Shown here: positions 1 through 64,000 of the stretch, piece by piece
Layout of the letters: each line of letters begins with the position of its first letter
Numbering within the stretch: position 1 is the stretch's first letter
Assembly: GCA_039024555.1 (NCBI GenBank)
Contig: JBCCQQ010000011.1
Location: 45,269 to 109,268 of the forward strand
Source of the DNA: Cyanobacteria bacterium P01_D01_bin.156
Lineage (GTDB): Bacteria; Cyanobacteriota; Cyanobacteriia; Phormidesmidales; Phormidesmidaceae
DNA: 64,000 nt
Direction of reading: 5' to 3'
Notes under the pieces: generated by a model
The model's input: the letters and a program-made list of their open reading frames with translations, nothing else
Told to the model about the DNA's origin: nothing
Databases searched by the model: none
Translations under genes and position numbers: made by a program

Positions 1-1013
1 CCAGCTTCCATGGAACCTGCTGGACCACCTACTAGGGGAAACCCAATGGTGGAAACAATAGCATCCACCTGCACCGCTTCTTTGGAAAGAGAAGGGCATT
101 CCACATGGCCCAATGTTCGCTGAGCTTGCTCGTAGCCCGTGGTCATCAGGTCCCGTACGGCTACATGACCTTCCACCCCGTTAATGAATATGGGTACCGG
201 AACTAGCCCTGCTACTTCAAAGTAGCGAATCAGCTGCGGGATATAGGCCTGCTTGGTAATGACATGTTTGCGATAGAGCAAAATGCCTACGCGGGGCTTT
301 TCTTCCTTTACCCCTTCCCCTGTTGTCCTTTCCCCGTACCATTCAGCATATGCCTTTGGTGACTCAAAATACCCCTCATACTCTGGATGTAACAGTCCAA
401 TATTAGGGGTTTCGATTACCGCTGGAATATCTCCTACGGTCAACCCCAAATACTTTTCTGCCAGTACCCACAGCATGGAGGCAACATTCTCAGTACCGCC
501 TGCATTCCAGTAGCTGTAGATGATTAACCAGTTGCGCAGATCCTGCACCTTCCGTGCAGGAATATATTTCAGTAGCTTGGGACCAACTTTGAGAAAGCTA
601 AGATATCCAGCCAGTTTGTCTTCTTCTTTACCACTGCCAAACTTGCTAAGGATAAATTTGACGGGTTTGGGCATGCCGCCCCCTTGCTTACCTGGCTTTT
701 CGCCGATAACAAATTTGCCCAGCTGGGTGAGGGCCATTAGCTCCAGGGCTGATTCGAAAACTAGACGAATGGGAATTTGCTGTGCCCGCTCTCGTAGCCA
801 GAGGACTTGGTCATAGTCAAAGATAAGACTGGCAAAGAAGACATCGGCACTGTCCAAGGCAGCTGCAATGGCATCAGGCTGGGTGGTGAGGTCGCGATCG
901 CAAAATACTCGAATGTCCAAATCGGGACAGCGCTGCTGGGCCAGATCTGCCGCCTGCTGATACAGCTGTGTATTAAAGGCTTCAAACCCGGCAATTAGAA
1001 CAATTCGAGGCAT
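1..1013 (-). CDS. bchH: Magnesium chelatase subunit H-like protein (BchH/ChlH family), 5' part; runs off the window start
   Basis: Absent from the ORF track because it has no stop in the window. Manual translation from ATG at 1013 gives MPRIVLIAGFEAFNTQLYQQAA...DVFFASLIFDYDQVLWLRER and, near the window edge, VDAIVSTIGFPLVGGPAGSMEAG, typical of cyanobacterial Mg-chelatase H-type proteins. Confidence 0.85.
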   Translation of the reverse strand, partial: MPRIVLIAGFEAFNTQLYQQAADLAQQRCPDLDIRVFCDRDLTTQPDAIAAALDSADVFFASLIFDYDQVLWLRERAQQIPIRLVFESALELMALTQLGKFVIGEKPGKQGGGMPKPVKFILSKFGSGKEEDKLAGYLSFLKVGPKLLKYIPARKVQDLRNWLIIYSYWNAGGTENVASMLWVLAEKYLGLTVGDIPAVIETPNIGLLHPEYEGYFESPKAYAEWYGERTTGEGVKEEKPRVGILLYRKHVITKQAYIPQLIRYFEVAGLVPVPIFINGVEGHVAVRDLMTTGYEQAQRTLGHVECPSLSKEAVQVDAIVSTIGFPLVGGPAGSMEA

Positions 1014-1167
1014 TCATTAGGACCAGTGGCGGCCCTTTGATTTTAACGAATTTTAACACTGCGAGCTTAACCCAATAACCATATCTGAAAGGCCGTAAAT
1101 TACCCTCAGATAACGCCACCACCGATGACACGACAGTTAACCTTTAAATTACTGTATTGATCAATGC

Positions 1168-1440
1168 TTAGAATAAGCTCAATACATCAATACCCACTCC
1201 TAGAACAACACCAATATCCGTTTCATCATCAAAGGCTGCATTAACCCGAGCAGTGCCAGTTATCAAATCATTAATAGGCACATCCACACCAGCCATAACC
1301 AGTGGACTGATCTCAAAATCATCCACTTCTACACCAATTCCAGCACCAACAAAGGGAACTAAGGTAACTTGCTCACCAATGCCCACCTGTGAAAAGCTAT
1401 TAGTTAATGCAAACGATGCAAAACTATCACCCCCAAGACT
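1168..1440 (-). pseudogene. C-terminal fragment of an outer-membrane beta-barrel-like protein
   Basis: Alternating hydrophobic strands (LVPFVGAGIGV, LVMAGVDVPI, IGVVLGVGID) ending in F. The frame is open upstream of the GTG at 1386 but runs into the preceding gene with no signal peptide or good start. Confidence 0.5.
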
Positions 1441-1475
1441 GAAGCAGAAGGGATAGCTACCAGTAACATTAGTAG

Positions 1476-3248
1476 CTATATGTTGGCATCATTATCAGCA
1501 ACAATTGCAAGTACAACTTTATTGCGTCCTGTTCGTTTCGCTTGATAGAGTGCTTGATCAGCTCTGATTAAGGTTTCGGTTAGGGACTGTGGTGTATTTG
1601 CCAAGCGCACAGCCACCCCGCAGCTAATACTGACATAGGCGCTGACTTTGGAGGCAGCATGAGGAATTCGACAGTTTTGAATTCCCTCTCGCATACGTTC
1701 GGCAATTTCATACGCCTTACTGCTAGAAACAGATTGTAGAATGATGGCAAATTCTTCTCCACCATAGCGAGCCACCAGATCGTGACCATGTACCGATTGC
1801 TGAATTGCTCTGGCTACTCTTTGCAAACAGCTATCTCCCACGGGATGCCCGTAAAAGTCATTAAATCCTTTAAAGAAATCAATATCACATAGAATAATCG
1901 CTAAATCCTTTGACTGCTGCTGAGCCTCTACCATGTGCTGATTAAAAGACCGACGGTTTAATACATTGGTTAAATCATCTACATAAGCTTCTTTGAGTAG
2001 TTTTAGATTATTGGTAGTCAACCCCACCGTCACAGATGTAATCAAACCCAGTAGCGCTGGTATAGTTGGCACCCACCAACCATTCAGAAACCAGATACCA
2101 TTAATGACAACTAAGCTAAGGCTAAGTCCTAGAACTGGGATTATTAATGCTAACAAGGCATTGAACCCTCTGAGTTTTTGCCAACGGGACATTAAGATTA
2201 GCCTGCTACCGAGACTACACCAAAGAAAAGCCCACCCCCATTCCATTATTGTTATCCATGTTCGAATAAGAGAACGACCCTCCAAAACAGTACTAACAAT
2301 TTGGCTAGCAATATGAGCATGAATAGCAACGCCAGGACTCTGGGTGGTATTTGTGAGATGACTTCTGCTGTAAGGGGTATATACAAAGTCGTTGAGACTA
2401 GGAGCAATGGAACCTATGAGTACAATGCGATCTCGGATTAAGTGAACGGGAACCCGATCTTCTAAAACATCAATAATAGAAACTGTGTCAAACCGACTCT
2501 CCGCTCCCCTAAAGTTGAGCAGTATCTGATAGCCTCGAACATCAGCACGAATATATCCCCCATCATTCATCTGCAGCCTTGGAAATAACGTATCTCCTAG
2601 ACGGGTTAACTGTTTGCTTGGTAAACTCTCCGGTGAAATTCCTTGGGATTCTAAATAATGCAACGCAACAGCAGAGCCCAATGACTGTCGAACTTTACCC
2701 TCATCACTAATGGATAATAGTGCTCGCCGCACCTTACCATCATCATCCATTACAAGATCGGCCATAGCTACTTGCCCTTGTTTTGCCAATATAGGCGGTG
2801 GCGGTACAGGAGTTCCTCCAATTTTCTCCACACCGTACAAGTGAGGCATGGTTCTAAACAGCGTTTCTAACGTAGACGTGCCTGGTGGGATAGGAAAATC
2901 ACGGTAAAGATCTAAACCAATTACTGTAGGACGATACTGATCAATCTGAGCTAAGGCATCAGCCAATAGATAATCTGAGAGGGGCCATTGGCGAAGCTGT
3001 GACAAATCTGGCTCATCGATAGTAACAATCAGTAGGCGAGGCTCAACACTCTCCTCAGGACGTAGACGAAAGTATTGATCAAAAATTAGCCATTCAAGAA
3101 CCTGAAAACAGCCTGTTGAGTTCAGTAACAGTAAACAGATAGTAACAACAAATGAAATAATTAACGATACAACCTGAGGCGATAGAGACGTCTGTCTTCG
3201 CGATTGCCATTGCGAAAAGAGTAGTAAATCGCTAAACCGGATGGCCAT
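1476..3248 (-). CDS. CHASE2-domain diguanylate cyclase (TM-CHASE2-3TM-GGDEF)
   Basis: CHASE2 motifs (LLIVTIDEPDL..WPLSD, IGLDLYRD, DDDGKVRR, PGVAIHA), membrane helices, and C-terminal DIDFFKGFND.YGH..GD and ARYGGEEF. Confidence 0.92.
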   Translation of the reverse strand: MAIRFSDLLLFSQWQSRRQTSLSPQVVSLIISFVVTICLLLLNSTGCFQVLEWLIFDQYFRLRPEESVEPRLLIVTIDEPDLSQLRQWPLSDYLLADALAQIDQYRPTVIGLDLYRDFPIPPGTSTLETLFRTMPHLYGVEKIGGTPVPPPPILAKQGQVAMADLVMDDDGKVRRALLSISDEGKVRQSLGSAVALHYLESQGISPESLPSKQLTRLGDTLFPRLQMNDGGYIRADVRGYQILLNFRGAESRFDTVSIIDVLEDRVPVHLIRDRIVLIGSIAPSLNDFVYTPYSRSHLTNTTQSPGVAIHAHIASQIVSTVLEGRSLIRTWITIMEWGWAFLWCSLGSRLILMSRWQKLRGFNALLALIIPVLGLSLSLVVINGIWFLNGWWVPTIPALLGLITSVTVGLTTNNLKLLKEAYVDDLTNVLNRRSFNQHMVEAQQQSKDLAIILCDIDFFKGFNDFYGHPVGDSCLQRVARAIQQSVHGHDLVARYGGEEFAIILQSVSSSKAYEIAERMREGIQNCRIPHAASKVSAYVSISCGVAVRLANTPQSLTETLIRADQALYQAKRTGRNKVVLAIVADNDANI

Positions 3249-3453
3249 AGCACATCGTCCTAATTACCTGAGTTATCAACAGATACTAAAAGATTCCCTA
3301 ATTTTTTCTTAACCACGATGTAACTAATTTGGGCTACGACAACGAAAATCAAACGATGTAAGTCCAGTCAATAATTGTTGCTACCTAGAAAAGATGAGGA
3401 GTTCAAAAAGCAACATCATCCCAAAATTTTCATCATAAACAAGTCAACATATT

Positions 3454-4224
3454 TTAAGGAAGACTGCACAGAGAATCTCTACAGTCACTGACTGGAGCAG
3501 CATTTAAGGTCAAATCAAACTGTGTTAGCTCTCCAATAGCAAGCAGCATATTCCAAGCTGCATTGACACTCCCAAAAGTAGGATCATCACGTAATGTTTG
3601 TTCTAAGAGCACTAATGTGTCATACCAAATACCAGACTCTGCGTACATCATCGCTTCTTCAAAAGCAGATCTAAAGGAGTTAGTACTCTGAAATGGGAGA
3701 TTTGAAATCCGTTTTACATAGCCAACTAAAGCTGGATCATCAGGACGCAAAATATCTGCGCAGACAGGCACAACAGTGATCTTATAAATGATATTCGGAG
3801 TAAGACTAGATGCATCTTCAGGAAAGATTATTCTGATGAGTCCTGTATCTGTCGGCAATGATTGATATCCAGAATATGCAACCTCTCCCCGCTCGTTCTC
3901 AATATTAACAAAAACCTTTTGCGCCAACGTAGCCTCAGCATAAAGAAAGAAAGCAGGCTGGGCTGAGATTGTGTGCCCCATAAAAGAATTAGGAGCTAGT
4001 AAGGTAATATTTGATGCTTTAGTTGCTGTTTCTTGATGACGACAACGATCAGGGTTACGAGATGCACCACCTGTAGTGTTATCTGGAATACCATCCTTAG
4101 GAGGATTAAAATGGAAACTTTCTATATCGGTTGGCAACTCCGCTGCGTAAATCGCTGAGGCATTTAACGTACCTCCTATATAAACAAGGCTAGACAATAA
4201 AACAAGTGCGATAGATCGAATCAT
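3454..4224 (-). CDS. DUF928-domain secreted protein
   Basis: Signal peptide, FNPP...TTGGASR, T....PAFFLY and YAESGIWYDTL motifs; DUF928 genes commonly neighbour CHASE2 genes in cyanobacteria. Confidence 0.8.
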   Translation of the reverse strand: MIRSIALVLLSSLVYIGGTLNASAIYAAELPTDIESFHFNPPKDGIPDNTTGGASRNPDRCRHQETATKASNITLLAPNSFMGHTISAQPAFFLYAEATLAQKVFVNIENERGEVAYSGYQSLPTDTGLIRIIFPEDASSLTPNIIYKITVVPVCADILRPDDPALVGYVKRISNLPFQSTNSFRSAFEEAMMYAESGIWYDTLVLLEQTLRDDPTFGSVNAAWNMLLAIGELTQFDLTLNAAPVSDCRDSLCSLP

Positions 4225-4296
4225 CGTAGAGTTTCTGGAACATACAAGTCATATAGTACAGCTAGCTAAATTACCCAGAAATCTTTTTGCAGATCA

Positions 4297-5487
4297 TCAA
4301 CAAACCAATGGTAACTCTTCTTTACATAAGGGTCTTACAGTTTGTTCCTGCGCAGTACATGGATAAAATTTTGATAAGAAATCAACTACGGCATTAGCCC
4401 TTAAAGGACGAGAGAAATAGTAGCCCTGCATATACTGAAAGCCGATTTCTTTCAGCATATCAACATCTTCCCGAGACTCAATCCCTTCAACAATCACACT
4501 TAGACTTAGCTTTTCCGCTAAAGCATAGATAATCTCACAAATATCCCAATTTTGATTCACGACAAATGAACGATCCACTTTTAGGGCATTGAGTGGCAGG
4601 GATTTTAATCGTGAAAGAGCTGAGTAACCAGTTCCAAAATCATCTAAATGAAGTCTAATTCCAAGATCTCTGAGCTTTTGCAGTACCAATGTCACTATGT
4701 GGCTATTTTCAACCAAGGCACTTTCCGTAATTTCCAGTTTGAGATGACTGGGATCCACATTACTGGATTGAAGCACTTGCTCAACATGATCGGCTAATGC
4801 CAGCTGACCAAGCTGTAAAGGAGATAAGTTCACACTCATCGTCAAAGGTTGAGCCTGGGGAAACGCACGTTGCCATTGACTTAACTGATTACAGGCCTTA
4901 GTAATCAAGTCTTTTCCCATTTGATGAATCAAACCATCTTCTTCTGCAAGCGGAATAAAGACAGTCGGCGAAATTTCTCCATAGGTGGGATGATCCCAAC
5001 GGGCTAAAGCTTCGAAACCATATACGATTGACGTTCTATTACAAACAATGGGTTGATAAACCAGGTATATTTCTTTTTGCTCGATAGCTATAGGCAAATC
5101 TTGCTTTAACTTGAACAAACGCACTTGTTCTGGGGAAAGTAAAGCCGACAAAGCCGATGGTTGAGCCTCAACAGCATTAGCTAAACGGATCAACCGATCT
5201 AAATCCATCATAGCGGCCATGAGCAGATGATTACCTTCGCCAGAGAGCTTCCCAAATCGTCCAGAACTCAATCTTTGAACTACACCTTGTAAGCTACTCA
5301 GGGGATGCTTAAGTTCATGCTGCACTAAGGCAGACAAATCACCAAGATAATTACTAGAAGACAACGTAGTTAGAGATTTCATAGTCTGACCCGATGTGGA
5401 CGGCGTTGATAGAGCCGCTTTCTTTCTATGGCCGATACCATTGGTGGTGGTAACTGTTCCTTTTTCTGGCTTCGGCACATTATTCAT
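4297..5487 (-). CDS. EAL-domain c-di-GMP phosphodiesterase with N-terminal HisKA-like segment
   Basis: H-box-like HELKHPLSSLQG; EAL motifs FEALARW, LEITES, LDDFGTGYS, KVDRSF, VEGIE and QGYYFSRP. Confidence 0.85.
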   Translation of the reverse strand: MNNVPKPEKGTVTTTNGIGHRKKAALSTPSTSGQTMKSLTTLSSSNYLGDLSALVQHELKHPLSSLQGVVQRLSSGRFGKLSGEGNHLLMAAMMDLDRLIRLANAVEAQPSALSALLSPEQVRLFKLKQDLPIAIEQKEIYLVYQPIVCNRTSIVYGFEALARWDHPTYGEISPTVFIPLAEEDGLIHQMGKDLITKACNQLSQWQRAFPQAQPLTMSVNLSPLQLGQLALADHVEQVLQSSNVDPSHLKLEITESALVENSHIVTLVLQKLRDLGIRLHLDDFGTGYSALSRLKSLPLNALKVDRSFVVNQNWDICEIIYALAEKLSLSVIVEGIESREDVDMLKEIGFQYMQGYYFSRPLRANAVVDFLSKFYPCTAQEQTVRPLCKEELPLVC

Positions 5488-6810
5488 AAGTTATCGCTAT
5501 TAACACCTTGATAACCTGAAGTAAAAAATACTTCCATAATACTTTTACAATCTTTTTATCACCTTTGAAAAAGAGAACCAATTACGTAATATCACTCAGA
5601 TATTTTGTTAGAGTCTTTCTTGATATAACCTGAAAATTACGTACAAATAGACCCCTTTAACTCAAAACATATAACAACAGAATGCAGTAATCACTAATAC
5701 ACGTATTTTTCAAAGCAGAGCGTAGCAGATAAAAAATACAGCACACTCTAGAATTCCCAAGAAAAAGGCTTACTAAAACTGCTGAATGAGCACCTAAACT
5801 TCTCAATATCCCTTAGGCAGTTTAGTTTAAATTTGAATATTATTATGCATAGTTTTAGCCAATCTACTTATTTAAAGTAAGCGCTCAGCCACCTATTAAT
5901 AAATATCCTGAAATTTCACTTAGGTTTAAGCCATAACATTTAGCAACTAAGCTGATTAGCTGACTTAGCTCAATGACACCACAATGGCTTGAAGTAAGCT
6001 ATAGCAAGGTCTAACAGCCCTTTTAAGTATTGATTTAGAAAGATATATTCTCAATAAGTATTTTTAACAATTCAAATAAAAGCACTCTTACTTATTTTCA
6101 CTTTTGCTTACAACAATAATGTCTTGAATGCAATAGTTCACTAAGCACTTTGCTGTAGTAACATTACTATACAGAAAAATATACAAAACACGTCAATATG
6201 CTGAACAGCATGCAAAAAATGCATGTCAATTAATTATTTATTTATTTTTAATACGATCTTGAGCACTAAGGTTTGAAACGGCAACTATTTCACTTAAGTG
6301 AAGAGAGTTAAAGTAGCCACTGATTATGTTTAAACGGTATTCCATATTTATCTTCGCTATGGAATTCAATTGTTTAAAGAGAATAATTAAATTAGTATTA
6401 AATATTGTTTATTTGTGCAGAAATATCAAAGCATTAGTCACACAACAACAGCTGATTTAAGCAATTTGGAAAATTTAGTAGTGTAAGATACAAAATCTAT
6501 CATCTACTTCTTTAGGGGGGAAGTGACACCGTTACTGACTTAAGGGTGCATCTAAATAATATCTATTGGTTATTTGATCAGCTAGCTAAGGGCTTGTTAA
6601 AAATTAGAACCATGACCTTGTGCATTTAAATCATGGCTTAACAAGCTTTTCAGGCTTAAATCGTGAAGTCGTTTCTTAACAGCTTCTAAGCATTTCAGAA
6701 GAAATTTGCCGTTGCTGATTATGCATATGAAATGCTCCATAAAACAAAGTATGTGTCAGCATCGTTTGCAAAAAAGCATACCGGGGGTCAGCAATGCCCA
6801 AAAATCTCTA

Positions 6811-7107
6811 CTACTCATCAAACTGCTCTAGAACCTCTGGTTGCAGAGTCAGTAGAGGGTGTATTGATTCATCATCATCACCAGCTGATAGCTGGTGAAT
6901 AGCTTGCTCAAACTGGGCTTTACCTTCTTCAAAGAATCGCCGAGCATTATTTGAATAGAGTAGAGCAGATGTGACGTTAGCTGGTAGTTGAACAGTTTGG
7001 ATGGGTTCAGTTATAACTGTTTGGGCCTGAGCCCATGAAGCGGCATTTAAGGTAACCAGCATGCCCACTACTGCGAAGTTTACGGTACGTAAATTAAAGA
7101 ACATCAC
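6811..7107 (-). CDS. Small secreted hypothetical protein
   Basis: 98-aa ORF with a signal-peptide-like N-terminus (..AASWAQA) and a purine-rich RBS (GGAAAAGGAAAA) upstream. Confidence 0.6.
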   Translation of the reverse strand: MMFFNLRTVNFAVVGMLVTLNAASWAQAQTVITEPIQTVQLPANVTSALLYSNNARRFFEEGKAQFEQAIHQLSAGDDDESIHPLLTLQPEVLEQFDE

Positions 7108-7538
7108 ATTTTCCTTTTCCGAAATTGCATTAGTAATTGTTCTAGTAGTCCATACCTATCATAACAATTGCCATGGGCCGACTTCCCAAGTTTTAATCGT
7201 ACTTACTGCGCCTACTTACAAAACTGAAGTAGGTGCTACTAGGGTGATGGGATTATCCACGCTATCTTCAATCACCTGTCGCAGATTAGCCTGGTTTTCT
7301 ATTGTTTTTCGAGAAGAAGTTCTGACAAGTTTCCCCTCTCACGAGTCTCAGAAGAATCCAGGTGACCAACAAAAGCATCTAAAATCTCCATTATTCAAAG
7401 CAGTAACAACCATCAACAAGCTCCTTAATAGACTACGTTTAAGCTGCTGAATTAAGCATTTAGGCGTCAGAGGCTAAGGTGCTCAAGGAATAGGGACTTT
7501 TATCTCAAAAATGTACGGCTTTGCAAAAGTTTCTTCAT

Positions 7539-7883
7539 CTATTGGACCTGACCTTTCATTTTTTCCAAATGTTGTAAGCCCCAGGTTCGAAGAGCACAAA
7601 TTATAGGTTCTAAGGTCTTTCCGTACTCTGTTATCGAATATTCGACCTTGGGTGGAACTTCAGCATAAACTTTCCTCGAAATCAGGTTCTCAGCTTCTAG
7701 TTCACGCAGTTGTTTTGTCAGCATCCGCTGGGTGATGTCCGGCATTAACCGACGCAGCTCATTAAAACGACTGGTCTCCGATAGTAGGTGGTATAAGATA
7801 ACACCTTTCCACTTACCACCAATCACATGTAAAGTTGCCTCTACAGGACAACCTTGGGCGCAGTCATATCTAGTATGAGCCAT
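7539..7883 (-). CDS. HxlR/MarR-DUF24 family transcriptional regulator
   Basis: CPVEATL..IGGKWK..IL..L, RFNELRR, ITQRMLTKQLRELE, VPPKVEYS; N-terminal Cys typical of redox-sensing members. Confidence 0.92.
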   Translation of the reverse strand: MAHTRYDCAQGCPVEATLHVIGGKWKGVILYHLLSETSRFNELRRLMPDITQRMLTKQLRELEAENLISRKVYAEVPPKVEYSITEYGKTLEPIICALRTWGLQHLEKMKGQVQ

Positions 7884-7898
7884 TAGTAGAATCCAATA

Positions 7899-7940
7899 GT
7901 ATACAAAAGGGTACTACGTATCAAAAAAGTGCGTACTTAC
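7899..7940. promoter_or_regulatory. Candidate operator(s) for the HxlR-family regulator in the divergent promoter
   Basis: Two tandem imperfect palindromes, GTATACaaaaggGTAC and GTATCaaaaaaGTGCGTAC, in the 110-bp divergent gap. Confidence 0.35.
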
Positions 7941-7993
7941 CTAAGGTGTTTGCATAGTTTATGCTCGTTATGCCCTGACAGCAACACAGTGAA

Positions 7994-8287
7994 ATGAGCA
8001 CACCACTAACCATCGTGGCGAAAATCGAAGCAAAAACCGGCAAGGTTGAATTTGTTAAAGCTGAACTCCTCAAGCTGATTCCCATTACGCTTAAAGAAGC
8101 TGGCTGTATTCAATATGATTTGCACCAGGACAATGATAATCCAGCGATCTTTTTGTTTTATGAAATCTGGGAAAGTCGTGAGCTTTGGCAACAGCATATG
8201 AACAACACTCACCTGGTCGAGTATATGAAGGCAACAGAAAATGCGGTTGCAGCCTTTACCTTAAACGAGATGACAAAGACCCCATAG
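7994..8287 (+). CDS. ABM-family putative quinol monooxygenase
   Basis: EAGCIQYDLHQD...FLFYEIWES...HMNNTH; divergent from the HxlR gene. Confidence 0.88.
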   Translation: MSTPLTIVAKIEAKTGKVEFVKAELLKLIPITLKEAGCIQYDLHQDNDNPAIFLFYEIWESRELWQQHMNNTHLVEYMKATENAVAAFTLNEMTKTP

Positions 8288-8336
8288 CTCTAGATAAACT
8301 CTGTGAATTGTAATTGTCTGCACCTGGAGATTAACT

Positions 8337-9347
8337 ATGAAGGCCATTGCCTACAAAACCGCTGGTCCCATTGACCGTGACGATGCCCTACTGGACATTA
8401 CCCTGGATATGCCCACAGCCCAAGGCAAAGATTTACTCGTTAGGGTAAATGCGGTGTCAGTTAATCCAGTGGACACCAAAGTGCGTAGGCAGATGAAGCC
8501 CGAGGGTGAATGGCGGGTTCTAGGATTTGATGCTAGCGGCATTGTTGAAGCCGTGGGACCTGATGTGGAGAATTTCCAACCCGGTGATGCAGTCTTCTAT
8601 GCGGGATCTTTGGTACGTCCTGGCACCAACAGTGAATACCATCTGGTGGATGAACGCATTGTTGGCCGCAAACCCAGCAGCCTAAGTGATGCAGCCGCAG
8701 CCGCCCTACCGCTAACGTCAATCACTGCGTGGGAAATGTTATTTGACCGTCTAGAGGTCAATCGCCCCACCCCTCAAGGCGGCGACGTTATTCTGATCAT
8801 CGGTGGTGCTGGCGGTGTGGGTTCTATTACCATTCAGCTGCTAAAGGCATTGACAGACCTGACCATTGTTGCCACCGCTTCACGGCCTGAAACCCAAGAT
8901 TGGGTAAAGGAATGCGGCGCTCACCACGTGATTAACCATCGCCAGCCCATGGCTCCCCAAATTAAAGAGCTGGGTCTGGACGCACCTGGCTTTGTGTTTT
9001 CCACTACCCATACCGACAAACATTTAGCCGATATCGTTAAGCTGATTGCTCCCCAGGGACGTTTTGGTCTAATTGATGACCCAGAAACCCTGGATGCCAA
9101 AGTTCTAAAAACCAAAGCCATATCGCTGCACTGGGAACTGATGTTTACGCGATCGCTATTTGATACGCCCGATATTGCAGAACAGGGCAAGCTGCTCAAC
9201 GAAGTAGCTGATTTAGTAGATGCCGGACGTATCCGTTCCACGGTTACTGAGGTAGCCGGTAAAATTGACGCAGCCACTTTGCGCAGTGCCCATGCCCAAA
9301 TTGAAAGCGGTACGGCACGGGGCAAAATTGTGCTGGCAGGGTTTTAA
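8337..9347 (+). CDS. Zinc-binding alcohol dehydrogenase family / NADPH:quinone oxidoreductase
   Basis: AVSVNPVDTK, GFDASG, ALPLTSITAWE, GGAGGVG, HWELMFTRS, GKIVL. Confidence 0.92.
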   Translation: MKAIAYKTAGPIDRDDALLDITLDMPTAQGKDLLVRVNAVSVNPVDTKVRRQMKPEGEWRVLGFDASGIVEAVGPDVENFQPGDAVFYAGSLVRPGTNSEYHLVDERIVGRKPSSLSDAAAAALPLTSITAWEMLFDRLEVNRPTPQGGDVILIIGGAGGVGSITIQLLKALTDLTIVATASRPETQDWVKECGAHHVINHRQPMAPQIKELGLDAPGFVFSTTHTDKHLADIVKLIAPQGRFGLIDDPETLDAKVLKTKAISLHWELMFTRSLFDTPDIAEQGKLLNEVADLVDAGRIRSTVTEVAGKIDAATLRSAHAQIESGTARGKIVLAGF

Positions 9348-9452
9348 GGTGTGGCGGAAAAATGTTTCACAGTTGCTCAAGCTCAAACGCTGTGGAGCGC
9401 TAGCGACCATAGCATCTGGTGACAGACCGACGCGGTTCATTCACCGGCTGCA

Positions 9453-11888
9453 CTAGGCAAAATTTACCGGCTCAGCATTTTGCACTAGATAATTTTCGGC
9501 TTTTGCAGCTGGTAGGGGTTTAGAAAATAGATATCCTTGGCTCGCATCACAGCCGAGCATTTGTAACTCGGTTAATTGGTCGAGAGTTTCCACCCCCTCT
9601 GCAATGGTTTTAAACCCTAATGCTTTGGCTAGATTCACAATCGCACTCGTAATTCTAAAATTGCGATCGCTACTATTTAGCTTATTTACAAAAGAACGAT
9701 CAATTTTGATGGTACTTATGGGAAATTGCTGCAAATATCGTAACGATGAAAACCCAGTCCCAAAGTCATCAAGACTAAGCTCAATCCCTCGACTGCGAAT
9801 CAAGTCCATAATCTCGGTAGCCGCTTGAATATTATGGATAAGACTACTTTCAGTGATCTCTAATTTAAGACATTGTGGATCTAATTGAGTCTCCATCAGA
9901 ATAGTATCAAGGGTATCAATCAGAGAAGGATCTCGAAACTGCTGTCCAGACAAATTCACACTGAGGTATAAATCTGTTGAGGCTTTACCTTCGACCTGCC
10001 AAGTTTTGAACTGTTGGCAAGCATTACGTAAAACCCAAGTACCAATAAAATGAATCTGTCCTGTTTCTTCAGCAATGGGAATAAATTCAGAGGCTGGTAT
10101 CATGCCCTTTTCTGGCTGATACCAGCCCAGTAAGACCTCAAAACCTTCAAGCTGATGGGAGTTGTCTAAGTTAACAAGGGGTTGGTAGTACAGGCAAAAC
10201 TCTTGCTTATCAATCGCTTTACGTAAAGCCGTTTCGGTTTCTACTAAATGTAGCGTTTGCAAATACATGGTCTGATCAAACACAACATAGCTGGCTTTTC
10301 CCTGACTTTTGGCCTGATACATAGCAATGTCAGCATCACGGATAATTTCATCCACTGATTGATACGATAAATTGGAAAAAACAACACCGATACTGGCACT
10401 GGTAAAAATCTCCCGAGCCTCTAAGTGAAACGGTTTTTGTAACTCATTTTGCAAGCGATACACCGTCTTTAGAGCATCTAAATGATGCTCTAGATTCTCT
10501 AATAGAATCAGAAACTCATCCCCCCCCAAGCGGGCTACGCTATCGACGCCTCTAACCATCGCCTTCAGCCTTTGGGAGACCTGAACCAGAAGCTGATCGC
10601 CCACCAAGTGCCCAAGACTGTCATTGATATGTTTAAAGTTATCGAGATCTACAAACAGAACAGCAAAATGTTTATGGGAATGCCGTTTCAGATGCTTGAT
10701 TGCCAGTCCCAATCGATTTAGACAACAGACTCGGTTATCCAGACCTGTCAGGCTATCGTGTAGTGTTTCGTAGGTTAAACGAGCTTCAGAAGCCTTTTGC
10801 TGAGAAATATCACGCCCACTGCCATACAGTAAATTCTCTTGGGGAAATGGCACTAAATTCCATGCTATCCAATGATAATATCCGTCTGTTGAACGCACTT
10901 TGCATTCCAGAGCGTTAATTTCTTGTCCTTGGGCTAGGGTGTCTTGCAACCTGCGTTTACTATTCTGATCATCTGAAAGCATTAATTGCCAGAAGGACTG
11001 GCCTAACAGATCATCAGCCGCATACCCCAATGTGGTAGCCCAAGAAGGATTGATGCGCCTAAATATACCGTCCGCATCTGCAATAAATAACAAATCAATA
11101 GCGATGTTAAAAAAACGATCACGCTCTAGTTCGGCTTGCTTACGTTCGGTGATATCATGAATCATCCCAAATCGTAAGGTTTGTTGTTGCGCTTTTACCC
11201 ACGACTCAGATAACAATACCGTTCGATCGAGTCCTATGGAAGACTTTAGGGAAAGTTCAGTTTGGAATATTGTGGACTTTTGCGTTTGACGCTTTCGGTT
11301 TCCCTGAGATAATATTTTTTGTAGTATTGGATACTGGGATAATTCTGCCCCATGTCCCAGTGTAGTTTTAGGAGAAAAAGTACAGAGCTGTCTGAGAGAT
11401 TGATTTAAAAATAGCAACTCTCCTTCTTCGGTGGTCATGTACACACCATCATGAATACTCTGTAGCACATGGGTCAATAAACATATTTCAGCCGCTGCTT
11501 GAGTTCGTTCTATCGCATGTAGAATCGAACGTTCCAGCAGTGGCCCCGTCAACAGATCCCCTTTAACTAAATAATCTGAAGCCCCCATAGCCATACATTG
11601 ACGATCAATGTCATAGTTACCCAACCCTGTCAACAGGATTATCGGCTTACGTAGACCAGACTCTACAGCAGTTTGCAACAGCTTTAACCCCGTTTCTGCC
11701 CCCAAGCGATAGTCTAATAAGTAAACATCATGAAAATCCTTATGCAGTGCTTCAAGTCCGGCCTGAAACGTGCTTACCCAGGTTAACTCAAAGGATGCTT
11801 GCTCCGATTCTTGTAACAAGTCTCGGGTAACAATGTAATCATCTTCATCATCGTCGATTAGTAAGACTCGGTAAGCTAAATCACTCAT
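9453..11888 (-). CDS. REC-PAS-PAS-GGDEF-EAL signalling protein
   Basis: Receiver domain (LLIDDDEDD, LLDY), PAS folds, RLGGDEF with RGVD I-site, EAL region (LDDFGTGFSS, KIDRSF). Start placed at the ATG at 11888. Confidence 0.9.
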   Translation of the reverse strand: MSDLAYRVLLIDDDEDDYIVTRDLLQESEQASFELTWVSTFQAGLEALHKDFHDVYLLDYRLGAETGLKLLQTAVESGLRKPIILLTGLGNYDIDRQCMAMGASDYLVKGDLLTGPLLERSILHAIERTQAAAEICLLTHVLQSIHDGVYMTTEEGELLFLNQSLRQLCTFSPKTTLGHGAELSQYPILQKILSQGNRKRQTQKSTIFQTELSLKSSIGLDRTVLLSESWVKAQQQTLRFGMIHDITERKQAELERDRFFNIAIDLLFIADADGIFRRINPSWATTLGYAADDLLGQSFWQLMLSDDQNSKRRLQDTLAQGQEINALECKVRSTDGYYHWIAWNLVPFPQENLLYGSGRDISQQKASEARLTYETLHDSLTGLDNRVCCLNRLGLAIKHLKRHSHKHFAVLFVDLDNFKHINDSLGHLVGDQLLVQVSQRLKAMVRGVDSVARLGGDEFLILLENLEHHLDALKTVYRLQNELQKPFHLEAREIFTSASIGVVFSNLSYQSVDEIIRDADIAMYQAKSQGKASYVVFDQTMYLQTLHLVETETALRKAIDKQEFCLYYQPLVNLDNSHQLEGFEVLLGWYQPEKGMIPASEFIPIAEETGQIHFIGTWVLRNACQQFKTWQVEGKASTDLYLSVNLSGQQFRDPSLIDTLDTILMETQLDPQCLKLEITESSLIHNIQAATEIMDLIRSRGIELSLDDFGTGFSSLRYLQQFPISTIKIDRSFVNKLNSSDRNFRITSAIVNLAKALGFKTIAEGVETLDQLTELQMLGCDASQGYLFSKPLPAAKAENYLVQNAEPVNFA

Positions 11889-12076
11889 TGTTACGACTTC
11901 CCTAATATCTATGACGATAAGCACTGCGTCTTTAAGATGGGCATCTCTACCAGGAAAACTTTTAATACTTTAGACCTTTAAAGAGCTCTGGAAAGTCGTA
12001 AAGTTTTAACGTATGGGAGATTAAATTAGCCTTGACATATTATTCAAAGAGTTGCTCTAAGTAGTCCTTAAAACCT

Positions 12077-12541
12077 CTAAGCTGAGCTGACCTCATCTGG
12101 TAAATGTACAAGTTGAAACCAGTATGTGCCAAGAATTTTTACAATATCAACCATGGATTGAAAGTTTACAGGTTTAGTAATAAATGAACTAGCACCTAAA
12201 TCATAGGTTTTCAGAATATCTTCTTCGGCTTTGGAGGTGGTTAATACTACAACTGGGATGCTACGTAACTCAGGATTATTTTTAATCTCTTCTAGAGCTT
12301 CACGACCATCTTTTCGAGGCATATTAAGATCCAATAAAATTATCGAAGGGCGAGGGGCAATGCCAGGTTCACTATAATTTCCCCGTCGATATAGATAATC
12401 CATAAGGTCTTCTCCATCTTCAACGAAGTACAGTTCGTTGACAAGTCGATTTTCGGCTAAAGCCTCCCGAGTAAGAAGGCGATCGTCTTCATCATCATCA
12501 GCCATTAGAATAATGACAGGTTTACTCCGTTGTTGAGACAT
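12077..12541 (-). CDS. Single-domain response regulator (Rcp1-like)
   Basis: ILMADDDEDD, LLDLNMPRKDG, LTTS, FITKP; ATG at 12541 with AAGGAG RBS, overlapping the end of the kinase gene. Confidence 0.92.
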   Translation of the reverse strand: MSQQRSKPVIILMADDDEDDRLLTREALAENRLVNELYFVEDGEDLMDYLYRRGNYSEPGIAPRPSIILLDLNMPRKDGREALEEIKNNPELRSIPVVVLTTSKAEEDILKTYDLGASSFITKPVNFQSMVDIVKILGTYWFQLVHLPDEVSSA

Positions 12542-15500
12542 TCTCTTCTCCTTGAAAATGATGAACTGGGAGGGTAGCAATAAAAATTGATCCCTCTCCA
12601 GGCTGGCTTTCTGCTCGGAGCGTGCCCCCGTGGCGACGAATCACCTTACGACAAATTGCTAAACCAATACCGCTGCCTTCATAGACTTTCCGCCCATGGA
12701 GGCGCTGAAATGGTTGAAAAATGCGATCGCAATACTTAACATCAAAACCTATACCATTATCGATTACCCTCAATTCACAAACCTCCTTTTCTCCTACAAG
12801 TGAATGTAATACCCTCACCTGAATCTCGGGTATTACATCAGGTTTATGAAACTTGAGGGCATTACTCAGAAGATTTTGAAAAACCTGTTGCATTTGCGTA
12901 CGGTCAGCATCGATCGTCGGTAGCGGATCTACATCTACGGTAGCTCTAGTTTGCTCAATACGAACCTCTAAATCTGATAAAACCCCCGCCATAACTTGTG
13001 CTAAGTCCGTAGGAGTAAAGGGTTTAGCTTGCGTTGTCACTCGCGAAAAACTCAGCAAATCATTAATAAGTGTCTGAGCACGTACTGCCGCATTTAGCAT
13101 TCGGGCTAAATAGTCTTGCCCCCTTTCAGACAGTCCATCTTGGCAGGTATGGCTTAACCGATCGCCAAAGGCTTGCACTTTTCGTAAGGGTTCCTGAAGA
13201 TCGTGGGACGCCACATAGGCAAAGTCCTGAAGTTCCTGATTACTTTCCTCTAATCGTTCGGTAGTATGCTGCAGAGTCTTAATTACTTGCTGACGCGCTA
13301 TGATTTCAGTCTTAAGTTTTTGCTCTGCTACCTTACGCGCAGAAATGTCCCGCATGATTGTTGAGTCACCAATGATCTGACCAGACCGATCCCTAAGGGG
13401 AGAAATGGTGAGCGAGACGTCTAACAGTTTACCGTTTTTATGGCGTCGCGCTGTTTCAAACTGTTCAATGCCCTTACCTTGTTTGAGCTGTTCAAAACTT
13501 TGACTAGCTTCAGCAACGTGATCCATCGGAGAAAGCATGGTCACCGGTTGCCCAATGGCCTCTAATGCCGAATACCCCAATAGTTTTTCGGCCCCCGCAT
13601 TCCAGCTGGTCACAACCCCACTGAGATCTTTTGTGATAATGGCATCTTCGGTAGACTGAACCACTGCTGCCAGCAACCGGGACGTTTGTAACGCTCGATA
13701 ATGCTGCACCGTGCGCCAAACCAAGTTGGCAATTAACTGCACCGTTTCAACATCCATATCGGTGTAGTTATTGTTCTTGATGCCCACTCCTGTGAGCATC
13801 ACAACTTTGCCATTTTCAATAACAGGAACACTCAAGAGACGATTAAGCTGCTCATGTTCTTTAAGTTCCCGTTCTTTAAGAAGCCCTTGGTCATGTGAAG
13901 AGGGATCACAGGGGCAATTGTAGATCACAGGCTGACGCTGATGTAGAACATCGGCCAAAATCCTCGCCTGATCAATAGAAGGTTGAGGCTTACAGACAGT
14001 ATTCCCCAAGGCAGTTAATGGTCTTTGTTCCCCATTCACCAGTTCAAACGTTTCTTGATCCCCATGCACCAGATACAGAAATGTCATCTGGCTACCCGTT
14101 AGGGTCTTAGCAATGTCCTGAGCCTGCTGCATAAATTCCTGTTCATCCAACTGCTCAGCTAACTGTGGTAGCTCTAATAAAGCCTCTGCCCGACGTGCCT
14201 GGTGGGTCAGAGCTAACTCAGCGGCATAAATTTTTGAGATATCTCGCACGCTAACTACGGCCCCGGTAATGGTTCCATCTTCTTCGCAATAGGGAACATA
14301 GGTAACATCCAGATACTCCTGTAGCTCATCGGTCAGGGAAAATAGGCTCTGATAGTTAACTTTGTCCCCGGCAAAGGTACGGTCCAAATTAGGTTTTACA
14401 GTTTGCAAAAATGCATCCTCGCCTAGAAGCTCCGCCACTGAATGACCAATAATCTCGGCTTTAGATTTACCAAACTTTCGAGCATAGGCATCATTGACCA
14501 TGGAATAGATATAGTTGCAATCTATAAACGACATATGGTCAGGCGTGGTACAAATTGCTCTCTCATAGAGGCGCAACATCTCTTCCGTTTGCTTTCGAGC
14601 ATTAATATCTTCAACAATGCCAATCAAGTAACCTGGTTTACCACTGTGTCCGCTTACTAATGAACAGGTCAAATTAGTCCAGGTTACAGTCCCATCTTTG
14701 CGAAGATAGCGTTTTTCCATGCGGAACGTGTCAACCTGACCGGTAAGTAGCTGTTGCACATTATCCAAATCAGTCTCCAAATCCTCTGGATGCGAAATAT
14801 CTTGGAACGAAAGATTTAAAAGTTCTGCTTTGGCATAACCAACAATCTCGCAAAAGCGCTGATTGACGCGCAAAAGCTTGCCAGTAAGAGAAACATGACC
14901 AATTCCTACAGCCGCTTGCTCAAAGGTATTTCGGAACAGGGCCTCTTGTTGTGCGACTTCATTTTTAGCCGCTTTCAGTCGGATTTCTGTTTGTTTACGC
15001 TCAGTAATATTAGTGAGGCATCCTATATAGCCAACCGCTTCATGGGCATGGTTGAATTCTGGGACAGCTTCCTCATATACCCAGGTTACTGGCCCCGATG
15101 GACGGCCAAACCGATATTCCAACTTAAAGGGAAGATTCTGGCTAGTAGCTTTATGCCATTCTGCCAAAATGTTGTTTCGATCCTCTGGATAAAGCCCCTG
15201 GGTCCACCCCGTCCCTAACATTTGCTCACGAGATAACTGAGCAATACTACACAGATGTTCATTAACGTAGATACAGTTGCCATGAGTATCTGCACGAAAA
15301 ATTCCTACCGGGGCAGTAGCCGCAAGGCTAGTAAAGCGTTTTTCAGTCTCTATCAACAGGTTTTCGGCGTTTTTACGAGCGGTGATGTCGTAGTTAGTTC
15401 CAATCATCCGCATGGGGGTTCCTTGGTCATCCCATTGAACTAGACCATCTGCTTTTCGATAGTGGATTGTGCCATTGGCATGAATAACTCGATATTCAAT

Positions 15501-16172
15501 GTCATAAATAGCTTCATCACGTAAAGCACTCTGTATAGCAGCTTCTACGGCTGTGCGATCCTCTGGATGAATACGCCTAACCCAAGCGTCGTAATCTTCC
15601 CCAAATGTCTCTGGAGAAGTGCCGTATAGTCTGTGCAGCCGATGATCCCATACCACCCTATTGCAAGGGATATCCCAATCCCAAATACCAATACCTGCGG
15701 CTTCTAAAGCTAAGTCCAATCGGGTAGATAATTCTCGCAACTCAGCCTCAGTGTGTCGATGTGCAACGATTTCCTGCTCCAATTGTTGCCTTAAAGCCTC
15801 TAGTTCAGCGGGAGTGCGCAACTCTAACGCTTTGGGAATCAACGGAATGATGGCAATCGCTGCATATGCAGAGATCCCGGCTGTTATCGCTTTAAGAATA
15901 CCGGCAACCCAGTAGCCCGAATGCCATAGATTCGAAACTCCAACCAAATGCGTAGTTCCACAAAAAATGATAACTACCGCAAAAAGTAGAAAATATTTCG
16001 AAAAGATCACATTGCGGCGCTTTCTGAGGAAATATAAAAGAATAATGAGAATAAAATAGTAAACCAGCCCAATCAGGGTATCGGATACTAAATGTAATCC
16101 AACCAAGCTAGATGTCCATAAATTACAATAGCCACGGGGTATGTACTGGCTAAGCAAAAGGATACTGAACAT
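12522..16172 (-). CDS. Sensor histidine kinase: ethylene-receptor-like 3-TM domain, multiple PAS/PAC, GAF, HisKA, HATPase
   Basis: N-terminal SD..IG..YY.I and IIFCGTTH; about five PAS/PAC units; H-box ASHDLQEPLR; N-box NLLSNALKF; DNGIGF; GSGIGLAIC. Confidence 0.92.
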   Translation of the reverse strand: MFSILLLSQYIPRGYCNLWTSSLVGLHLVSDTLIGLVYYFILIILLYFLRKRRNVIFSKYFLLFAVVIIFCGTTHLVGVSNLWHSGYWVAGILKAITAGISAYAAIAIIPLIPKALELRTPAELEALRQQLEQEIVAHRHTEAELRELSTRLDLALEAAGIGIWDWDIPCNRVVWDHRLHRLYGTSPETFGEDYDAWVRRIHPEDRTAVEAAIQSALRDEAIYDIEYRVIHANGTIHYRKADGLVQWDDQGTPMRMIGTNYDITARKNAENLLIETEKRFTSLAATAPVGIFRADTHGNCIYVNEHLCSIAQLSREQMLGTGWTQGLYPEDRNNILAEWHKATSQNLPFKLEYRFGRPSGPVTWVYEEAVPEFNHAHEAVGYIGCLTNITERKQTEIRLKAAKNEVAQQEALFRNTFEQAAVGIGHVSLTGKLLRVNQRFCEIVGYAKAELLNLSFQDISHPEDLETDLDNVQQLLTGQVDTFRMEKRYLRKDGTVTWTNLTCSLVSGHSGKPGYLIGIVEDINARKQTEEMLRLYERAICTTPDHMSFIDCNYIYSMVNDAYARKFGKSKAEIIGHSVAELLGEDAFLQTVKPNLDRTFAGDKVNYQSLFSLTDELQEYLDVTYVPYCEEDGTITGAVVSVRDISKIYAAELALTHQARRAEALLELPQLAEQLDEQEFMQQAQDIAKTLTGSQMTFLYLVHGDQETFELVNGEQRPLTALGNTVCKPQPSIDQARILADVLHQRQPVIYNCPCDPSSHDQGLLKERELKEHEQLNRLLSVPVIENGKVVMLTGVGIKNNNYTDMDVETVQLIANLVWRTVQHYRALQTSRLLAAVVQSTEDAIITKDLSGVVTSWNAGAEKLLGYSALEAIGQPVTMLSPMDHVAEASQSFEQLKQGKGIEQFETARRHKNGKLLDVSLTISPLRDRSGQIIGDSTIMRDISARKVAEQKLKTEIIARQQVIKTLQHTTERLEESNQELQDFAYVASHDLQEPLRKVQAFGDRLSHTCQDGLSERGQDYLARMLNAAVRAQTLINDLLSFSRVTTQAKPFTPTDLAQVMAGVLSDLEVRIEQTRATVDVDPLPTIDADRTQMQQVFQNLLSNALKFHKPDVIPEIQVRVLHSLVGEKEVCELRVIDNGIGFDVKYCDRIFQPFQRLHGRKVYEGSGIGLAICRKVIRRHGGTLRAESQPGEGSIFIATLPVHHFQGEENVSTTE

Positions 16173-16672
16173 TTTGGAGAATAACCTTTGGATTTCTCAA
16201 ATCAGCTCAATGCACTCCTAATTATTAATTATTTTTGATTAGTATTCTCGTCTGAAAAACGGTTTAAATCTGTCAATATCAATCTCATAAAATCGACTTA
16301 TTTTTATTCAAAAGCTATATTCAATAGTCACTTCACGCTCTAAGAAACCATTTTTCCCCTTGCAAACATTCAAATAAGTTTACAAGAGGAAATGTACGCC
16401 AACAGGGAGTTAAGAAACCTCTGTTGACAGCCAACAGAGAATAGTTGATGGATACCAATAGATAGCCAAAACATCTAAAAATGAAGTGTTCTAGGGAATC
16501 AGAAAAAGACTTTTCACTGAGTCATCCAAATCCTTAAATTATTAAAAAAATGTGAAACAGATTTACAGACCATCCATTTGTAAAAGGATTCGATAAACGT
16601 TCTATCTATAATGATATTGTTAGGGTCTGAACATAATTCTATAAGTGAGTTGTTAATTTTCCTTAGCTTGTG

Positions 16673-16736
16673 AACGAAATGTTGTTAATTAACTTATAAG
16701 GGTGCACTGCCAGAAGTTAATTAACAACATTTCGTT
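16673..16736. repeat. Perfect 23-bp inverted repeat with 18-bp spacer
   Basis: AACGAAATGTTGTTAATTAACTT (16673-16695) is the exact reverse complement of 16714-16736. Confidence 0.9.
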
Positions 16737-16966
16737 TTATCGATATCTTTAAGCCATTAAAGAAGCTTTTGAAGATATAAGAAAGTTAGCTAAGTCACCT
16801 CGTATTTTTATCTGTACACGTTTATAACAAAGTACATAGGCTTGCTACAAAGGCTCAGATCTTACTGGCAAAGTTTCACATGCGGCGGAAATTTGTGTGG
16901 CTAAAGTTACCATTGGCGAGGTAAACCTACGCTAAAGTCACACTTAATCGTTAAGCTAGCTCTGCT

Positions 16967-18073
16967 GTGCCTAATCTTACATCCCAGGATTTGGATGTTT
17001 CTCGCTTATTGTTTGATCTTAAGCGCTGTGGAGAGCTGGTGAGCAGATTTACAGGCTGGTTAGATCCGGATGCGATCGCAACCTGTGTCACCAACGGATT
17101 AGTAGAGCAATTTGGCTGTGCCTTTAGCCGCATCTGGCTAGTGGAGCCTGACCGCACCACGCTGCGACTGGTATCTTCGTCGGGGTTATACACCCGCCTG
17201 GATGGGGACTTTGCTCGGGTCCCCATGGGCGCCTTTAAGGTGGGCAAAATCGCCCAGCACTGCATCCCTTTTTTAAGCAACTGCCTACCGGACGAAGACT
17301 GGGTCAAAGACCGGGAATGGGCCATCGCCAATAATATCCAAGGATTTGCCGGACTGCCCTTGATGGTAGACAAGCAGGCCCTGGGGGTACTGGCAATCTT
17401 TAGCCATCAACCCATGGCACCGGAATTTTTAGAGGTGTTGCAAATCCTCTGTTTGTCTGTGTCTGGGGCGCTGGCCAGTGCCGTTAACCACCAAGCCCTA
17501 TTACAAACACCGGAAACCGCCCACCTATCGGAACAGATGGCCGCCATTTTGGGAGGACAACGGCTCAGCTTATTGGGAACAGAACAACCCCTGACGCTAC
17601 CCGTTACTCAACTACTGCTCCAGATGGCCGAACGTTTAGTACAGCTATCTTGCCAATACTGCCGTCTGGTGTACGACAACGACACAGTGGTGCTAGAAGC
17701 CATGGTGGCAACAACTCTGCGGCAGCCCCTCGATCAAAGAGAGCTATTGGAGACGTTTCAGGACATTTTACTCACAGGACAGGCCCTAGGGGGTGAATTA
17801 CAGCTACAGACGGGGCCTGACGTGGCTCAGCTACGGTTACAGCTACCGCAGAAGGTTAGCCAGCCGGTTCGGATGCCGTCTCCACTGTCTGAACGGGAGT
17901 TGGAAGTGATGCAGCTATTGGCCCAGGGACATCGCGATCGCGACATTGCAGAACAGTTATTTATCAGTGAGCGAACAGTTAAGTTCCACGCAAAAAATAT
18001 GCTGGAAAAATTGGATGTACGGACACGGATTCAAGCCATCTTTGAAGCCACCCGCAAAGGGTGGTTAAGCTAA
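16967..18073 (+). CDS. GAF-domain LuxR-family transcriptional regulator
   Basis: N-terminal GAF (FSRIWLVE..LRLV.SSG, GFAGLPL..LGVLAIF) and C-terminal LuxR HTH (LSERELEVMQLLAQG...IAEQLFISERTVKFH). Confidence 0.88.
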   Translation: MPNLTSQDLDVSRLLFDLKRCGELVSRFTGWLDPDAIATCVTNGLVEQFGCAFSRIWLVEPDRTTLRLVSSSGLYTRLDGDFARVPMGAFKVGKIAQHCIPFLSNCLPDEDWVKDREWAIANNIQGFAGLPLMVDKQALGVLAIFSHQPMAPEFLEVLQILCLSVSGALASAVNHQALLQTPETAHLSEQMAAILGGQRLSLLGTEQPLTLPVTQLLLQMAERLVQLSCQYCRLVYDNDTVVLEAMVATTLRQPLDQRELLETFQDILLTGQALGGELQLQTGPDVAQLRLQLPQKVSQPVRMPSPLSERELEVMQLLAQGHRDRDIAEQLFISERTVKFHAKNMLEKLDVRTRIQAIFEATRKGWLS

Positions 18074-18085
18074 GCACGAATTCAC

Positions 18086-19036
18086 TTAATATCCCTGTTG
18101 TCGATTCACCGCTGTTGGCATCGTCCCCTTGGATAGAAACACCATAATGTTCTCCATGGCAATTTTTGACGCTGTGGTTTTGTTGGTAGGTGCAGAAATG
18201 TGGGGTAAAACCGTAATCTGCGGATGGCTCCAAAATACATGGTCCTTGGGTAACGGTTCTTGGGAAAAAACATCTAGCACAGCATGATTGAGCTGGCCTG
18301 CATTTAAGGCATTGAGCAACGCTGTGTCATCAACAATGGGTCCCCGAGCAAAATTAATTAGAGATGCCCCCTCTGGCATATTGTTAAAGGCATTCGCATC
18401 TAACAAACCGTGGGTTTCATGGGTCAGCGGCAGAAGAATCACCACAATATGGCTACTTTGCAATACGTGTCGCAGACCGTTAACACCAGAACAACTATTA
18501 ATGCCCAGACAATTGCCTCCACTGCGACTCCAACCATAGACGGTAAATCCATTGTCAATCAATCTAGACGCTGCTTTTATCCCCAGCTTGCCAAGGCCAA
18601 GGATGCCAACAGTGCGGTCTTGAGGTAACGGCACACAATGCTGAGCCCAAATATGTTGTGCTTGCTGCTGACGATATGTGGGCATATCTCGATGCAAATA
18701 GAGCACCCAGGCCAACACTGCCTCAGCCATGGTTTCTGCTAACTGCGGATCGGTCATGCGAACAATCTGTAGCGTATCAGGAACACTTTTCAGCAAGGTT
18801 TCTACCCCCGCCCAAAGACTCTGCACCCACTTTAGGTTAGGCAATTGTTCTAGCTCGGCGGGATCAGGATTGGCTACTATCGCTACCTCAACAATGTGTT
18901 TTTCCTCTTCACTACACTCAGCCAAGGGCGCTACACAGATATCTAGATCAGCAGGTGCAGCCTGGGTAAGGGCCGTAATCCATCGGTTTCGTTCATTGGC
19001 ATTAATACGACCAATAAAAGGAATTTTGACACTCAT
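18086..19036 (-). CDS. ghrA: D-2-hydroxyacid dehydrogenase, glyoxylate/hydroxypyruvate reductase A-like
   Basis: SLWAGVE, GILGLGKLG, LLPLT.ET, INFARG, LDVF..EPLP, PHISA. Confidence 0.8.
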   Translation of the reverse strand: MSVKIPFIGRINANERNRWITALTQAAPADLDICVAPLAECSEEEKHIVEVAIVANPDPAELEQLPNLKWVQSLWAGVETLLKSVPDTLQIVRMTDPQLAETMAEAVLAWVLYLHRDMPTYRQQQAQHIWAQHCVPLPQDRTVGILGLGKLGIKAASRLIDNGFTVYGWSRSGGNCLGINSCSGVNGLRHVLQSSHIVVILLPLTHETHGLLDANAFNNMPEGASLINFARGPIVDDTALLNALNAGQLNHAVLDVFSQEPLPKDHVFWSHPQITVLPHISAPTNKTTASKIAMENIMVFLSKGTMPTAVNRQQGY

Positions 19037-19458
19037 AATGCAAATACATCCTCAAGTTTGGCAAAACTTTTAACCTCAATGGGGTTACCTGACGGGTCGC
19101 AAAAGAACATTGTCCATTGTTCTCCTGGCTGCCCTTGAAACCGAACCGTGGGTTCTAACACAAAATCAATATCTGCCTTGACTAGGCGACTGGCTAATTG
19201 ATCCCAATCATCCTTGGTCAAAATCACCCCCAGATGAGGTATGGGAACCCGATATTCATCAACATGTCCGGTGTTTTTTACGGTAAAGGGTTTTCCTAAG
19301 TGGAGAGATAGCTGATGGCCATAGAACTCAAAGTCGATCCATGTTTGGGTGCTGCGTCCTTCTCGACAGCCTAGAATACCTCGATAGAAATGTCGTGCTT
19401 CGTCTAAATCTGTCACGTTATAGGCAAGATGAAAAAGCGATCGCATCTTTTTGCACAT
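19033..19458 (-). CDS. VOC/glyoxalase-family protein
   Basis: FHLAY.V.DL..AR.FY, W.DF.FYGHQL, PHLGVIL, EQWTMFFCDPSGNPIEVK; overlaps the next gene by 4 bp. Confidence 0.85.
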   Translation of the reverse strand: MCKKMRSLFHLAYNVTDLDEARHFYRGILGCREGRSTQTWIDFEFYGHQLSLHLGKPFTVKNTGHVDEYRVPIPHLGVILTKDDWDQLASRLVKADIDFVLEPTVRFQGQPGEQWTMFFCDPSGNPIEVKSFAKLEDVFAL

Positions 19459-19669
19459 TTCCTAGAAGACTGAGCCATTAATGTAGCATCCATATCCTCT
19501 GTGTTTAGAATAGACGGGCATCACTGAATGTCAGAATGATTTTAGTATTCAAATCCTGACTATTGAAAGATTTTATGGACCCGGCAAATCAGCACGGCGT
19601 AAAAGCATTCTAATCAGGAATGATTGATTTATTTTGTGAGGCATTTAATGATTCCTCTGCTTTCTGACC

Positions 19670-22657
19670 ATGACCGACGTCTTCATTTCCTACTCACGAA
19701 AAGACGAGACCTTTGTGCAGGTGCTGAATCAGGCTCTGATAGATAGCAAATACGATGCCTGGGTAGATTGGGAAAGTATTCCCCTCACTGCTGATTGGTG
19801 GGAAGAGATTAAAACCGGGATTGAAGGGGCGGATACGTTTATCTTTGTAATTAGTCCTGACTCGATTGCGTCTAAAGTCTGTGGTCAGGAGATTGACCAT
19901 GCGGTAGAAAATAATAAGCGATTGCTGCCGATTGTGTATCGGGAAGGCTTTGACCAGTCTCTAATGCGTCCAGCATTAAGTAAACACAACTGGCTGTATT
20001 TCAAAGAAGAGAATGACTTTGACCAAGCATTTACATCTCTGGTGGAAACGCTCAATACAGATTTGTCCCATGTGAAAACCCATACGCGATTACTAGTTAA
20101 AGCTCAGGAATGGGATAAAAAACACCGTCGAGATGATTTGCTGCTACGGGGAGATGAGTTTGTCATTTCTGAAAATTGGCTACTGGAAGCGTTAGAACAG
20201 CAAAAGGAGCCGCTGCCAACATTTCTACATAAGGACTACATTCAGGCTGGGCGAGAAGCTCAGGACCGCGCACTTAAGCAAGAAAAACGGCGGAATTTTC
20301 TCCTCAGGGGGCTCCTGGCCATCATGACTTTTACCTCGGTCGCCGCCTCAGGAGCCAGTATCTATGCCTATCAACTATGGCGCGGTGGACAAATTGAGCA
20401 AATTGAGTCACTGGCTAAGCAGTCTAATGCTGAGTTTTCAGCAGGGCAAACTACCGAGGCCCTAATTAGGGCCTTACAAGCAGCACATCAGTGGCAAAAG
20501 TATCCGGGGAGCGATCGCAACCTCGTTCATCAAAGCTTGCAGCAAGCCGTCAACGGTATTCGCGAAAGCAACAGCTTAGGTGACCATATCGCTGCAGTTA
20601 ATGACCTTGCAATCAGCCCAGATGGCGAAACCATTGCGGCTGGGACAATTGCAGGAAGCATCAAGCTTTGGAGCAAAGACGGGACATTACTTTATACCAT
20701 CTATGGCCATGCGGAACGCCTGACTAATGTGGCCTTTAGCCCCGATGGGCAAATGCTGGCCTCAGCAAGTGCAGATCAAACAGCTAAGCTGTGGAATCTT
20801 CAAGGGGAACTGCTCCATACCCTTTCAGGACATAATGCACGGGTCTCAGACATTGACTTCAGCCTAGACGGGAAAAAGATTGTTACCACGAGTGACGATA
20901 GCACGCTGAAGTTATGGACCCAAGACGGCAAACTGTTACGCACACTCAACAGTCATGAGGCACAGGTTTACCGGGTGGCCTTTAGTCCTGATGGCGAAAT
21001 GTTTGCCTCAGCTAGCGACGACAATACGATCAAACTTTGGAATCTGGAAGGAGATTTACTGCATACGTTAGTTGGACACACCAATGTTCCGGTGGAGCCA
21101 GTTTTTAGCCCAGATGGACAACTCTTAGCGTCGGGAGGGGACGATAAAACTGTACGACTTTGGAATCGTGATGGAGAATTGTTGAAGACCTTAACCGGCC
21201 ATGAAGACAGAGTCAGAGAAGTTGTTTTTAGTCCAGATGGGCGAACATTAGCCTCAGCAAGTGATGATAAAACGATTAAACTGTGGACCCGAGAAGGACA
21301 ACTTATCACCACTCTGATTGGACATTCGGATGACGTTCGACGGATACGCTTTAGCCCCGATGGCCAAACGTTTGTATCTGCTAGTGGTGATCAAACTATT
21401 AAACACTGGACTTTAGACGGCAGGCTTATCCAAACCCTGACAGGACACCAAAGCTGGGTCCGAGATCTTGCCTTTAATCCTAATGACCACACCCTTGTCT
21501 CTGCTAGTGGTGATCAAACAGTAAAACTTTGGCAGCTCGAAAGAGGCGTTTCAACTGCTCTACACCATGGAAATGTAGTTAGAAAGATTCTATACAGCCC
21601 CAATGGCCAATCTCTTGTGGCGGGGGATGGTCGTGGTCTCCTCAAGTTTTGGACACCGGACGGAGAACTGATTAAAACGGTAAAAGCCTATGGTCAAGAT
21701 AATGATGTAAATGATCTTGTCTTTAGCCCCGATGGCCAACGGTTGGCGATAATCGGTGAGTCAAGGGGGGATGACCAGACTGCCAAAATTTGGAGTGCTA
21801 AGGGAGAACTGCTGCATACCCTTGAGCATCCAGGTGGTTTAGACGGTTCAGGCTATGCTGTGGACTTTGGCCCCGATGGTAAAACCCTGGCTTCAGCGAA
21901 GGGCAATACGGTCAAACTTTGGAGTGCAAATGGAAATCTTCTCCATACGTTGTCTGGCCATTCAAATAAGGTTCCATTTATCTCCTTTAGCCCTGATGGG
22001 AAAACCTTAGCGTCTGCCAGCATAGATGGCACTGTTAAACTGTGGAATCTTGAAGGAGAACTGCTTGATACCCTTGGCAATGGAGAAGAGATTTATACGG
22101 CAGTGGCCTTCAGCCTCAATGGTCAGTATCTTGTCGCTGGCAGTGCAGATGGCACATTGCGGCTCTGGAATAACAACGGTGATTTGTTACATACGATGGA
22201 AGGCCACACCGGTGTAGCAAACCAAGTCCTCTTTAGTACTGACGGTCAGACCATTATCTCTGGCAGCGCTGATGGTACAGCTAAGTTTTGGAATCTAAAA
22301 GGTAAGCTACTGACTACCCTAAAAGGTCATGAAGGAGGAATTTGGACTATGGCCCTTAGCCCTGATGGAAAGACGTTAGCAACAGCTGGGAAAGGCCACA
22401 CAATTAAGCTATGGTCGATAAATGGTGATTTTTTGCAGACTTTGGTTGGCCACACAGACTCCGTACTTCATATAGAATTTAGCCCGGACGGTAAAACCCT
22501 GGCCTCCAGTAGTGTCGATGGGAATGCCATTGTGTGGGACTTAGAAGCAGTGAAATTTGATGCGCTGATACAGCGGGGCTGTGAGTGGTGGCGCGAGTAT
22601 ACTAAATATCAAGACATCTCACCCGATCAGCAACAAGCTATCTGTGATGAAGTTTAA
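19670..22657 (+). CDS. TIR-TM-WD40 repeat protein, copy 1
   Basis: TIR domain (DVFISYSR, W.DW..I, SKVCGQEIDHA), helical linker, one hydrophobic helix, 16 WD40 repeats counted by eye. Confidence 0.92.
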   Translation: MTDVFISYSRKDETFVQVLNQALIDSKYDAWVDWESIPLTADWWEEIKTGIEGADTFIFVISPDSIASKVCGQEIDHAVENNKRLLPIVYREGFDQSLMRPALSKHNWLYFKEENDFDQAFTSLVETLNTDLSHVKTHTRLLVKAQEWDKKHRRDDLLLRGDEFVISENWLLEALEQQKEPLPTFLHKDYIQAGREAQDRALKQEKRRNFLLRGLLAIMTFTSVAASGASIYAYQLWRGGQIEQIESLAKQSNAEFSAGQTTEALIRALQAAHQWQKYPGSDRNLVHQSLQQAVNGIRESNSLGDHIAAVNDLAISPDGETIAAGTIAGSIKLWSKDGTLLYTIYGHAERLTNVAFSPDGQMLASASADQTAKLWNLQGELLHTLSGHNARVSDIDFSLDGKKIVTTSDDSTLKLWTQDGKLLRTLNSHEAQVYRVAFSPDGEMFASASDDNTIKLWNLEGDLLHTLVGHTNVPVEPVFSPDGQLLASGGDDKTVRLWNRDGELLKTLTGHEDRVREVVFSPDGRTLASASDDKTIKLWTREGQLITTLIGHSDDVRRIRFSPDGQTFVSASGDQTIKHWTLDGRLIQTLTGHQSWVRDLAFNPNDHTLVSASGDQTVKLWQLERGVSTALHHGNVVRKILYSPNGQSLVAGDGRGLLKFWTPDGELIKTVKAYGQDNDVNDLVFSPDGQRLAIIGESRGDDQTAKIWSAKGELLHTLEHPGGLDGSGYAVDFGPDGKTLASAKGNTVKLWSANGNLLHTLSGHSNKVPFISFSPDGKTLASASIDGTVKLWNLEGELLDTLGNGEEIYTAVAFSLNGQYLVAGSADGTLRLWNNNGDLLHTMEGHTGVANQVLFSTDGQTIISGSADGTAKFWNLKGKLLTTLKGHEGGIWTMALSPDGKTLATAGKGHTIKLWSINGDFLQTLVGHTDSVLHIEFSPDGKTLASSSVDGNAIVWDLEAVKFDALIQRGCEWWREYTKYQDISPDQQQAICDEV

Positions 22658-22669
22658 GGCTAGAGGAGT

Positions 22670-22741
22670 TTTATCACCAGCCCGGAGTCTTTCGTTTCTA
22701 AAGTCTACAGACAGGAGATTAATTATGTGGTGGAACACAAC
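22670..22741 (+). pseudogene. Relic of a further TIR-WD40 copy
   Basis: Translates as FITSPESFVSKVYRQEINYVVEHN versus FVISPDSIASKVCGQEIDHAVENN in the intact copies; directly follows the array's RBS spacer AGGAGTTTTATCAC. Confidence 0.8.
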
Positions 22742-22745
22742 ATTC

Positions 22746-22886
22746 TCAGTGAATTAAAGGCTGCTGACAGAATGGGTACTTTTGCAATTTGTCGTCATCT
22801 GGGCTGCCATAGGGCCTGACACACAGGACAAACGACAGAGCTGTACCCAGGCAAAGCCACAGCCCTAACCTAAATAGAGCATTCAT
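22746..22886 (-). CDS. Putative 46-aa small membrane/secreted protein
   Basis: Manual translation MNALFRLGLWLCLGTALSFVLCVRPYGSPDDDKLQKYPFCQQPLIH; hydrophobic N-half; lies downstream of the riboswitch-led ORF. Confidence 0.35.
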   Translation of the reverse strand: MNALFRLGLWLCLGTALSFVLCVRPYGSPDDDKLQKYPFCQQPLIH

Positions 22887-22994
22887 CTCACTCGATTCGT
22901 TGAGGTTGACGGTAGGTTAGTTCAAACGCGGTAATTGAACTTTAACCGCACCCATGGCGGGGGAATACTTAACAGGCATTGAACCTGTAATCAC

Positions 22995-23078
22995 CTAACA
23001 CAGAATCGGACAGAATACAATGCAGTCAATTGTCAGCACTGCAAACAGCTTGATCATGATAAAAGTTTCAGGTGTCAT
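22995..23078 (-). CDS. Putative 27-aa hydrophobic peptide led by a glutamine riboswitch (possibly a nonsense-truncated ~53-aa ORF)
   Basis: MTPETFIMIKLFAVLTIDCIVFCPILC*, preceded by AGGAGG; the frame stays open for another 25 codons after the TAG, to 22917. Confidence 0.5.
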   Translation of the reverse strand: MTPETFIMIKLFAVLTIDCIVFCPILC

Positions 23079-23113
23079 GAGAATCGCCTCCTGGAAATAT
23101 GCATTGAAACAGA

Positions 23114-23189
23114 GGCGCGTTCCTTCGGGGAAAAGACCCTACTTCCGTCTCTTGTGAGTCAGATTTTGACTCTGTAAAAGATGAACGTT
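23114..23189 (-). ncRNA. Glutamine riboswitch (glnA RNA motif)
   Basis: Minus strand reads AACGTTCATCT-[hairpin GAGTCA/TGACTC]-AGACGGAAGTAGGG-tcttttc-CCCGAAGGAACGCGCC, matching the conserved blocks of the glnA motif. Confidence 0.9.
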
Positions 23190-23199
23190 ATTTATTTCT

Positions 23200-23213
23200 G
23201 TATCCTATGTTAC
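23200..23213. promoter_or_regulatory. NtcA binding site
   Basis: GTATCCTATGTTAC fits GTA-N8-TAC and lies about 10 bp upstream of the riboswitch, a repressor-like position. Confidence 0.7.
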
Positions 23214-23410
23214 TCCTTTGCCTTTAGGTGTCAATAGGGAAACTCTGTAATGTCTAAAATTCATAACAAGACGGGTCATATGTCCTCGAAAATCGCCTGG
23301 GATAGGCAACGTATGCCCGATAAAAAACAGCTTCTGTTTTCTTGAGTAGAGAAAAATGTCAGAATAGTGCGTATGTGAAAACTGTAGCATTCTACTGCCA
23401 TTCATCGGTC

Positions 23411-26380
23411 ATGACGGACGTATTTATCTCCTACTCCCGCAAAGACAAAGCCTTTGTGCAGGTACTCAATCAGGCCCTGGCCAATAGTAAATACGATGCC
23501 TGGGTGGATTGGGAGAATATTCCCCTGACGGCGGACTGGTGGGAGGAAATTAAAGCCGGGATTGAAGGTGCGGATACGTTTATTTTTGTTATCAGTCCCG
23601 ACTCCATAGCCTCTAAGGTGTGTGGTCAAGAGATTGACCATGCGGTGGAAAACAATAAGCGATTGTTGCCGATTGTGTACCGGGAAGGGTTTGATATGTC
23701 TCGGGTACGTCCGGCCTTGGGTAAACACAACTGGCTGTTCTTTAAAGAAGAGAATGACTTTGACCAAGCATTTACTTCGCTGGTGGATGCCCTCAATACG
23801 GATCTATTCCATGTGAAGACCCACACACGATTGCTGGTTAAAGCTCAGGAATGGGATAAAAAGCACCGTCGGAATGATCTGTTGCTGCGGGGGGATGAGT
23901 TCGTCATTTCTGAAAACTGGCTAGTGGAAGCCCTTGACCAACAAAAGGAGCCGCTGCCAGCCACACTCCATAAAGAGTATATCCAGGCGGGACGAGAAGC
24001 TCAAGAACGGGAGGTTAAGCAAGAGAAGCGACGGATTTTGATTCTCAGGTCGCTCCTGGCCATCATGAGTTTTGCCTTTTTAGGCGCTGCCGGTCTTGGA
24101 GCCCATGCGTATAACCTGTGGCGAAAGGGAGAAATTGCTCAAATCACTAACCTGGCAGAAAAGTCCAACGCAGAGTTTTTGGCAGGACGAAATACCAATG
24201 CGTTGATTACAGCACTGGAAGCAGGTCATAAGTGGCAGCAATATCCGGGTAGCGATCGCAACCTCGTTCATCAAGTATTGTCGCAGTCCGTTAGCGGCAT
24301 CCGCGAAATCAAAACATTAGAAGGCCATGATGGTGTTGTTCGTGAGATAGCCATTAGCCCTGATGGCCAGATAATTGCTTCTGGTTCACAAGACGGAAAA
24401 ATTAAACTTTGGAACCTGCAAGGTCAACTGTTGCATACAATTGCAGCTCATGAAGATGATGGTCTATGGCTTAGCTTTAGTCCTGATGGCGAAATTTTGA
24501 CGTCTGTCAGTGAAGATCACACAGCGAAACTTTGGAATCTTCAAGGGCAATTATTACATACGCTTTCAGGCCATCAGGATACAGTACACGATCTTATCTT
24601 TAGTCTAGATGGTCAAACAATCATAACCGCCAGTCATGATACTACACTCAAGCTGTGGAACCGAGAAGGAAAGTTGCTAAACACCCTTAACGATCATAAC
24701 GATATTGTTTGGCGTGTTGTTCTTAGTCCAGATGGCCAAACTTTAGTGTCCCATAGCGAAGATAAGACTCTTAAGCTATGGAATTTGCAAGGAGACTTGC
24801 TTCACACGTTAGACGCTCATACTGATGTTCCCTGGAGTGAGGCGTTTAGCCCAGATGGAGAACTGCTGGCATCGAGCGGGGCTGATAATACTGTTAGGCT
24901 TTGGAATCGTGATGGTGAATTACTGAAAACCTTGACTGGTCATGAAGATACCGTTTTTGAAGTGGTCTTTAGCCCTGATGGGCAGACAATAGCCTCAGCC
25001 AGTCGAGATACAACCATTAAACTGTGGACCCGAGAAGGACAGCTCATTACGACGCTCAATGGACATACCAGTGCTGTTAATTGGATCAGGTTTAGTTCTG
25101 ATGGTCAAACGTTGGCTTCTTCGAGTAATGACAACACGATTAAACAGTGGAGCCTGGATGGCACACTTCTACAAACATTAACAGGTCACCAGGCTTGGGT
25201 AGGTGATTTGCTATTTAGCAAAGATGGACAAACCCTGATATCTGCCAGTGGCGATCAAACAGTCAAGTTTTGGCAACTTGAAGGAAACGTTTCCAAGTCT
25301 CTTCGGGGGCATACAAGTTTCGTTCGCAAGGTTCGATACAGCCCTGATGGTCAAACTCTGGTGACTGGCAGCTCCGACGGCACCCTAAAATTCTGGACTC
25401 CCGATGGAGCGCTAATCCGCACTGTGAAGGCGCACAAAGATGAAGTCCAGGATGTTGCCTTTAGCCCAGACGGAGAAATCATCACGTCGATTAGTCGTGA
25501 GGGAATTACCGCTAAACTCTGGAATTCTCAAGGAGAGCTATTGCATGTTCTAGAAGGTCATGAAGGCAAAGGCTCTTGGACGATCTTTAGCCCAGATGGG
25601 CAGACCATCGCCTCAGCCAGCGGCAATGTCGTCAGACTCTGGAACTTAAACGGTGAACTTCTGCATACTCTAAAGGACCATACGGAAAAAATTAGATACA
25701 TTGCCTTTAGCCCGAATGGCAAAATCCTGGCATCTACGAGCGACGACGGCACGCTCAAGCTATGGAACCTGCAAGGCGAGCTGCTACGAACCCTGGGTAA
25801 TGGAGAAAAACGCTATTTTGAAGTCACGTTTAGCCCAGACGGCAACTACCTTGTTGCGGCTAACGGTGATCATACCCTACAACTCTGGAACGCTAGCGGA
25901 GACTTACTCCATACCTTAGAAGGCCATACGGATGAGGTCATTCGAGTTCTCTTTAGCCGCGATGGTAAAACGATTATCTCAGGAAGTGATGATGGTACTG
26001 TCAGATTTTGGAATTTAGAAGGGAAAAACTTAAAGACTTTCCAGGGCCACGAAGGTGCAATTTGGACTATGGCGATGAGTCCAGACGGTCAAACATTTGC
26101 GACTGGTGGTAACGATGGAACTATCGCACTCTGGTCAATTGAAGGAAAATTAATACAAATCCTGGAGGGACATAAAGACTGGATGATACATCTAGAGTTT
26201 AGCCCTGATGGCAAAACCCTCGCTTCCAGTAGCGCCGACGAAACCGCTATGTTGTGGGACCTAGAAGCGCTAGAGTTTGATGCGCTGATGCAACGAGGCT
26301 GTGAGTGGTGGCGCGAGTACACCGAGTATCAAGACATCCCACCTGACCAACAAGCTATCTGTGGTGAAGTTGAAGGCTAG
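23411..26380 (+). CDS. TIR-TM-WD40 repeat protein, copy 2
   Basis: Same architecture as copy 1; start moved to the ATG at 23411 (MTDVFISYSR) by homology with the paralogs. Confidence 0.92.
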   Translation: MTDVFISYSRKDKAFVQVLNQALANSKYDAWVDWENIPLTADWWEEIKAGIEGADTFIFVISPDSIASKVCGQEIDHAVENNKRLLPIVYREGFDMSRVRPALGKHNWLFFKEENDFDQAFTSLVDALNTDLFHVKTHTRLLVKAQEWDKKHRRNDLLLRGDEFVISENWLVEALDQQKEPLPATLHKEYIQAGREAQEREVKQEKRRILILRSLLAIMSFAFLGAAGLGAHAYNLWRKGEIAQITNLAEKSNAEFLAGRNTNALITALEAGHKWQQYPGSDRNLVHQVLSQSVSGIREIKTLEGHDGVVREIAISPDGQIIASGSQDGKIKLWNLQGQLLHTIAAHEDDGLWLSFSPDGEILTSVSEDHTAKLWNLQGQLLHTLSGHQDTVHDLIFSLDGQTIITASHDTTLKLWNREGKLLNTLNDHNDIVWRVVLSPDGQTLVSHSEDKTLKLWNLQGDLLHTLDAHTDVPWSEAFSPDGELLASSGADNTVRLWNRDGELLKTLTGHEDTVFEVVFSPDGQTIASASRDTTIKLWTREGQLITTLNGHTSAVNWIRFSSDGQTLASSSNDNTIKQWSLDGTLLQTLTGHQAWVGDLLFSKDGQTLISASGDQTVKFWQLEGNVSKSLRGHTSFVRKVRYSPDGQTLVTGSSDGTLKFWTPDGALIRTVKAHKDEVQDVAFSPDGEIITSISREGITAKLWNSQGELLHVLEGHEGKGSWTIFSPDGQTIASASGNVVRLWNLNGELLHTLKDHTEKIRYIAFSPNGKILASTSDDGTLKLWNLQGELLRTLGNGEKRYFEVTFSPDGNYLVAANGDHTLQLWNASGDLLHTLEGHTDEVIRVLFSRDGKTIISGSDDGTVRFWNLEGKNLKTFQGHEGAIWTMAMSPDGQTFATGGNDGTIALWSIEGKLIQILEGHKDWMIHLEFSPDGKTLASSSADETAMLWDLEALEFDALMQRGCEWWREYTEYQDIPPDQQAICGEVEG

Positions 26381-26395
26381 AGGAGTTTTATCACG

Positions 26396-29377
26396 ATGAC
26401 CGATGTATTTATTTCATATTCTCGCAAAGATAAAGCCTTTGTTCAAGTGCTCAACCAGGCCCTGGCGGATAGCAAATACGATGCCTGGGTGGATTGGGAA
26501 AATATTCCTCTGACAGCGGACTGGTGGGAGGAAATCAAAGCAGGGATTGAAGGGGCGGATACGTTTATCTTTGTCATCAGTCCCGACTCTATTGCGTCTA
26601 AGGTGTGTGGTCAAGAGATTGACCATGCGGTAGAAAACAATAAGCGACTGTTGCCGATTGTGTACCGGGACGGGTTTGATATGGACCTGGTACGTCCAGC
26701 ATTAGGTAAACATAACTGGCTGTTCTTTAAAGAAGAGAATGATTTTGATCCAGCATTCGCTTCTCTCGTGGAAACGCTGAATACAGATCTGTCCCATGTG
26801 AAGACCCACACACGATTGCTAGTTAAAGCTCAGGAATGGGATAAGAAACACCGTCGAGATGATTTGTTGCTGCGGGGTGATGAATTTGTTATTTCTGAAA
26901 ACTGGCTAGTGGAAGCCCTTGACCAACAAAAGGAACCGCTGCCAGCCACACTACATAAAGAGTATATCCAGGCCGGACGGGAAGCCCAGGAGCGAGAGGT
27001 TAAGCAAGAAAAGCGGCGGATTTTGATTCTCAGGACAATGCTTGCCATCATGAGCTTTACCGCAGTTACTGCAACGGGAGCTGGTATTTACGCCTACCAA
27101 CTGTGGCGTAATGGCGAAGTTGCCCAAATTGAGTCCTTGGCTAAGCAGTCAAACGCGGAGTTTTTGGCGGGGCAAAATACTGATGCGTTGATTACGGCGC
27201 TGAAGGCAGGACACAGGTGGGAAAAGTATCCAGAGAGCGATCGCCAACTCGTGCCTCAGGTGTTACTTCAAGCTGTAGACGGCATTCGGGTAATTAAAAC
27301 CTTAGGCGGACAAAATAACGTAATCCTCAGATTAGCCTTCAGCCCTGACGGGGAGATCATGGCTGAAGGCAGTGCCAGTGGAATCATTAACTTATGGAAT
27401 AAACAGGGAAAGTTACTCAATACTCTCACAGAGCATGAAGGCTCTATTCGAAGGCTTATTTTTAGTCCCGATGGGCAAGTTTTAGCATCTGCAAGTGGAG
27501 ATAAAACTGCTAAATTGTGGAACTTAAATGGAGAATTACTGCACACGCTTTCAGGCCACACGGACCAAGTACGGGATCTAAGATTCAGTCCTGATGGTCA
27601 AACGATTGTGACCTCAAGCCACGACAGCACCCTCAAGCTCTGGACCCGAGAGGGAAAATTGTTGAAAACACTCGATAATCATGAAGACCGAGCATGGAAT
27701 TTAGCATTGAGCCCCGATGGCACGATGATAGCTTCTCACAGCGACGACAGTACTGTAAAAATCTGGAACTTTGAAGGGGAGTTGCTTCATTCGCTACCTC
27801 ATACCCGAGTCCCTTGGCACACCACATTTAGTCCTGATAGTGAGCTTATTGCCTCAGGTGGCTATGATCAAACAGTTTCGCTCTGGAATCGCAATGGAGA
27901 ACTGCTTCATACCTTGACTGGACATGAAGGTATCGTTCGGAGAATAGCCTTCAGCCCTGACGGTCAACTATTGGCCTCAGCGAGTGCTGACAACACTATT
28001 AAATTGTGGACGAGACAAGGGCAACTTCTTAAAACGCTTACAGGACACACTCGTACTGTGAGGGGAATAAAGTTTGCGAGTGATGGCAAAATGTTTGCGT
28101 CAACTAGTGCTGACAATACCATTAAGCTATGGGCACGAGATGGCACGCTTTTACAAACTTTGACTGGACACCAAGCATGGGTAGATGCCCTTGAATTCAG
28201 CCCTAATGGGCAGATTCTTGCATCAGGCAGCGGCGACCAGACGGTAAAACTGTGGCAGATGGAAGGAACTGTTTCAACTTCTCTGCAAGGACACACCAGT
28301 TTTGTCAGAACCATTCAACACAGCCCTGATGGACAAACTTTAGTGACTGGAGGTTCTGATGGCACGTTCAAATTTTGGACAACCGAGGGAGAATTAATCC
28401 GCACTGTTGATGGTCACAAGAAAGAAAATGAAGAAGATGAAATTGAAAATGCTACCTTTAGTCCCGATGGACAAGCCATTGCGACTATCAGCCGTAATGG
28501 GGCTAACGCCAAACTCTGGACTTCAGACGGTGAACTACTGCATGTTCTGGAAGGCCATGAAGGCCAAGGTGGTCGGATAACGTTTAGTCCAGACAGTCAA
28601 ACTATTGCCTCTTCCAGTGGAAATGTTATTAGGCTATGGAACTTAGATGGTGATCTGTTACATACTCTAAACGGCCATACAGAATTCATTAGATTTATTG
28701 TCTTTAGCCCCGATGGTCAAACGCTAGCCTCTACGAGTAACGATGGCACCCTTAAGCTTTGGAACTTAAATGGTGAACACCTAAAAACCCTCGGTAATCG
28801 AGAAGAGCGATACTTGGAGATGTCGTTTAGTCCTGATGGGCAATATCTTGTGGCCGCAAATGGTGACCAAACATTACAACTGTGGAATGCTAACGGTGAC
28901 CTACTTCGTACTCTGGAAGGCCATGAAGATGAAGTGATTAGAGTTCTCTTTAGTCGTGACGGAGAAACTATCATTTCTGGTGGCGATGACGGTACTCTAC
29001 GATTCTGGAATTTAGACGGAGAACTGTTAAAGAGTATCGAAGGCCATGAGGGTCAGATTTGGCACATGGAATTGAGTCCCGACGGTCAAACTATTGCTAC
29101 AGGAAGTAGCGATCACACCATCAAGCTGTGGTCAATCGACGGAGAGCTGATACAAACTCTCGTAGGTCATAAAGGCTGGATCCTGCGTTTAGAATTTAGT
29201 CCTGATGGCAAAACTCTTGCGTCTAGCAGTGCCGATGAAACGGCAATTCTGTGGGACTTGGAATCGCTGAAATTTGATGCCCTAATGCAGCAGGGCTGTG
29301 AGTGGTGGCGCGAGTACACCAAGTACCAAGACACTCCACCCGACCAGCAAGCTATCTGTGGTGAAGTTGAAGGCTAG
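26396..29377 (+). CDS. TIR-TM-WD40 repeat protein, copy 3
   Basis: Same architecture; 15-bp spacer with AGGAG RBS after copy 2. Confidence 0.92.
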   Translation: MTDVFISYSRKDKAFVQVLNQALADSKYDAWVDWENIPLTADWWEEIKAGIEGADTFIFVISPDSIASKVCGQEIDHAVENNKRLLPIVYRDGFDMDLVRPALGKHNWLFFKEENDFDPAFASLVETLNTDLSHVKTHTRLLVKAQEWDKKHRRDDLLLRGDEFVISENWLVEALDQQKEPLPATLHKEYIQAGREAQEREVKQEKRRILILRTMLAIMSFTAVTATGAGIYAYQLWRNGEVAQIESLAKQSNAEFLAGQNTDALITALKAGHRWEKYPESDRQLVPQVLLQAVDGIRVIKTLGGQNNVILRLAFSPDGEIMAEGSASGIINLWNKQGKLLNTLTEHEGSIRRLIFSPDGQVLASASGDKTAKLWNLNGELLHTLSGHTDQVRDLRFSPDGQTIVTSSHDSTLKLWTREGKLLKTLDNHEDRAWNLALSPDGTMIASHSDDSTVKIWNFEGELLHSLPHTRVPWHTTFSPDSELIASGGYDQTVSLWNRNGELLHTLTGHEGIVRRIAFSPDGQLLASASADNTIKLWTRQGQLLKTLTGHTRTVRGIKFASDGKMFASTSADNTIKLWARDGTLLQTLTGHQAWVDALEFSPNGQILASGSGDQTVKLWQMEGTVSTSLQGHTSFVRTIQHSPDGQTLVTGGSDGTFKFWTTEGELIRTVDGHKKENEEDEIENATFSPDGQAIATISRNGANAKLWTSDGELLHVLEGHEGQGGRITFSPDSQTIASSSGNVIRLWNLDGDLLHTLNGHTEFIRFIVFSPDGQTLASTSNDGTLKLWNLNGEHLKTLGNREERYLEMSFSPDGQYLVAANGDQTLQLWNANGDLLRTLEGHEDEVIRVLFSRDGETIISGGDDGTLRFWNLDGELLKSIEGHEGQIWHMELSPDGQTIATGSSDHTIKLWSIDGELIQTLVGHKGWILRLEFSPDGKTLASSSADETAILWDLESLKFDALMQQGCEWWREYTKYQDTPPDQQAICGEVEG

Positions 29378-29392
29378 AGGAGTTTTATCACG

Positions 29393-32371
29393 ATGACAGA
29401 CGTATTTATTTCCTACTCCCGCAAAGACAAAGCCTTTGTTCAGGTGCTCAACCAGGCACTAGCCGATAGCAAATACGATGCCTGGGTGGATTGGGAGAAT
29501 ATTCCCCTCACTGCTGACTGGTGGGAAGAGATTAAAGCGGGGATCGAAGGGGCGGATACGTTTATCTTTGTCATCAGCCCGGACTCGATTGCGTCTAAGG
29601 TATGTGGTCAGGAGATTGACCATGCAGTAGAAAACAATAAGCGGTTGTTGCCGATTGTGTACCGAGAAGGGTTTGATATGTCCTTGGTGCGCCCGGCTTT
29701 GGGTAAACACAACTGGCTGTTCTTCAAAGAAGAGAATGACTTTGACCCAGCATTTGCATCGCTGGTGGATGCCCTCAATACGGATCTATCCCATGTGAAG
29801 ACCCACACACGCTTACTGGTTAAAGCTCAAGAATGGGATAAAAAGCACCGACGGGATGATTTGTTGCTACGGGGTGATGAGTTTATCATTTCCGAAAACT
29901 GGCTAGTGGAAGCCCTTGATCAACACAAGGAACCACTGCCAGCCACACTACACAAAGAGTATATCCAGGCGGGACGGGAGGCTCAGGAACGGGAGGTTAA
30001 ACAAGAGAAGCGACGGATTTTGATCCTTAGGTCGCTAGTCGCCATTCTGAGTCTTGCCTTTGTAGGGGCTGCTGGTCTTGGTGCTCATGCTTATAATTTA
30101 TGGCGTAAAGGAGAAGTTGAACAGATTGAGTCTCTGGCAAAACAGTCTAATGCTGAATTTTTAGCAGGACGAAATACCGATGCGTTGATTACGGCTCTAG
30201 AAGCAGGGCATCAATGGCAAAAATATCCAGGTAGCGATCGCATCTTCGTTCATCAAGTCTTGGCACAAGCCGTCAACGGCATTCGCGAAATCAAAACCTT
30301 AGGTGACAACTATGATGTTATTTGGGACATTGCTGTTAGCCTCGACGGTAGCATCATTGCCTCTGGCGGCCACGTCGGAGAAATGAAACTCTGGAGCCGG
30401 GAAGGGAAGTTGCTCCATACCGTCTCGGCCCATGAAAAGGGGATTCGTCAATTGGCTTTTAGCCCCGATGGCGAGATATTAGCGTCGGCGAGTGATGACC
30501 AGACGGCTAAGCTTTGGAACCTTCAGGGTGAGCCCCTAAAGACGCTCTCAGGTCATGAGGATAATGTTGAAGGTTTGGGATTCAGTCCCGATGGTCAAAC
30601 CCTGGTGACATCTAGCAAGGATGCCACGCTTAAGCTCTGGAATCGAAACGGTGAGCTGTTGCAGACCTTGAACGATCATAAAGGCCCCGCTTGGGATCTG
30701 GTCTTCAGCTCCGATGGTCAGATATTTGCATCCCATAGCGATGACGACACCGTGAAGCTTTGGAATTGGGAAGGAGAAGTCCTCCGAACCCTCTATGAAC
30801 CTAACGCTGATCCCTGGAGCAAAGCCTTTAGCCCAGATGGAGAACTGATCGCGACTGGTGGAGCCGATAAAACCATTAGACTATGGAATCTTGATGGCGA
30901 GCTATTACACACCCTGACAGGCCATGAAGATACTGTACGCCAGGTCGTTTTCAGTCCAGATGGACAGTTGCTCGCCTCGGCGAGCTACGACAACACAATT
31001 AAACTCTGGAACCGAGAAGGAGAGATCATTAAAACCTTGGCAGGGCATACTCAAAATGTCAACTGGATGCAGTTTAGTCAGGATGGCCAAACCTTCGTCA
31101 CCTCTAGTAGCGACGGCACGATCAAGCAGTGGAGGTTAGATGGAGCTTTACTGCAAACATTGACGGGACATACAAGTTGGGTCGGAGATGTTGTTTGGAG
31201 TCCAGATGGTCAAACGGTAATATCTGGCAGCGGCGACCGAACCGTTAAGCTTTGGCAATTGACAGGCAATACCTCAACCACGCTGAAAGGCCACAATTCA
31301 TGGGTCAGCGCCGCTCAATATACTCCTGACGGTCAGATGCTGATCACAGGAGAAGGGTATGGCCCACTGAAATTTTGGACTGCCGACGGCGAGCTGATTC
31401 GCACGGTTGATGGACATAGTTATGATGATGGACTCGGTGCCTTTGCCGTGAGTCCAGACGGTCAATTCATTGCTTCCATCAGCAATAATGGGCCAGTTGC
31501 CATCCTCTGGAATGCCCAAGGGGAAATACTACACACGCTCGAAGTCGAAGACGGATCTAAACCACGGGTAAGGTTTAGCCCTGATGGAGAAATCCTGCTT
31601 ACCGCCCGGGGTGGTGTTATCCACCTCTGGAATTTGGACGGAGAGCTCTTGCACACGCTGACTAGCGATACAGAGTCCATTCAAGACATCACCTTCAGTC
31701 CTGACAGTCAAATCCTGGTATCGACTAACAGTAATGGCCCCCTCAACATTTGGAGTGTTGAGGGTGAATTGCTAAATAGTTTAGGCGATCGGGAAGAACC
31801 TTATTATGCAGTAACCTTTAGCCCCGATGGACAGTATCTGGTGGCGGGCAGCAAGGACAACACAGTGCAACTTTGGACTGCCAACGGCGAGTTGCTACAC
31901 ATGCTCGAAGGCCACACCGATGCAATAAACGATGTTCTCTTTAGTCACGACGGTCAAACGATCATCTCTGCCAGCGAAGATGGCAACATCAAATTTTGGA
32001 GCCTAGAAGGTGAGCTAGTGAATTCAGCCAAGGCCGAGGAAGCAGAAATTTGGGAAGGAATATGGGATATTGCTTTGAGCCCTGACGGAGAGACGTTAGC
32101 GACCGCTGGAGACTATATCGTTAAGCTCTGGTCGATGAATGGCGAGCTTTTACAGACCTTAGTCGGTCACATTGGCTCGGTAAGGGATCTAGAATTCAGC
32201 CCCGACGGCAAAACCCTCGTCTCCAGTAGCGCTGATGAGACCGCTATTGTGTGGAATTTAGAAGCGCTGGAGTTTGATGCCCTGATGCAGCGAGGCTGTG
32301 AGTGGTTCAAAAACTACGAGGCCAACAAAACAGACGAAGACAAACATGAGTCTCTCTCCCTTTGCAATTAG
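29393..32371 (+). CDS. TIR-TM-WD40 repeat protein, copy 4
   Basis: Same architecture; identical 15-bp spacer; distinct C-terminal tail. Confidence 0.92.
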   Translation: MTDVFISYSRKDKAFVQVLNQALADSKYDAWVDWENIPLTADWWEEIKAGIEGADTFIFVISPDSIASKVCGQEIDHAVENNKRLLPIVYREGFDMSLVRPALGKHNWLFFKEENDFDPAFASLVDALNTDLSHVKTHTRLLVKAQEWDKKHRRDDLLLRGDEFIISENWLVEALDQHKEPLPATLHKEYIQAGREAQEREVKQEKRRILILRSLVAILSLAFVGAAGLGAHAYNLWRKGEVEQIESLAKQSNAEFLAGRNTDALITALEAGHQWQKYPGSDRIFVHQVLAQAVNGIREIKTLGDNYDVIWDIAVSLDGSIIASGGHVGEMKLWSREGKLLHTVSAHEKGIRQLAFSPDGEILASASDDQTAKLWNLQGEPLKTLSGHEDNVEGLGFSPDGQTLVTSSKDATLKLWNRNGELLQTLNDHKGPAWDLVFSSDGQIFASHSDDDTVKLWNWEGEVLRTLYEPNADPWSKAFSPDGELIATGGADKTIRLWNLDGELLHTLTGHEDTVRQVVFSPDGQLLASASYDNTIKLWNREGEIIKTLAGHTQNVNWMQFSQDGQTFVTSSSDGTIKQWRLDGALLQTLTGHTSWVGDVVWSPDGQTVISGSGDRTVKLWQLTGNTSTTLKGHNSWVSAAQYTPDGQMLITGEGYGPLKFWTADGELIRTVDGHSYDDGLGAFAVSPDGQFIASISNNGPVAILWNAQGEILHTLEVEDGSKPRVRFSPDGEILLTARGGVIHLWNLDGELLHTLTSDTESIQDITFSPDSQILVSTNSNGPLNIWSVEGELLNSLGDREEPYYAVTFSPDGQYLVAGSKDNTVQLWTANGELLHMLEGHTDAINDVLFSHDGQTIISASEDGNIKFWSLEGELVNSAKAEEAEIWEGIWDIALSPDGETLATAGDYIVKLWSMNGELLQTLVGHIGSVRDLEFSPDGKTLVSSSADETAIVWNLEALEFDALMQRGCEWFKNYEANKTDEDKHESLSLCN

Positions 32372-32392
32372 CCTGCGTCTATTCCCCAACAA

Positions 32393-33682
32393 CTATGAAC
32401 CCAAAACCATCTCATTAACCGTTTGTCCCATCTGCAGAGGCGACGCTTTTCTCTTAATTGAAATACAGTCAGCTAAATAATTAGCATCACGCGCAATGCC
32501 AGAAAAACGACCCGAACCCCAGGTATACAACCAAGGTAACCCCAAGAAATAAAGCCCCGACACAGGAGTCACACCCCGCTCATGACCGGGATAACCCTTG
32601 CCATCAAAAACAGGAACATCCACCCAGCCAAAATTAGAGTGGTAGCCCGTGGACCAAATAACCGTCGAAATATTTGCCGCCTCTAGATCGAGAGAAAGTG
32701 TGCTGGTTTCCGGTTGCCACACTGGACAATAGTCGGCCTCCACAGGTGCATCCAGCTGATGTTTTTCAATGTAGTCATCAATGGTGCTTTTAATGCTTTC
32801 AGACACGGCATCGGCCTGATCTAAATTTTGTCGAAGATTATCTTGAAATGTTAAATCGCTTCCTTGAATACTATCGAGTTTGCCATAGAGCTTCATCCCT
32901 TCTAGGGCAAAATGTCGCAAGTCAATCTCTCGTCCACCATCGCGACCGGTAACATAGTGATTTGTTTTAGTCCGAACAGATTCTTTTTGGGGATGATCAT
33001 CAATGGACATATCGTAATAGCCCATCTGATCCAGCCAGTCCACCACATCCTTCCCGCGATACACACGGGGAGACCGGGGCGCACCCCCAACACATAAATG
33101 TACCTGTTTGCCTGCCAGGTGCAAGTCTTCAGCAATTTGGCACCCGGATTGCCCCGTACCTACCACTAGCACAGCCCCATCGGCCAAAGCCTCAGGATTC
33201 TTATATTCCGAGGAATGGATCTGGGTAACCGATTGGGGTAACCGTTCCGCCATTCTAGGAATTTTGGGCGTATGGTAACCACCGGTGGCAATCACCACCT
33301 GGTCAGCAACATAGTGACCAATGGACGTTTCAATATCAAATACGTTTTCAGGTTTACTGATTTTCTCAACCGTTACCCCTTCTTTTACTAACGGCTGAAA
33401 CGATTGAGCATAGTCTTCTATATATTGCACAATCTCATCCCGCTGCATAAAGCCGTTGGGGTCACCACCCGGATAGTGATACCCCGGCAACGTGCACTGC
33501 CAGTTAGGGGTTACCAGACAAAACGTATCCCAACGCTTAGAACGCCACGAATGGGCAATTTTGTGCTTTTCAAAAATTATGTTGTCAATGCCTCGCTGCT
33601 TGAGGCAGTAGCTAATGGCTAAGCCCGCCTGACCGCCACCGATAATGGCAACTGGAAAATGGGAACTGGTTAATGCTCGCAT
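32393..33682 (-). CDS. nitH: MSMEG_0569-family flavin-dependent oxidoreductase (nit1C cluster)
   Basis: GGGQAG, RWDTFCLVTPNWQC.LPG, GTGQSG.QIAEDL, TNHYVTGRDGGREIDLR, GLPWLYTWGSGRF; start placed at the ATG at 33682. Confidence 0.88.
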   Translation of the reverse strand: MRALTSSHFPVAIIGGGQAGLAISYCLKQRGIDNIIFEKHKIAHSWRSKRWDTFCLVTPNWQCTLPGYHYPGGDPNGFMQRDEIVQYIEDYAQSFQPLVKEGVTVEKISKPENVFDIETSIGHYVADQVVIATGGYHTPKIPRMAERLPQSVTQIHSSEYKNPEALADGAVLVVGTGQSGCQIAEDLHLAGKQVHLCVGGAPRSPRVYRGKDVVDWLDQMGYYDMSIDDHPQKESVRTKTNHYVTGRDGGREIDLRHFALEGMKLYGKLDSIQGSDLTFQDNLRQNLDQADAVSESIKSTIDDYIEKHQLDAPVEADYCPVWQPETSTLSLDLEAANISTVIWSTGYHSNFGWVDVPVFDGKGYPGHERGVTPVSGLYFLGLPWLYTWGSGRFSGIARDANYLADCISIKRKASPLQMGQTVNEMVLGS

Positions 33683-33799
33683 GGCTTTAGTAGCTAGAGA
33701 ATGAGTAACCTGCCCCACTATCCACACTCGTAAGAGTTCAAAGACAGCAGCATTTGAAGGCAGGGCAATTTGCTTCGATGGCGAAATTGCTATAGTTCA

Positions 33800-33841
33800 A
33801 CCATAGGAATCTCAACGGTGAGTACCTGTATCGAGAGTTAC
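33800..33841 (-). promoter_or_regulatory. NtcA-activated promoter of the oxidoreductase gene
   Basis: Minus strand GTAACTCTCGATAC-N22-TATGGT fits GTA-N8-TAC-N22-TAN3T. Confidence 0.75.
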
Positions 33842-34020
33842 CAAACACACAAGTCTCGGACTATGGTCAGGGCAGATCTGCAGGCGCTAGCTTAAATAAC
33901 AGCTCATCATAGGTTAATCGCGATTTACCTGCACTTTTTGACAGGTAACTGTCTTTTTAGAATATCTCTCATCAGTATTAAATCTGTTTCCCTGTCTCAT
34001 TTGTCAGGCTTTATCGCTTT

Positions 34021-34062
34021 GTAACAACAGATACGAGAAAGAGAACTTAGACCTTTTAAGCT
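34021..34062 (+). promoter_or_regulatory. NtcA-activated promoter of the nit1C genes
   Basis: GTAACAACAGATAC-N22-TAAGCT, with the -10 box 31 bp before the ATG at 34094. Confidence 0.82.
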
Positions 34063-34093
34063 GCTGACAAATCCATATGTGGGAGTAACGTAA

Positions 34094-34576
34094 ATGCCTG
34101 AAGTAACCGCTCCAGCTCATCAGGCCGGTGACTTTTTCGTTGACTACGAAGAAAAAGTGTTTCCAGATGTTCAAGCAGAACCTGGAGAGAAAGCGCTGGT
34201 GGCTTTTCACACGGTCGCTTTTGAGGGGTCCATTGGTTTAGTCAATCTGTTACAGGCGACTCGCTTAATCCGTAAAGGGTTTGAAACCTCTGTATTGCTC
34301 TACGGTCCCGGTGTGACACTAGGTGTACAGCGTGGTTTCCCAAAACTAGGTGACGAGGCATTTCCAGGACACTTGGCCATGAATAACCAGTTGGTCAAGG
34401 TGATGGAAGAAGGCGGTAAGGTTTATGCTTGCCGGTTTGCGCTCCAGGCCCTTTATGGTCATGGTGAACCTTCTTTAATTCCCGGCATCACGCCGATTAA
34501 TCCTTTGGATGTATTGGATATTATTCTGTTACACCGTAAGGAAGGCGCATTTGTTCTGGATACTTGGACAATGTAG
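34094..34576 (+). CDS. nitB: MSMEG_0572/Sll0783-family nitrogen-starvation protein
   Basis: [55 protein letters not shown]. Confidence 0.92.
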
Positions 34577-34800
34577 GAAATCGAAGAAAAATTGTTTAGG
34601 CAATTTTCTTTTGAAATCTTGCATTTGGCAAATCCTGAACAAGCAGCAGTGCACAAGATTCTATTCTGCTCTTTCTGAAGGGCTTTAGGAGAATTACTGG
34701 GGCGGGAGCTTCTACCTAGGAGTATTGGCCCCCTCTCTCTCAGTCTCTCTTGTGAAGGCTACTCATCTAAAGATTATTGACGTTGAGGATGATAGCAACG

Positions 34801-34895
34801 GTCCCCCTTAAATAAGGGGACCAACGGAGGGGTTCTTGATCGTTAACGCTGACATCGAGCCCCCTCCCTGACGGTTCCCCTTAGTAAGGGGAACT
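34801..34895. repeat. Palindromic dispersed repeat / MITE-like element, copy A
   Basis: Two CCCCTT-N3/5-AAGGGG hairpins flanking GGAGGGG...CCCCTCC arms; related to 37341-37445 and 43984-44121. Confidence 0.75.
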
Positions 34896-35138
34896 ATTAG
34901 CAGGCTATTTTGAGAGCCATGAATCTCAAGAGTTTTAGCTATTGAACCATGCATACTCGTTACCCTCATAACGAGGAAATGAATATCGTCAAATCTCATA
35001 ACGATATTTTTTCAGAACCATTCATAGCTGTTCTCTCAAACGTCAACGTAGGCCAATCGGCACCATTGATTTTGACCTCTTGAATGTTCTTTATATCTCA
35101 AATAGAATGATCGTTCTATTTCATACGCTTTAGCCACT

Positions 35139-36155
35139 ATGGACTACTCTCGCACAGTGAGAGCGGCGGCTGTACAGATTGCCCCTGTGCTGCATAGTCG
35201 TTCCGGCACAATGGAAAAGGTACTTAAAGCCATTGATGATGCGGCCAAGGAGGGCGCACAGTTAGTGGTTTTTCCAGAAACCTTTGTGCCCTATTACCCA
35301 TATTTTTCCTTTGTGTTGCCAGCGGTGCTGATGGGTAAGGAGCATATGAAGCTCTACGAGGAAGCGGTGGAAGTGCCGGGACCGGTTACGGAAGCCGTCA
35401 GTGCAGCAGCGAGAACCCACGGTATAGTAGTTGTTCTAGGGGTAAACGAACGTGATAAGGGCTCTCTTTACAACACTCAGCTGATTTTTGATGCGGATGG
35501 TAGCTGTCTGCTGAAACGACGCAAGATTACGCCCACCTACCATGAGCGCATGGTGTGGGGACAGGGGGATGGCTCTGGGCTGCAGGTGTGTGATACGGCG
35601 GTGGGCCGCGTTGGTGCCCTGGCCTGTTGGGAACATTACAATCCCCTGGCGCGATACAGCCTAATGGCGAACCATGAACAGATTCACTGCGCCCAGTTTC
35701 CTGGCTCCATGGTCGGGGAGATTTTTTCAAGCCAAACAGAGGTGACCCTACGCCACCATGCGCTAGAGTCCGGTTGTTTTGTGGTGAATTCTACCGGTTG
35801 GCTGACGCCTGACCAGGTCAGTGAGATTGCCCCCAATGAAGGTTTAGAGAAGGTTTTACGGGGTGGCTGCTATACGGCCATTATTAGCCCAGAAGGGGTG
35901 CCGCTGTGTGAACCGATTCGGGAAGGTGAGGGAATTGCGATCGCAGACCTAGATTTCTCTCTGATCACCAAACGTAAGCGGATGATGGACTCCGTGGGCC
36001 ACTATGCTCGACCTGACTTATTACAGTTATCGGTGAATAAAGCCGCCTATTCTGTTGTTTCTTCTGATATAGCAACACCGGCTGAAGATAGTGGGGCCTG
36101 TTATCCACCTGAATCATCTTTTCCAGAGGCTTCTCCTGAGACAAATCCGATGTAA
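35139..36155 (+). CDS. nitC: Nit6803-family nitrilase
   Basis: Nitrilase catalytic triad motifs [15 protein letters not shown] and [10 protein letters not shown]. Confidence 0.95.
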
Positions 36156-36209
36156 AACATTCGGCCTCCAACACATTTCAATTTTAGATATATCTCTTTT
36201 TATCCGACC

Positions 36210-37295
36210 ATGAACCAAAAGCAGGTGATTACCGAGCTTCAAACCAAAGGCCTTAACCTGGTGACCGACACCGTTGGCGCATCCGGGCGAAAAGGGGGCG
36301 CGGGGCCATCGGACCACAAAGCCATCACCATTGGTGAAACCACGTTCATGGTACCGGTATACACCGATGGAGCTGCCCAGTCTCCCTACGGTGTTAACAA
36401 CGACTCGGGTCAGGCTGTTTTAACCAAAGATAATCAGGCCATTACCGAGCTAGACTTTCCAGAGAAACCCAAGTTTTACGACCTCACCACAGCAGAGGGC
36501 ATCCCTTACTGGAAAATTGCCCTGTTGCACAGTCGTAATGTTCTCGCCACCACCGTTCTTCAAACGTGCATCCGCTACGACAATCGCAAAACCGCCTGTC
36601 AGTTCTGCGCCATTGGACAATCCTTAGAAGCCGACCGCACCATTGCTAAAAAAACACCTGAACAACTGGCAGAAGTGGCGGAAGCAGCGGTGCGTCTGGA
36701 CGGCATAGAAAATATGATCATGACCACAGGAACGCCCAACGTCACCGATCGGGGGGCCGCTTACCTAACAGAATGTGCCCAGGCGATTCGGGCTCGGGTC
36801 AGTCATCTCCCCATACAGGCCCAGTGCGAACCCCCCAATGATTTTACCTGGTTTGAACGCATGCGCTCGGCGGGCATTGATAGTTTAGGCATGCATTTAG
36901 AAGCCGCCGACCCTGAAGTGCGAGCTAAAATTATGCCGGGTAAGGCAAAGGTGCCACTTTCCTATTATTTCAAAGCGTTTGAAGCCGCAACAAAGGTCTT
37001 TGGCCGAGGACAGGTCAGCACCTACTTGTTGGCAGGGCTGGGGGACAGTCAAGAAACGCTGCTAAACGTGAGTGAGCGCCTCATTGATATTGGGGTGTAT
37101 CCCTTTGTGGTTCCCTTTGTGCCCATCGGGGGAACGCCGTTGGCAGACCATAAGCCCCCGAGCAGTGACTTTATGTACGACCTGTATCAGGGTATTGGGC
37201 AAATGCTAAAGCAGGCAAATCTGTTGTCCAGTGAGATGAAGGCTGGCTGCGGCAAGTGTGGAGCTTGTTCAGCGTTGTCGTTGTTTGAGAGTTAA
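36210..37295 (+). CDS. nitD: MSMEG_0568-family radical SAM protein
   Basis: GRKGGAGPSDHKA, C-x8-CQFC cluster motif, QAQCEPP, C-terminal CGKCGACS. Confidence 0.92.
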   Translation: MNQKQVITELQTKGLNLVTDTVGASGRKGGAGPSDHKAITIGETTFMVPVYTDGAAQSPYGVNNDSGQAVLTKDNQAITELDFPEKPKFYDLTTAEGIPYWKIALLHSRNVLATTVLQTCIRYDNRKTACQFCAIGQSLEADRTIAKKTPEQLAEVAEAAVRLDGIENMIMTTGTPNVTDRGAAYLTECAQAIRARVSHLPIQAQCEPPNDFTWFERMRSAGIDSLGMHLEAADPEVRAKIMPGKAKVPLSYYFKAFEAATKVFGRGQVSTYLLAGLGDSQETLLNVSERLIDIGVYPFVVPFVPIGGTPLADHKPPSSDFMYDLYQGIGQMLKQANLLSSEMKAGCGKCGACSALSLFES

Positions 37296-37340
37296 AAGAT
37301 TTTATAAACCGATGGCCCATCAGGGACTCGGTGATTTTTT

Positions 37341-37445
37341 GGGTTCTCCTTAGTAAGGGGAATCGTCAAGGAGGGGGAATCGATGATTAGCACAGACGAC
37401 AAAGACCCCTCCGCCTACGGCACCTCCCCTTACCAAGGGGAGGAC
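37341..37445. repeat. Palindromic dispersed repeat / MITE-like element, copy B
   Basis: The left part is the reverse complement of 34860-34895 with mismatches; 37402-37431 is identical to 44078-44107. Confidence 0.75.
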
Positions 37446-37491
37446 GTTGCAGAACATAATCCTTGCTTTTTGTTTTTCGCTTTCTAAAACT

Positions 37492-38004
37492 ATGAAAAAA
37501 CGTACCTATAGTTTTCAACTGGCCCTTTCTAAACCCGATATTGCCGATTATTTTAATTTACGGCAACAAATTTTCTGTGCAGAACAGGGGCTTTTTCAAG
37601 ACCACGATCGCGATTCCATCGATGAGACCTCCTACCCGATTGTCTCTATTGCCCATACGCTAGAACAGCCCGACCAGGTTGTCGGAGTAGTGCGCATCTA
37701 TGAAGAAAAGCCACGACTCTGGTATGGCGGACGTTTGGGGGTACATCCAGACTTTCGTCGGGTCGGTCGCATTGGTAAGGGGCTGATTCAAAAAGCAGTG
37801 ACAACAGCAAATACCTGGGGTTGCGATCGCTTCCTAGCTACGGTTCAATTGCAAAACGTGCGTTTCTTCACCCGACTGCACTGGCATAGTTTGGAGGAGA
37901 TTGAGGTGATGGGGCACCCTCATCATTTGATGGAAGCCGATTTGGCATACTATCCTGCAACAGATCAGCCACGTCCAGTGTTACCGCTTAAACAAGTTGC
38001 TTAG
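37492..38004 (+). CDS. nitE: MSMEG_0567/Sll0786-family GNAT N-acetyltransferase
   Basis: LRQQIFCAEQGLF..D.D.ID, WYGGRLGV, FLATVQLQNVRFF..LHW, HHLMEADL. Confidence 0.88.
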   Translation: MKKRTYSFQLALSKPDIADYFNLRQQIFCAEQGLFQDHDRDSIDETSYPIVSIAHTLEQPDQVVGVVRIYEEKPRLWYGGRLGVHPDFRRVGRIGKGLIQKAVTTANTWGCDRFLATVQLQNVRFFTRLHWHSLEEIEVMGHPHHLMEADLAYYPATDQPRPVLPLKQVA

Positions 38005-38039
38005 GAAAGTCATTACTAATAAAAAATTTTCCAAATTTG

Positions 38040-38495
38040 GTAGGGATAACCTGATTAATCGACACCGCCGTAACCCCAACCTTACCGATATTTTCGATAT
38101 GAAAGATAACTTCCTTTCGGGGGAACCCCAATATGCCTAACTAAGATAACTTGATTATTTCCGAAAGGGGAGTCTAGGCCCCCACATTAGGAGGGGTTCG
38201 GGGAGGAAAGCCCTGAGCAACATTTATCACCATTTGCCATTTTGCTGCTGTACTTTTTAGATATTGATTAAAAGCAAAACCGGTTGCGTGGGGTCCCTCC
38301 GAGTTCCCTTTCCGGAAGTCGTTACATTATCCTCATCAGCATATTGGGGCTTCCCTATGTCCAGGGCGTTCCGCCGCCCTACAACCCTACGGAAAAATAT
38401 AAAAGATATCCCTCGTAGGCGGTTTGAGTGATCGGTAAGGTAGTTTAGAATTTTGCGCGCTGCGACAAAATTCTAAAAAAGGTAGGTTATCTACT
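38040..38495. other. Long nested inverted-repeat element (structured RNA or MITE)
   Basis: Nested complementary blocks: 38046-52/38484-90, 38079-89/38431-41, about 38120-38183/38289-38355, plus hairpin 38444-38477. Confidence 0.55.
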
Positions 38496-38581
38496 TTCTG
38501 ATAAATAGGCAAAATCATCGTTCGGATTATGATTTCTTTTAACTCTTGAGAACGTCAGAAAATATAGCTTTATAACAACTA

Positions 38582-39553
38582 ATGAGCGAAAGCCTTTCTG
38601 AGCTAGTTTCTTCTCTCCAAGAATCTGTCAGCATCCTTAACAAAAAAGATATCCAAACTGCAGCCAATACCATTGGCCAATATGTCCCCTCTGCCAACGG
38701 ACAACCTATCCACCTTGGCGATGACTGCGCCGCTATTCCCGACAATGACAGCTATCTCCTCCTCGCTGCCGAAGGCATCTGGCCCCAGCTTGTTACCCAA
38801 GAGCCTTGGTTTGCCGGATGGTGCGCCATTATGGTCAACATTTCCGATATTGCTGCCATGGGGGGCACTCCCATCGCCGTCGTTGATGCTCTGTGGAGTC
38901 AGTCGGTTAAGGCTAGCACGCCCCTATGGCAAGGTATGCAAGCAGCTGCAAAGGCTTACAATGTGCCGATTGTGGGCGGCCATACTAATTGCCATAGTCC
39001 CTACGATGGTCTTGCCGTTGCCATTCTCGGTCGGGCGCAGAGACTTATTACCAGCTTTGATGCCCAGCCTGGGGATGATTTGGTCATGGTGGTCAATATG
39101 GCAGGTAGTTACTACGGCGACTATCCATTTTGGAATGCAGCGACAACAGCAGAGCCGGAGTTGTTGCAACAGCACATTGCGCTACTGCCTAAACTGGCAG
39201 CAAGTGGCCTATGCAAGGCGGGTAAAGACATTAGCATGGGTGGGCTGGCAGGTACGTTGCTGATGCTGACCGAAGCATCAGGTGTAGGCGCAGTGTTAGA
39301 TCTGGATTTAGTACCTCCTCCATCGGGTGTGCCGTGGCGGAAGTGGTTGACTAGCTTTCCTAGTTTTGGTTTTTTGTTCAGTGTATCGCCAGAGAATTTG
39401 GGGCAGGTACAGGCGTTATTTCAGCCCCATGGGTTGATGTGTAAGGCGATTGGTAAAGTGACAGCCGGGTCTCAGGTGATTTTTCAGCAGACCGGAGCAC
39501 AAGAAGTATTCTGGGATTCCAGTTATCCATTAACAGGGTTCGGAAAAAGATAA
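38582..39553 (+). CDS. nitF: Sll0787-family AIR-synthase-like protein
   Basis: LGDDCAAIPD, EPWFAGWC..MVNISDIAAMGG, VGGHTN, KDISMGG, W..SFPSFGF. Confidence 0.92.
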   Translation: MSESLSELVSSLQESVSILNKKDIQTAANTIGQYVPSANGQPIHLGDDCAAIPDNDSYLLLAAEGIWPQLVTQEPWFAGWCAIMVNISDIAAMGGTPIAVVDALWSQSVKASTPLWQGMQAAAKAYNVPIVGGHTNCHSPYDGLAVAILGRAQRLITSFDAQPGDDLVMVVNMAGSYYGDYPFWNAATTAEPELLQQHIALLPKLAASGLCKAGKDISMGGLAGTLLMLTEASGVGAVLDLDLVPPPSGVPWRKWLTSFPSFGFLFSVSPENLGQVQALFQPHGLMCKAIGKVTAGSQVIFQQTGAQEVFWDSSYPLTGFGKR

Positions 39554-39557
39554 TCTT

Positions 39558-39681
39558 GTAGGGGTGGTGCCTCGTGCCCACCCTGCGACATTGGGCGGTA
39601 CCAACCGAGATTTGATTTATACGCGGTTAGCAAAATGATCATCTGTAGGTATTGAGGGCACCCACGAGGGGATGCCCCTAC
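39558..39681. repeat. REP/REPIN-like element (two inverted GTAG-hairpin units)
   Basis: GTAGGGGTGGTGCCTCGTGCCCACCC at the left and, on the minus strand, GTAGGGGCATCCCCTCGTGGGTGCCC at the right. Confidence 0.75.
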
Positions 39682-40271
39682 GGGTTTTCTCTAAATGCCC
39701 TAAACGCAACAGCAATTCGTCTACCCTGCAATTTCGCAGATTTCGGTACCTCATGGGTCCATGCCAAATTTGTCCCATAGGGCATTACAAAAACAGTGCC
39801 ATGGTCTGCCGGAAAATCTTGATATCCCTTTCTTTGCCAGGGACGCAACCGAAACACCCTAGACTGCCCCAACGACAAAGTAACAATGGGTGCGCCGTCG
39901 AGCATATTCTGGGTACTGTCGCGGTGTTTGCCGATGTAGTGGCCCAGTTTGCCGTCGTACCAGGTTAGTAAGATGCCATTAAGGCGGGCATCGATGGTGG
40001 TTTTGGCCCAGTGCCAGATGGGGTGAATCTGGTCGGGAACGGGCAAGGCGGAGTTGGTGGCACCGGAGTAGCTATAGGCTTTATTGTAGGCTTGTTCCCA
40101 GCGTGGGGTGGCGACGGTGCGACCGTGGATTTTGATGGTGTTGTAGTTTGGTGGATGGAGTGCCCAGAGGGTTTCGAACTGTTGGATAGTGGGTAAAAGG
40201 GCATCTGGCAGGCTGCCCTGCCAGAGATGGTGGTGAGGATCTAAAGAATGGCGTTGAAATTCGGGATACAT
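39678..40271 (-). CDS. AlkB-like 2OG-Fe(II) dioxygenase
   Basis: TPRWEQAY..Y.YSG, H-x-D (KHRD), LSLG..R.F, distal His (THEVP) and R-x5-R (RRIAVAFR). Confidence 0.88.
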   Translation of the reverse strand: MYPEFQRHSLDPHHHLWQGSLPDALLPTIQQFETLWALHPPNYNTIKIHGRTVATPRWEQAYNKAYSYSGATNSALPVPDQIHPIWHWAKTTIDARLNGILLTWYDGKLGHYIGKHRDSTQNMLDGAPIVTLSLGQSRVFRLRPWQRKGYQDFPADHGTVFVMPYGTNLAWTHEVPKSAKLQGRRIAVAFRAFRENP

Positions 40272-40304
40272 GAGTGATTATCCACATTATGCATAGATCC
40301 CGAA

Positions 40305-40395
40305 GGCCCCCTTTTCCCAATCCTGGGGGAGACTAGACTCAAAGCCCCCAGAATATAGCCCAAGGGGCATTCAAGAAAGGGGGGTTGGGGGCAAA
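40305..40395. repeat. C/G-tract palindromic short dispersed repeat remnant
   Basis: CCCCC...GGGGGA and CCCCCAGAAT...GGGGGTTGGGGG tracts, as seen in cyanobacterial intergenic repeats. Confidence 0.5.
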
Positions 40396-40438
40396 TTCGA
40401 AGAAGTCAAACAGCGCAATATTCAAAGACTCCCACACC

Positions 40439-43120
40439 TCAGCCAATCTGTTCTTCTAACTCCGCAATCTCTCCATTTCGCCGATGATATCCAACAATCT
40501 CCCCTTCCTTAAACAAGCCAATGTACTCCGGGGGCTCCCATTCATCCCTTGTAGACACATAGGGTATATAAGGCTGCTCTGTTTTTTTAACCAAAGCTTT
40601 TGCCTCGTCAAGTTTAATGCGAGCTTGGGCCTTATCGTCCAGAATCAGCGCTAAGCGACAGCGCTCAAGAGCCGCTTCGATTTGAAAGATAACCATATTG
40701 CTGCGACCTGAAATTTGTTCAATTTCAGTAAGATCGCGTTCGGCTTGTTCCAAATAATCTTTTTTTCCTAATTGTGCGCTTACTCTCCATAATACTGAGC
40801 GCGACAATAAACTTATAGAAGTGTACTGTTGAGTCCCTGATTGACGAAGTAAGATAACACTTTTATCAAGATATTCTGTGGCTTTTTTAAGGGTATCTGT
40901 ATGAATTGATTTGCTGTCACTAAATCCAAATGTCTTTCGCATTTTAATTATTACTTCCAACAACCAATTATTGCCTAGTGTTAAATTGCTGAGTCCCATA
41001 TGGTATATGGATTTCTTTTGGTCAGAAATTTCAAATGAAAGTTTTGCTAATTTACGAACTTTCTGGCAACGAGACAAAGCTATATTAATTCTATTATGCT
41101 TTGATTTCGTTTTATTTTTAAGAATAGCTCTTGAAATTTTTTCCATTAAAAAATCATAGTAATAGAACCCCTGTAATGAATAGAGAAATGGGGTTTTTGG
41201 TTGATATTTAATTTGTCTTTTTTCTGCATCCTTAAAGACTTCCAAAGCCTCATCATATCGAGCAGCCTGATGAAGAGTCTGAGCAAACCTAACTCTTCCA
41301 AATATTTGTTTAGCTGAATTATGACTACAATCAGCTAGTTCCATACATTGTTCAGCCACTTGCACAGCACTGGCTATATTTCCTTGCGACCAGTACAATC
41401 CACTAAGGTTGTTCGAACCTTGAGCTGCATTTCTAATATCCCCTAACAATATTCTGGCTTCTATACCACGCTGTATTGGTTCTGTTGCTTCTGCCAAATG
41501 GCCTAAAGTTTGCAAGCAAAAACCAGCTTCATCAAGAAGCCAAGCATGATCTTCGGCAGTCAATCCAGGCACGGTTGAGTGCCAAGATTTCTCAAAAAAC
41601 ATATTGACTAGAACTAACTGATTACTAACTGCTCCAAGAGTAAAAATAGAGAAGTGCAAGTTATCGCGCCGAATACGTTTTCTGAATATATGATCGTAAG
41701 CTTGTTTGTGTAAGTTAGCTTTGCAGCCATGGACTACAGCATGATACAGCGGCATCATTTCTTTTAGCGTATCTGGTAGTTCTGGAGTTGCTTTTTTTAG
41801 ATGTTCATAAATACGAGAATGTGCTTTTTGAGTTTCACTTTTGTAATGAGTAGAAAGTTGGGTAGAAAAGTACTCACGAATAAGTGGATGAGCATCCAAA
41901 AAAAGTGGAATTTCAGCTTGTTTATTTATTCTACTAGAGTAGCTATCTGTACTCAATAAACCATACTCTATTAGGTTGGAGATAGCCCAATTCCATTCCT
42001 CAGACTTGAGCCCTACTAGAATGTCAGTAAGCCCGGAAATAGCTGGAGCTACGCATACTGCTTCCAGACAATCTACTTCGGCAGGACGATCAAAAAGGCC
42101 CAATAATCTTAAAATTGATAGCTCTGGGCCTTCGCCTAACCATATCTCGTATTTTTCCACTAATTTACGAGCATGACCACCTTGTAACTGATCTACCTGT
42201 GTCAAATCCAATTCTCTGATGCGACGAACATCACCATAACAAGCTTTTCGTAAATAATTGCCTAGTAGCCTTAGCGCTAGTCCATGCCCATGTACCTGTT
42301 TTGAAGCCTCTTCTAATTCCTGTGGGAGTCCTTTGACTCCTAATGCCTTTAACAATACAGCTCCTGTTTTCTCTGATAATGTCTCTAACTCAATCTCTTG
42401 AGCTGTAGGAATATCAGGGACAGAATATCGAGTTGTAATGATACATAGTCCTGAGTTGTCTGCTGCTAATTCTCGTACCAGAGCCTTTAGACCTTGATCC
42501 TTAATTCGGCCTGTTTCAGCTACCGCTGTTGCCCCCCATTGCAATGGTTCCATTCCGTCTAGAATCAATAAAGTCTTATGATGCCGTACTAACCTTGCCA
42601 AGCGTTCGCCTTTATCCCAGGTAGAACCCATTTCTGGACTGAGATCACCAAAAAATTGCAAAGCTCTATCAATAAACACATCTGCTGATGAGTGAGTATC
42701 ATCTTGCGAACCTTGGCTGTAAAACGAATGACCTAAGACGTACTGAGCACCACGCCAATCATCACGCTGAAGACTTTCAAGCCATGCAGCTACCAATGAG
42801 CTTTTGCCAACACCTCCAAAGGCCACAAGGCTTATCAACGTAGTATTTGGATCATCCCAAGCTCTATCAAGTTGTTCTAGTTCCTTTTCTCGACCAACAA
42901 AATGTGAAACAGCAGGCGGTAAATGGGCAATAGAAATAACAGGAGCATTTTTATTGAGATTTGATTGCAATGGCTTTGACAGCTCAGCGATTTTGGTATG
43001 ACATTCAGTAATTTTCTGATGCAGTTCGAACTTTTGAGCCGCATCAGCTGCAATAGCTTCCTGAGCTTGCAAATACTCAAGCTTCTTTTGCCAGACCTCA
43101 AGAGCTTGTTGACTTGCCAT
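40439..43120 (-). CDS. STAND-class NTPase with N-terminal ~45-aa helical adaptor domain and C-terminal TPR-like repeats
   Basis: FVGREKEL, Walker A GGVGKS, Walker B LLILDGME, sensor ITTR, GHGLAL, HPLIREY, followed by helical repeats; visibly AT-richer than the flanking genes. Confidence 0.85.
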   Translation of the reverse strand: MASQQALEVWQKKLEYLQAQEAIAADAAQKFELHQKITECHTKIAELSKPLQSNLNKNAPVISIAHLPPAVSHFVGREKELEQLDRAWDDPNTTLISLVAFGGVGKSSLVAAWLESLQRDDWRGAQYVLGHSFYSQGSQDDTHSSADVFIDRALQFFGDLSPEMGSTWDKGERLARLVRHHKTLLILDGMEPLQWGATAVAETGRIKDQGLKALVRELAADNSGLCIITTRYSVPDIPTAQEIELETLSEKTGAVLLKALGVKGLPQELEEASKQVHGHGLALRLLGNYLRKACYGDVRRIRELDLTQVDQLQGGHARKLVEKYEIWLGEGPELSILRLLGLFDRPAEVDCLEAVCVAPAISGLTDILVGLKSEEWNWAISNLIEYGLLSTDSYSSRINKQAEIPLFLDAHPLIREYFSTQLSTHYKSETQKAHSRIYEHLKKATPELPDTLKEMMPLYHAVVHGCKANLHKQAYDHIFRKRIRRDNLHFSIFTLGAVSNQLVLVNMFFEKSWHSTVPGLTAEDHAWLLDEAGFCLQTLGHLAEATEPIQRGIEARILLGDIRNAAQGSNNLSGLYWSQGNIASAVQVAEQCMELADCSHNSAKQIFGRVRFAQTLHQAARYDEALEVFKDAEKRQIKYQPKTPFLYSLQGFYYYDFLMEKISRAILKNKTKSKHNRINIALSRCQKVRKLAKLSFEISDQKKSIYHMGLSNLTLGNNWLLEVIIKMRKTFGFSDSKSIHTDTLKKATEYLDKSVILLRQSGTQQYTSISLLSRSVLWRVSAQLGKKDYLEQAERDLTEIEQISGRSNMVIFQIEAALERCRLALILDDKAQARIKLDEAKALVKKTEQPYIPYVSTRDEWEPPEYIGLFKEGEIVGYHRRNGEIAELEEQIG

Positions 43121-43192
43121 ACTTCTTCTTCATCCCATTACCTGCAAGCACCATATACCTATCTATTTGATTAACCTCCATCCTGACTCGAT

Positions 43193-43849
43193 TCATTCAC
43201 TCAGTTCACGATTTTTTTGCTGAGCCTCTTCAATCTGTTTTTTCAGTGCAAACTTCTGACTAGGATCAACTGTAATCGCTTCCTGCTCTTGCAAAAACGC
43301 TAGCTTCTCTTGCCAAATAGCCACCGCGTCACTGCAGGCCAGTGACGCGGTGGCTGATTGTGGGGCAACCGCTGCCGACTGAGAAGCTATAGCTTTCGAC
43401 AAGGGTGGATGATGGGAAGCCACCCGAAGCGCTCGAATCAGTTTTTGAAAAACGACGTCTCGCCGGTCATCTGGAAATAGATCTACAAATTGAAGCCGAT
43501 CCAACGTACGAATACCATCGATCTCGATCATCGGAATCTCACACTCCGATAACCGCACCGGAATCAAAAAAATATCACCAGGCGGATAATCCCGTAGCAT
43601 ATTGATCGCATCCAACGCCTCTGGATAAATCCCAGATGTAGTCCGGGCTGACGTTTCTTTTGATAAACAGAGTAAGACCGCATAGGCATCCCGCATCGCC
43701 TTACGAATTTCTAGCTTCCAATCCTGCCCCGGCAGAATATCTTGATCCCACCAGACTGATTCGCCTGCAGCGGTCAGCTCACCATGGAGACGGCCTACCT
43801 CATCAGCATTGTCTCGACAGTAGGAGAGAAAAACATGCTTCTTAGCCAT
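43193..43849 (-). CDS. TIR-domain protein with C-terminal ~45-aa helical adaptor domain
   Basis: HVFLSY, VWWDQDILPGQDW..EI..A, LLCLS, IYPE, IPVRL..C.IP, Ala/Ser linker, then the domain shared with the next gene. Confidence 0.88.
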   Translation of the reverse strand: MAKKHVFLSYCRDNADEVGRLHGELTAAGESVWWDQDILPGQDWKLEIRKAMRDAYAVLLCLSKETSARTTSGIYPEALDAINMLRDYPPGDIFLIPVRLSECEIPMIEIDGIRTLDRLQFVDLFPDDRRDVVFQKLIRALRVASHHPPLSKAIASQSAAVAPQSATASLACSDAVAIWQEKLAFLQEQEAITVDPSQKFALKKQIEEAQQKNRELSE

Positions 43850-43983
43850 CAACTTTCAGGGGGCACAATTTACCAGCTACTCCCAGTTTGCGCGGGGATT
43901 CTTGGAGTGTCAAGGTATGTAGTTACATTGATATTTAAGTTTTGTAGCCATTCGAATTTAGGCCGCTGCATCGCTCTTTTTTG

Positions 43984-44121
43984 CGACGGTTCCCCTAAAG
44001 CCCTGCGGGCATGGGCTAAAGCCTAAGGCAAGGGAAACCAACGGAGGGGTCTCCTCAATCGCTAGCGCCAAATACCGAAGACCCCTCCGCCTACGGCACC
44101 TCCCCTTGGTAAGGGGAGGAA
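43984..44121. repeat. Palindromic dispersed repeat / MITE-like element, copy C
   Basis: Shares ACCAACGGAGGGGT and GACGGTTCCCCT with copy A and a 30-bp identity with copy B. Confidence 0.75.
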
Positions 44122-44215
44122 GTTCTACAACATTTCTTTCGCAGGAAAACTAACCTTTCTCAGGAACTCTGCAAGTACTCACCAACCCCTGATAGCATCA
44201 GAAAAAACCTTCCCC

Positions 44216-45349
44216 ATGCCCCTCCGCATCGCCCTCCTCACCTACTCCACCAAACCCCGTGGCAGCGTCATCCACACCCTAGAACTCGCCCAGGCCCTCG
44301 CCGAACTCGGCCACCACCCCTGCGTTTTCGCCCTCGATAAAGACAACCAAGGCTTTCACCGCCCCACCCCGTTCAACACCTACCCAGTCCCCGCCGCCAC
44401 CTGCAACAAAAGCATCGACCAGCTCATCCAACAACGCATCCAAGAATTTGTCGCCTTTTTCCAAAACCACCCACAACAGTACGACATCTACCACGCCCAG
44501 GACTGCCTCAGCGCCAATGCCCTAGCCATCCTCAAAGCCCAAGGCCGCATTCCCCACTTTGTACGTACCGTTCACCACATCGAAGACTTTCAAAGCCCCT
44601 ATCTACAAGACTGCCAAGAGAAATCTATCTACCAGCCAGACCGCTGCCTATGCGTCAGCCATATCTGGCAACAGGCACTGGCAAAAGACTATGGCATCCA
44701 CGCCCATCGAGTAATCAACGGCGTTAGCAGTCGGTTTTCTGCCCAACTCGATGGTTCAGAAACCCAGTTAGCACAAGCCTACGGCATTCACGATGGCCCT
44801 ATTTATCTCACCGTGGGCGGCATCGAACCCCGCAAGAATTCGATTAATTTACTCAAGGCATTTCACCAGGTCAAACAGCAACAGCCCCAGGCTCAGCTAG
44901 TCATTGCCGGTGGGGCCACCCTGTTTGACTATCAACCCTACCGAGACAAGTTTATGGGGTTGTTAGAATCTTACGATTTAACCGATAGTCTGGTGCTGCC
45001 CGGTGTGGTTCCCGACAAGGATTTGCCCACACTCTACCGGCTGGCCGATGTGTTTGTGTTTCCCTCAGTGCAGGAAGGCTGGGGTCTGGTGGTACTAGAA
45101 GCGATCGCATCTAATCTCCCCGTCCTCACCTCAAATCAGCCACCGTTTACTGAGTTTTTGTCACCTGACTCAGCCATGCTGGTCAATCCTGAAAATGTGG
45201 ATGCGATCGCATCCGCCATGGTCACACTTCTCAATCCTGATATTGCCCAGCCGCTAGTTCACAACAGCCGCTCTATTGTCGAGACTTACAGCTGGAAACG
45301 ATCCGCCCAAATGCACCTGGACCTCTATACTGAACTGGTTTCTAGCTAA
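44216..45349 (+). CDS. MSMEG_0565-family glycosyltransferase (GT4)
   Basis: IALLTYSTKPRGSVIHTLELA, HAQDCLSANAL, GGIEPRKN, FPS..EGWGLV.LEA. Confidence 0.9.
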   Translation: MPLRIALLTYSTKPRGSVIHTLELAQALAELGHHPCVFALDKDNQGFHRPTPFNTYPVPAATCNKSIDQLIQQRIQEFVAFFQNHPQQYDIYHAQDCLSANALAILKAQGRIPHFVRTVHHIEDFQSPYLQDCQEKSIYQPDRCLCVSHIWQQALAKDYGIHAHRVINGVSSRFSAQLDGSETQLAQAYGIHDGPIYLTVGGIEPRKNSINLLKAFHQVKQQQPQAQLVIAGGATLFDYQPYRDKFMGLLESYDLTDSLVLPGVVPDKDLPTLYRLADVFVFPSVQEGWGLVVLEAIASNLPVLTSNQPPFTEFLSPDSAMLVNPENVDAIASAMVTLLNPDIAQPLVHNSRSIVETYSWKRSAQMHLDLYTELVSS

Positions 45350-45354
45350 TGCAT

Positions 45355-46587
45355 TTAGTCTCTTAGAAACGTACGCTGTACTTGGGTGGTGGAAACAACC
45401 TGGCCGTTTTTGATGGTGGTGCGACTTGGGGGCGCGGTTGCGATCGCTGCCGAAACAGATGGGGCATCCAGAATCACGAGATCTGCCACATTACCTGGTG
45501 CAATTTTGTGATTACTCACACCAATGGCGCGGGCAGCCTGGGTTGTGACCATCTCTAAACACCGCTGATGGCTTTGGGCTGTTCCCATCTGTAGCGTTTG
45601 CCCAAGCAAGTTGCACATCTTTAGTACATCCCCATCTCCAAACGGGGTAAACAGATTTTGCACATTGTTGGTGGCAATGCCCACCGTCACCCCCCTATCC
45701 ATTAGCTGATGAATGGGGGCAACGCCACGACGCATATTGTGGGTATCCCTGCGGGCCATCATATAGAGATCCGTAGCTGGCAATGCCAAAACAGAAATAC
45801 CCGCTTCCTGCAGCATCGTCGATGATTCCTGAAGCTCTTGGGGAGTAAGACCTGCCAATTTTGTCATATGCCCTAAACACACTCGCCCCTGCCAGCCCCG
45901 CTTCAATGTCTCCTCAACTACCAGCGGCAACAGCAGTGGAGCATCATCATCTAGAAAATCCAGGTGAAAGTCAACATTGCAGTCAAACTCCTGGGCAAGG
46001 TCTAACACAATGCGAATGTTCTCATCCGGGGCCGGATCAACATAGGGGGCAGAGCCAATCACATCGCCACCCATTAACATCGCCTGTCGTAATAGATTTG
46101 TCGTATTTGGCTGGTTAGTAATGCCCTCCTGGGCAAAGATGGCCAACTGCAGCGTAAGTCCCCAGGCATAGTCTTGCTTTAGCGGCAGCAGGGCTTCTAG
46201 CGCTGTTAGTTGAATGATTGGATCTACTTCCACATGGGTACGCATCAACGTTGTACCAAAGGCAATCTCATTTTCAATCACCCGTTGCGCCCGGGTTTGA
46301 ATATCTTCAATGGTAAATTCTCGCTTCAGTTTGCCAGTTTCAGCTAAGGCTTCTTGAAACGTGCCAGTCTCAGCAGGGCGCTGGGCAAGTAATAGGGCTT
46401 TATCCAGATGCAGGTGGCCATCTACTAAACCAGAGATAACCAGTTTTCCCTCAACGTTTATGGTGTTTTGGGCAGCTAGTTCCATATTCGGCGCAACCTG
46501 TTTGATTACCCCTCCTTCTATAAAAAGAGACCAGAGGCCGCTGCGGTCAGCTAAGGTGGCGTTATCAATTTTAAGCGTTGCTGACAT
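45355..46587 (-). CDS. Amidohydrolase, cytosine-deaminase-like
   Basis: HLHLDKA metal motif, RTHVEVD, FAQEG, DFHLD, LGHMT, LPATDLY, FTPFG, GNVADLV. Confidence 0.85.
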   Translation of the reverse strand: MSATLKIDNATLADRSGLWSLFIEGGVIKQVAPNMELAAQNTINVEGKLVISGLVDGHLHLDKALLLAQRPAETGTFQEALAETGKLKREFTIEDIQTRAQRVIENEIAFGTTLMRTHVEVDPIIQLTALEALLPLKQDYAWGLTLQLAIFAQEGITNQPNTTNLLRQAMLMGGDVIGSAPYVDPAPDENIRIVLDLAQEFDCNVDFHLDFLDDDAPLLLPLVVEETLKRGWQGRVCLGHMTKLAGLTPQELQESSTMLQEAGISVLALPATDLYMMARRDTHNMRRGVAPIHQLMDRGVTVGIATNNVQNLFTPFGDGDVLKMCNLLGQTLQMGTAQSHQRCLEMVTTQAARAIGVSNHKIAPGNVADLVILDAPSVSAAIATAPPSRTTIKNGQVVSTTQVQRTFLRD

Positions 46588-46699
46588 GGCTGTTCCTGTG
46601 AGTGATTTTGTCTCTGTGGCATCAGTTATAGGGCCACTGTTTCCGTTATAGTGAAATATGCCGCATTGAATATTCGCTCTTTATTTTTTCCCTATTACC

Positions 46700-46984
46700 A
46701 TGCCCGAAATTCGGTTTCATATCCAATGGCCCGATGGACAACAGGAAAGTTGTTATTCTCCATCCCTAGTTGTGAAAGATTATTTTCAGGTGGGAGAATC
46801 CTATACAATTACTGATTTTTTGCAGCGCTCTAGAGAATCTCTTCAAATTGCCAGCGAGCGAGTTAAAGCTAAGTATGGCTTTCCCTGCGGTTTAGCCATG
46901 GGGCAATTGCAAAAAATTGAAGATACGGCTCAGCAATATTTAGAACAACCCGATAGCAAGGTAACCGTTCTACAGTTTCAATAG
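46700..46984 (+). CDS. nitG: MSMEG_0570-family nitrogen-starvation protein
   Basis: MPEIRF.I.WPDG....CYSPSLVV, ASERVKAKYGFPC. Confidence 0.9.
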   Translation: MPEIRFHIQWPDGQQESCYSPSLVVKDYFQVGESYTITDFLQRSRESLQIASERVKAKYGFPCGLAMGQLQKIEDTAQQYLEQPDSKVTVLQFQ

Positions 46985-47060
46985 CACATTTACCTGAGCT
47001 GTAATTTGAACGGTTTCATGAACAATTGCTCTGCTAAACTCTAACTTTTTATGGCGTGGC

Positions 47061-47900
47061 TTATTGCTCCACGCGTTCAAACATCTGCTCTTTTTCCCTA
47101 AGCCTGTCAAGTTCAAACAACCAAACATCTAACAATGAAATGTCTAAATTGTTAGCCCCTTTTTTAGCCCCTTGCTCCAGGTATTCCATAATCTGCTGAA
47201 GATCATGCTCTAACCTTATTTCGGTCCGACAGAGACTGTCATTTAAGGTGGCTACATTTTTTTGTAGCGTTGATGATTCATAGTGGACTATTGACTGCAA
47301 TGACCGTTTTTCAAACGGCTTTATCTGTTCTAAATTTCTAATACCAGAAAAATCAACCGCCATCAATTTCGACAAGACTTTCTGTTCAGTTGATGTCTGA
47401 GCACATTTAGCAGCAGCGATAACCTCACCAATAAGCATTTTGATATCGTGTTCATAGCGCTTTACTGCGTCATGCTTAAGTTTATTATTTCTAGCAACTA
47501 GTCTTTCTAATTTATCTGCCTGAATTGCTTCATACTTAGTCGATAGAAAAATAGGGTCTAAGGTTAATCCGTCGACAGCACATTCTGTTTTAGAGTTGGA
47601 TACATCTCGTTTTCTTTTACGATGCAATCCTCCCAGAGTATAGGCAGCAAGACCAACTGAAGAAATAGCTACCAGGGCAGTAACTGGATTCAGATGCCAA
47701 TGACTTGATAATCTGCTTAGATTGCTTGCAAAGCTTGCTTGCTTGCTATTCGTGAGATACCACTTGTCGTTACTAATAACGCTGTCATTCCAGTTTTTGT
47801 AGCTAGAAAAATTAGATCCTGCTCTGACCTCTGATGGTAAGCAAGCAGAATTAAACATTACAGCTAATGCAAACGCGTGAGCTAAGAAATGTTTTTTCAT
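47061..47900 (-). CDS. Hypothetical membrane protein
   Basis: Long ORF; likely start MKKHFLAH at 47900 with a signal-like N-terminus, an internal TM helix followed by RKRKR, and a helical C-terminal region. Confidence 0.6.
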   Translation of the reverse strand: MKKHFLAHAFALAVMFNSACLPSEVRAGSNFSSYKNWNDSVISNDKWYLTNSKQASFASNLSRLSSHWHLNPVTALVAISSVGLAAYTLGGLHRKRKRDVSNSKTECAVDGLTLDPIFLSTKYEAIQADKLERLVARNNKLKHDAVKRYEHDIKMLIGEVIAAAKCAQTSTEQKVLSKLMAVDFSGIRNLEQIKPFEKRSLQSIVHYESSTLQKNVATLNDSLCRTEIRLEHDLQQIMEYLEQGAKKGANNLDISLLDVWLFELDRLREKEQMFERVEQ

Positions 47901-48191
47901 GTCTTTGCTACCAAGGATCTTTGGGCAGAATTTGAGCTTAGTGTAGCTTGTTTTCAATTCATAGCTTCCGAAAAGAATCTTTAGCTTATGTTCGCTTTTC
48001 TCTTTTAAGAAGAAGAGTGCAATAAAAGAGATGGGCAACCGGAAGATTTTAACAAAGTCAACAAATATTTCCGAAAATTAGAAATGTCCAAATAGAGCTA
48101 TTGCTGATTCCAAAGATCAACCCATTCATAAAACCAGATACGGTTTGAATATGACAGACAAAATCATCCCGAGGATAAGCAATGCCGCAAT

Positions 48192-48223
48192 AAAAAAGCT
48201 GGCTCATGGAGTAGAGCCAGCTT
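48192..48223 (-). terminator. Rho-independent terminator of the ycf46 operon
   Basis: Minus strand AAGCTGGCTC-loop-GAGCCAGCTTTTTT, about 40 bp after the ycf35 stop. Confidence 0.8.
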
Positions 48224-48265
48224 AAACTTGCGTGGGAACGCGTATAGGAAGCAGTAACCTTTCTT

Positions 48266-48616
48266 CTACTGAAGGACTAGCTTTACGTTAGCGTTCTGAA
48301 GACCAGGGCGCTTAACTTCAGCTAGTGTGCGGTTAACAGCATACTTTTGGTTGATGGAGTTGATAAGCTCAGTCTGGTTGTGCTTCTTAGCAACACCCCA
48401 AAGGTCAGCAATCAGATCAAAGGAACCATCTGTGTTGCGAGACCAGCCTAGATCATACTCACCTTCTAGAACAGCTACGATGTCAGCACGTACACGCTGA
48501 CCGTTGTAACCGCGAACATCAGCATCAGTCTTAACGGAAATACCAAGGTCCTTTAGGGAAGAAGTAAGGATTTCAGATTCAGTGATCTTAGTGCGTAGAG
48601 TACTAAAGTGAGACAT
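48266..48616 (-). CDS. ycf35: DUF1257 / Ycf35 protein
   Basis: MSHFSTLRTKIT, VRGYNGQ, YDLGW, FDLIADLW. Confidence 0.88.
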   Translation of the reverse strand: MSHFSTLRTKITESEILTSSLKDLGISVKTDADVRGYNGQRVRADIVAVLEGEYDLGWSRNTDGSFDLIADLWGVAKKHNQTELINSINQKYAVNRTLAEVKRPGLQNANVKLVLQ

Positions 48617-48775
48617 TGTGTTTCCTCCAGTAGGAAAATGAGAGATTGAGAAGTGAAAAAACGCAAAGTCAATAGATTAACAAACCAATATTGATAATTT
48701 GCTAAGCCATTGCCTCAAAACTGCTAACCCAATAAGTTAGCCCCCTGCCAGGGAAAAGTCCCTAACAAAAGTCTG

Positions 48776-50287
48776 TCAAAACTCCATCCGCTGATATTCA
48801 GCGACGGATGAAGCCGCGGGACGAGCACGCTGTCGTGCCCAATCGCGAAGCGCTGTTACCTGTTCATTCATTGTCTTAGACAACGGTAACGTAGCCCGAA
48901 TGGCCGCAATTATATCGAGTTGGTTAAACTCGCGACCCTGGGCAAACGCCTCATACATTGCAGAAATCAAACCCTGTTCAATCTCCGCTCCCGAAAAACC
49001 TTCGCACACCTTTGTAAGCTGTTCGAAATCAAATCGTTCCACATCTCGACGACGCTTACTTAGATGAATCTTAAATATCTCTTTGCGTTCTTCTTCATTG
49101 GGTAGGTCAACAAAGAAGATCTCATCAAATCGCCCCTTCCGCAAAAACTCACTGGGCAGCCGCTCCACTCGGTTTGCTGTAGCCATGACAAATACCGGTG
49201 ATGTCTTCTCTTGCATCCAAGTCAAAAAACTACCAAATATGCGACTGGATGTGCCACCGTCAGAATCTGCAGACCCCGCTCCACCTGCAAAGGCTTTATC
49301 AATCTCGTCAATAAAGAGAATCGCCGGAGAAATAGATTCAGCAGTCCGCAGGGCACTGCGCAAATTAGCTTCCGAACGACCCACCATAGAACCGTCGTAT
49401 ACACGGCCAATATCTAACCGCAGCAGAGGCAACCCCCAGAGACGGGCAGTGGTTTTTGCAATCAGGGATTTACCACAGCCGGGCACGCCCAAAATTAACA
49501 TTCCCTTAGGTTGGGGCAGACCGTATTCACGGGCTCGCTCGGTAAAGGCATTGGAACGCTGCCGCAACCAGTGCTTTAATTCTTCTAAACCGCCCACTGA
49601 ATCGAGAGTTTCATCCTCTTCGATATATTCCAAAATACCGTTGCGACGGATGAGCTGTTTCTTCTCAGAAAGAACAATATCGACCTCAGACTCGGTTAGC
49701 TTCCCTGAAACCACCTTAGCCTTGCGAAATACTTTCTCAGCTTCATCCTCAGTCAGACCCAAGGCTGCCTTTAGAAGCTTCTCCCGGACGTCAGTAGTAA
49801 TGTTGTTGCCGACACCAGCCTTACCCAGCTCAGCGGTCAGCACCTGGTTGAGCTCACCCATGCTGGGCATATCAAAGTCTAAAACAACAACTTCCTTCTC
49901 TAACTCCACCGGAATTTCTTGAACCGGAGACATCAATATAATAGTCTTGTTTGTTCCTTTGAAACTTGCGATCGCATCCCGCAAACACCGCGTCACCGCC
50001 GGAGAATCCATAAATGGATGCAGATCCTTAAACAAGTAAATGCCCGGATCTTTCTGACGAATTGCCCAGTCTATAGCCGCTTCAGGAGATACCGTATTGC
50101 TGTTTTGAGAGCTGCGCGCTTGGCCATATTCCACAACACCATGGGTAACGGTCCAAGAAAACAACCGCCTCTGTGGGTGTTGCCGAGTAATCGCAGCCAC
50201 TGTTCGCTCGGCCCGCTCCTCCTCAAACGTGAGTAAGTAGATCAGAGGATATTGAGCTTTAACTAGAACCTCTAGCTCTTCCTTCAT
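48776..50287 (-). CDS. ycf46: Ycf46-family AAA+ ATPase
   Basis: AQYPLIYL.TFEEER, GVPGCGKS, LFIDEIDK, RKGRFDEIFFVDLP. Confidence 0.92.
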   Translation of the reverse strand: MKEELEVLVKAQYPLIYLLTFEEERAERTVAAITRQHPQRRLFSWTVTHGVVEYGQARSSQNSNTVSPEAAIDWAIRQKDPGIYLFKDLHPFMDSPAVTRCLRDAIASFKGTNKTIILMSPVQEIPVELEKEVVVLDFDMPSMGELNQVLTAELGKAGVGNNITTDVREKLLKAALGLTEDEAEKVFRKAKVVSGKLTESEVDIVLSEKKQLIRRNGILEYIEEDETLDSVGGLEELKHWLRQRSNAFTERAREYGLPQPKGMLILGVPGCGKSLIAKTTARLWGLPLLRLDIGRVYDGSMVGRSEANLRSALRTAESISPAILFIDEIDKAFAGGAGSADSDGGTSSRIFGSFLTWMQEKTSPVFVMATANRVERLPSEFLRKGRFDEIFFVDLPNEEERKEIFKIHLSKRRRDVERFDFEQLTKVCEGFSGAEIEQGLISAMYEAFAQGREFNQLDIIAAIRATLPLSKTMNEQVTALRDWARQRARPAASSVAEYQRMEF

Positions 50288-50347
50288 GGTGTTTTATCCT
50301 CTTACGCCGACCGACGACAACAACAGATCAACTAAGTCCAACACGCT

Positions 50348-50680
50348 CTAACAGGGAACCAACTCACCTTCATCAGACCGTACCGAGCTAGGCACAACAT
50401 CAGGAACCTCGCTTAGGGCCTCCACATGCAAATCACCGTGGGATTCAACAGCCATAAGATCATTATCTTTAAGCACTACAGCGGTGGCACAGGAAGGACA
50501 CTCATACACCAAATGGGCTGAACCCTGCACACCCTCAACCACATCAGAATGACTGAGATAAAACCCGATGGCCCGCTCGGCCAAAGTAGACATTGGCTCT
50601 CCGTCTACCGCGGCGCGAATCTTAAGCTGGCGGTGCAGGTCATCGTGCATATAGAGCGTGACCTTTTGCTTGCCTTGCAT
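50348..50680 (-). CDS. Conserved cyanobacterial protein (RHH-like N-terminus, CxxC), first gene of the ycf46 operon
   Basis: KQKVTLY...LHRQLKIRAAV.GE.MS.LAERAI.FYL and CPSC. Confidence 0.8.
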   Translation of the reverse strand: MQGKQKVTLYMHDDLHRQLKIRAAVDGEPMSTLAERAIGFYLSHSDVVEGVQGSAHLVYECPSCATAVVLKDNDLMAVESHGDLHVEALSEVPDVVPSSVRSDEGELVPC

Positions 50681-50906
50681 ATCAACCCTAACTAATAAAT
50701 ATCAATAAAACCTGGGGTCTAAACCCATGTCGTCACAATACAGATCCTATCCGGTGCCGTCAAGCCGCTATACCGCTATGTCGTCAAAATGTTTACATAG
50801 CTTTACATTTTGACGGCGTATACTCTCTTCAGATTTTTAGCAGGTTCTTGCTTGATATCAAAGGTCCTGGGACGTCTAAAATAATGCAGATGAATTCTCC
50901 GCAAGC

Positions 50907-53111
50907 ATGGCCACTGCATCCACCATGGCATCGTTTCCATCCTTAGAATCTGCCCTCAAGCACTTCTTTGGCTACGATGAGTTTCGCCATTACCAACGCA
51001 CCATTATTGAACAGGCCCTAAAGGGGCAGGATGTACTGGTGATTATGCCAACTGGGGGCGGTAAATCGCTTTGCTATCAGCTGCCAGCCCTGCTGCGTCT
51101 GGGAATAACTATTGTGGTGTCGCCTTTAATTGCCCTCATGCAGGATCAGGTGCGCAGCCTTGAGGACAATGGTATTGCAGCGACGTTTCTAAACAGTAGC
51201 CTATCCCTGGCGGACATACGGGAACGAGAAAAAGCTCTCCTCAGCGGCGATATTAAACTTTTATACCTAGCCCCTGAACGGCTAATGAGTCCTAATTTTT
51301 GGCCATTTATTGAGCAACTACAACAAACTATTGGCATTAGCAGCTTTGCCATTGATGAAGCCCACTGTGTATCGGAATGGGGCCATGATTTTCGCCCCGA
51401 ATATCGACAGCTATTTCAACTTAAGCAACAACTGCCCCAGGTGCCGATGATGGCCCTAACGGCTACAGCTACGGAACGGGTCCGTCAAGACATTAGCCAA
51501 CAGCTACGGTTGAAGGAGCCTCAGATATTTGTGTCGGGGTTCAACCGGCAAAATTTATACTATGAGGTCACACCAAAAACAAAGCAAAGCTACGACCATT
51601 TATTAAAGCGGGTAAAACAGCAAACAGGCTCTGGGATTATCTACTGCCTGAGCCGTAAGCGAGTCAACGAAATTGCCTTTCGTCTCAAGCAGGATGGCGT
51701 TGCTGCCCTGCCCTACCATGCAGGGTTAAGCGATCAAGAACGGCAGCACAACCAAGAACAGTTTATTCGGGACGACGTACGTATTATTGTGGCAACCATT
51801 GCCTTTGGCATGGGAATCAATAAACCCGACGTACGTTTTGTTATTCATTACGATTTACCCCGCACCATCGAAAGCTACTATCAGGAATCTGGGCGTGCAG
51901 GACGCGACAGCGATCCAGCAAACTGCACCGTCTTCTTCAGCTATGCCGATGTGGCTACGGTAGAATATCTGATCGCTCAAAAGTCCGATGAGCAGGAACA
52001 GCGCATCGCTCGTCAGCAGCTACGCCATGTGATTAACTACGCAGAAAGTGCCATCTGTCGTCGCAAAATTCAGCTCAGTTACTTTGGTGAAAATTTTCCG
52101 GGAGACTGCCAAAACTGCGATAACTGTCTCAATCCAGTTCCTGTAGAAGATTGGACCATCGAAGCACAAAAATTTCTCTCCTGTGTGGCCCGCTGTCAGG
52201 AACGGTTTGGCATGAATCACATTATTGATGTATTGAGGGGTTCTCGGAAAAAAAGAGTGATGGAACTGGGACACGATCAGCTCTCCACCTATGGCATCGG
52301 TCAGGACCATAGTGTGGATGAATGGCGGCAGCTGTGTCGTTCGCTGCTACACCAGGATTTACTCGCAGAAACCAACGATGGCTACTCCGTACTCAAATTA
52401 AATGATGGCAGCTGGCAGATCCTCAAAAAACAAATTCCGGTGCAAATCCATGTGGTTCACCGTGCAGAGACAGTTACCAAGACTGACGATACAATACAGC
52501 TCAGCGCCGAGGAAGCTGTTCTTTTGGAACAACTGCGACAGTTACGGAAGCGTTTGGCGGACGAACAATCCGTCCCGCCCTATGTAGTATTTGCTGATGC
52601 TAGTCTGCGGCAAATGGCCCAGCAGCGTCCCATCAGTACCCCAGCATTTGCCGCCATCTCTGGTGTGGGTAGACGCAAATTAGAACAATATGGCAAAACA
52701 TTTACGGAGGTCATCGAGACATTTTGTCGTTCCTATAATCTCACTCCAAATTCATCTATTTCCTCGGATACAGGGGCTTCCACATCATCCACCAGCGAAC
52801 TTACAGCCACCCACCTAACAACGCATTCTTTATTTCAGCAGGGATTATCCCTATCAGAAATTGCCATTGAGCGGGGGCTGCGCTTGGGCACAATTATTGA
52901 CCACATGGAGCGGTTAATTACGGCTGACTACGACATTGACTTAGGCAAACTAGTATCACCAGAGCGTCAGGTACCCATTTTCGAAGCGATTGAAAAGGTG
53001 GGTGCCCACTCCCTAAGAACAATTCGTGACGAACTGGGAGAAACATTTGACTACAACGAGATTCGTTTAGTCAGATCTGCATGGGAGCAGCAGCACAATA
53101 GTACTCAATGA
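50907..53111 (+). CDS. recQ: ATP-dependent DNA helicase RecQ
   Basis: MPTGGGKSLCYQLPA, DEAHCVSEWGHDFRP, QESGRAGRD, Zn-binding RQC, HRDC and C-terminal HTH. Confidence 0.97.
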   Translation: MATASTMASFPSLESALKHFFGYDEFRHYQRTIIEQALKGQDVLVIMPTGGGKSLCYQLPALLRLGITIVVSPLIALMQDQVRSLEDNGIAATFLNSSLSLADIREREKALLSGDIKLLYLAPERLMSPNFWPFIEQLQQTIGISSFAIDEAHCVSEWGHDFRPEYRQLFQLKQQLPQVPMMALTATATERVRQDISQQLRLKEPQIFVSGFNRQNLYYEVTPKTKQSYDHLLKRVKQQTGSGIIYCLSRKRVNEIAFRLKQDGVAALPYHAGLSDQERQHNQEQFIRDDVRIIVATIAFGMGINKPDVRFVIHYDLPRTIESYYQESGRAGRDSDPANCTVFFSYADVATVEYLIAQKSDEQEQRIARQQLRHVINYAESAICRRKIQLSYFGENFPGDCQNCDNCLNPVPVEDWTIEAQKFLSCVARCQERFGMNHIIDVLRGSRKKRVMELGHDQLSTYGIGQDHSVDEWRQLCRSLLHQDLLAETNDGYSVLKLNDGSWQILKKQIPVQIHVVHRAETVTKTDDTIQLSAEEAVLLEQLRQLRKRLADEQSVPPYVVFADASLRQMAQQRPISTPAFAAISGVGRRKLEQYGKTFTEVIETFCRSYNLTPNSSISSDTGASTSSTSELTATHLTTHSLFQQGLSLSEIAIERGLRLGTIIDHMERLITADYDIDLGKLVSPERQVPIFEAIEKVGAHSLRTIRDELGETFDYNEIRLVRSAWEQQHNSTQ

Positions 53112-53229
53112 GAAATTTGAGTTAAATGTAGTACAACTTGGAGCACATAGCTCACAACATCAATAAGCATTGCAAAATATACTCAATTTCCGACTTCGAA
53201 CCTAGCTAATATTACTCATTTAATGTCTT

Positions 53230-55476
53230 CTATTTCTTCCAATACTTACTAATTGGACTAAGTAATGATTCTTGCCAAGATGGCTCTTTAGCCGTTTGAC
53301 TATGACCATTGATTTTTTGAAATTCCTCCCCTGGAAGTCCTGACGGCTTTCTGTAGTAGTAATTATAGTAGTACTGTGACTCGTTTCCTTCTTGCCTAAC
53401 ACCATTGGCAACCATGCCAACAATGGGCAACTTAGAAATCGCTAGTTCGTCAATAACAGCATTAAATTGAGAGAAGGTAATATGCTCCAGACGAGCTGTA
53501 AGTAATAGACCTTGAGTCTTACCAGTAGCAATGAAGGCATCGGCGAAGCCTAGCAGAGGAGACGTATCAACAATAATCATGTCAAATTTTTGGCAGGCCT
53601 CCTGGAGCAATTGATCCATACGTTTTGATGTTAAAACTTGTACTGGATCAGGAGGGATAGTACCTGCTGGCAGCAAGTACAGATTTTCGTTTGCAGGCAA
53701 GTTAACAACAATATCGTCTAAACTCGCTCCGCCCAGAGCATAAGTTGATACTCCCTGGTCATTGGAAACATCGCAAAGGTGATGAAGTGTAGGCCGTCTT
53801 AGGTCGGCATCGATGAGTAATGTACGCTGTCCCATGGATGCATTAATATAGGCCAAATGGTAGCTGATCGTACTCTTGCCTGAATTAGGAATCGCAGAAC
53901 TAATAGTCAATGTCTTTAACGGTTTGTCTGGATGAATCAAACGTAAATTTGTAGACAGTCGCTTAAGGGATTCTAAAAAGGGAGTTGATTCAGAATTATC
54001 CTCATTAAATGCAAAATCCGTATTAAAACCCAATGCTCCCAGCTGATTCATAGCTAATGCTAGAGACTGACCATTTTCCAGAAGCTGACTGTGAGGAATG
54101 CTGCTCAACAATGGGATCTTGGTCAAGTCCTTGAGTTCTTTGACAGTATTGATTTTACCCTTTAATTTATCCCACGCGAGCGCAGCTCCTGCACCAAGCA
54201 TCACGCCCAACACCAAGCCTAACACCAAGTTTTGTTGGACACTAGCTGATGAAGCTCGAGGTACACTCGCAGGGGTTAGCAACTCCCATGGTGTCTGTCG
54301 TTGAGCAGCATCGATACGTAGCTCTTCTCGTTTGCTCAAAAACTGGTTAAGGTTTTCTGTGGCGATATTCAACTCGCGCTGAATATCATTATATTGACGA
54401 GCTACCGTAGACAGATCCTTAATTTCTTGATTTAAGATGTCGATGGTATTACTAAGGGCGAGATCTCTATCATTTAGTTCTCGAATTTGACTAGCAATTT
54501 GATCCTGTACTCGTATGCCCTCTTGTTCAATTATGGGCTGGAGGTTATTGCGATGATCTATAATGACATCAATTTCGGGACTGTCTTCTAGATATATACT
54601 CAGATCTGCAGCTATCTGACTGTCAAGCTCCGTCAGCCGGTCCAACAGTCCCTGATATCGTGAACTCTGCTGCAAAGCTGAGGTGGATGCTCTTTCCTCT
54701 CCTCTAGCTAATTCATTTGCAAGATCCTGATATAGAGCTTGAGCTTGTGAAATTTCCACCCTTAGGTCAAATTGCTGACTGCTGAACTTTGCAGCTTGTT
54801 GTGTTAGCTGCGTACCCTGTAATATTGGATCGATAAGATTATAATTTTGTCGCAATAATTCCAACTCAGATTCTAGTTCTTGTACCTTTTCCCTAGCAAT
54901 AGGAAGCTGTTCGTCGACAAACTTAATACCCCGAAAAACATCGTTCTGTCTATCTTCTAGGCTGTATCTAAGGTAAGCATCTAAGATGACATCAAGAACA
55001 CGCATAACCTTCTCAGAGGCCGTGTTCTTGTAAGCGACTGTCAATACAGTACCGTCATCACTTGGAACAAGTCCTAAATTAGCAACAATTTCATTATAAG
55101 AAATATCAGGATACTCTTGGTGTAGTTCATCTAAGACAGGATCAATTACCCGAGGACTCCGCAAAATTTTTAAGGTGGTTGCATCCACACCAGCTCCAGC
55201 AGAATTAGGAGCAAACTCAATCCTCTCAGATCCTAAGTTAGAGATAACTTGAGACTCTGGTGTCGCTATAGGAGTCAACAGTTCCAGCTGAGCTCGGAAA
55301 ATCGGCTCATCTGTGACAGCCTTCAGGACAGCCATGGATGCTGTCACTGTCGTGATTCCTGCAATTAAAAAGATCTGCCGCTTAAGTGTGGCAAATAAAT
55401 AGTCCAAACGTAGACCGCCCTCACGTTCTTGAGTTTCTAGAGGTGTACCTAGTGTAGGCAAACGTTGAGCGGTCAT
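53230..55476 (-). CDS. wzc: Polysaccharide co-polymerase / tyrosine autokinase (Wzc/GumC)
   Basis: Two TM helices around a coiled-coil, PNSGKST, LLIDADLRRP, IIVDTSP, C-terminal Tyr cluster YYYNYYY. Confidence 0.88.
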   Translation of the reverse strand: MTAQRLPTLGTPLETQEREGGLRLDYLFATLKRQIFLIAGITTVTASMAVLKAVTDEPIFRAQLELLTPIATPESQVISNLGSERIEFAPNSAGAGVDATTLKILRSPRVIDPVLDELHQEYPDISYNEIVANLGLVPSDDGTVLTVAYKNTASEKVMRVLDVILDAYLRYSLEDRQNDVFRGIKFVDEQLPIAREKVQELESELELLRQNYNLIDPILQGTQLTQQAAKFSSQQFDLRVEISQAQALYQDLANELARGEERASTSALQQSSRYQGLLDRLTELDSQIAADLSIYLEDSPEIDVIIDHRNNLQPIIEQEGIRVQDQIASQIRELNDRDLALSNTIDILNQEIKDLSTVARQYNDIQRELNIATENLNQFLSKREELRIDAAQRQTPWELLTPASVPRASSASVQQNLVLGLVLGVMLGAGAALAWDKLKGKINTVKELKDLTKIPLLSSIPHSQLLENGQSLALAMNQLGALGFNTDFAFNEDNSESTPFLESLKRLSTNLRLIHPDKPLKTLTISSAIPNSGKSTISYHLAYINASMGQRTLLIDADLRRPTLHHLCDVSNDQGVSTYALGGASLDDIVVNLPANENLYLLPAGTIPPDPVQVLTSKRMDQLLQEACQKFDMIIVDTSPLLGFADAFIATGKTQGLLLTARLEHITFSQFNAVIDELAISKLPIVGMVANGVRQEGNESQYYYNYYYRKPSGLPGEEFQKINGHSQTAKEPSWQESLLSPISKYWKK

Positions 55477-55618
55477 TTTAAGCTGCGTCCTTAACGCTTA
55501 TGGACATTATGGGTTTGAACCACTAGAGTAAACATCTTTGACTCGATGAAATGAGTCTGCAATTTTACAGCAATACCTTCAGCCTAAGTTATTTGAGCTA
55601 TCAATATCGATGCTATTA

Positions 55619-57112
55619 CTAATCAAATAATCGCAAAATAGTAGAGGGCAATGCAAAGATCGAGAAGGCTCTGCTGAGAGGAGCAGTAACCGTCTCTAGG
55701 GTATCAGATACCCTAGCTGAACCTGACCGTCGTACAACAACGATGTCATTGTTTTGCAACAGTGGATTACGTGCTGGATCAATGCCCACTGAGAAATCTA
55801 CTTCTATAGATGTTTTAGTTGCTGTTCCATCTGGGTTTAGGCGAATCAGTTCAACTGCTCGTCTAGTAGCCCGGTTATTGAAGCCACCAGCCGCTAAAAC
55901 CCCCTGACTCAGAGGAGTATTAGGAGATACCTGAACTCTGCCAGGACGATCCACTTCACCTACAATATTGACTTCAATGGTATCCGGGGCAAAGCTAGAT
56001 GTAACAATTTCTGCAACTTCATTGGGAGTCAGATCGTTAGACTGGGCGACCTCTATAGTGTCCCCTTCCTGTAAGACGATATCTTCTGTCAGATCTCCGT
56101 CTTGAAGCAATCGCCATAAGTTAACATCAATAGTCTGCTTTTGTCCTGAACGAGTTCTTCGATAAACTTTAATATTTTGAATATTAGCGCTAGGCGTAAT
56201 CCCGCCAGCTAATTGAATAGCTCGAGTAACTGTGGGGGCTATTTCTTCGGCACTCTGCCCTCTACCCACATCTCCTGCTTCCCCCGTACGAGCATTACCA
56301 CTTACCGTGTAGGGTCCAGGGCGAAAAACCTCGCCAATTACTGCAATATTAAGTGTGGTGTTCTCATCGGTTGAAAAATTAGCAGATGCAATCTGCCATG
56401 CTTCATGCCGGTCAAACTGCTCATTGGATGGAACAAAAATACTATCTCCATCTCGCAAAAATAAATCTTGGTCGAGATTACCTGTATCGAGAAAATCCTG
56501 AAGGTTCGAGACAAGTGTTTCCTCAGAATTACCAGATATAGATCGCCGAATGATAATTCGCCTAAAGTCAGCCGATTGAGTAATACCTCCGGCAACTGAT
56601 AAAGCATCCACTAAGGATGGAAATTGAGTGCCTTCGCGCTGCATGGTATAGATTCCTGGCTGACTAACTTCACCGGCCATCCCAATTCTCAAAGGCCGAG
56701 GCGATAGCAATGTGACATTAACGATCGGCCGACGCAATCGACTAGCATAGGCCCGAGCGATGGTTGCTGATGCTTGATCAATAGTCAACCCCCTCACAGA
56801 TATCTGGCCAATCATAGGTAGAAACAATAGACCGCCAGTTAAAACCTCGTACTCTCCGCTATACTGTGGCACTCGAAAAACATCGATGCTGATCTGGTCG
56901 CCTGCATCTAAAACGTATTGGCTCCAATATTGGTTTTGAGGTGGTGATGCCGCTTCATCAACAACAATATCCACCTGCTGAGCCACGGATGGAGAAGATG
57001 AATGCAATAGTAAGACCACAGAAAATATCGGTAAGCTAAAAAGCATCCCCTGGAAACGCAATAACATTAAACGCGAAGAGATATCAGCAAAAGCCATAAT
57101 TACTATGCTCAA
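55619..57112 (-). CDS. wza: Polysaccharide export protein (Wza-like, SLBB repeats)
   Basis: Y.LDAGD.I.I.VF, LPMIG, repeated GEV..PG and L.DGD.I motifs. The start codon is uncertain. Confidence 0.85.
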   Translation of the reverse strand: MSIVIMAFADISSRLMLLRFQGMLFSLPIFSVVLLLHSSSPSVAQQVDIVVDEAASPPQNQYWSQYVLDAGDQISIDVFRVPQYSGEYEVLTGGLLFLPMIGQISVRGLTIDQASATIARAYASRLRRPIVNVTLLSPRPLRIGMAGEVSQPGIYTMQREGTQFPSLVDALSVAGGITQSADFRRIIIRRSISGNSEETLVSNLQDFLDTGNLDQDLFLRDGDSIFVPSNEQFDRHEAWQIASANFSTDENTTLNIAVIGEVFRPGPYTVSGNARTGEAGDVGRGQSAEEIAPTVTRAIQLAGGITPSANIQNIKVYRRTRSGQKQTIDVNLWRLLQDGDLTEDIVLQEGDTIEVAQSNDLTPNEVAEIVTSSFAPDTIEVNIVGEVDRPGRVQVSPNTPLSQGVLAAGGFNNRATRRAVELIRLNPDGTATKTSIEVDFSVGIDPARNPLLQNNDIVVVRRSGSARVSDTLETVTAPLSRAFSIFALPSTILRLFD

Positions 57113-57773
57113 ATATGTAAAAACCCAGTTATCTAAATGCTATATTGCAATAATAACAATCGAGCAATATAAATGGAGCTACAGTCTGATTTAGCTACAT
57201 AGTCTCCCTTATGAGGTTTTATCAAGAGAACGGTAAGTTCAACATGGCAGCAAACCCAGACTAAAAAATTCACTTGTAAATTTAAATTATCTGCAAGCGC
57301 AAGATAGCAGAGAAAACACCAAATTAGATAACCTTAGAGCAGACATTATTATAAATATGTTGTCTATGCCTCCAGTATAAAGAACCAGATATGTCTACAT
57401 CCCGCAGGCCTAGTACACAACCATAGGAATGGTAAAGTTAGATTTTTTCGAAGAAGGCTTTTATCTATTCGTTTAAGGTACTTATTTCTATTGATTTTTT
57501 ATTTACCGAAAACTTCGCTTGCATAGCGTTATTTTCGAAAACATGTATTCAGCAATTTTCTTGGAAATAGTTATCACCATCAAAAGACTTTAACTATGAT
57601 GAATATCATAAAATACACAAAACTTGCCGTAGGACAAAATTCTGGTTGAGAACAATCGATATATTAAGGCATCCACAAGTGGATGCCCACACTAGTAACG
57701 CGATTTCTCAATATTGCCCAGATGAAATTTTCTAAGCTTCAATAATGGCAAGGGAATAACGATTGATAAAAAG

Positions 57774-58850
57774 CTAGGCGCTCAGACCAGCAAGGTCACG
57801 GCGAACCATTGCCTGTTCAATCGAGACAGGCCTATCTTCTTTAGTAGTATCTGAATAAATATTCAGAGCATTTAGATCTGCTTCCACCATAAGACTTACT
57901 AAACCAGTAAAGGTCACAGAAGGGCTCCATCCTAATACCTTATTTGCTTTACTAGGATCGCCAATCAATAAATCCACCTCAGCAGGACGTAGATATCGTT
58001 CATCAAATGCAACGAAATCTGTCCAGTCTAAATTAACATAGCCAAATGCTAGTTCTAGAAATTCTCGTACTGAGTGGGTTTCTCCTGTCGCAACTACATA
58101 ATCATCCGGGGCATCTTGCTGCAGCATTAGCCACATGGCTTTTACATAGTCTTTTGCATAACCCCAGTCACGTTTGGAGTCTAAATTACCCATATATAAT
58201 TTGCTCTGCTTACCTGCAACAATCCTAGCTACAGCTCGTGTGATCTTTCGAGTAACGAATGTTTCACCGCGTCTTGGAGATTCATGATTAAACAAAATGC
58301 CATTGCAGGCAAACATATTATACGACTCTCTGTAATTCACAGTTTGCCAATGGCCATAAACCTTAGCACAAGCATATGGACTGCGTGGGTAGAACGGAGT
58401 TGTTTCTGACTGGGGCACTGCTTGAACCTTGCCAAACATTTCTGAGGAACCCGCTTGATAGTAGCGCACTTCATTTCCTGTTCGATCTGAATAGTCGCGT
58501 AGAGCCTCCAACAACCTCAAGGTACCCATTCCAACCGCATCAACAGTATATTCTGGAGCGTCAAAACTTACCCTAACGTGAGATTGAGCGCCCAGATTGT
58601 AAACTTCATTTGGCTCCACCTCTTCTAAAATTCGTCGCAGTGTGGTGCCGTCAGTCAAGTCACCGTAGTGTAAAAAGAGGTTCGTTTCAGGTAAATGAGG
58701 ATCTTGATATACGTGATCGATACGGTCTGTATTAAACGTAGATGTGCGGCGAATGATGCCGTGAACCTCATAGCCTTTACCAAGTAACAGTTCGCTAAGG
58801 TAGGAGCCATCTTGCCCTGTAATCCCCGTCAATAGAGCTTTCTTAGTCAT
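57774..58850 (-). CDS. gmd: GDP-mannose 4,6-dehydratase
   Basis: [50 protein letters not shown]. Confidence 0.97.
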
Positions 58851-59164
58851 ATTTTTACTCCTTTATGTATAAATTCATGAGTTGGGTCGACTACTATGCC
58901 GTTACTTATGCACAGTACAGCCTCATCCAACAGATTTTGTTAAGCATCACATTTTGCGCCTCACCTCATCATCCAAATCAGCAAACTTGTTTCTGCACCT
59001 TAGACAGCATTCTAAGCTGTAGAAAACAGATTGAAATACTACCAATTCATCCACCTAGTCATTGTGCATTTGCCAGTGATGTCACTAATGTTAACAACGA
59101 GAAAACTGATAAATAAATCACCAACATGCTCCCGTTTCCAATGTCCAGGACTCATCAGCGGCAT

Positions 59165-59965
59165 CTAATTTTGTAGAAAACCCCTACGCTTTTGCTCCTG
59201 CCTAATTTGTTGAAATGCTAACCAAATAAATGGAGGAATCGTTGTGAAATAACGCTTAAACAAACGTTGGGGTTCCTGAGCTAGGCGATACAGCCATTCC
59301 AGCCCGTTATTGCGCATCCATCCAGGAGCATGCTTTTTATTCCCTGCATATACAGGAAAGACACCACCTACGCCAATCATGACCGACTTGACACGACCAT
59401 GATTAGACTCCATCCAACATTCTTGCTTTGGACAGCCTAGGGATACAAATGTAATACCCGCCCCACTCTGGTTAACTCGCTCTGCAATGGCCTCCTCTTC
59501 CAAAAATGTCCATTTTCTGAACGGCGGAGACTCAAAACCCGCTACATTTAGGGTAGGAAAGTCTACCCTGAGCTTAGCAACAACCTTGTCGAGAACATCT
59601 TGAGTAGCTCCAAGGAGATAGATAGAAACATTTTCTTGCACGGATTGCTTACAAACCGCCGTGAATATGTCCATACCAGCTACACGATCCTGAGCTGTGC
59701 GTCCCAAAAACCGCATTACCCATACCAGAGGCATGCCATCAGGGGTAACCATATCTGCCTTAGTCAAAGCTCGCTGTAATCCATCATTAAAACGAGCTTC
59801 CATAAGCATATGGACATTAGCAACACAAACAATCCTACTAGAACGCTGCTTTCCCCAGGCTAATATCCTTGAAATTTGCTCCTTAAATAACAAAGCAGTT
59901 ATCGATACACCAACCACCTCGAGCCGAGGCAATGTTACAGAATATGATACACCTGTAGCTCTCAT
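59165..59965 (-). CDS. WecB/TagA/CpsF family glycosyltransferase
   Basis: ANVHMLMEA, PDGMPLVW, RVAGMD, LGCPKQE, GVGGVF, GLEWLYRL.QEP.RL. Confidence 0.92.
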   Translation of the reverse strand: MRATGVSYSVTLPRLEVVGVSITALLFKEQISRILAWGKQRSSRIVCVANVHMLMEARFNDGLQRALTKADMVTPDGMPLVWVMRFLGRTAQDRVAGMDIFTAVCKQSVQENVSIYLLGATQDVLDKVVAKLRVDFPTLNVAGFESPPFRKWTFLEEEAIAERVNQSGAGITFVSLGCPKQECWMESNHGRVKSVMIGVGGVFPVYAGNKKHAPGWMRNNGLEWLYRLAQEPQRLFKRYFTTIPPFIWLAFQQIRQEQKRRGFLQN

Positions 59966-60914
59966 TACTTATGTCCATCAAATGAACAACATTCCTAGTC
60001 AAATACCCACTTGCCATATGACATCTAGGCAAGAATAACTTGCAGACAGCGCACATAAACTAGCTAAGCTCTAATTCATAGAGCTTAGACCAAATGCTTA
60101 GACGCATAGATCTACTAAGAAAACTCTAGTCCCCTCAGAGTTTTTGATAAATATTCAAGCGTAAACAAATAGCTACTCGAACAGAAAAACCGGAAAGCGC
60201 CACAACAACAGCTTACAAGCTAAGTAAACAGGTGTGACTATCCAGAACATGAAAACAAATCACCCTCTTATTGAGGGATGTTTGGAGTTATGGCACCTCA
60301 AAGCTGATCATAATGACCCACTAAGTCCCCTAACGAACAAAGCCGCGACCTGTTGCAGCAACTCTAATACCGAAGACGCACTCCATATATTCATCTGCAA
60401 AATCTTGATCAACATAATCTTGCAAGAAACAACTACAAACACTTGCTACTCAACTGACCTATATGCGGCACATGCACAACTAAATGACGTATAACGACGA
60501 TGAATGGAGTCCTAGAGGGGGCTCTTGAAAAATACTTCACCTCCTCACAATACCGAGATTTTCGATTAAGGGAAGTTTCAACGCAAATATTTTAGTTCTT
60601 TTTTATGTAACCCTCATACAACCAGTCGTATTTATCTCAGTATTTTAGATAATTTCCAAGTATCATTTACCACAATAATTCACCTATGTATTATTGCGCT
60701 TCCCATAGAGCATGGTTTTTAGCCTTATGTATTAATAATTACGATTCTTGAGACACAAAATGTCTACATCCATCTTCTCACAATGGATATACCTAGATTT
60801 TTTTAGGAAAAAGCTATCACCGGAAAAAAATACGTGTCCCTCATCATTTCTTTATAAAAGTCAATTGTGTTTATCGTTGTGAGCTAGGACATTTCAACTT
60901 TTCTCTACTTTTTG

Positions 60915-61600
60915 GAGTTTAAGCTCGGCTTTATCCATAAAGCCCCGTAGTAAAGATAAGTCGGACCACTTATTGAAGAGGGCTCTTGGGACTTTAACTA
61001 TCTCTGATTCATGCATCGACATCTGAAAAGTATTCCATTGCCAAAGTCTCTATCTGACTAGGGCTAAGAAATCTGCAGATATGAGGAAAGTCTTGTCATA
61101 CCAAGTTGTTTTAGGCAGGGTAAGATGAGCTCAAACTTTCTCAAAGGTCACGTCCACCGACCAGTACAGGTGAACTATCACAAAATTTCATAGGGGCAGC
61201 GTTTATGTGGGGACACAACAGCGCTTAGGGCTCGGATCATCTTTTGGGATCTCTAATCAAGCCGCGTCAAATGAACACAGCAGGTAGTTCTGAGTGATCC
61301 CAAACCGCTGAAGAAAAGCCATCTGAAGAGAATCGTCTCTCTGATTTTGGACATATCAGTTCTCCATAACCACAGTTTGCCAAGGTATGTACGGATTATC
61401 GACTGGGGCTCTGAACTGTCCGACATTTTACGACCATCCTATGGCCCCTAGCCATCGAAAAGGGCTCAGAAAACCACATGTGTTTTTAATTTGGTCAACC
61501 GCAATCGTCAGGGTGCTGAAGCGCTGTGCCCTCACTGCCACCGGTCTATCGTCAATGTGCGGTGAGTTGTAACGATTTTGAGGAGGCGTACACAAGCATC
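60915..61600 (-). mobile_element. Decayed IS transposase remnant (DDE, IS701/IS4-like)
   Basis: Minus-strand fragments with stops and frameshifts: WQTVVMEN*Y, SAVWDHSELPAVFI*RGLIRDPK, ALLC, WSVDVTFEKV*AHL, LPKTTWYDK, VKVPRALF, ending ATGGATAAAGCCGAGCTTAA. The upstream boundary is uncertain. Confidence 0.65.
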
Positions 61601-61660
61601 TTCCCAAACCAGCAATATCAAATGAAAGTCAACCTAGTTAAACTACATATGAAAATTTCG

Positions 61661-61703
61661 GGTATTCCTTTTTATCCCAGCACTTAGGACAAAAAGGAAT
61701 ACC
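61661..61703. terminator. Stem-loop downstream of the G8-domain gene
   Basis: GGTATTCCTTTTT...AAAAAGGAATACC inverted repeat about 60 bp after the stop. Confidence 0.55.
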
Positions 61704-61761
61704 ATCTTCCAATTAACTAATATTCAATGAGTTATTCCATAGCCTATTAGTTAATTGAAAT

Positions 61762-64000
61762 TTAGAGCAGTGGTTTGATATAAGCCCCCCACTCGGGAAT
61801 AAACTGTCCACCTGTAAGGTTTTTACTACTGATGTCAGTAGGCTTACCAGTTTTTGTCAAGGAACCATCCAGGTCAATCAATACACCAGGATCAGAGACA
61901 GGTTTACGCTCATCCTTGGCCCAATAGACGCTATTGTCCGTATTAATTAGTTTAGAACCTGTGATGGTAGAGTCTGGGCGAAATCCGGTTTGCTTATGAA
62001 CTGCGATCGCATTACCAAAGTTCTCAAAGGTGACATTACTGATATTAGGACTCACGCCATATGGACTACGTTTGACGTGGATACCACCGGGAATAGCTCC
62101 ACCACCTGACAAAAACTGACGGGTTTGTCCCAAAACTCCCCCAATCTTATTGGCAGAATTTTGAGTCATCGCCACATCATCAATGGTTGAGCGCATAGTG
62201 ACAATTCCAGAGGAACTATCAGCGATCACAGCGTTTTGCAATACATGTCGATCATCTTCTATCCACACACCAGAAACATTATTCTTGTAAGTGGTGAAAT
62301 CCTTAAAGACAATATCAGAGCCAGGCTCCTTATCGTAGCTATTGACCAGCAAGCCATGTCCTCGAGTCAAGGGACCATAGTGAGGGTTGGTTGCATTTTC
62401 AGTCATCATATTGCTATGGGACAAGTTGTCTTCAAAAACAATTTGATCAGTCCGATTAATGATCCCCTTTTTAGTACCGTGACTCAACAAGGCCGCATCA
62501 TAGAAGAAACCATTCCCCTCTACGGCTCCCGCTGCATGGTTGCCTATTAGAGGGTTGTAATAATTACGTCCCCAGAAAACGCTAGAACGGTTTTCTGCTT
62601 GACTTGAACGAAAATGCATATCGACGGGGAAAGAAAAATCACTTTCCTCTCGACTTTTCACCAACAATCCCAAGTTATTGGTGAAAGTATTGCCAACCTC
62701 ATTTCCATCTTCAGAAAAGGTGTACGCATGCCCAAACACGTTGTATACAACATTAGAGTCAACCTCTACATTGTCAACACCATGAGTAACAATACCACGC
62801 TGGAAACTATCGTAGATTGAGCTGTTCTTAATGTAATCTCCTTCACTATCCCCCCCAAGGTGCCAGTGGATAGGATAGCGACCTTTGTTGCCAAGCTGTC
62901 CAGCTTGACTAATTTCCACACCTGATAGTTGTATTGAGGAGCCTTGCATAAACATCATATGAGCACCAAACTCAGTCTCTACAGAATCCTCTGCTCCTTG
63001 GATATCAATATTGCGACTAAGCAAACCAACTTCTGCTCTCATATCTAGAGGCTTACCATCGATCGTCTCAATTTTGCCATAGTGATCATAGTTCAGCGCC
63101 CGATCTAGAGTGACCTGATTACCACTAACAGCAACAACTGTACGCTTTTCAGCTTCGTTAGCTTCAAAACCGCTGGGAGCAATAACAATTTCGTCACCAA
63201 CTTCCCAGTCAACAGATTGAGAGAGGGTAATCACATTTTCACCTTTATCAGCATGGGCTGAAAGCTGGGTCCAGGAGACCTTTTCCCCATCTACACCGTG
63301 CATACTGATAGTACTTTCAGTTCCATCATCAGCTGTACCAGCAGCAATGATAAATCGTCCACCCATACCCATACCCATGACATCTTCATCAACACCATCT
63401 AAAGTGATGTTTGTTTCAGAGTCATAGGGATTATCCTGTGTACCAACTTCTAGATATCCCCCTTTCCTGACCAATAGCCAGTCCGCTGTAAAGTCCAGCT
63501 CACCATTGCCATTAGTATCAGTAAAGTTTTCGGAAAAAATCAACTCACCTTCAACGATTACGCCAGCAAGATTAGCGGTGTCTTGGTCAAGAAGGACGGT
63601 CTCGCCTTTAGCAATAACAACTTGTTCTCCTGCAGTGGGACTCAATTGAGACCATAGTGTAATTCCGTCCGTAGGTTCACCACCGCCAGTAGGATCGCCG
63701 CCACCACTGGAGTCATCGCCGCCAGTGGGGTCATTACCGTCAGTGGGGTCATTGCTGCCGCCACCGTCAGTAGGATTGCCACCGTCAGTAGGATCGCCAC
63801 CGTCAGTAGGATTGCCACCGTCAGTAGGATTGCCGCCGTCATCAGTGGAGTCGCCTGGAGTGAAGGTAATCGACTTGAGATTAAAGTCCGAATTATTCTT
63901 AACTTCTTCCAGACCACTACCATTACCGTATGCGGTCGCTTCAATTGTTAACTTGTAAAACTCACTAGACGAATCTAGATTAAACAAATAGCTATTTCTA
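61762..64000 (-). CDS. Large surface/secreted protein with G8 domain and parallel beta-helix repeats (3' part; continues beyond the window)
   Basis: The frame is open to the window edge. G8-like region (VVIAKGETVLLD...GELIF...GGYLEVGT), AEVGLLSRNI, GRYPIHWH and beta-helix repeats. Confidence 0.82.
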   Translation of the reverse strand, partial: RNSYLFNLDSSSEFYKLTIEATAYGNGSGLEEVKNNSDFNLKSITFTPGDSTDDGGNPTDGGNPTDGGDPTDGGNPTDGGGSNDPTDGNDPTGGDDSSGGGDPTGGGEPTDGITLWSQLSPTAGEQVVIAKGETVLLDQDTANLAGVIVEGELIFSENFTDTNGNGELDFTADWLLVRKGGYLEVGTQDNPYDSETNITLDGVDEDVMGMGMGGRFIIAAGTADDGTESTISMHGVDGEKVSWTQLSAHADKGENVITLSQSVDWEVGDEIVIAPSGFEANEAEKRTVVAVSGNQVTLDRALNYDHYGKIETIDGKPLDMRAEVGLLSRNIDIQGAEDSVETEFGAHMMFMQGSSIQLSGVEISQAGQLGNKGRYPIHWHLGGDSEGDYIKNSSIYDSFQRGIVTHGVDNVEVDSNVVYNVFGHAYTFSEDGNEVGNTFTNNLGLLVKSREESDFSFPVDMHFRSSQAENRSSVFWGRNYYNPLIGNHAAGAVEGNGFFYDAALLSHGTKKGIINRTDQIVFEDNLSHSNMMTENATNPHYGPLTRGHGLLVNSYDKEPGSDIVFKDFTTYKNNVSGVWIEDDRHVLQNAVIADSSSGIVTMRSTIDDVAMTQNSANKIGGVLGQTRQFLSGGGAIPGGIHVKRSPYGVSPNISNVTFENFGNAIAVHKQTGFRPDSTITGSKLINTDNSVYWAKDERKPVSDPGVLIDLDGSLTKTGKPTDISSKNLTGGQFIPEWGAYIKPLL
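63668..63850 (-). repeat. In-frame 18-bp tandem repeats encoding a (TDGG[N/D]P)n linker
   Basis: Units such as CCGTCAGTAGGATTGCCA repeated with variants; the protein reads DGGNPTDGGNPTDGGDPTDGGNPT. Confidence 0.9.

Follow-up and report, generated by a model that had tools for sequence, protein, structure and literature searches.

A tandem array of predicted single-pass TIR-WD40 receptors in a cyanobacterium, apparently part of a family that exchanges its outer domains

Four adjacent genes in a 64,000-nucleotide window of a cyanobacterial genome (the window is the whole stretch of DNA analysed here) join a TIR domain to a long run of WD40 repeats, which raises the question of whether they encode membrane receptors that couple different ligands to a shared output. 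A sequence-only reading had described four paralogs of about 990 amino acids with a nearly identical N-terminal end. We found four colinear plus-strand open reading frames of 989 to 995 amino acids, each consisting of TIR domain, helical module, one hydrophobic helix and 16 WD40 repeats. Gene 1 (19670-22657, plus strand, 995 aa) comprises the TIR domain (19670-20053), helical module (20054-20287), hydrophobic helix (20294-20371), juxtamembrane helices (20381-20557), 16 WD40 repeats (20558-22543) and a tail with a cysteine pair (22544-22645). The same order, all on the plus strand, is found in gene 2 (23411-26380, 989 aa counted from the ATG; TIR 23411-23794, helical module 23795-24028, helix 24035-24112, 16 WD40 repeats 24299-26263, then the Cys-pair tail), gene 3 (26396-29377, 993 aa; TIR 26396-26779, helical module 26780-27013, helix 27020-27097, 16 WD40 repeats 27284-29260, then the Cys-pair tail) and gene 4 (29393-32371, 992 aa; TIR 29393-29776, helical module 29777-30010, helix 30017-30094, 16 WD40 repeats 30281-32260, then a divergent Cys-pair tail). 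The mechanical open reading frame of gene 2 starts earlier, at a TTG at 23342. Genes 2 and 3 are separated by a 15-nt spacer containing a ribosome-binding-site-like AGGAG (26381-26395, plus strand), and the spacer between genes 3 and 4 (29378-29392, plus strand, 15 nt) is identical to it; a remnant of this spacer is also present 3' of gene 1.

Pairwise identity between the paralogs is 90-97% in the TIR domain and 87-97% in the helical module, as the described constant end implied, compared to 45-87% in the hydrophobic helix and 54-73% in the propeller halves. A profile built from gene 2 recovered 16 repeats in each protein, in agreement with the earlier count, while Pfam WD40 alone gave 12-16 stretches per protein; the hexamers listed earlier for repeats 6, 7 and 16 match the sequence exactly. 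NTPase motifs had been reported absent, and Pfam likewise returned no NTPase in residues 1-297 of the four proteins, nor did we find a Walker-A-like motif in either homolog set (165 and 133 proteins). The sole loose Walker-A-like match in the four proteins falls within one of the WD40 repeats of gene 1.

We judged membrane topology by hydropathy and by comparison with homologs. Each protein has one hydrophobic peak, located after the EKRR motif as first described, with best Kyte-Doolittle 19-mers of 1.53, 2.14, 1.74 and 2.34 in genes 1 to 4, respectively; the next-best 19-mers score 0.94-1.12. Hydrophobicity is marginal for gene 1 (the weakest of the four) and gene 3. Across relatives the signal is bimodal: 155 of 165 proteins, a set in which some proteins are counted twice, have a 19-mer of at least 1.5 directly after the last helical module, and none scores 1.0-1.5. 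Lys and Arg are in excess on the N-terminal side of the helix in 130 of 139 relatives from this first set. Representatives at 50% identity gave a similar picture, with a helix in 128 of 133 and the Lys/Arg excess in 117 of 128. Furthermore, known ectodomains occupy the slot after the helix. In another paralog of this genome CHASE2 (E 5.5e-50) starts right after the same helix, a further paralog has a weak Cache match there, and relatives close the CHASE2 or Cache domain with further helices; CHASE2 is carried by 5 of 120 database matches. The relative P0161 has the order TM-Cache-TM-TM-WD40, again placing WD40 outside. Because the helix is family-wide, the positive-inside bias is consistent and CHASE2 and Cache share the slot, we infer a single-pass protein with a cytoplasmic TIR, N-terminus in and C-terminus out, for which comparative support is strong; the topology proposed in the sequence-only reading is thus favoured. 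The membrane-receptor reading of the four proteins is well supported by their homologs. We also considered the tail cysteine pair as a sign of an oxidising compartment and rejected it, as three of four helix-less members retain the pair and it does not discriminate.

We found that Pfam TIR_2 (PF13676) covers residues 4-124 of all four proteins (E 1e-27 to 6e-26; 92-97 bits against a curated cut-off of 28). The structure model of the TIR-helical part has a pLDDT of 94, and structure searches with residues 1-138 assigned these to the TIR fold, at Z 18.6 with 123 residues aligned at an rmsd of 2.1. The Glu of SKVCGQEI, previously noted as kept by all four, is Glu74; in alignments it falls on the helix-C Glu of both Cat1 and AbTir, and a Glu is retained at this catalytic position in 418 of 430 TIR copies from both homolog sets, redundant tandem copies included. 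AbTir is reported to be inactivated by E208A (PMC10641520). The Trp of the AbTir WxxxE motif, four positions before the Glu, is Val in the four genes, and across the 430 copies this position is mostly Tyr (348), followed by Val (39) and Phe (21). Since the SPARTA TIR also lacks this Trp, its absence does not exclude activity. Among solved structures, NADases are the ones that match best in sequence. Our data support a TIR of the enzyme type, predicted to cleave NAD. Relatives carry one to seven TIRs in tandem, including proteins with three, five or seven TIR-helical units. An uncontrolled homodimer prediction for the TIR module scored 0.00 and speaks neither for nor against joint assembly.

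By HHalign, the helical module shares homology with the post-NTPase segment of AAA_35-TM-WD40 proteins (88.9%, E 2.5e-6), scoring 34 where none of 40 shuffles exceeded 17.8, the AAA_35 set for this alignment being a selection of four of nine matches in which the NTPase match runs to the query end and the motif region follows. An earlier comparison that included non-homologous rows was weak (E 0.005). AAA_35 proteins of this genome share with the array the whole chassis of helical module, TM, WD40 and Cys tail. Searching the ESM Atlas with residues 125-300 returned unnamed clusters as top matches (0.90), and a cluster in which 13% of members contain nSTAND1 at 0.80 is a lead only. Among 37 representatives scanned, the ectodomains were WD40-type (13), FGE-sulfatase-like (4), Cache (2), TPR (1) and LRR (1), with partly overlapping classes and 18 of 37 having nothing beyond TIR. 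The four genes are apparently part of a large family with exchangeable outer domains, one that is undescribed in the literature searched.

Two alternatives bear on this architecture. The helix might be re-entrant or not transmembrane at all, leaving TIR and propeller in the cytoplasm as an NTPase-less STAND-WD40 derivative that senses phage proteins inside the cell. The homology of the helical module to the AAA_35 segment, the marginal hydrophobicity in genes 1 and 3, the 4 of 143 WD40 members that lack the helix and the existence of bacterial STAND proteins with WD40 sensors (PMC13581612) would fit such a protein. The bimodal, family-wide hydrophobicity with its positive-inside bias and the CHASE2 and Cache domains directly after the same helix, closed by further helices, argue the other way, as does the structure model, in which the helix is the only long low-confidence stretch and is flanked by two folded parts; we consider a cytoplasmic protein improbable. 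We give a still slimmer chance to the TIR lacking enzymatic activity and acting, like that of animal Toll-like receptors, as a scaffold that recruits a stand-alone TIR adaptor or a TIR-STAND protein. Scaffold TIRs (MyD88, TLR and the IL-1R family) rank level with SARM1 among the structural neighbours, the WxxxE Trp is missing, and TIR matches occur in 29 open reading frames of this genome, one of them a stand-alone TIR that lies 11 kb downstream and adjoins a STAND-TPR gene. Against it stand the Glu retained even in redundant tandem copies and the NADases as best sequence matches.

How the sensors vary was asked of the propeller. The sequence-only reading had likened it to the diversifying binding face of HET-E-type fungal receptors, and the positional part of this claim stood. 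The four paralogs have 2.83 different residues per position on the top face compared to 1.88 across the whole propeller (permutation P 5e-5), confirming that the variable sites cluster, and 1.71 in the bottom loops. The most variable repeat positions are 7, 9, 10 and 25; those reported for HET-E are 7, 9, 25 and 27 (PMC1805685), which are all among the most variable positions of the array repeats. The evolutionary part did not stand. dN/dS, proposed earlier as a per-site check, was approximately 0.5 (0.48-0.50) at top-face positions, significantly below 1, versus 0.13 in the bottom loops. No site class with dN/dS above 1 was found, and mixture models that assigned approximately 0.1% of sites a value above 1 gained nothing in likelihood, in an analysis of 18 sequences (own codon model, one tree, two frequency schemes) whose power is reduced by old paralogs and recombination. 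Positive selection on the propeller was not found, either by pairwise counts on six pairs or by codon models. Repeat homogenisation in the style of HET-E or WRAP was ruled out: blades within a gene are 41% identical (maximum 66%) while the same blade across paralogs is 61% identical, and for 59 of 64 blades the best match is the same blade of another paralog; the blades are old, and their order is kept rather than shuffled. The closest solved propeller, Npun_R6612 (PDB 2YMU), is 47% identical, and the structure model did not confirm the double 8-blade closure that had been proposed earlier.

Our data indicate that propeller lineages predate the species and move as whole modules. The gene 2 propeller (codons 275-875) differs from that of a gene in genome G012 at 14 of 601 codons, while the TIR ends of the same two genes differ at 124 of 274 codons; dS is 0.05 in the propeller versus 1.3 in the N-terminal part, and background genes of the two genomes are 75-82% identical. 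The G012 contig bearing this twin holds only these genes. Between the twins, 5 of 11 propeller differences fall on the top face, which makes up 9.8% of sites (P 0.0025), and a second close pair has no top-face excess (2 of 10 differences, P 0.26). One propeller type was found behind three TIRs in genomes G004 and G014. The family is patchy, as 18 of the 251 genomes searched in the phylum have it, and relatives form arrays of two to six genes with variable copy number. Recent gene conversion as the origin of the constant TIR end is unsupported, since the four genes differ by a TIR dS of 0.63-1.13 and share no identical run longer than 44 nt. The comparisons of gene sequences indicate instead that the constant end is a product of strong purifying selection and module exchange, with older homogenisation as a further possibility and the N-terminal tree poorly supported, and that sensor diversity arises by exchange of whole modules. 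As judged from these sequences, the repertoire was built by tandem duplication and by recombination of old propellers and other ectodomains onto a TIR-helical-TM chassis.

A feature missed in the sequence-only reading is a glutamine riboswitch unit on the opposite strand, within the 753 bp that separate genes 1 and 2. The aptamer (RF01739; 23114-23189, minus strand) is followed downstream by two small hydrophobic open reading frames of 27 and 46 aa (22746-23078, minus strand), of which the 27-aa frame is 53 aa long in genomes G007 and G012, where the cassette likewise lies between such genes. The cassette is probably a passenger. Promoter and terminator scans gave counts not above shuffles. 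The flanks of the array are metabolic genes, and neighbourhoods of the family revealed no recurring defence partner: PADLOC (2023 version), run on 107 neighbouring proteins from a prepared set that had 136 more, matched 10 of the 107, mostly through generic domains. PADLOC also gave no match for the N-terminal 296 aa of the array proteins, no recurring ThsA-type effector near these genes, and no conserved effector gene near the array or its relatives. A defence role of the array is inferred only.

We hypothesized that the four proteins are NTPase-free single-pass receptors with a predicted NAD-cleaving TIR inside and WD40 propellers outside, which would couple different, likely foreign, surface ligands to a shared NAD-consuming output, a mechanism to which we give about even odds. 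With one helix setting the strongly supported N-in/C-out orientation, the top face of the propeller would bind a macromolecular ligand that differs between paralogs, as the position-specific variation suggests. Ligand binding would cluster the receptors so that the TIRs assemble and cleave NAD+, by analogy with Cat1, SPARTA TIR-APAZ and AbTir and given the kept Glu; relatives with several tandem TIR-helical units suggest that several TIRs act together. The near-identical TIR modules might let different paralogs feed one assembly, and the output would probably be NAD+ depletion with arrest or death of that filament cell.

The wider biological role is where readings diverge most. More tentatively, filamentous bacteria may have independently evolved Toll-like surface receptors in which a TIR NADase chassis with interchangeable ectodomains, tandem repertoires and cassettes traded across species kills or arrests a cell upon detecting a phage, predator or competitor outside, before entry. 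The ectodomains listed for this layout are WD40, WD40-TPR, FGE-lectin-like, Cache and CHASE2. The receptors could instead serve general signalling with an active TIR, reporting on environment, cell contact, or kin and host surfaces in biofilms through an NAD-derived messenger or shifts in the NAD pool, which we regard as rather unlikely. The Cache and CHASE2 ectodomains on the same chassis, which point to small-molecule sensing in some members, would suit this role, as would purifying selection even on the top face, propellers older than species, the lack of a defence-island context and a glutamine-riboswitch cassette that travels within the arrays of three genomes. Weighing against it, the characterised bacterial TIR enzymes closest in sequence (Cat1 and SPARTA) are immune effectors, the chassis carries FGE-sulfatase-like, TPR and LRR domains described as typical of conflict systems (PMC8195603, PMC10907252), the distribution is patchy with recent cassette exchange, and a conserved downstream messenger reader was not seen with PADLOC.

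The surface-receptor reading places the family among several known systems. Cyanobacterial WRAP/STAND-WD40 proteins, which have been proposed to act in the innate immunity of prokaryotes (bioRxiv 10.1101/2022.03.13.484165), include the related propeller of Npun_R6612, but the array lacks an NTPase, fuses the TIR directly rather than having it on a neighbouring STAND gene, and has blades that are not recently amplified. Unlike HET-E/NWD proteins, the array has no NACHT, positive selection or concerted repeat evolution and is predicted to span the membrane; more generally, it lacks the central P-loop NTPase of STAND/NLR receptors (NACHT, nSTAND1, AAA_35; HET-E, Avs). In TIR sequence, fold and helix-C Glu the array resembles Cat1, SPARTA TIR-APAZ, AbTir and Thoeris ThsB, which, in contrast, work in the cytoplasm and respond to nucleotides, nucleic acid or phage proteins as triggers; the main text of a Thoeris survey has no mention of WD40 or propeller (10.64898/2025.12.03.692087). 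Cyanobacterial metacaspase-TM-CHASE2 and EACC2-type proteins are described with a conflict effector inside and a CHASE2 or variable domain outside (PMC3501461, PMC8195603), a pairing that the array would share. The metacaspase-TM-CHASE2 effector is a caspase-like protease, whereas here the effector part is a single TIR or a series of them, accompanied by a dedicated helical module.

Animal Toll-like and IL-1 receptors cross the membrane once, carry a repeat-type recognition domain opposite a cytoplasmic TIR and form paralog families with differing ectodomains. The array proteins similarly appear to place a single helix between TIR and recognition domain. In contrast to the animal proteins, their TIR is N-terminal, N-in and without a signal peptide, their WD40 domain is C-terminal rather than an N-terminal LRR or Ig domain, their TIR retains the NADase Glu, and relatives carry tandem TIRs. 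The resemblance to Toll-like receptors is one of convergent layout rather than of demonstrated descent of the whole receptor. In the literature and structures compared, activation of bacterial TIR immune proteins takes place within the cell; if a variable recognition domain lies on the other side of the membrane from an enzyme-type TIR, bacteria would possess immune receptors at their surface that resemble Toll-like receptors. The four natural paralogs, together with the nearly identical propeller that another genome carries behind a different TIR end, are ready-made swap controls. Should the role prove to be general signalling, the family would nonetheless represent a new class of one-component receptor, one whose output is NAD-based. 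Confirmation of the sensing role would make the family a bacterial equivalent of Toll-like receptors, and the family would bear on how multicellular bacteria separate self from non-self.

We found four tandem open reading frames on the + strand, at 19670-22657, 23411-26380, 26396-29377 and 29393-32371 (genes 1-4; 989-995 aa), where the sequence-only reading had placed them; alignment with the paralogs sets the start of gene 2 at the ATG at 23411. Each protein carries Pfam TIR_2 at residues 4-124, then a helical module to approximately residue 206, a hydrophobic stretch, three helices, 16 WD40 repeats and a two-Cys tail. That reading had also described one hydrophobic helix behind a basic run, 16 repeats with variable hexamers, and a constant N-terminal end joined to a variable sensor. 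The helix and the repeats are present in all four proteins, the quoted hexamers are exact, and the paralogs are 87-97% identical in the TIR and helical module but 54-73% in the propeller halves. The hydrophobic stretch (residues ~209-234; KD 19-mer) scores 1.53, 2.14, 1.74 and 2.34 in genes 1 to 4. An AlphaFold model of gene 2 (pLDDT 79.6, pTM 0.58, 19 sequences in the alignment) is low-confidence at residues 203-231 and the final three residues and confident elsewhere; in the PDB it matches best 2YMU, a WRAP propeller from Nostoc. One 15-nt spacer containing AGGAG recurs unchanged between genes 2-3 and 3-4, and a remnant follows gene 1, which points to tandem duplication and, for genes 2-4, probably a single operon. 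Contigs from sequencing run X1, which end at the TIR repeats, cover all propellers with zero differences; they fit the assembly yet are not independent of it, X1 being possibly the source sample.

The array is real and belongs to a large receptor-like family. In the host genome (G000; 6.6 Mb, 47% GC, cyanobacterial judging by its relatives), 14 ORFs contain the helical module, one of them ending at a contig edge. Every one has a TIR: 1, 3 or 5 TIR-helical units lead to a hydrophobic helix and then to WD40 repeats or another domain. At G000:C86:7859-12080 a three-TIR member is broken within the propeller into two adjacent ORFs (827 and 579 aa). Unit number in relatives (example loci G000:C57:34765-40110, C7:14137-18615, C3:170759-174838 and C6:35401-39585) is mostly odd (1, 3, 5, 7; three units in 114 of 165 surveyed proteins), apparently a repeated pair plus a last membrane-proximal unit. 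Several members have TPRs downstream of the propeller, and the representatives P0146, P0215 and P0242 carry a nucleoside-deoxyribosyltransferase-like domain (PF15891) N-terminal to the TIRs.

An N-terminal query matched 21/21 genomes of the genus and 29/41 overall, and among 251 genomes drawn from across the phylum, 18 gave a match to a TIR-helical profile (0/107 in the largest family, 2/8 in one genus). The nearest database protein with a named source, at 86% over residues 1-296, comes from Leptothoe spongobia; named matches include Moorena, Symploca, Coleofasciculus, Microcystis, Parabeggiatoa and Anaerolineae. The profile search returned 6,669 representatives at E <=1e-30, among which there may be other TIRs. 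Tandem arrays recur in relatives, with six genes in G015:C85, five in G007:C55, three in G007:C172, four TIR-bearing genes in G012:C78, and three in each of the fetched regions L104, L114 and L121. TIR-start fragments 84-87% identical to the array N-terminus (ORFs of 72-93 aa; L029 ~2000-2250 of G017:C79, and G021:C32 ~2338427) are probably decayed copies. In G005:C14 (L018:652-4285), IS66 and another DDE transposase adjoin that genome's single 16-WD40 member.

Our data indicate that sensor modules are exchanged. The nearest propeller of genes 1, 2 and 4 lies in each case in another genome; the grouping of gene 3 with gene 2 is weak. Between gene 2 and G012_b, its near-identical counterpart in genome G012, codon differences number 14/601 at 275-875, 124/274 upstream and 35/114 downstream; dS is 0.05 in the propeller and 1.3 in the N-terminal part, and neighboring metabolic genes are 75-82% identical from one of the two genomes to the other. 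Since the G012 contig carries only these genes, mis-binning is possible, in which case the exchange would be between strains. One contig of run X2 resembles gene 2 over a stretch of 2,735 bases, with 153 differences, and then runs into the riboswitch cassette described below; run X3, from a separate study, has gene-2 propeller pieces with zero differences beside a divergent 3' piece, and G004 and G014 carry the same helical-TM-16xWD40 part behind three TIRs. Between paralogs the TIR end has a dN of 0.02-0.06 and a dS of 0.63-1.13, values indicating that it is kept constant by purifying selection.

We asked whether the propellers diversify in the manner of HET-E, as had been suggested. Repeat positions 7, 9, 25 and 27 were set beforehand from Paoletti 2007 (PMC1805685). 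The most variable positions across 13 sequences are 7, 9, 10 and 25, and the four paralogs have 2.83 residues per site at the test positions vs 1.88 overall (P 5e-5). In the closest pairs, these positions hold 5 of 11 differences between gene 2 and G012_b (P 0.0025) and 2 of 10 between G004 and G014 (P 0.26). In codon models of 18 sequences (L121 and L122 excluded as too distant), run with our own code on one tree with numerous saturated pairs, dN/dS was 0.48-0.50 at the test positions, 0.61-0.64 at positions 7 and 9 alone, and 0.13 for the bottom loops; each value lies significantly under 1, and the models gained nothing from extra classes above 1. Blades are colinear, 59 of 64 matching best the same blade in another paralog. 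The suggestion thus stands in that variation concentrates on the top face, which varies specifically, as expected of a binding face; the HET-E mechanism is absent, given dN/dS below 1 and colinear blades. According to Hu 2017 (PMC5587647), such hotspots are variable across prokaryotic WD40 proteins as a whole, so the pattern is unremarkable by itself.

Metabolic and signaling genes flank the array. A cluster of flavin monooxygenase, nitrilase, radical SAM, GNAT and AIR-synthase-like genes (32393-39553) is kept in 4/5 relatives searched; no TIR gene adjoining the flavin-monooxygenase gene was found in stretches from G005, G012 and G015. In relatives, family members lie next to homologs of genes from the 44-53 kb part of the window, which makes the region a recurring site. 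On the - strand at 40439-43852, a gene for a stand-alone 219-aa TIR protein sits immediately upstream of one for an 893-aa STAND-like NTPase-TPR protein; the arrangement resembles two-gene TIR + STAND loci, and the pair also occurs in G007 and G016. The gap between genes 1 and 2 contains, on the - strand (22746-23234), a promoter-like site and a glutamine riboswitch (RF01739, 51 bits), together with two small ORFs for hydrophobic, unannotated products; the first is 27 aa long in this window but 53 aa in the relatives. In G007:C55 (with 91% identity) and in G012:C78 this cassette is likewise flanked by TIR-WD40 genes. Near 56142 of G000:C14 there is a paralogous riboswitch, accompanied by a small ORF that resembles these.

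The reading we favor, to which we give about an even chance, is that these are surface receptors in which ligand-driven clustering would activate a predicted TIR NADase, most likely for conflict or non-self sensing. It shares a membrane-receptor anatomy, which we consider highly probable, with two alternatives, general signaling and a scaffold TIR; a cytoplasmic sensor would dispense with it. We surveyed 165 proteins that combine TIR with the helical module (120 database matches, host ORFs and ORFs from 20 fetched regions, some counted twice); 155 have a 19-mer of at least 1.5 directly behind the last helical module, and none scores 1.0-1.5. Lys/Arg is in excess on the N side in 130/139, and a second set of 144 further representatives gave a helix in 128 of 133 of sufficient length, with the bias in 117/128. 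The strongest argument for a propeller outside is that other domains substitute for WD40 behind the same helix: CHASE2, an extracellular receptor domain according to PMC3501461, followed by more hydrophobic helices in G000:C7, and a weak Cache match in G000:C14. A scan at 1e-8 of 37 representatives, out of 71 in which the WD40 profile matched less than three times, gave (overlapping) 13 divergent propellers, four FGE-sulfatase-like domains, two Cache, one TPR and one LRR, and no domain in 18. Helix parity in P0161 (TM-Cache-TM-TM-WD40) also puts WD40 outside. P0235, the LRR member, is a bacterial membrane protein carrying TIR and LRR together; it has three TIRs, approximately eight hydrophobic segments, which leave its topology ambiguous, and then an FGE-sulfatase-like domain and LRRs. 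Against membrane topology, hydrophobicity is marginal in genes 1 and 3, and the tail Cys pair is retained in three of four helix-less WD40 members (the other six helix-less proteins are non-WD40 or apparently truncated). One array member, at L017:9608-12286 (G012:C78), lacks both the helix and one of the two tail Cys residues and could be cytoplasmic. For the family, we regard a cytoplasmic sensor as improbable.

That the TIR is a scaffold seems to us more improbable still. The TIR-helical unit was modeled at pLDDT 94, and structure searches over residues 1-138 returned TIR folds, with enzyme and scaffold types tied. The best sequence matches among solved structures are Cat1, SPARTA TIR-APAZ and AbTir-type proteins, with whose helix-C Glu Glu74 of genes 1-4 aligns; AbTir E208A is inactive (PMC10641520). 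Glu is retained at the catalytic position in 418/430 TIR copies, tandem copies included. The copies have Tyr, Val or Phe in place of the WxxxE Trp, which favors cyclic products, so our guess is plain ADP-ribose. General signaling instead of defense is the likeliest of the three alternatives; 10 of 107 neighbors at 16 loci matched PADLOC, with no recurring partner.

In four host AAA_35 proteins, the stretch from NTPase to TM shares homology with the helical module (selected set; HHalign 88.9%, E 2.5e-6), so the TIR proteins resemble an AAA_35-TM-WD40 chassis with TIR where the NTPase would be. A full-text literature search found no description of TIR-TM-WD40 or TIR-TM-CHASE2, and neither is described in the matched passages of PMC10907252, PMC8195603, PMC7159879, PMC13581612 and bioRxiv 2025.12.03.692087, 2020.01.06.895854 and 2026.04.30.722052; supplementary material may list them, as may Dunin-Horkawicz 2014, a treatment of TIR/STAND/WRAP networks in cyanobacteria (per bioRxiv 2022.03.13.484165). 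The family members are not STAND proteins, their evolution is not HET-E-like, and as whole receptors they do not appear to share descent with Toll-like receptors; the family likely functions in the manner of a Toll-type receptor whose TIR is an enzyme.

Follow-up and report, generated by a model that had tools for sequence, protein, structure and literature searches.

Conflict systems centred on core NTPases and coupled to their effectors by effector-associated domains (EADs) have been described by Kaur, Burroughs, Iyer and Aravind (eLife 2020, PMC7159879; eLife 2021, PMC8195603), and in the relevant passages of these papers the homotypic interaction of EADs is itself a prediction. The same passages describe a small, non-catalytic alpha-helical domain at a terminus of both the core NTPase and the effector encoded by an adjacent gene, cases elsewhere in which that effector and the core form one direct fusion, an effector repertoire of TIR, caspase/CHAT, PNPase, trypsin and phosphoesterase domains, and occurrence in filamentous cyanobacteria. 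The gene pair reported here shares these features, and its design fits the published, computationally defined principle, of which it is an expected example. As measured against these passages, it differs in having as its core a plain two-gene AP-ATPase/NB-ARC-like STAND-TPR protein rather than a MoxR-vWA or GTPase ternary system, in being the one pair of its genome rather than one of many copies, and in that the domain copies of its two adjacent genes are not most closely related to one another. According to the relevant passage of PMC7159879, EAD9 is one of the EADs whose main role is to bring in signalling components; the hairpin found here mostly carries effectors. The titles and abstract openings of 13 of the 16 papers from 2021 onward that mention 'effector-associated domain' contain no EAD binding test.

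Avs proteins are characterised STAND defence proteins. In the excerpts of the studies concerned, Avs (PMC13581612) and bNACHT (10.1101/2022.07.19.500537) proteins consist, as does our pair, of an N-terminal effector or adaptor, a STAND NTPase and a C-terminal repeat sensor, and bacterial NACHT proteins have EADs listed as one kind of 'adaptor' N-terminus (10.1101/2022.07.19.500537); the excerpts of neither study contain a test of an EAD-coupled pair. Avs3, however, is just 46th among the fold matches of the STAND protein in the window, by which we mean the whole stretch of 64,000 nucleotides that was analysed. CARD-coupled bacterial systems (10.1101/2023.05.28.542683, PMC13236601) and, in animals, Apaf-1/caspase-9 and MyD88 likewise join sensor and effector in trans, each partner bearing a copy of the same small helical adaptor, but there the adaptors are six-helix Death-fold domains and the effectors proteases, whereas our pair has a two-helix hairpin and a TIR effector. 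Recruitment of separately encoded killing enzymes to bacterial NLR-like sensors by small homotypic adaptors would mirror the wiring of Apaf-1/caspase-9 and MyD88, and where EADs are concerned the idea is so far a computational prediction. We suggest that the pair is probably a split, two-gene form of an NLR/Apaf-1-type receptor that is widespread as a single TIR-STAND-TPR chain, with hairpins docking instead of a linker.

Two adjacent genes and their products

The ORF coordinates agree with the original prediction of two genes in the same orientation with a 72 bp gap, both being on the minus strand with the STAND gene downstream. The features are as follows.

43193..43849, minus strand: TIR-hairpin gene, putative effector (218 aa counted from the ATG)
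43406..43849, minus strand: TIR domain, residues 1-148 (Pfam TIR_2, residues 7-138, E 2e-19)
43619..43621, minus strand: conserved Glu codon in GIYPE (E77 from the ATG, E78 by ORF-list numbering; checked by translation)
43334..43405, minus strand: low-complexity linker from TIR domain to hairpin, residues 149-172 (pLDDT <50 at 152-172)
43196..43333, minus strand: C-terminal EAD9-like helical hairpin, TIR protein residues 173-218
43121..43192, minus strand: intergenic spacer between the TIR and STAND genes (72 bp)
40439..43120, minus strand: hairpin-STAND-TPR gene, putative sensor (893 aa)
42974..43111, minus strand: N-terminal EAD9-like helical hairpin, STAND protein residues 4-49
41891..42940, minus strand: STAND NTPase module, residues about 61-410, including helical and winged-helix parts
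42800..42817, minus strand: Walker A, GGVGKS (invariant in 38 aligned homologues)
42548..42571, minus strand: Walker B, LLILDGME (LLILDGxEP invariant in 38 aligned homologues)
40583..41887, minus strand: TPR-like alpha-solenoid, presumed sensor, residues 412-846
40442..40582, minus strand: conserved C-terminal cap, WEPPEY...GYHRRN... (72-88% identity to relatives)

For the TIR gene, homologues use the ATG at 43849, and the mechanical ORF (43193..43852) begins one codon upstream, at TTG 43852. The 72-bp spacer showed no terminator-like site; the promoter scan (10 sites vs 7.3 expected) and the terminator scan (3 vs 5.4 expected) were both at chance level. The sequencing runs matching the stretch include no RNA run and a single DNA run, which may come from the source sample, and have no bearing on expression.

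The TIR domain scored 70.5 bits with TIR_2 (Pfam cut-off 28) and was modelled by AlphaFold2 at a pLDDT of about 80-94. Among solved structures it is closest in fold to SPARTA TIR-APAZ, Hydra TRR-2 and the SARM1 TIR, with a Foldseek probability of 1.00 against SPARTA TIR-APAZ, SARM1 and AbTir; SPARTA and SARM1 are NADases upon oligomerisation. At the sequence level, a PDB search with the single TIR sequence had no significant match (best E 0.11), and a TIR profile matched the first ~65 residues of PdTIR and AbTir only (E 0.001-0.03). The Glu of GIYPE, said in the original prediction to be retained, is invariant in 120/120 best TIR homologues, and a weak profile alignment (E 0.43) places it opposite the W-x-x-E glutamate of a TIR-STING chain; it may be the catalytic residue, which in NAD+-cleaving TIR domains is a glutamate of the helix that follows the third strand. 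The protein had been likened to a MyD88-type adaptor, but it is more likely an enzymatic effector than a passive adaptor of that type.

The second gene was correctly described as carrying Walker A and B motifs and TPR-like repeats. In Pfam, AAA_16 passes narrowly on the NTPase (33.4 bits vs a cut-off of 32.6) and TPRs are found at residues 568-634, while nSTAND1, NACHT and NB-ARC are all sub-threshold, NB-ARC with 20.7 bits lying under its 23.5 cut-off. A DAHPLIR motif closes the NTPase module. The model of the STAND protein (pLDDT 87, pTM 0.80) best matches the folds of 6mfv, Apaf-1, MalT, CED-4 and plant NRCs, and a PDB sequence search returned designed TPRs and AfsR alone (E>=0.002). Identity to the closest relatives is only 24-46% in the core of the solenoid (nt 40871-41773), where the AT content is also highest. 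This STAND family is present in a single copy in the window's own genome.

A check against catalogued defence systems had been proposed earlier. In PADLOC-DB 2.0.0 the TIR matches were partial and weak (best E 7.7e-9 over 107/430 profile positions), and 0 families matched the STAND protein, a further difference from Avs and bNACHT proteins. The case for a defence role therefore rests on analogy, by which the pair may act against phage or in cell death. Both NCBIfam and PADLOC show weak similarity of the TIR to ThsB-type proteins. Bacterial TIRs can make signal nucleotides, and both points would suit a Thoeris-like scheme in which the TIR, once activated by the STAND protein, does not kill by depleting NAD+ but produces a signalling nucleotide that acts on an effector from another locus. 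We consider such a scheme unlikely, as no conserved receptor-effector candidate lies beside the pair, its neighbours differing between the window and three orthologous loci (L005, L006 and L008); moreover, in fused relatives the TIR is the sole enzymatic domain besides the NTPase, and the hairpin is also found on directly destructive effectors (CHAT, trypsin, phosphoesterase).

Single-chain relatives and recurring gene pairs

The closest likeness to the pair is found in single-chain TIR-STAND-TPR proteins (P0275, P0296 and P0286), which are collinear with it over the whole length and have the same Walker motifs and C-terminal cap. They differ in forming a single polypeptide that has a short linker and lacks hairpins, whereas the window encodes two polypeptides with a hairpin at each new end. 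In P0275 (1027 aa), window TIR residues 2-169 are matched at 67% and window STAND residues 62-893 at 57% identity, and about nine linker residues replace the window's hairpin, stop, 72 bp, start and hairpin. A TIR of the window type is fused to the same STAND family in five of the 120 best STAND homologues (P0275, P0296, P0286, P0297 and P0291), and TIR_2 lies in the same chain in 65/120. As these close homologues carry the same TIR fused, without a hairpin, the hairpin pair occupies the place of the covalent linker. Other partners among the 120 are CHAT, PNP_UDP_1, Mrr_cat, SEFIR and EAD7, and seven are fused TIR-STAND-TPR proteins with a C-terminal hairpin. P0275, P0296 and P0286 are annotated merely as 'TIR domain-containing protein'.

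The paired arrangement was found to recur. Orthologous pairs with hairpins at facing termini are present in three further genomes (L005, L006 and L008), a decayed pair lies at L007, and facing-termini hairpin pairs with swapped partners occur in 9/21 metagenome loci, for example as TIR/NACHT-type STAND, TIR/AAA_16 STAND, TIR/NB-ARC, CHAT/nSTAND1 and SEFIR-TIR/GT2-WD40 pairs. At L089 the NB-ARC gene that comes after a TIR-hairpin gene has no detectable hairpin, and adjacency therefore need not mean a hairpin pair.

Every comparative test proposed for the two-part sensor/effector interpretation came out favourable, and the interpretation is supported. On our reading, the two hairpins would bind each other physically and so substitute for the covalent linker of the fused relatives. 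An invader-derived ligand would be sensed by the TPR solenoid, the NTPase would then exchange nucleotide and oligomerise in an NTP-dependent manner, and the docked TIR domains would thereby be gathered; once clustered, the TIRs would presumably turn active as NADases on NAD+, depleting it or possibly yielding a signal nucleotide, and the infected cell would be arrested or die. As a natural control the locus is unusually clean, since one TIR and one STAND exist both fused without hairpins and split with hairpins, and thus deletion, re-fusion and hairpin swaps could test the EAD principle directly.

The hairpin, its family and Pfam EAD9

The two terminal segments had been claimed to align without gaps at 22/45 identities; BLASTP aligns TIR residues 171-219 with NTPase residues 1-49, ungapped, at 23/49 identities (E 4e-5, single comparison), a similarity that exceeds chance. 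In the predicted models the domain is a simple, amphipathic 46-residue helix-turn-helix, confident in both proteins and set off by disordered linkers. Its helices span residues 171-192 and 196-217 of the TIR protein (pLDDT about 90), and residues 2-23 and 27-48 of the STAND protein, where a disordered stretch (51-56) comes next.

A complex prediction for the two hairpins (54 residues each, alignments A4 and A5, no controls) scored 0.01 vs a mark of 0.32 and counts neither way. Partner hairpins were not closer to each other than to non-partners among seven independent pairs (mean identity 51.7% vs 49.5%; 856/5040 permutations at least as high as observed), and the true partner ranked first by hairpin identity in 2/7; L005-L008, L097 and L105 had been dropped as kin and L103 for its cut upstream hairpin. 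The published expectation that adjacent copies are closest is therefore not borne out here. It is possible, if rather doubtful, that the hairpin is a generic, largely sequence-unspecific plug, such that any tagged effector, whether TIR, caspase-like, phosphorylase or phosphoesterase, could dock on any tagged sensor. This would account for the missing partner-specific covariation and for two-headed proteins with EAD1 plus the hairpin, which could then bridge two adaptor networks; the covalent linker and the hairpin pair would be functionally interchangeable, and the effectors of NLR-like receptors could be split, re-fused and swapped through simple gene shuffling.

Alternatively, the hairpins could be self-association modules of the coiled-coil kind, forming homo-oligomers with no docking between the two proteins. 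The simple amphipathic fold and the lack of partner-specific similarity would agree with this, as would the two or three copies held by 7 of the 150 best hairpin proteins and the C-terminal hairpin on the seven fused TIR-STAND-TPR homologues noted above. We nevertheless find self-association quite improbable: fused orthologues have the same TIR and the same STAND entirely without the hairpin, so it is dispensable for self-assembly of either part, and the hairpin sits precisely at the chain break, on both new ends. The facing-termini pairs in the metagenome loci also speak against self-association, as does the window's own 6.6 Mb genome, in which a profile search at E<=1 finds exactly two copies, on neighbouring genes.

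Beyond this genome, a profile built from 13 segments found 904 cluster representatives (E<=1e-3) among 1.84 billion proteins. A word-indexed search with STAND residues 1-60 had returned the self match only, because the domain is too short for it; the profile search succeeded. The hairpin is C-terminal in 101 of the 150 best members, N-terminal in 27, internal in 15, and accompanied by little else in 7, which makes it terminal in 135/150 when this last group is included. It is a portable domain, and, as expected in the original prediction, effectors are swapped around it; core NTPases are swapped as well. TIR_2 is present in 31 of 84 scanned hairpin proteins, the others including CHAT, PNP_UDP_1, Trypsin_2, FGE-sulfatase, Metallophos, alpha/beta-hydrolase and EAD1 domains; SEFIR is also among the fused effectors, and the core NTPases are NACHT, NB-ARC, AAA_16 and AAA_35. 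In cyanobacteria the hairpin is rare (9/401 sampled genomes, E<=1e-4), with four copies on four contigs in genome G196, three in G044 and two in G392.

The resemblance to EAD9 held up weakly. The Pfam EAD9 model (PF19962; gathering cut-off 25 bits) matches neither window copy even at E<=10, and the eight sub-threshold EAD9 matches in the genome do not include them. Sub-threshold EAD9 matches in the same register do occur in 11/64 and 1/84 relatives, and only two of 148 scanned relatives match at E<=0.001; one of these falls under the cut-off, and the other, which passes it, does so in a separate segment next to the hairpin. When three intermediate sequences were included, hhalign matched the hairpin to 16 cut-off-passing EAD9 sequences at 94.6% probability (E 7e-8), and without the three at 12% (E 0.0024); hairpin and EAD9 profiles match the same segments in genomes G119, G050 and G032. 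The hairpin thus appears to be a divergent relative of EAD9, linked to it via intermediate sequences only. Both are all-alpha, terminal domains of about 45-60 residues on facing ends of adjacent genes (in G152:C13, two EAD9 matches lie 36 nt apart), and they share a register in which the hairpin covers profile positions about 19-57; the first about 18 positions of the EAD9 profile are missing from it.

Genomic setting

NCBIfam confirmed that the pair interrupts a nit1C cluster. The insert consists of the pair and a 2OG-Fe(II) oxygenase gene, and is flanked by an sll0787-type AIR-synthase-like gene and an MSMEG_0565 glycosyltransferase gene. The oxygenase was dismissed as a candidate third component, since L005, L006 and L008 all lack it. 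Of the repeats predicted to flank the insert, a copy of a ~50-nt palindromic repeat is present at 44078-44133, and none lies at the other boundary. Another copy in the window is at 37402-37457, and 43 matches are dispersed over the genome; no convincing direct or inverted repeats of a mobile element were found around the insert, this dispersed 50-mer being the sole good repeat.

This position could be read as showing that the pair has no immune role, being either a regulator linked to the surrounding nit1C cluster for nitriles and nitrogen starvation or an inert remnant of gene fission. Consistent with that reading, the pair occupies the same nit1C junction in L006 and L007, and L007 shows that it is capable of decay. 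We regard it as highly improbable, however, in view of the L005 and L008 pairs, which lie in differing contexts with no nit1C genes in the fetched stretches, and of two other genomes of the same family that lack the hairpin. Both window ORFs are also intact with invariant catalytic motifs, and the domain partners of the hairpin are those of conflict systems. Its value as a natural control aside, the locus is an accessory insert of an ordinary defence type within a metabolic operon. As had been noted, the NTPase gene has a higher AT content than its neighbours (40.2% GC vs 47-54%), and this AT-rich gene and the differing contexts in L005 and L008 are signs of mobility.

Two genes with a common terminal segment

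Window positions 40439-43852 hold two co-oriented minus-strand ORFs, a TIR gene and a STAND NTPase gene, separated by a 72-bp spacer in which a terminator scan found no terminator-like site. The C-terminal 49 residues of the TIR protein align without gaps to the N-terminal 49 of the NTPase (23/49 identical, BLASTP E 4e-5), so that the original observation of a shared segment at the facing termini was right in substance and in coordinates. Structure prediction with AlphaFold2 for the TIR protein (from an alignment of 41 rows; mean pLDDT 82.6) and a model of the NTPase (38 rows, pLDDT 87.1, pTM 0.80) render this segment as a helical hairpin of the same kind in both proteins.

Features of the two genes, their predicted products and the adjoining gene
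43852 (listed start, TTG) or 43849 (ATG one codon on, where homologues begin; 218 aa), minus strand: TIR ORF
TIR protein, residues 7-138: TIR_2 domain (Pfam, E 2e-19)
TIR protein, residues 1-148: TIR domain in the AlphaFold2 model
TIR protein, residues 152-172: disordered linker (AlphaFold2)
TIR protein, residues 171-192 and 196-217: hairpin helices (AlphaFold2, pLDDT about 90)
40439-43120, minus strand: NTPase ORF, 893 aa; only AAA_16 passes the Pfam cut-off
NTPase, residues 2-23 and 27-48: hairpin helices (model)
NTPase, residues 51-56: short disordered stretch (model)
NTPase, to about residue 410: P-loop domain and helical modules (model)
NTPase, residues 412-846: alpha-solenoid (model)
NTPase, C-terminus, after the solenoid: small conserved cap (model)
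39678-40271, minus strand: AlkB-type 2OG-Fe(II) oxygenase gene (PF13532, E 6e-15), between the STAND and AIR-synthase-like genes

Pfam also returned sub-threshold NB-ARC, nSTAND1 and NACHT matches in the NTPase, and TPRs at residues 568-634. Its Walker A motif, GGVGKS, and its Walker B motif, LLILDGxEP, are invariant in 38 homologues, and the Glu of the TIR GIYPE motif is conserved in 120/120 homologues. The folds nearest to the TIR domain in Foldseek are SPARTA TIR-APAZ, Hydra TRR-2, SARM1, PdTIR and AbTir; the best solved matches to the NTPase model are the Pyrococcus STAND-TPR protein 6mfv, Apaf-1, MalT, CED-4 and plant NRC/ZAR1-type NB-ARCs, whereas Avs3 ranks 46th.

The hairpin family and its relation to EAD9

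A profile built from 13 hairpins, searched against 1.84 billion representative sequences, matched 904 proteins at E<=1e-3, of which 384 reached E<=1e-10. Among the best 150, the hairpin is C-terminal in 101, N-terminal in 27 and internal in 15, and 7 proteins are hardly more than the hairpin itself. A Pfam scan of 84 hairpin proteins found TIR_2 in 31, PNP_UDP_1 in 7, CHAT in 5, Trypsin_2 and EAD1 in 3 each, FGE-sulfatase in 2, and single cases of Metallophos, an alpha/beta-hydrolase, a ricin-type lectin and a cNMP-binding domain, along with the STAND cores NACHT, NB-ARC with EAD8, AAA_16 and AAA_35; 25 of the 84 had no Pfam match. Judged from these profile searches, the hairpin is a real and portable domain family. 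EAD1 and the hairpin occur together in small two-headed proteins and in one hairpin-EAD1-nSTAND1 protein (locus L111 3698-4144; proteins P0195, P0210 and P0236; locus L106 1105-1962), which are possible bridges joining two adaptor networks.

The likeness to effector-associated domain 9 (EAD9) that had been proposed holds in part. Neither window hairpin segment, scanned alone, matched the 62-position Pfam model for EAD9 (PF19962, cut-off 25 bits) at E<=10, and the model's eight matches in the window's own genome, neither window copy among them, are at noise level, a level at which 10 of 14 control genomes also give matches. Among relatives, EAD9 is the sole recurrent weak match, found in 11 of 64 short relatives (E 0.0024-0.69), always at about profile positions 19-57 and on the hairpin itself. 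One of the 84 scanned proteins (P0162) reaches E 9.7e-4, and another protein (P0237) carries EAD9 above cut-off at residues 175-232, adjoining its hairpin at 261-304. Among 301 cyanobacterial genomes sampled, 25 had EAD9 at E<=1e-3 (14 above cut-off), and the hairpin profile matched in 9 of 401 at E<=1e-4, counting the window's own; in three genomes (G119, G050 and G032) the two profiles match identical segments. Aligned by hhalign to 16 EAD9 segments above cut-off, the hairpin profile scored 94.6% probability (E 7e-8), and when three intermediate-looking segments (L058-L060) were removed this fell to 12% (E 0.0024) in an unchanged register. Because the EAD9 model misses the window copies and the hhalign score falls in this way, we call the hairpin a putative divergent and shortened EAD9-like branch, apparently tied to core EAD9 through intermediates only, and not a member of Pfam EAD9.

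Split and fused relatives

Orthologous split pairs occur at three further loci (L005, L006 and L008, the STAND gene of L008 being broken into two ORFs), and at 9 of 21 loci in a metagenome scan a gene with a C-terminal hairpin is followed directly by one with an N-terminal hairpin, bearing out the expectation that the paired arrangement would recur with swapped effectors.

Facing-hairpin pairs in the metagenome scan
L099: TIR, then NACHT/AAA_16 STAND
L102: TIR, then AAA_16 STAND
L105: TIR, then NB-ARC
L098: CHAT, then nSTAND1
L096, L097: SEFIR-TIR, then GT2-WD40
L092: SEFIR-TIR, then TIR-Metallophos
L093: fragment, then FGE-sulfatase
L103: unknown, then unknown

At L096 (2595-5295) and L097 (1921-4582) the SEFIR/TIR-hairpin gene precedes a gene for a hairpin, a GT2 glycosyltransferase and a WD40 propeller in which a recognisable NTPase is absent, and the hairpin would therefore also couple effectors to non-STAND partners. 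Cyanobacterial genomes supplied a small protein and an NB-ARC protein each with the module N-terminal (L081), a hairpin-CHAT-STAND protein (L086), a CHAT-hairpin protein (L087) and one genome (G196) with four hairpin copies on four contigs. At L089 the NB-ARC-TPR gene that follows a TIR-hairpin gene shows no detectable hairpin, and adjacency alone is therefore no rule for hairpin pairing.

Partner hairpins were 51.7% identical versus 49.5% for non-partners, with 856 of 5040 permutations at or above the observed value, in seven independent pairs chosen by leaving out L005-L008, L097 and L105 as kin of a kept row and L103 for its truncated upstream hairpin. These seven pairs do not bear out the published view that neighbouring EAD copies should be mutual closest relatives. 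Either specificity is confined to a small number of residues or the hairpin serves as a general-purpose connector. Searched with the profile, the genome from which the window comes (6.6 Mb, 99% complete) gives the window's two copies only, and the STAND family is likewise single-copy; with a single pair, specificity is not needed there.

Of 8000 proteins scored in a search with STAND residues 60-893, 2225 reached E<=1e-5. The best 120 of these include 65 with TIR_2 in the same chain, and others with CHAT, PNP_UDP_1, Mrr_cat, SEFIR, DUF676 or EAD7. By local profile search of the same 120, a window-type TIR is fused in 5, an N-terminal hairpin is present in 6 (the window's own counted), and 7 fused TIR-STAND-TPR proteins (P0363, P0340, P0309, P0331, P0304, P0357 and P0319) bear the hairpin at their extreme C-terminus, where it presumably recruits further partners, for example a second, separately encoded effector. 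In the fused protein P0275 (1027 aa), identity to the window TIR is 67% over residues 1-167, and identity to residues 62-893 of the window STAND is 57% over residues 177-1027; the two parts are linked by about nine residues without a hairpin. As the same TIR and the same STAND are thus fused without it, the hairpin pair sits exactly where fused relatives have a covalent linker. One assembly holds both a fused form (P0296) and the split pair L008. Such interchange of fused and hairpin-split forms is a prediction of the EAD principle, as set out in section 30 of its source (PMC7159879), and the natural pairing of the two forms is the main value of the locus.

We consider it quite likely that the pair is an EAD-coupled NLR-like system in its architecture and coupling logic. 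The TPR sensor would bind an invader cue, the NTPase would then oligomerise, and the TIRs docked through their hairpins would be clustered and cleave NAD+, leading to cell arrest or death; we are more confident of the coupling than of NAD+ depletion as the outcome. The docked hairpin heterodimer would be expected to form a four-helix bundle. Bacterial Death-fold adaptors have experimental precedent in the CARD-gasdermin preprint (10.1101/2023.05.28.542683) and the LypABC paper (PMC13236601), and the literature matches listed, from 2021 onward, contained no test of an EAD pair. As systems of this kind are already known from computational work, the window pair is a further case.

Genomic setting and sensor divergence

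NCBIfam models identify the surrounding genes as a nit1C set (Nit6803 nitrilase, MSMEG_0568 radical SAM, MSMEG_0567 GNAT, sll0787 AIR-synthase-like, MSMEG_0565 glycosyltransferase and MSMEG_0570), and the pair and the oxygenase gene lie between the AIR-synthase-like and glycosyltransferase genes, in line with the original description of the pair as an interruption of nit1C. The same junction holds the pair at L006 and a remnant at L007; L005 and L008 carry the pair elsewhere. In the remnant (L007 2659-3977) the TIR is split into pieces of 129 and 81 aa, the 81-aa piece retaining the hairpin; of the STAND, a head of 114 aa that bears the hairpin and a tail of 111 aa are left. The oxygenase was rejected as a component of the system because it is absent from L005, L006 and L008, and is probably a separate insertion.

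The STAND gene is, as first noted, AT-richer than its neighbours (GC 40.2% versus 47-54%), its TPR half being at 38.2%. The most AT-rich stretch, with GC down to 0.31, is the sensor core at 40871-41773 (STAND residues about 450-750), which is 24-46% identical to its closest relatives, compared with 68-80% for the NTPase and 72-88% for the cap; between two relatives the same stretch is 50-78% identical. This suggests that the ligand-binding part has been replaced or is diversifying fast.

The pair had also been placed between repeat elements: intergenic copies of a dispersed palindromic repeat of about 50 nt do occur at 44078-44133 and 37402-37457, but they do not bracket the insert. The repeat has 43 matches in the genome, several at contig ends, and is probably a small dispersed element that fragments the assembly. 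Elsewhere in the window, 19660-32310 is made up of four paralogous units in tandem, each about 3-3.7 kb long (300-nt blocks 82-89% identical), packed with 123-nt, 41-residue WD40-type repeats, which may represent another repeat-sensor protein family, and near the window end (63660-63848) lies a tandem array of 18-nt (36-nt) GCCACCGTCAGTAGGAT-like repeats.
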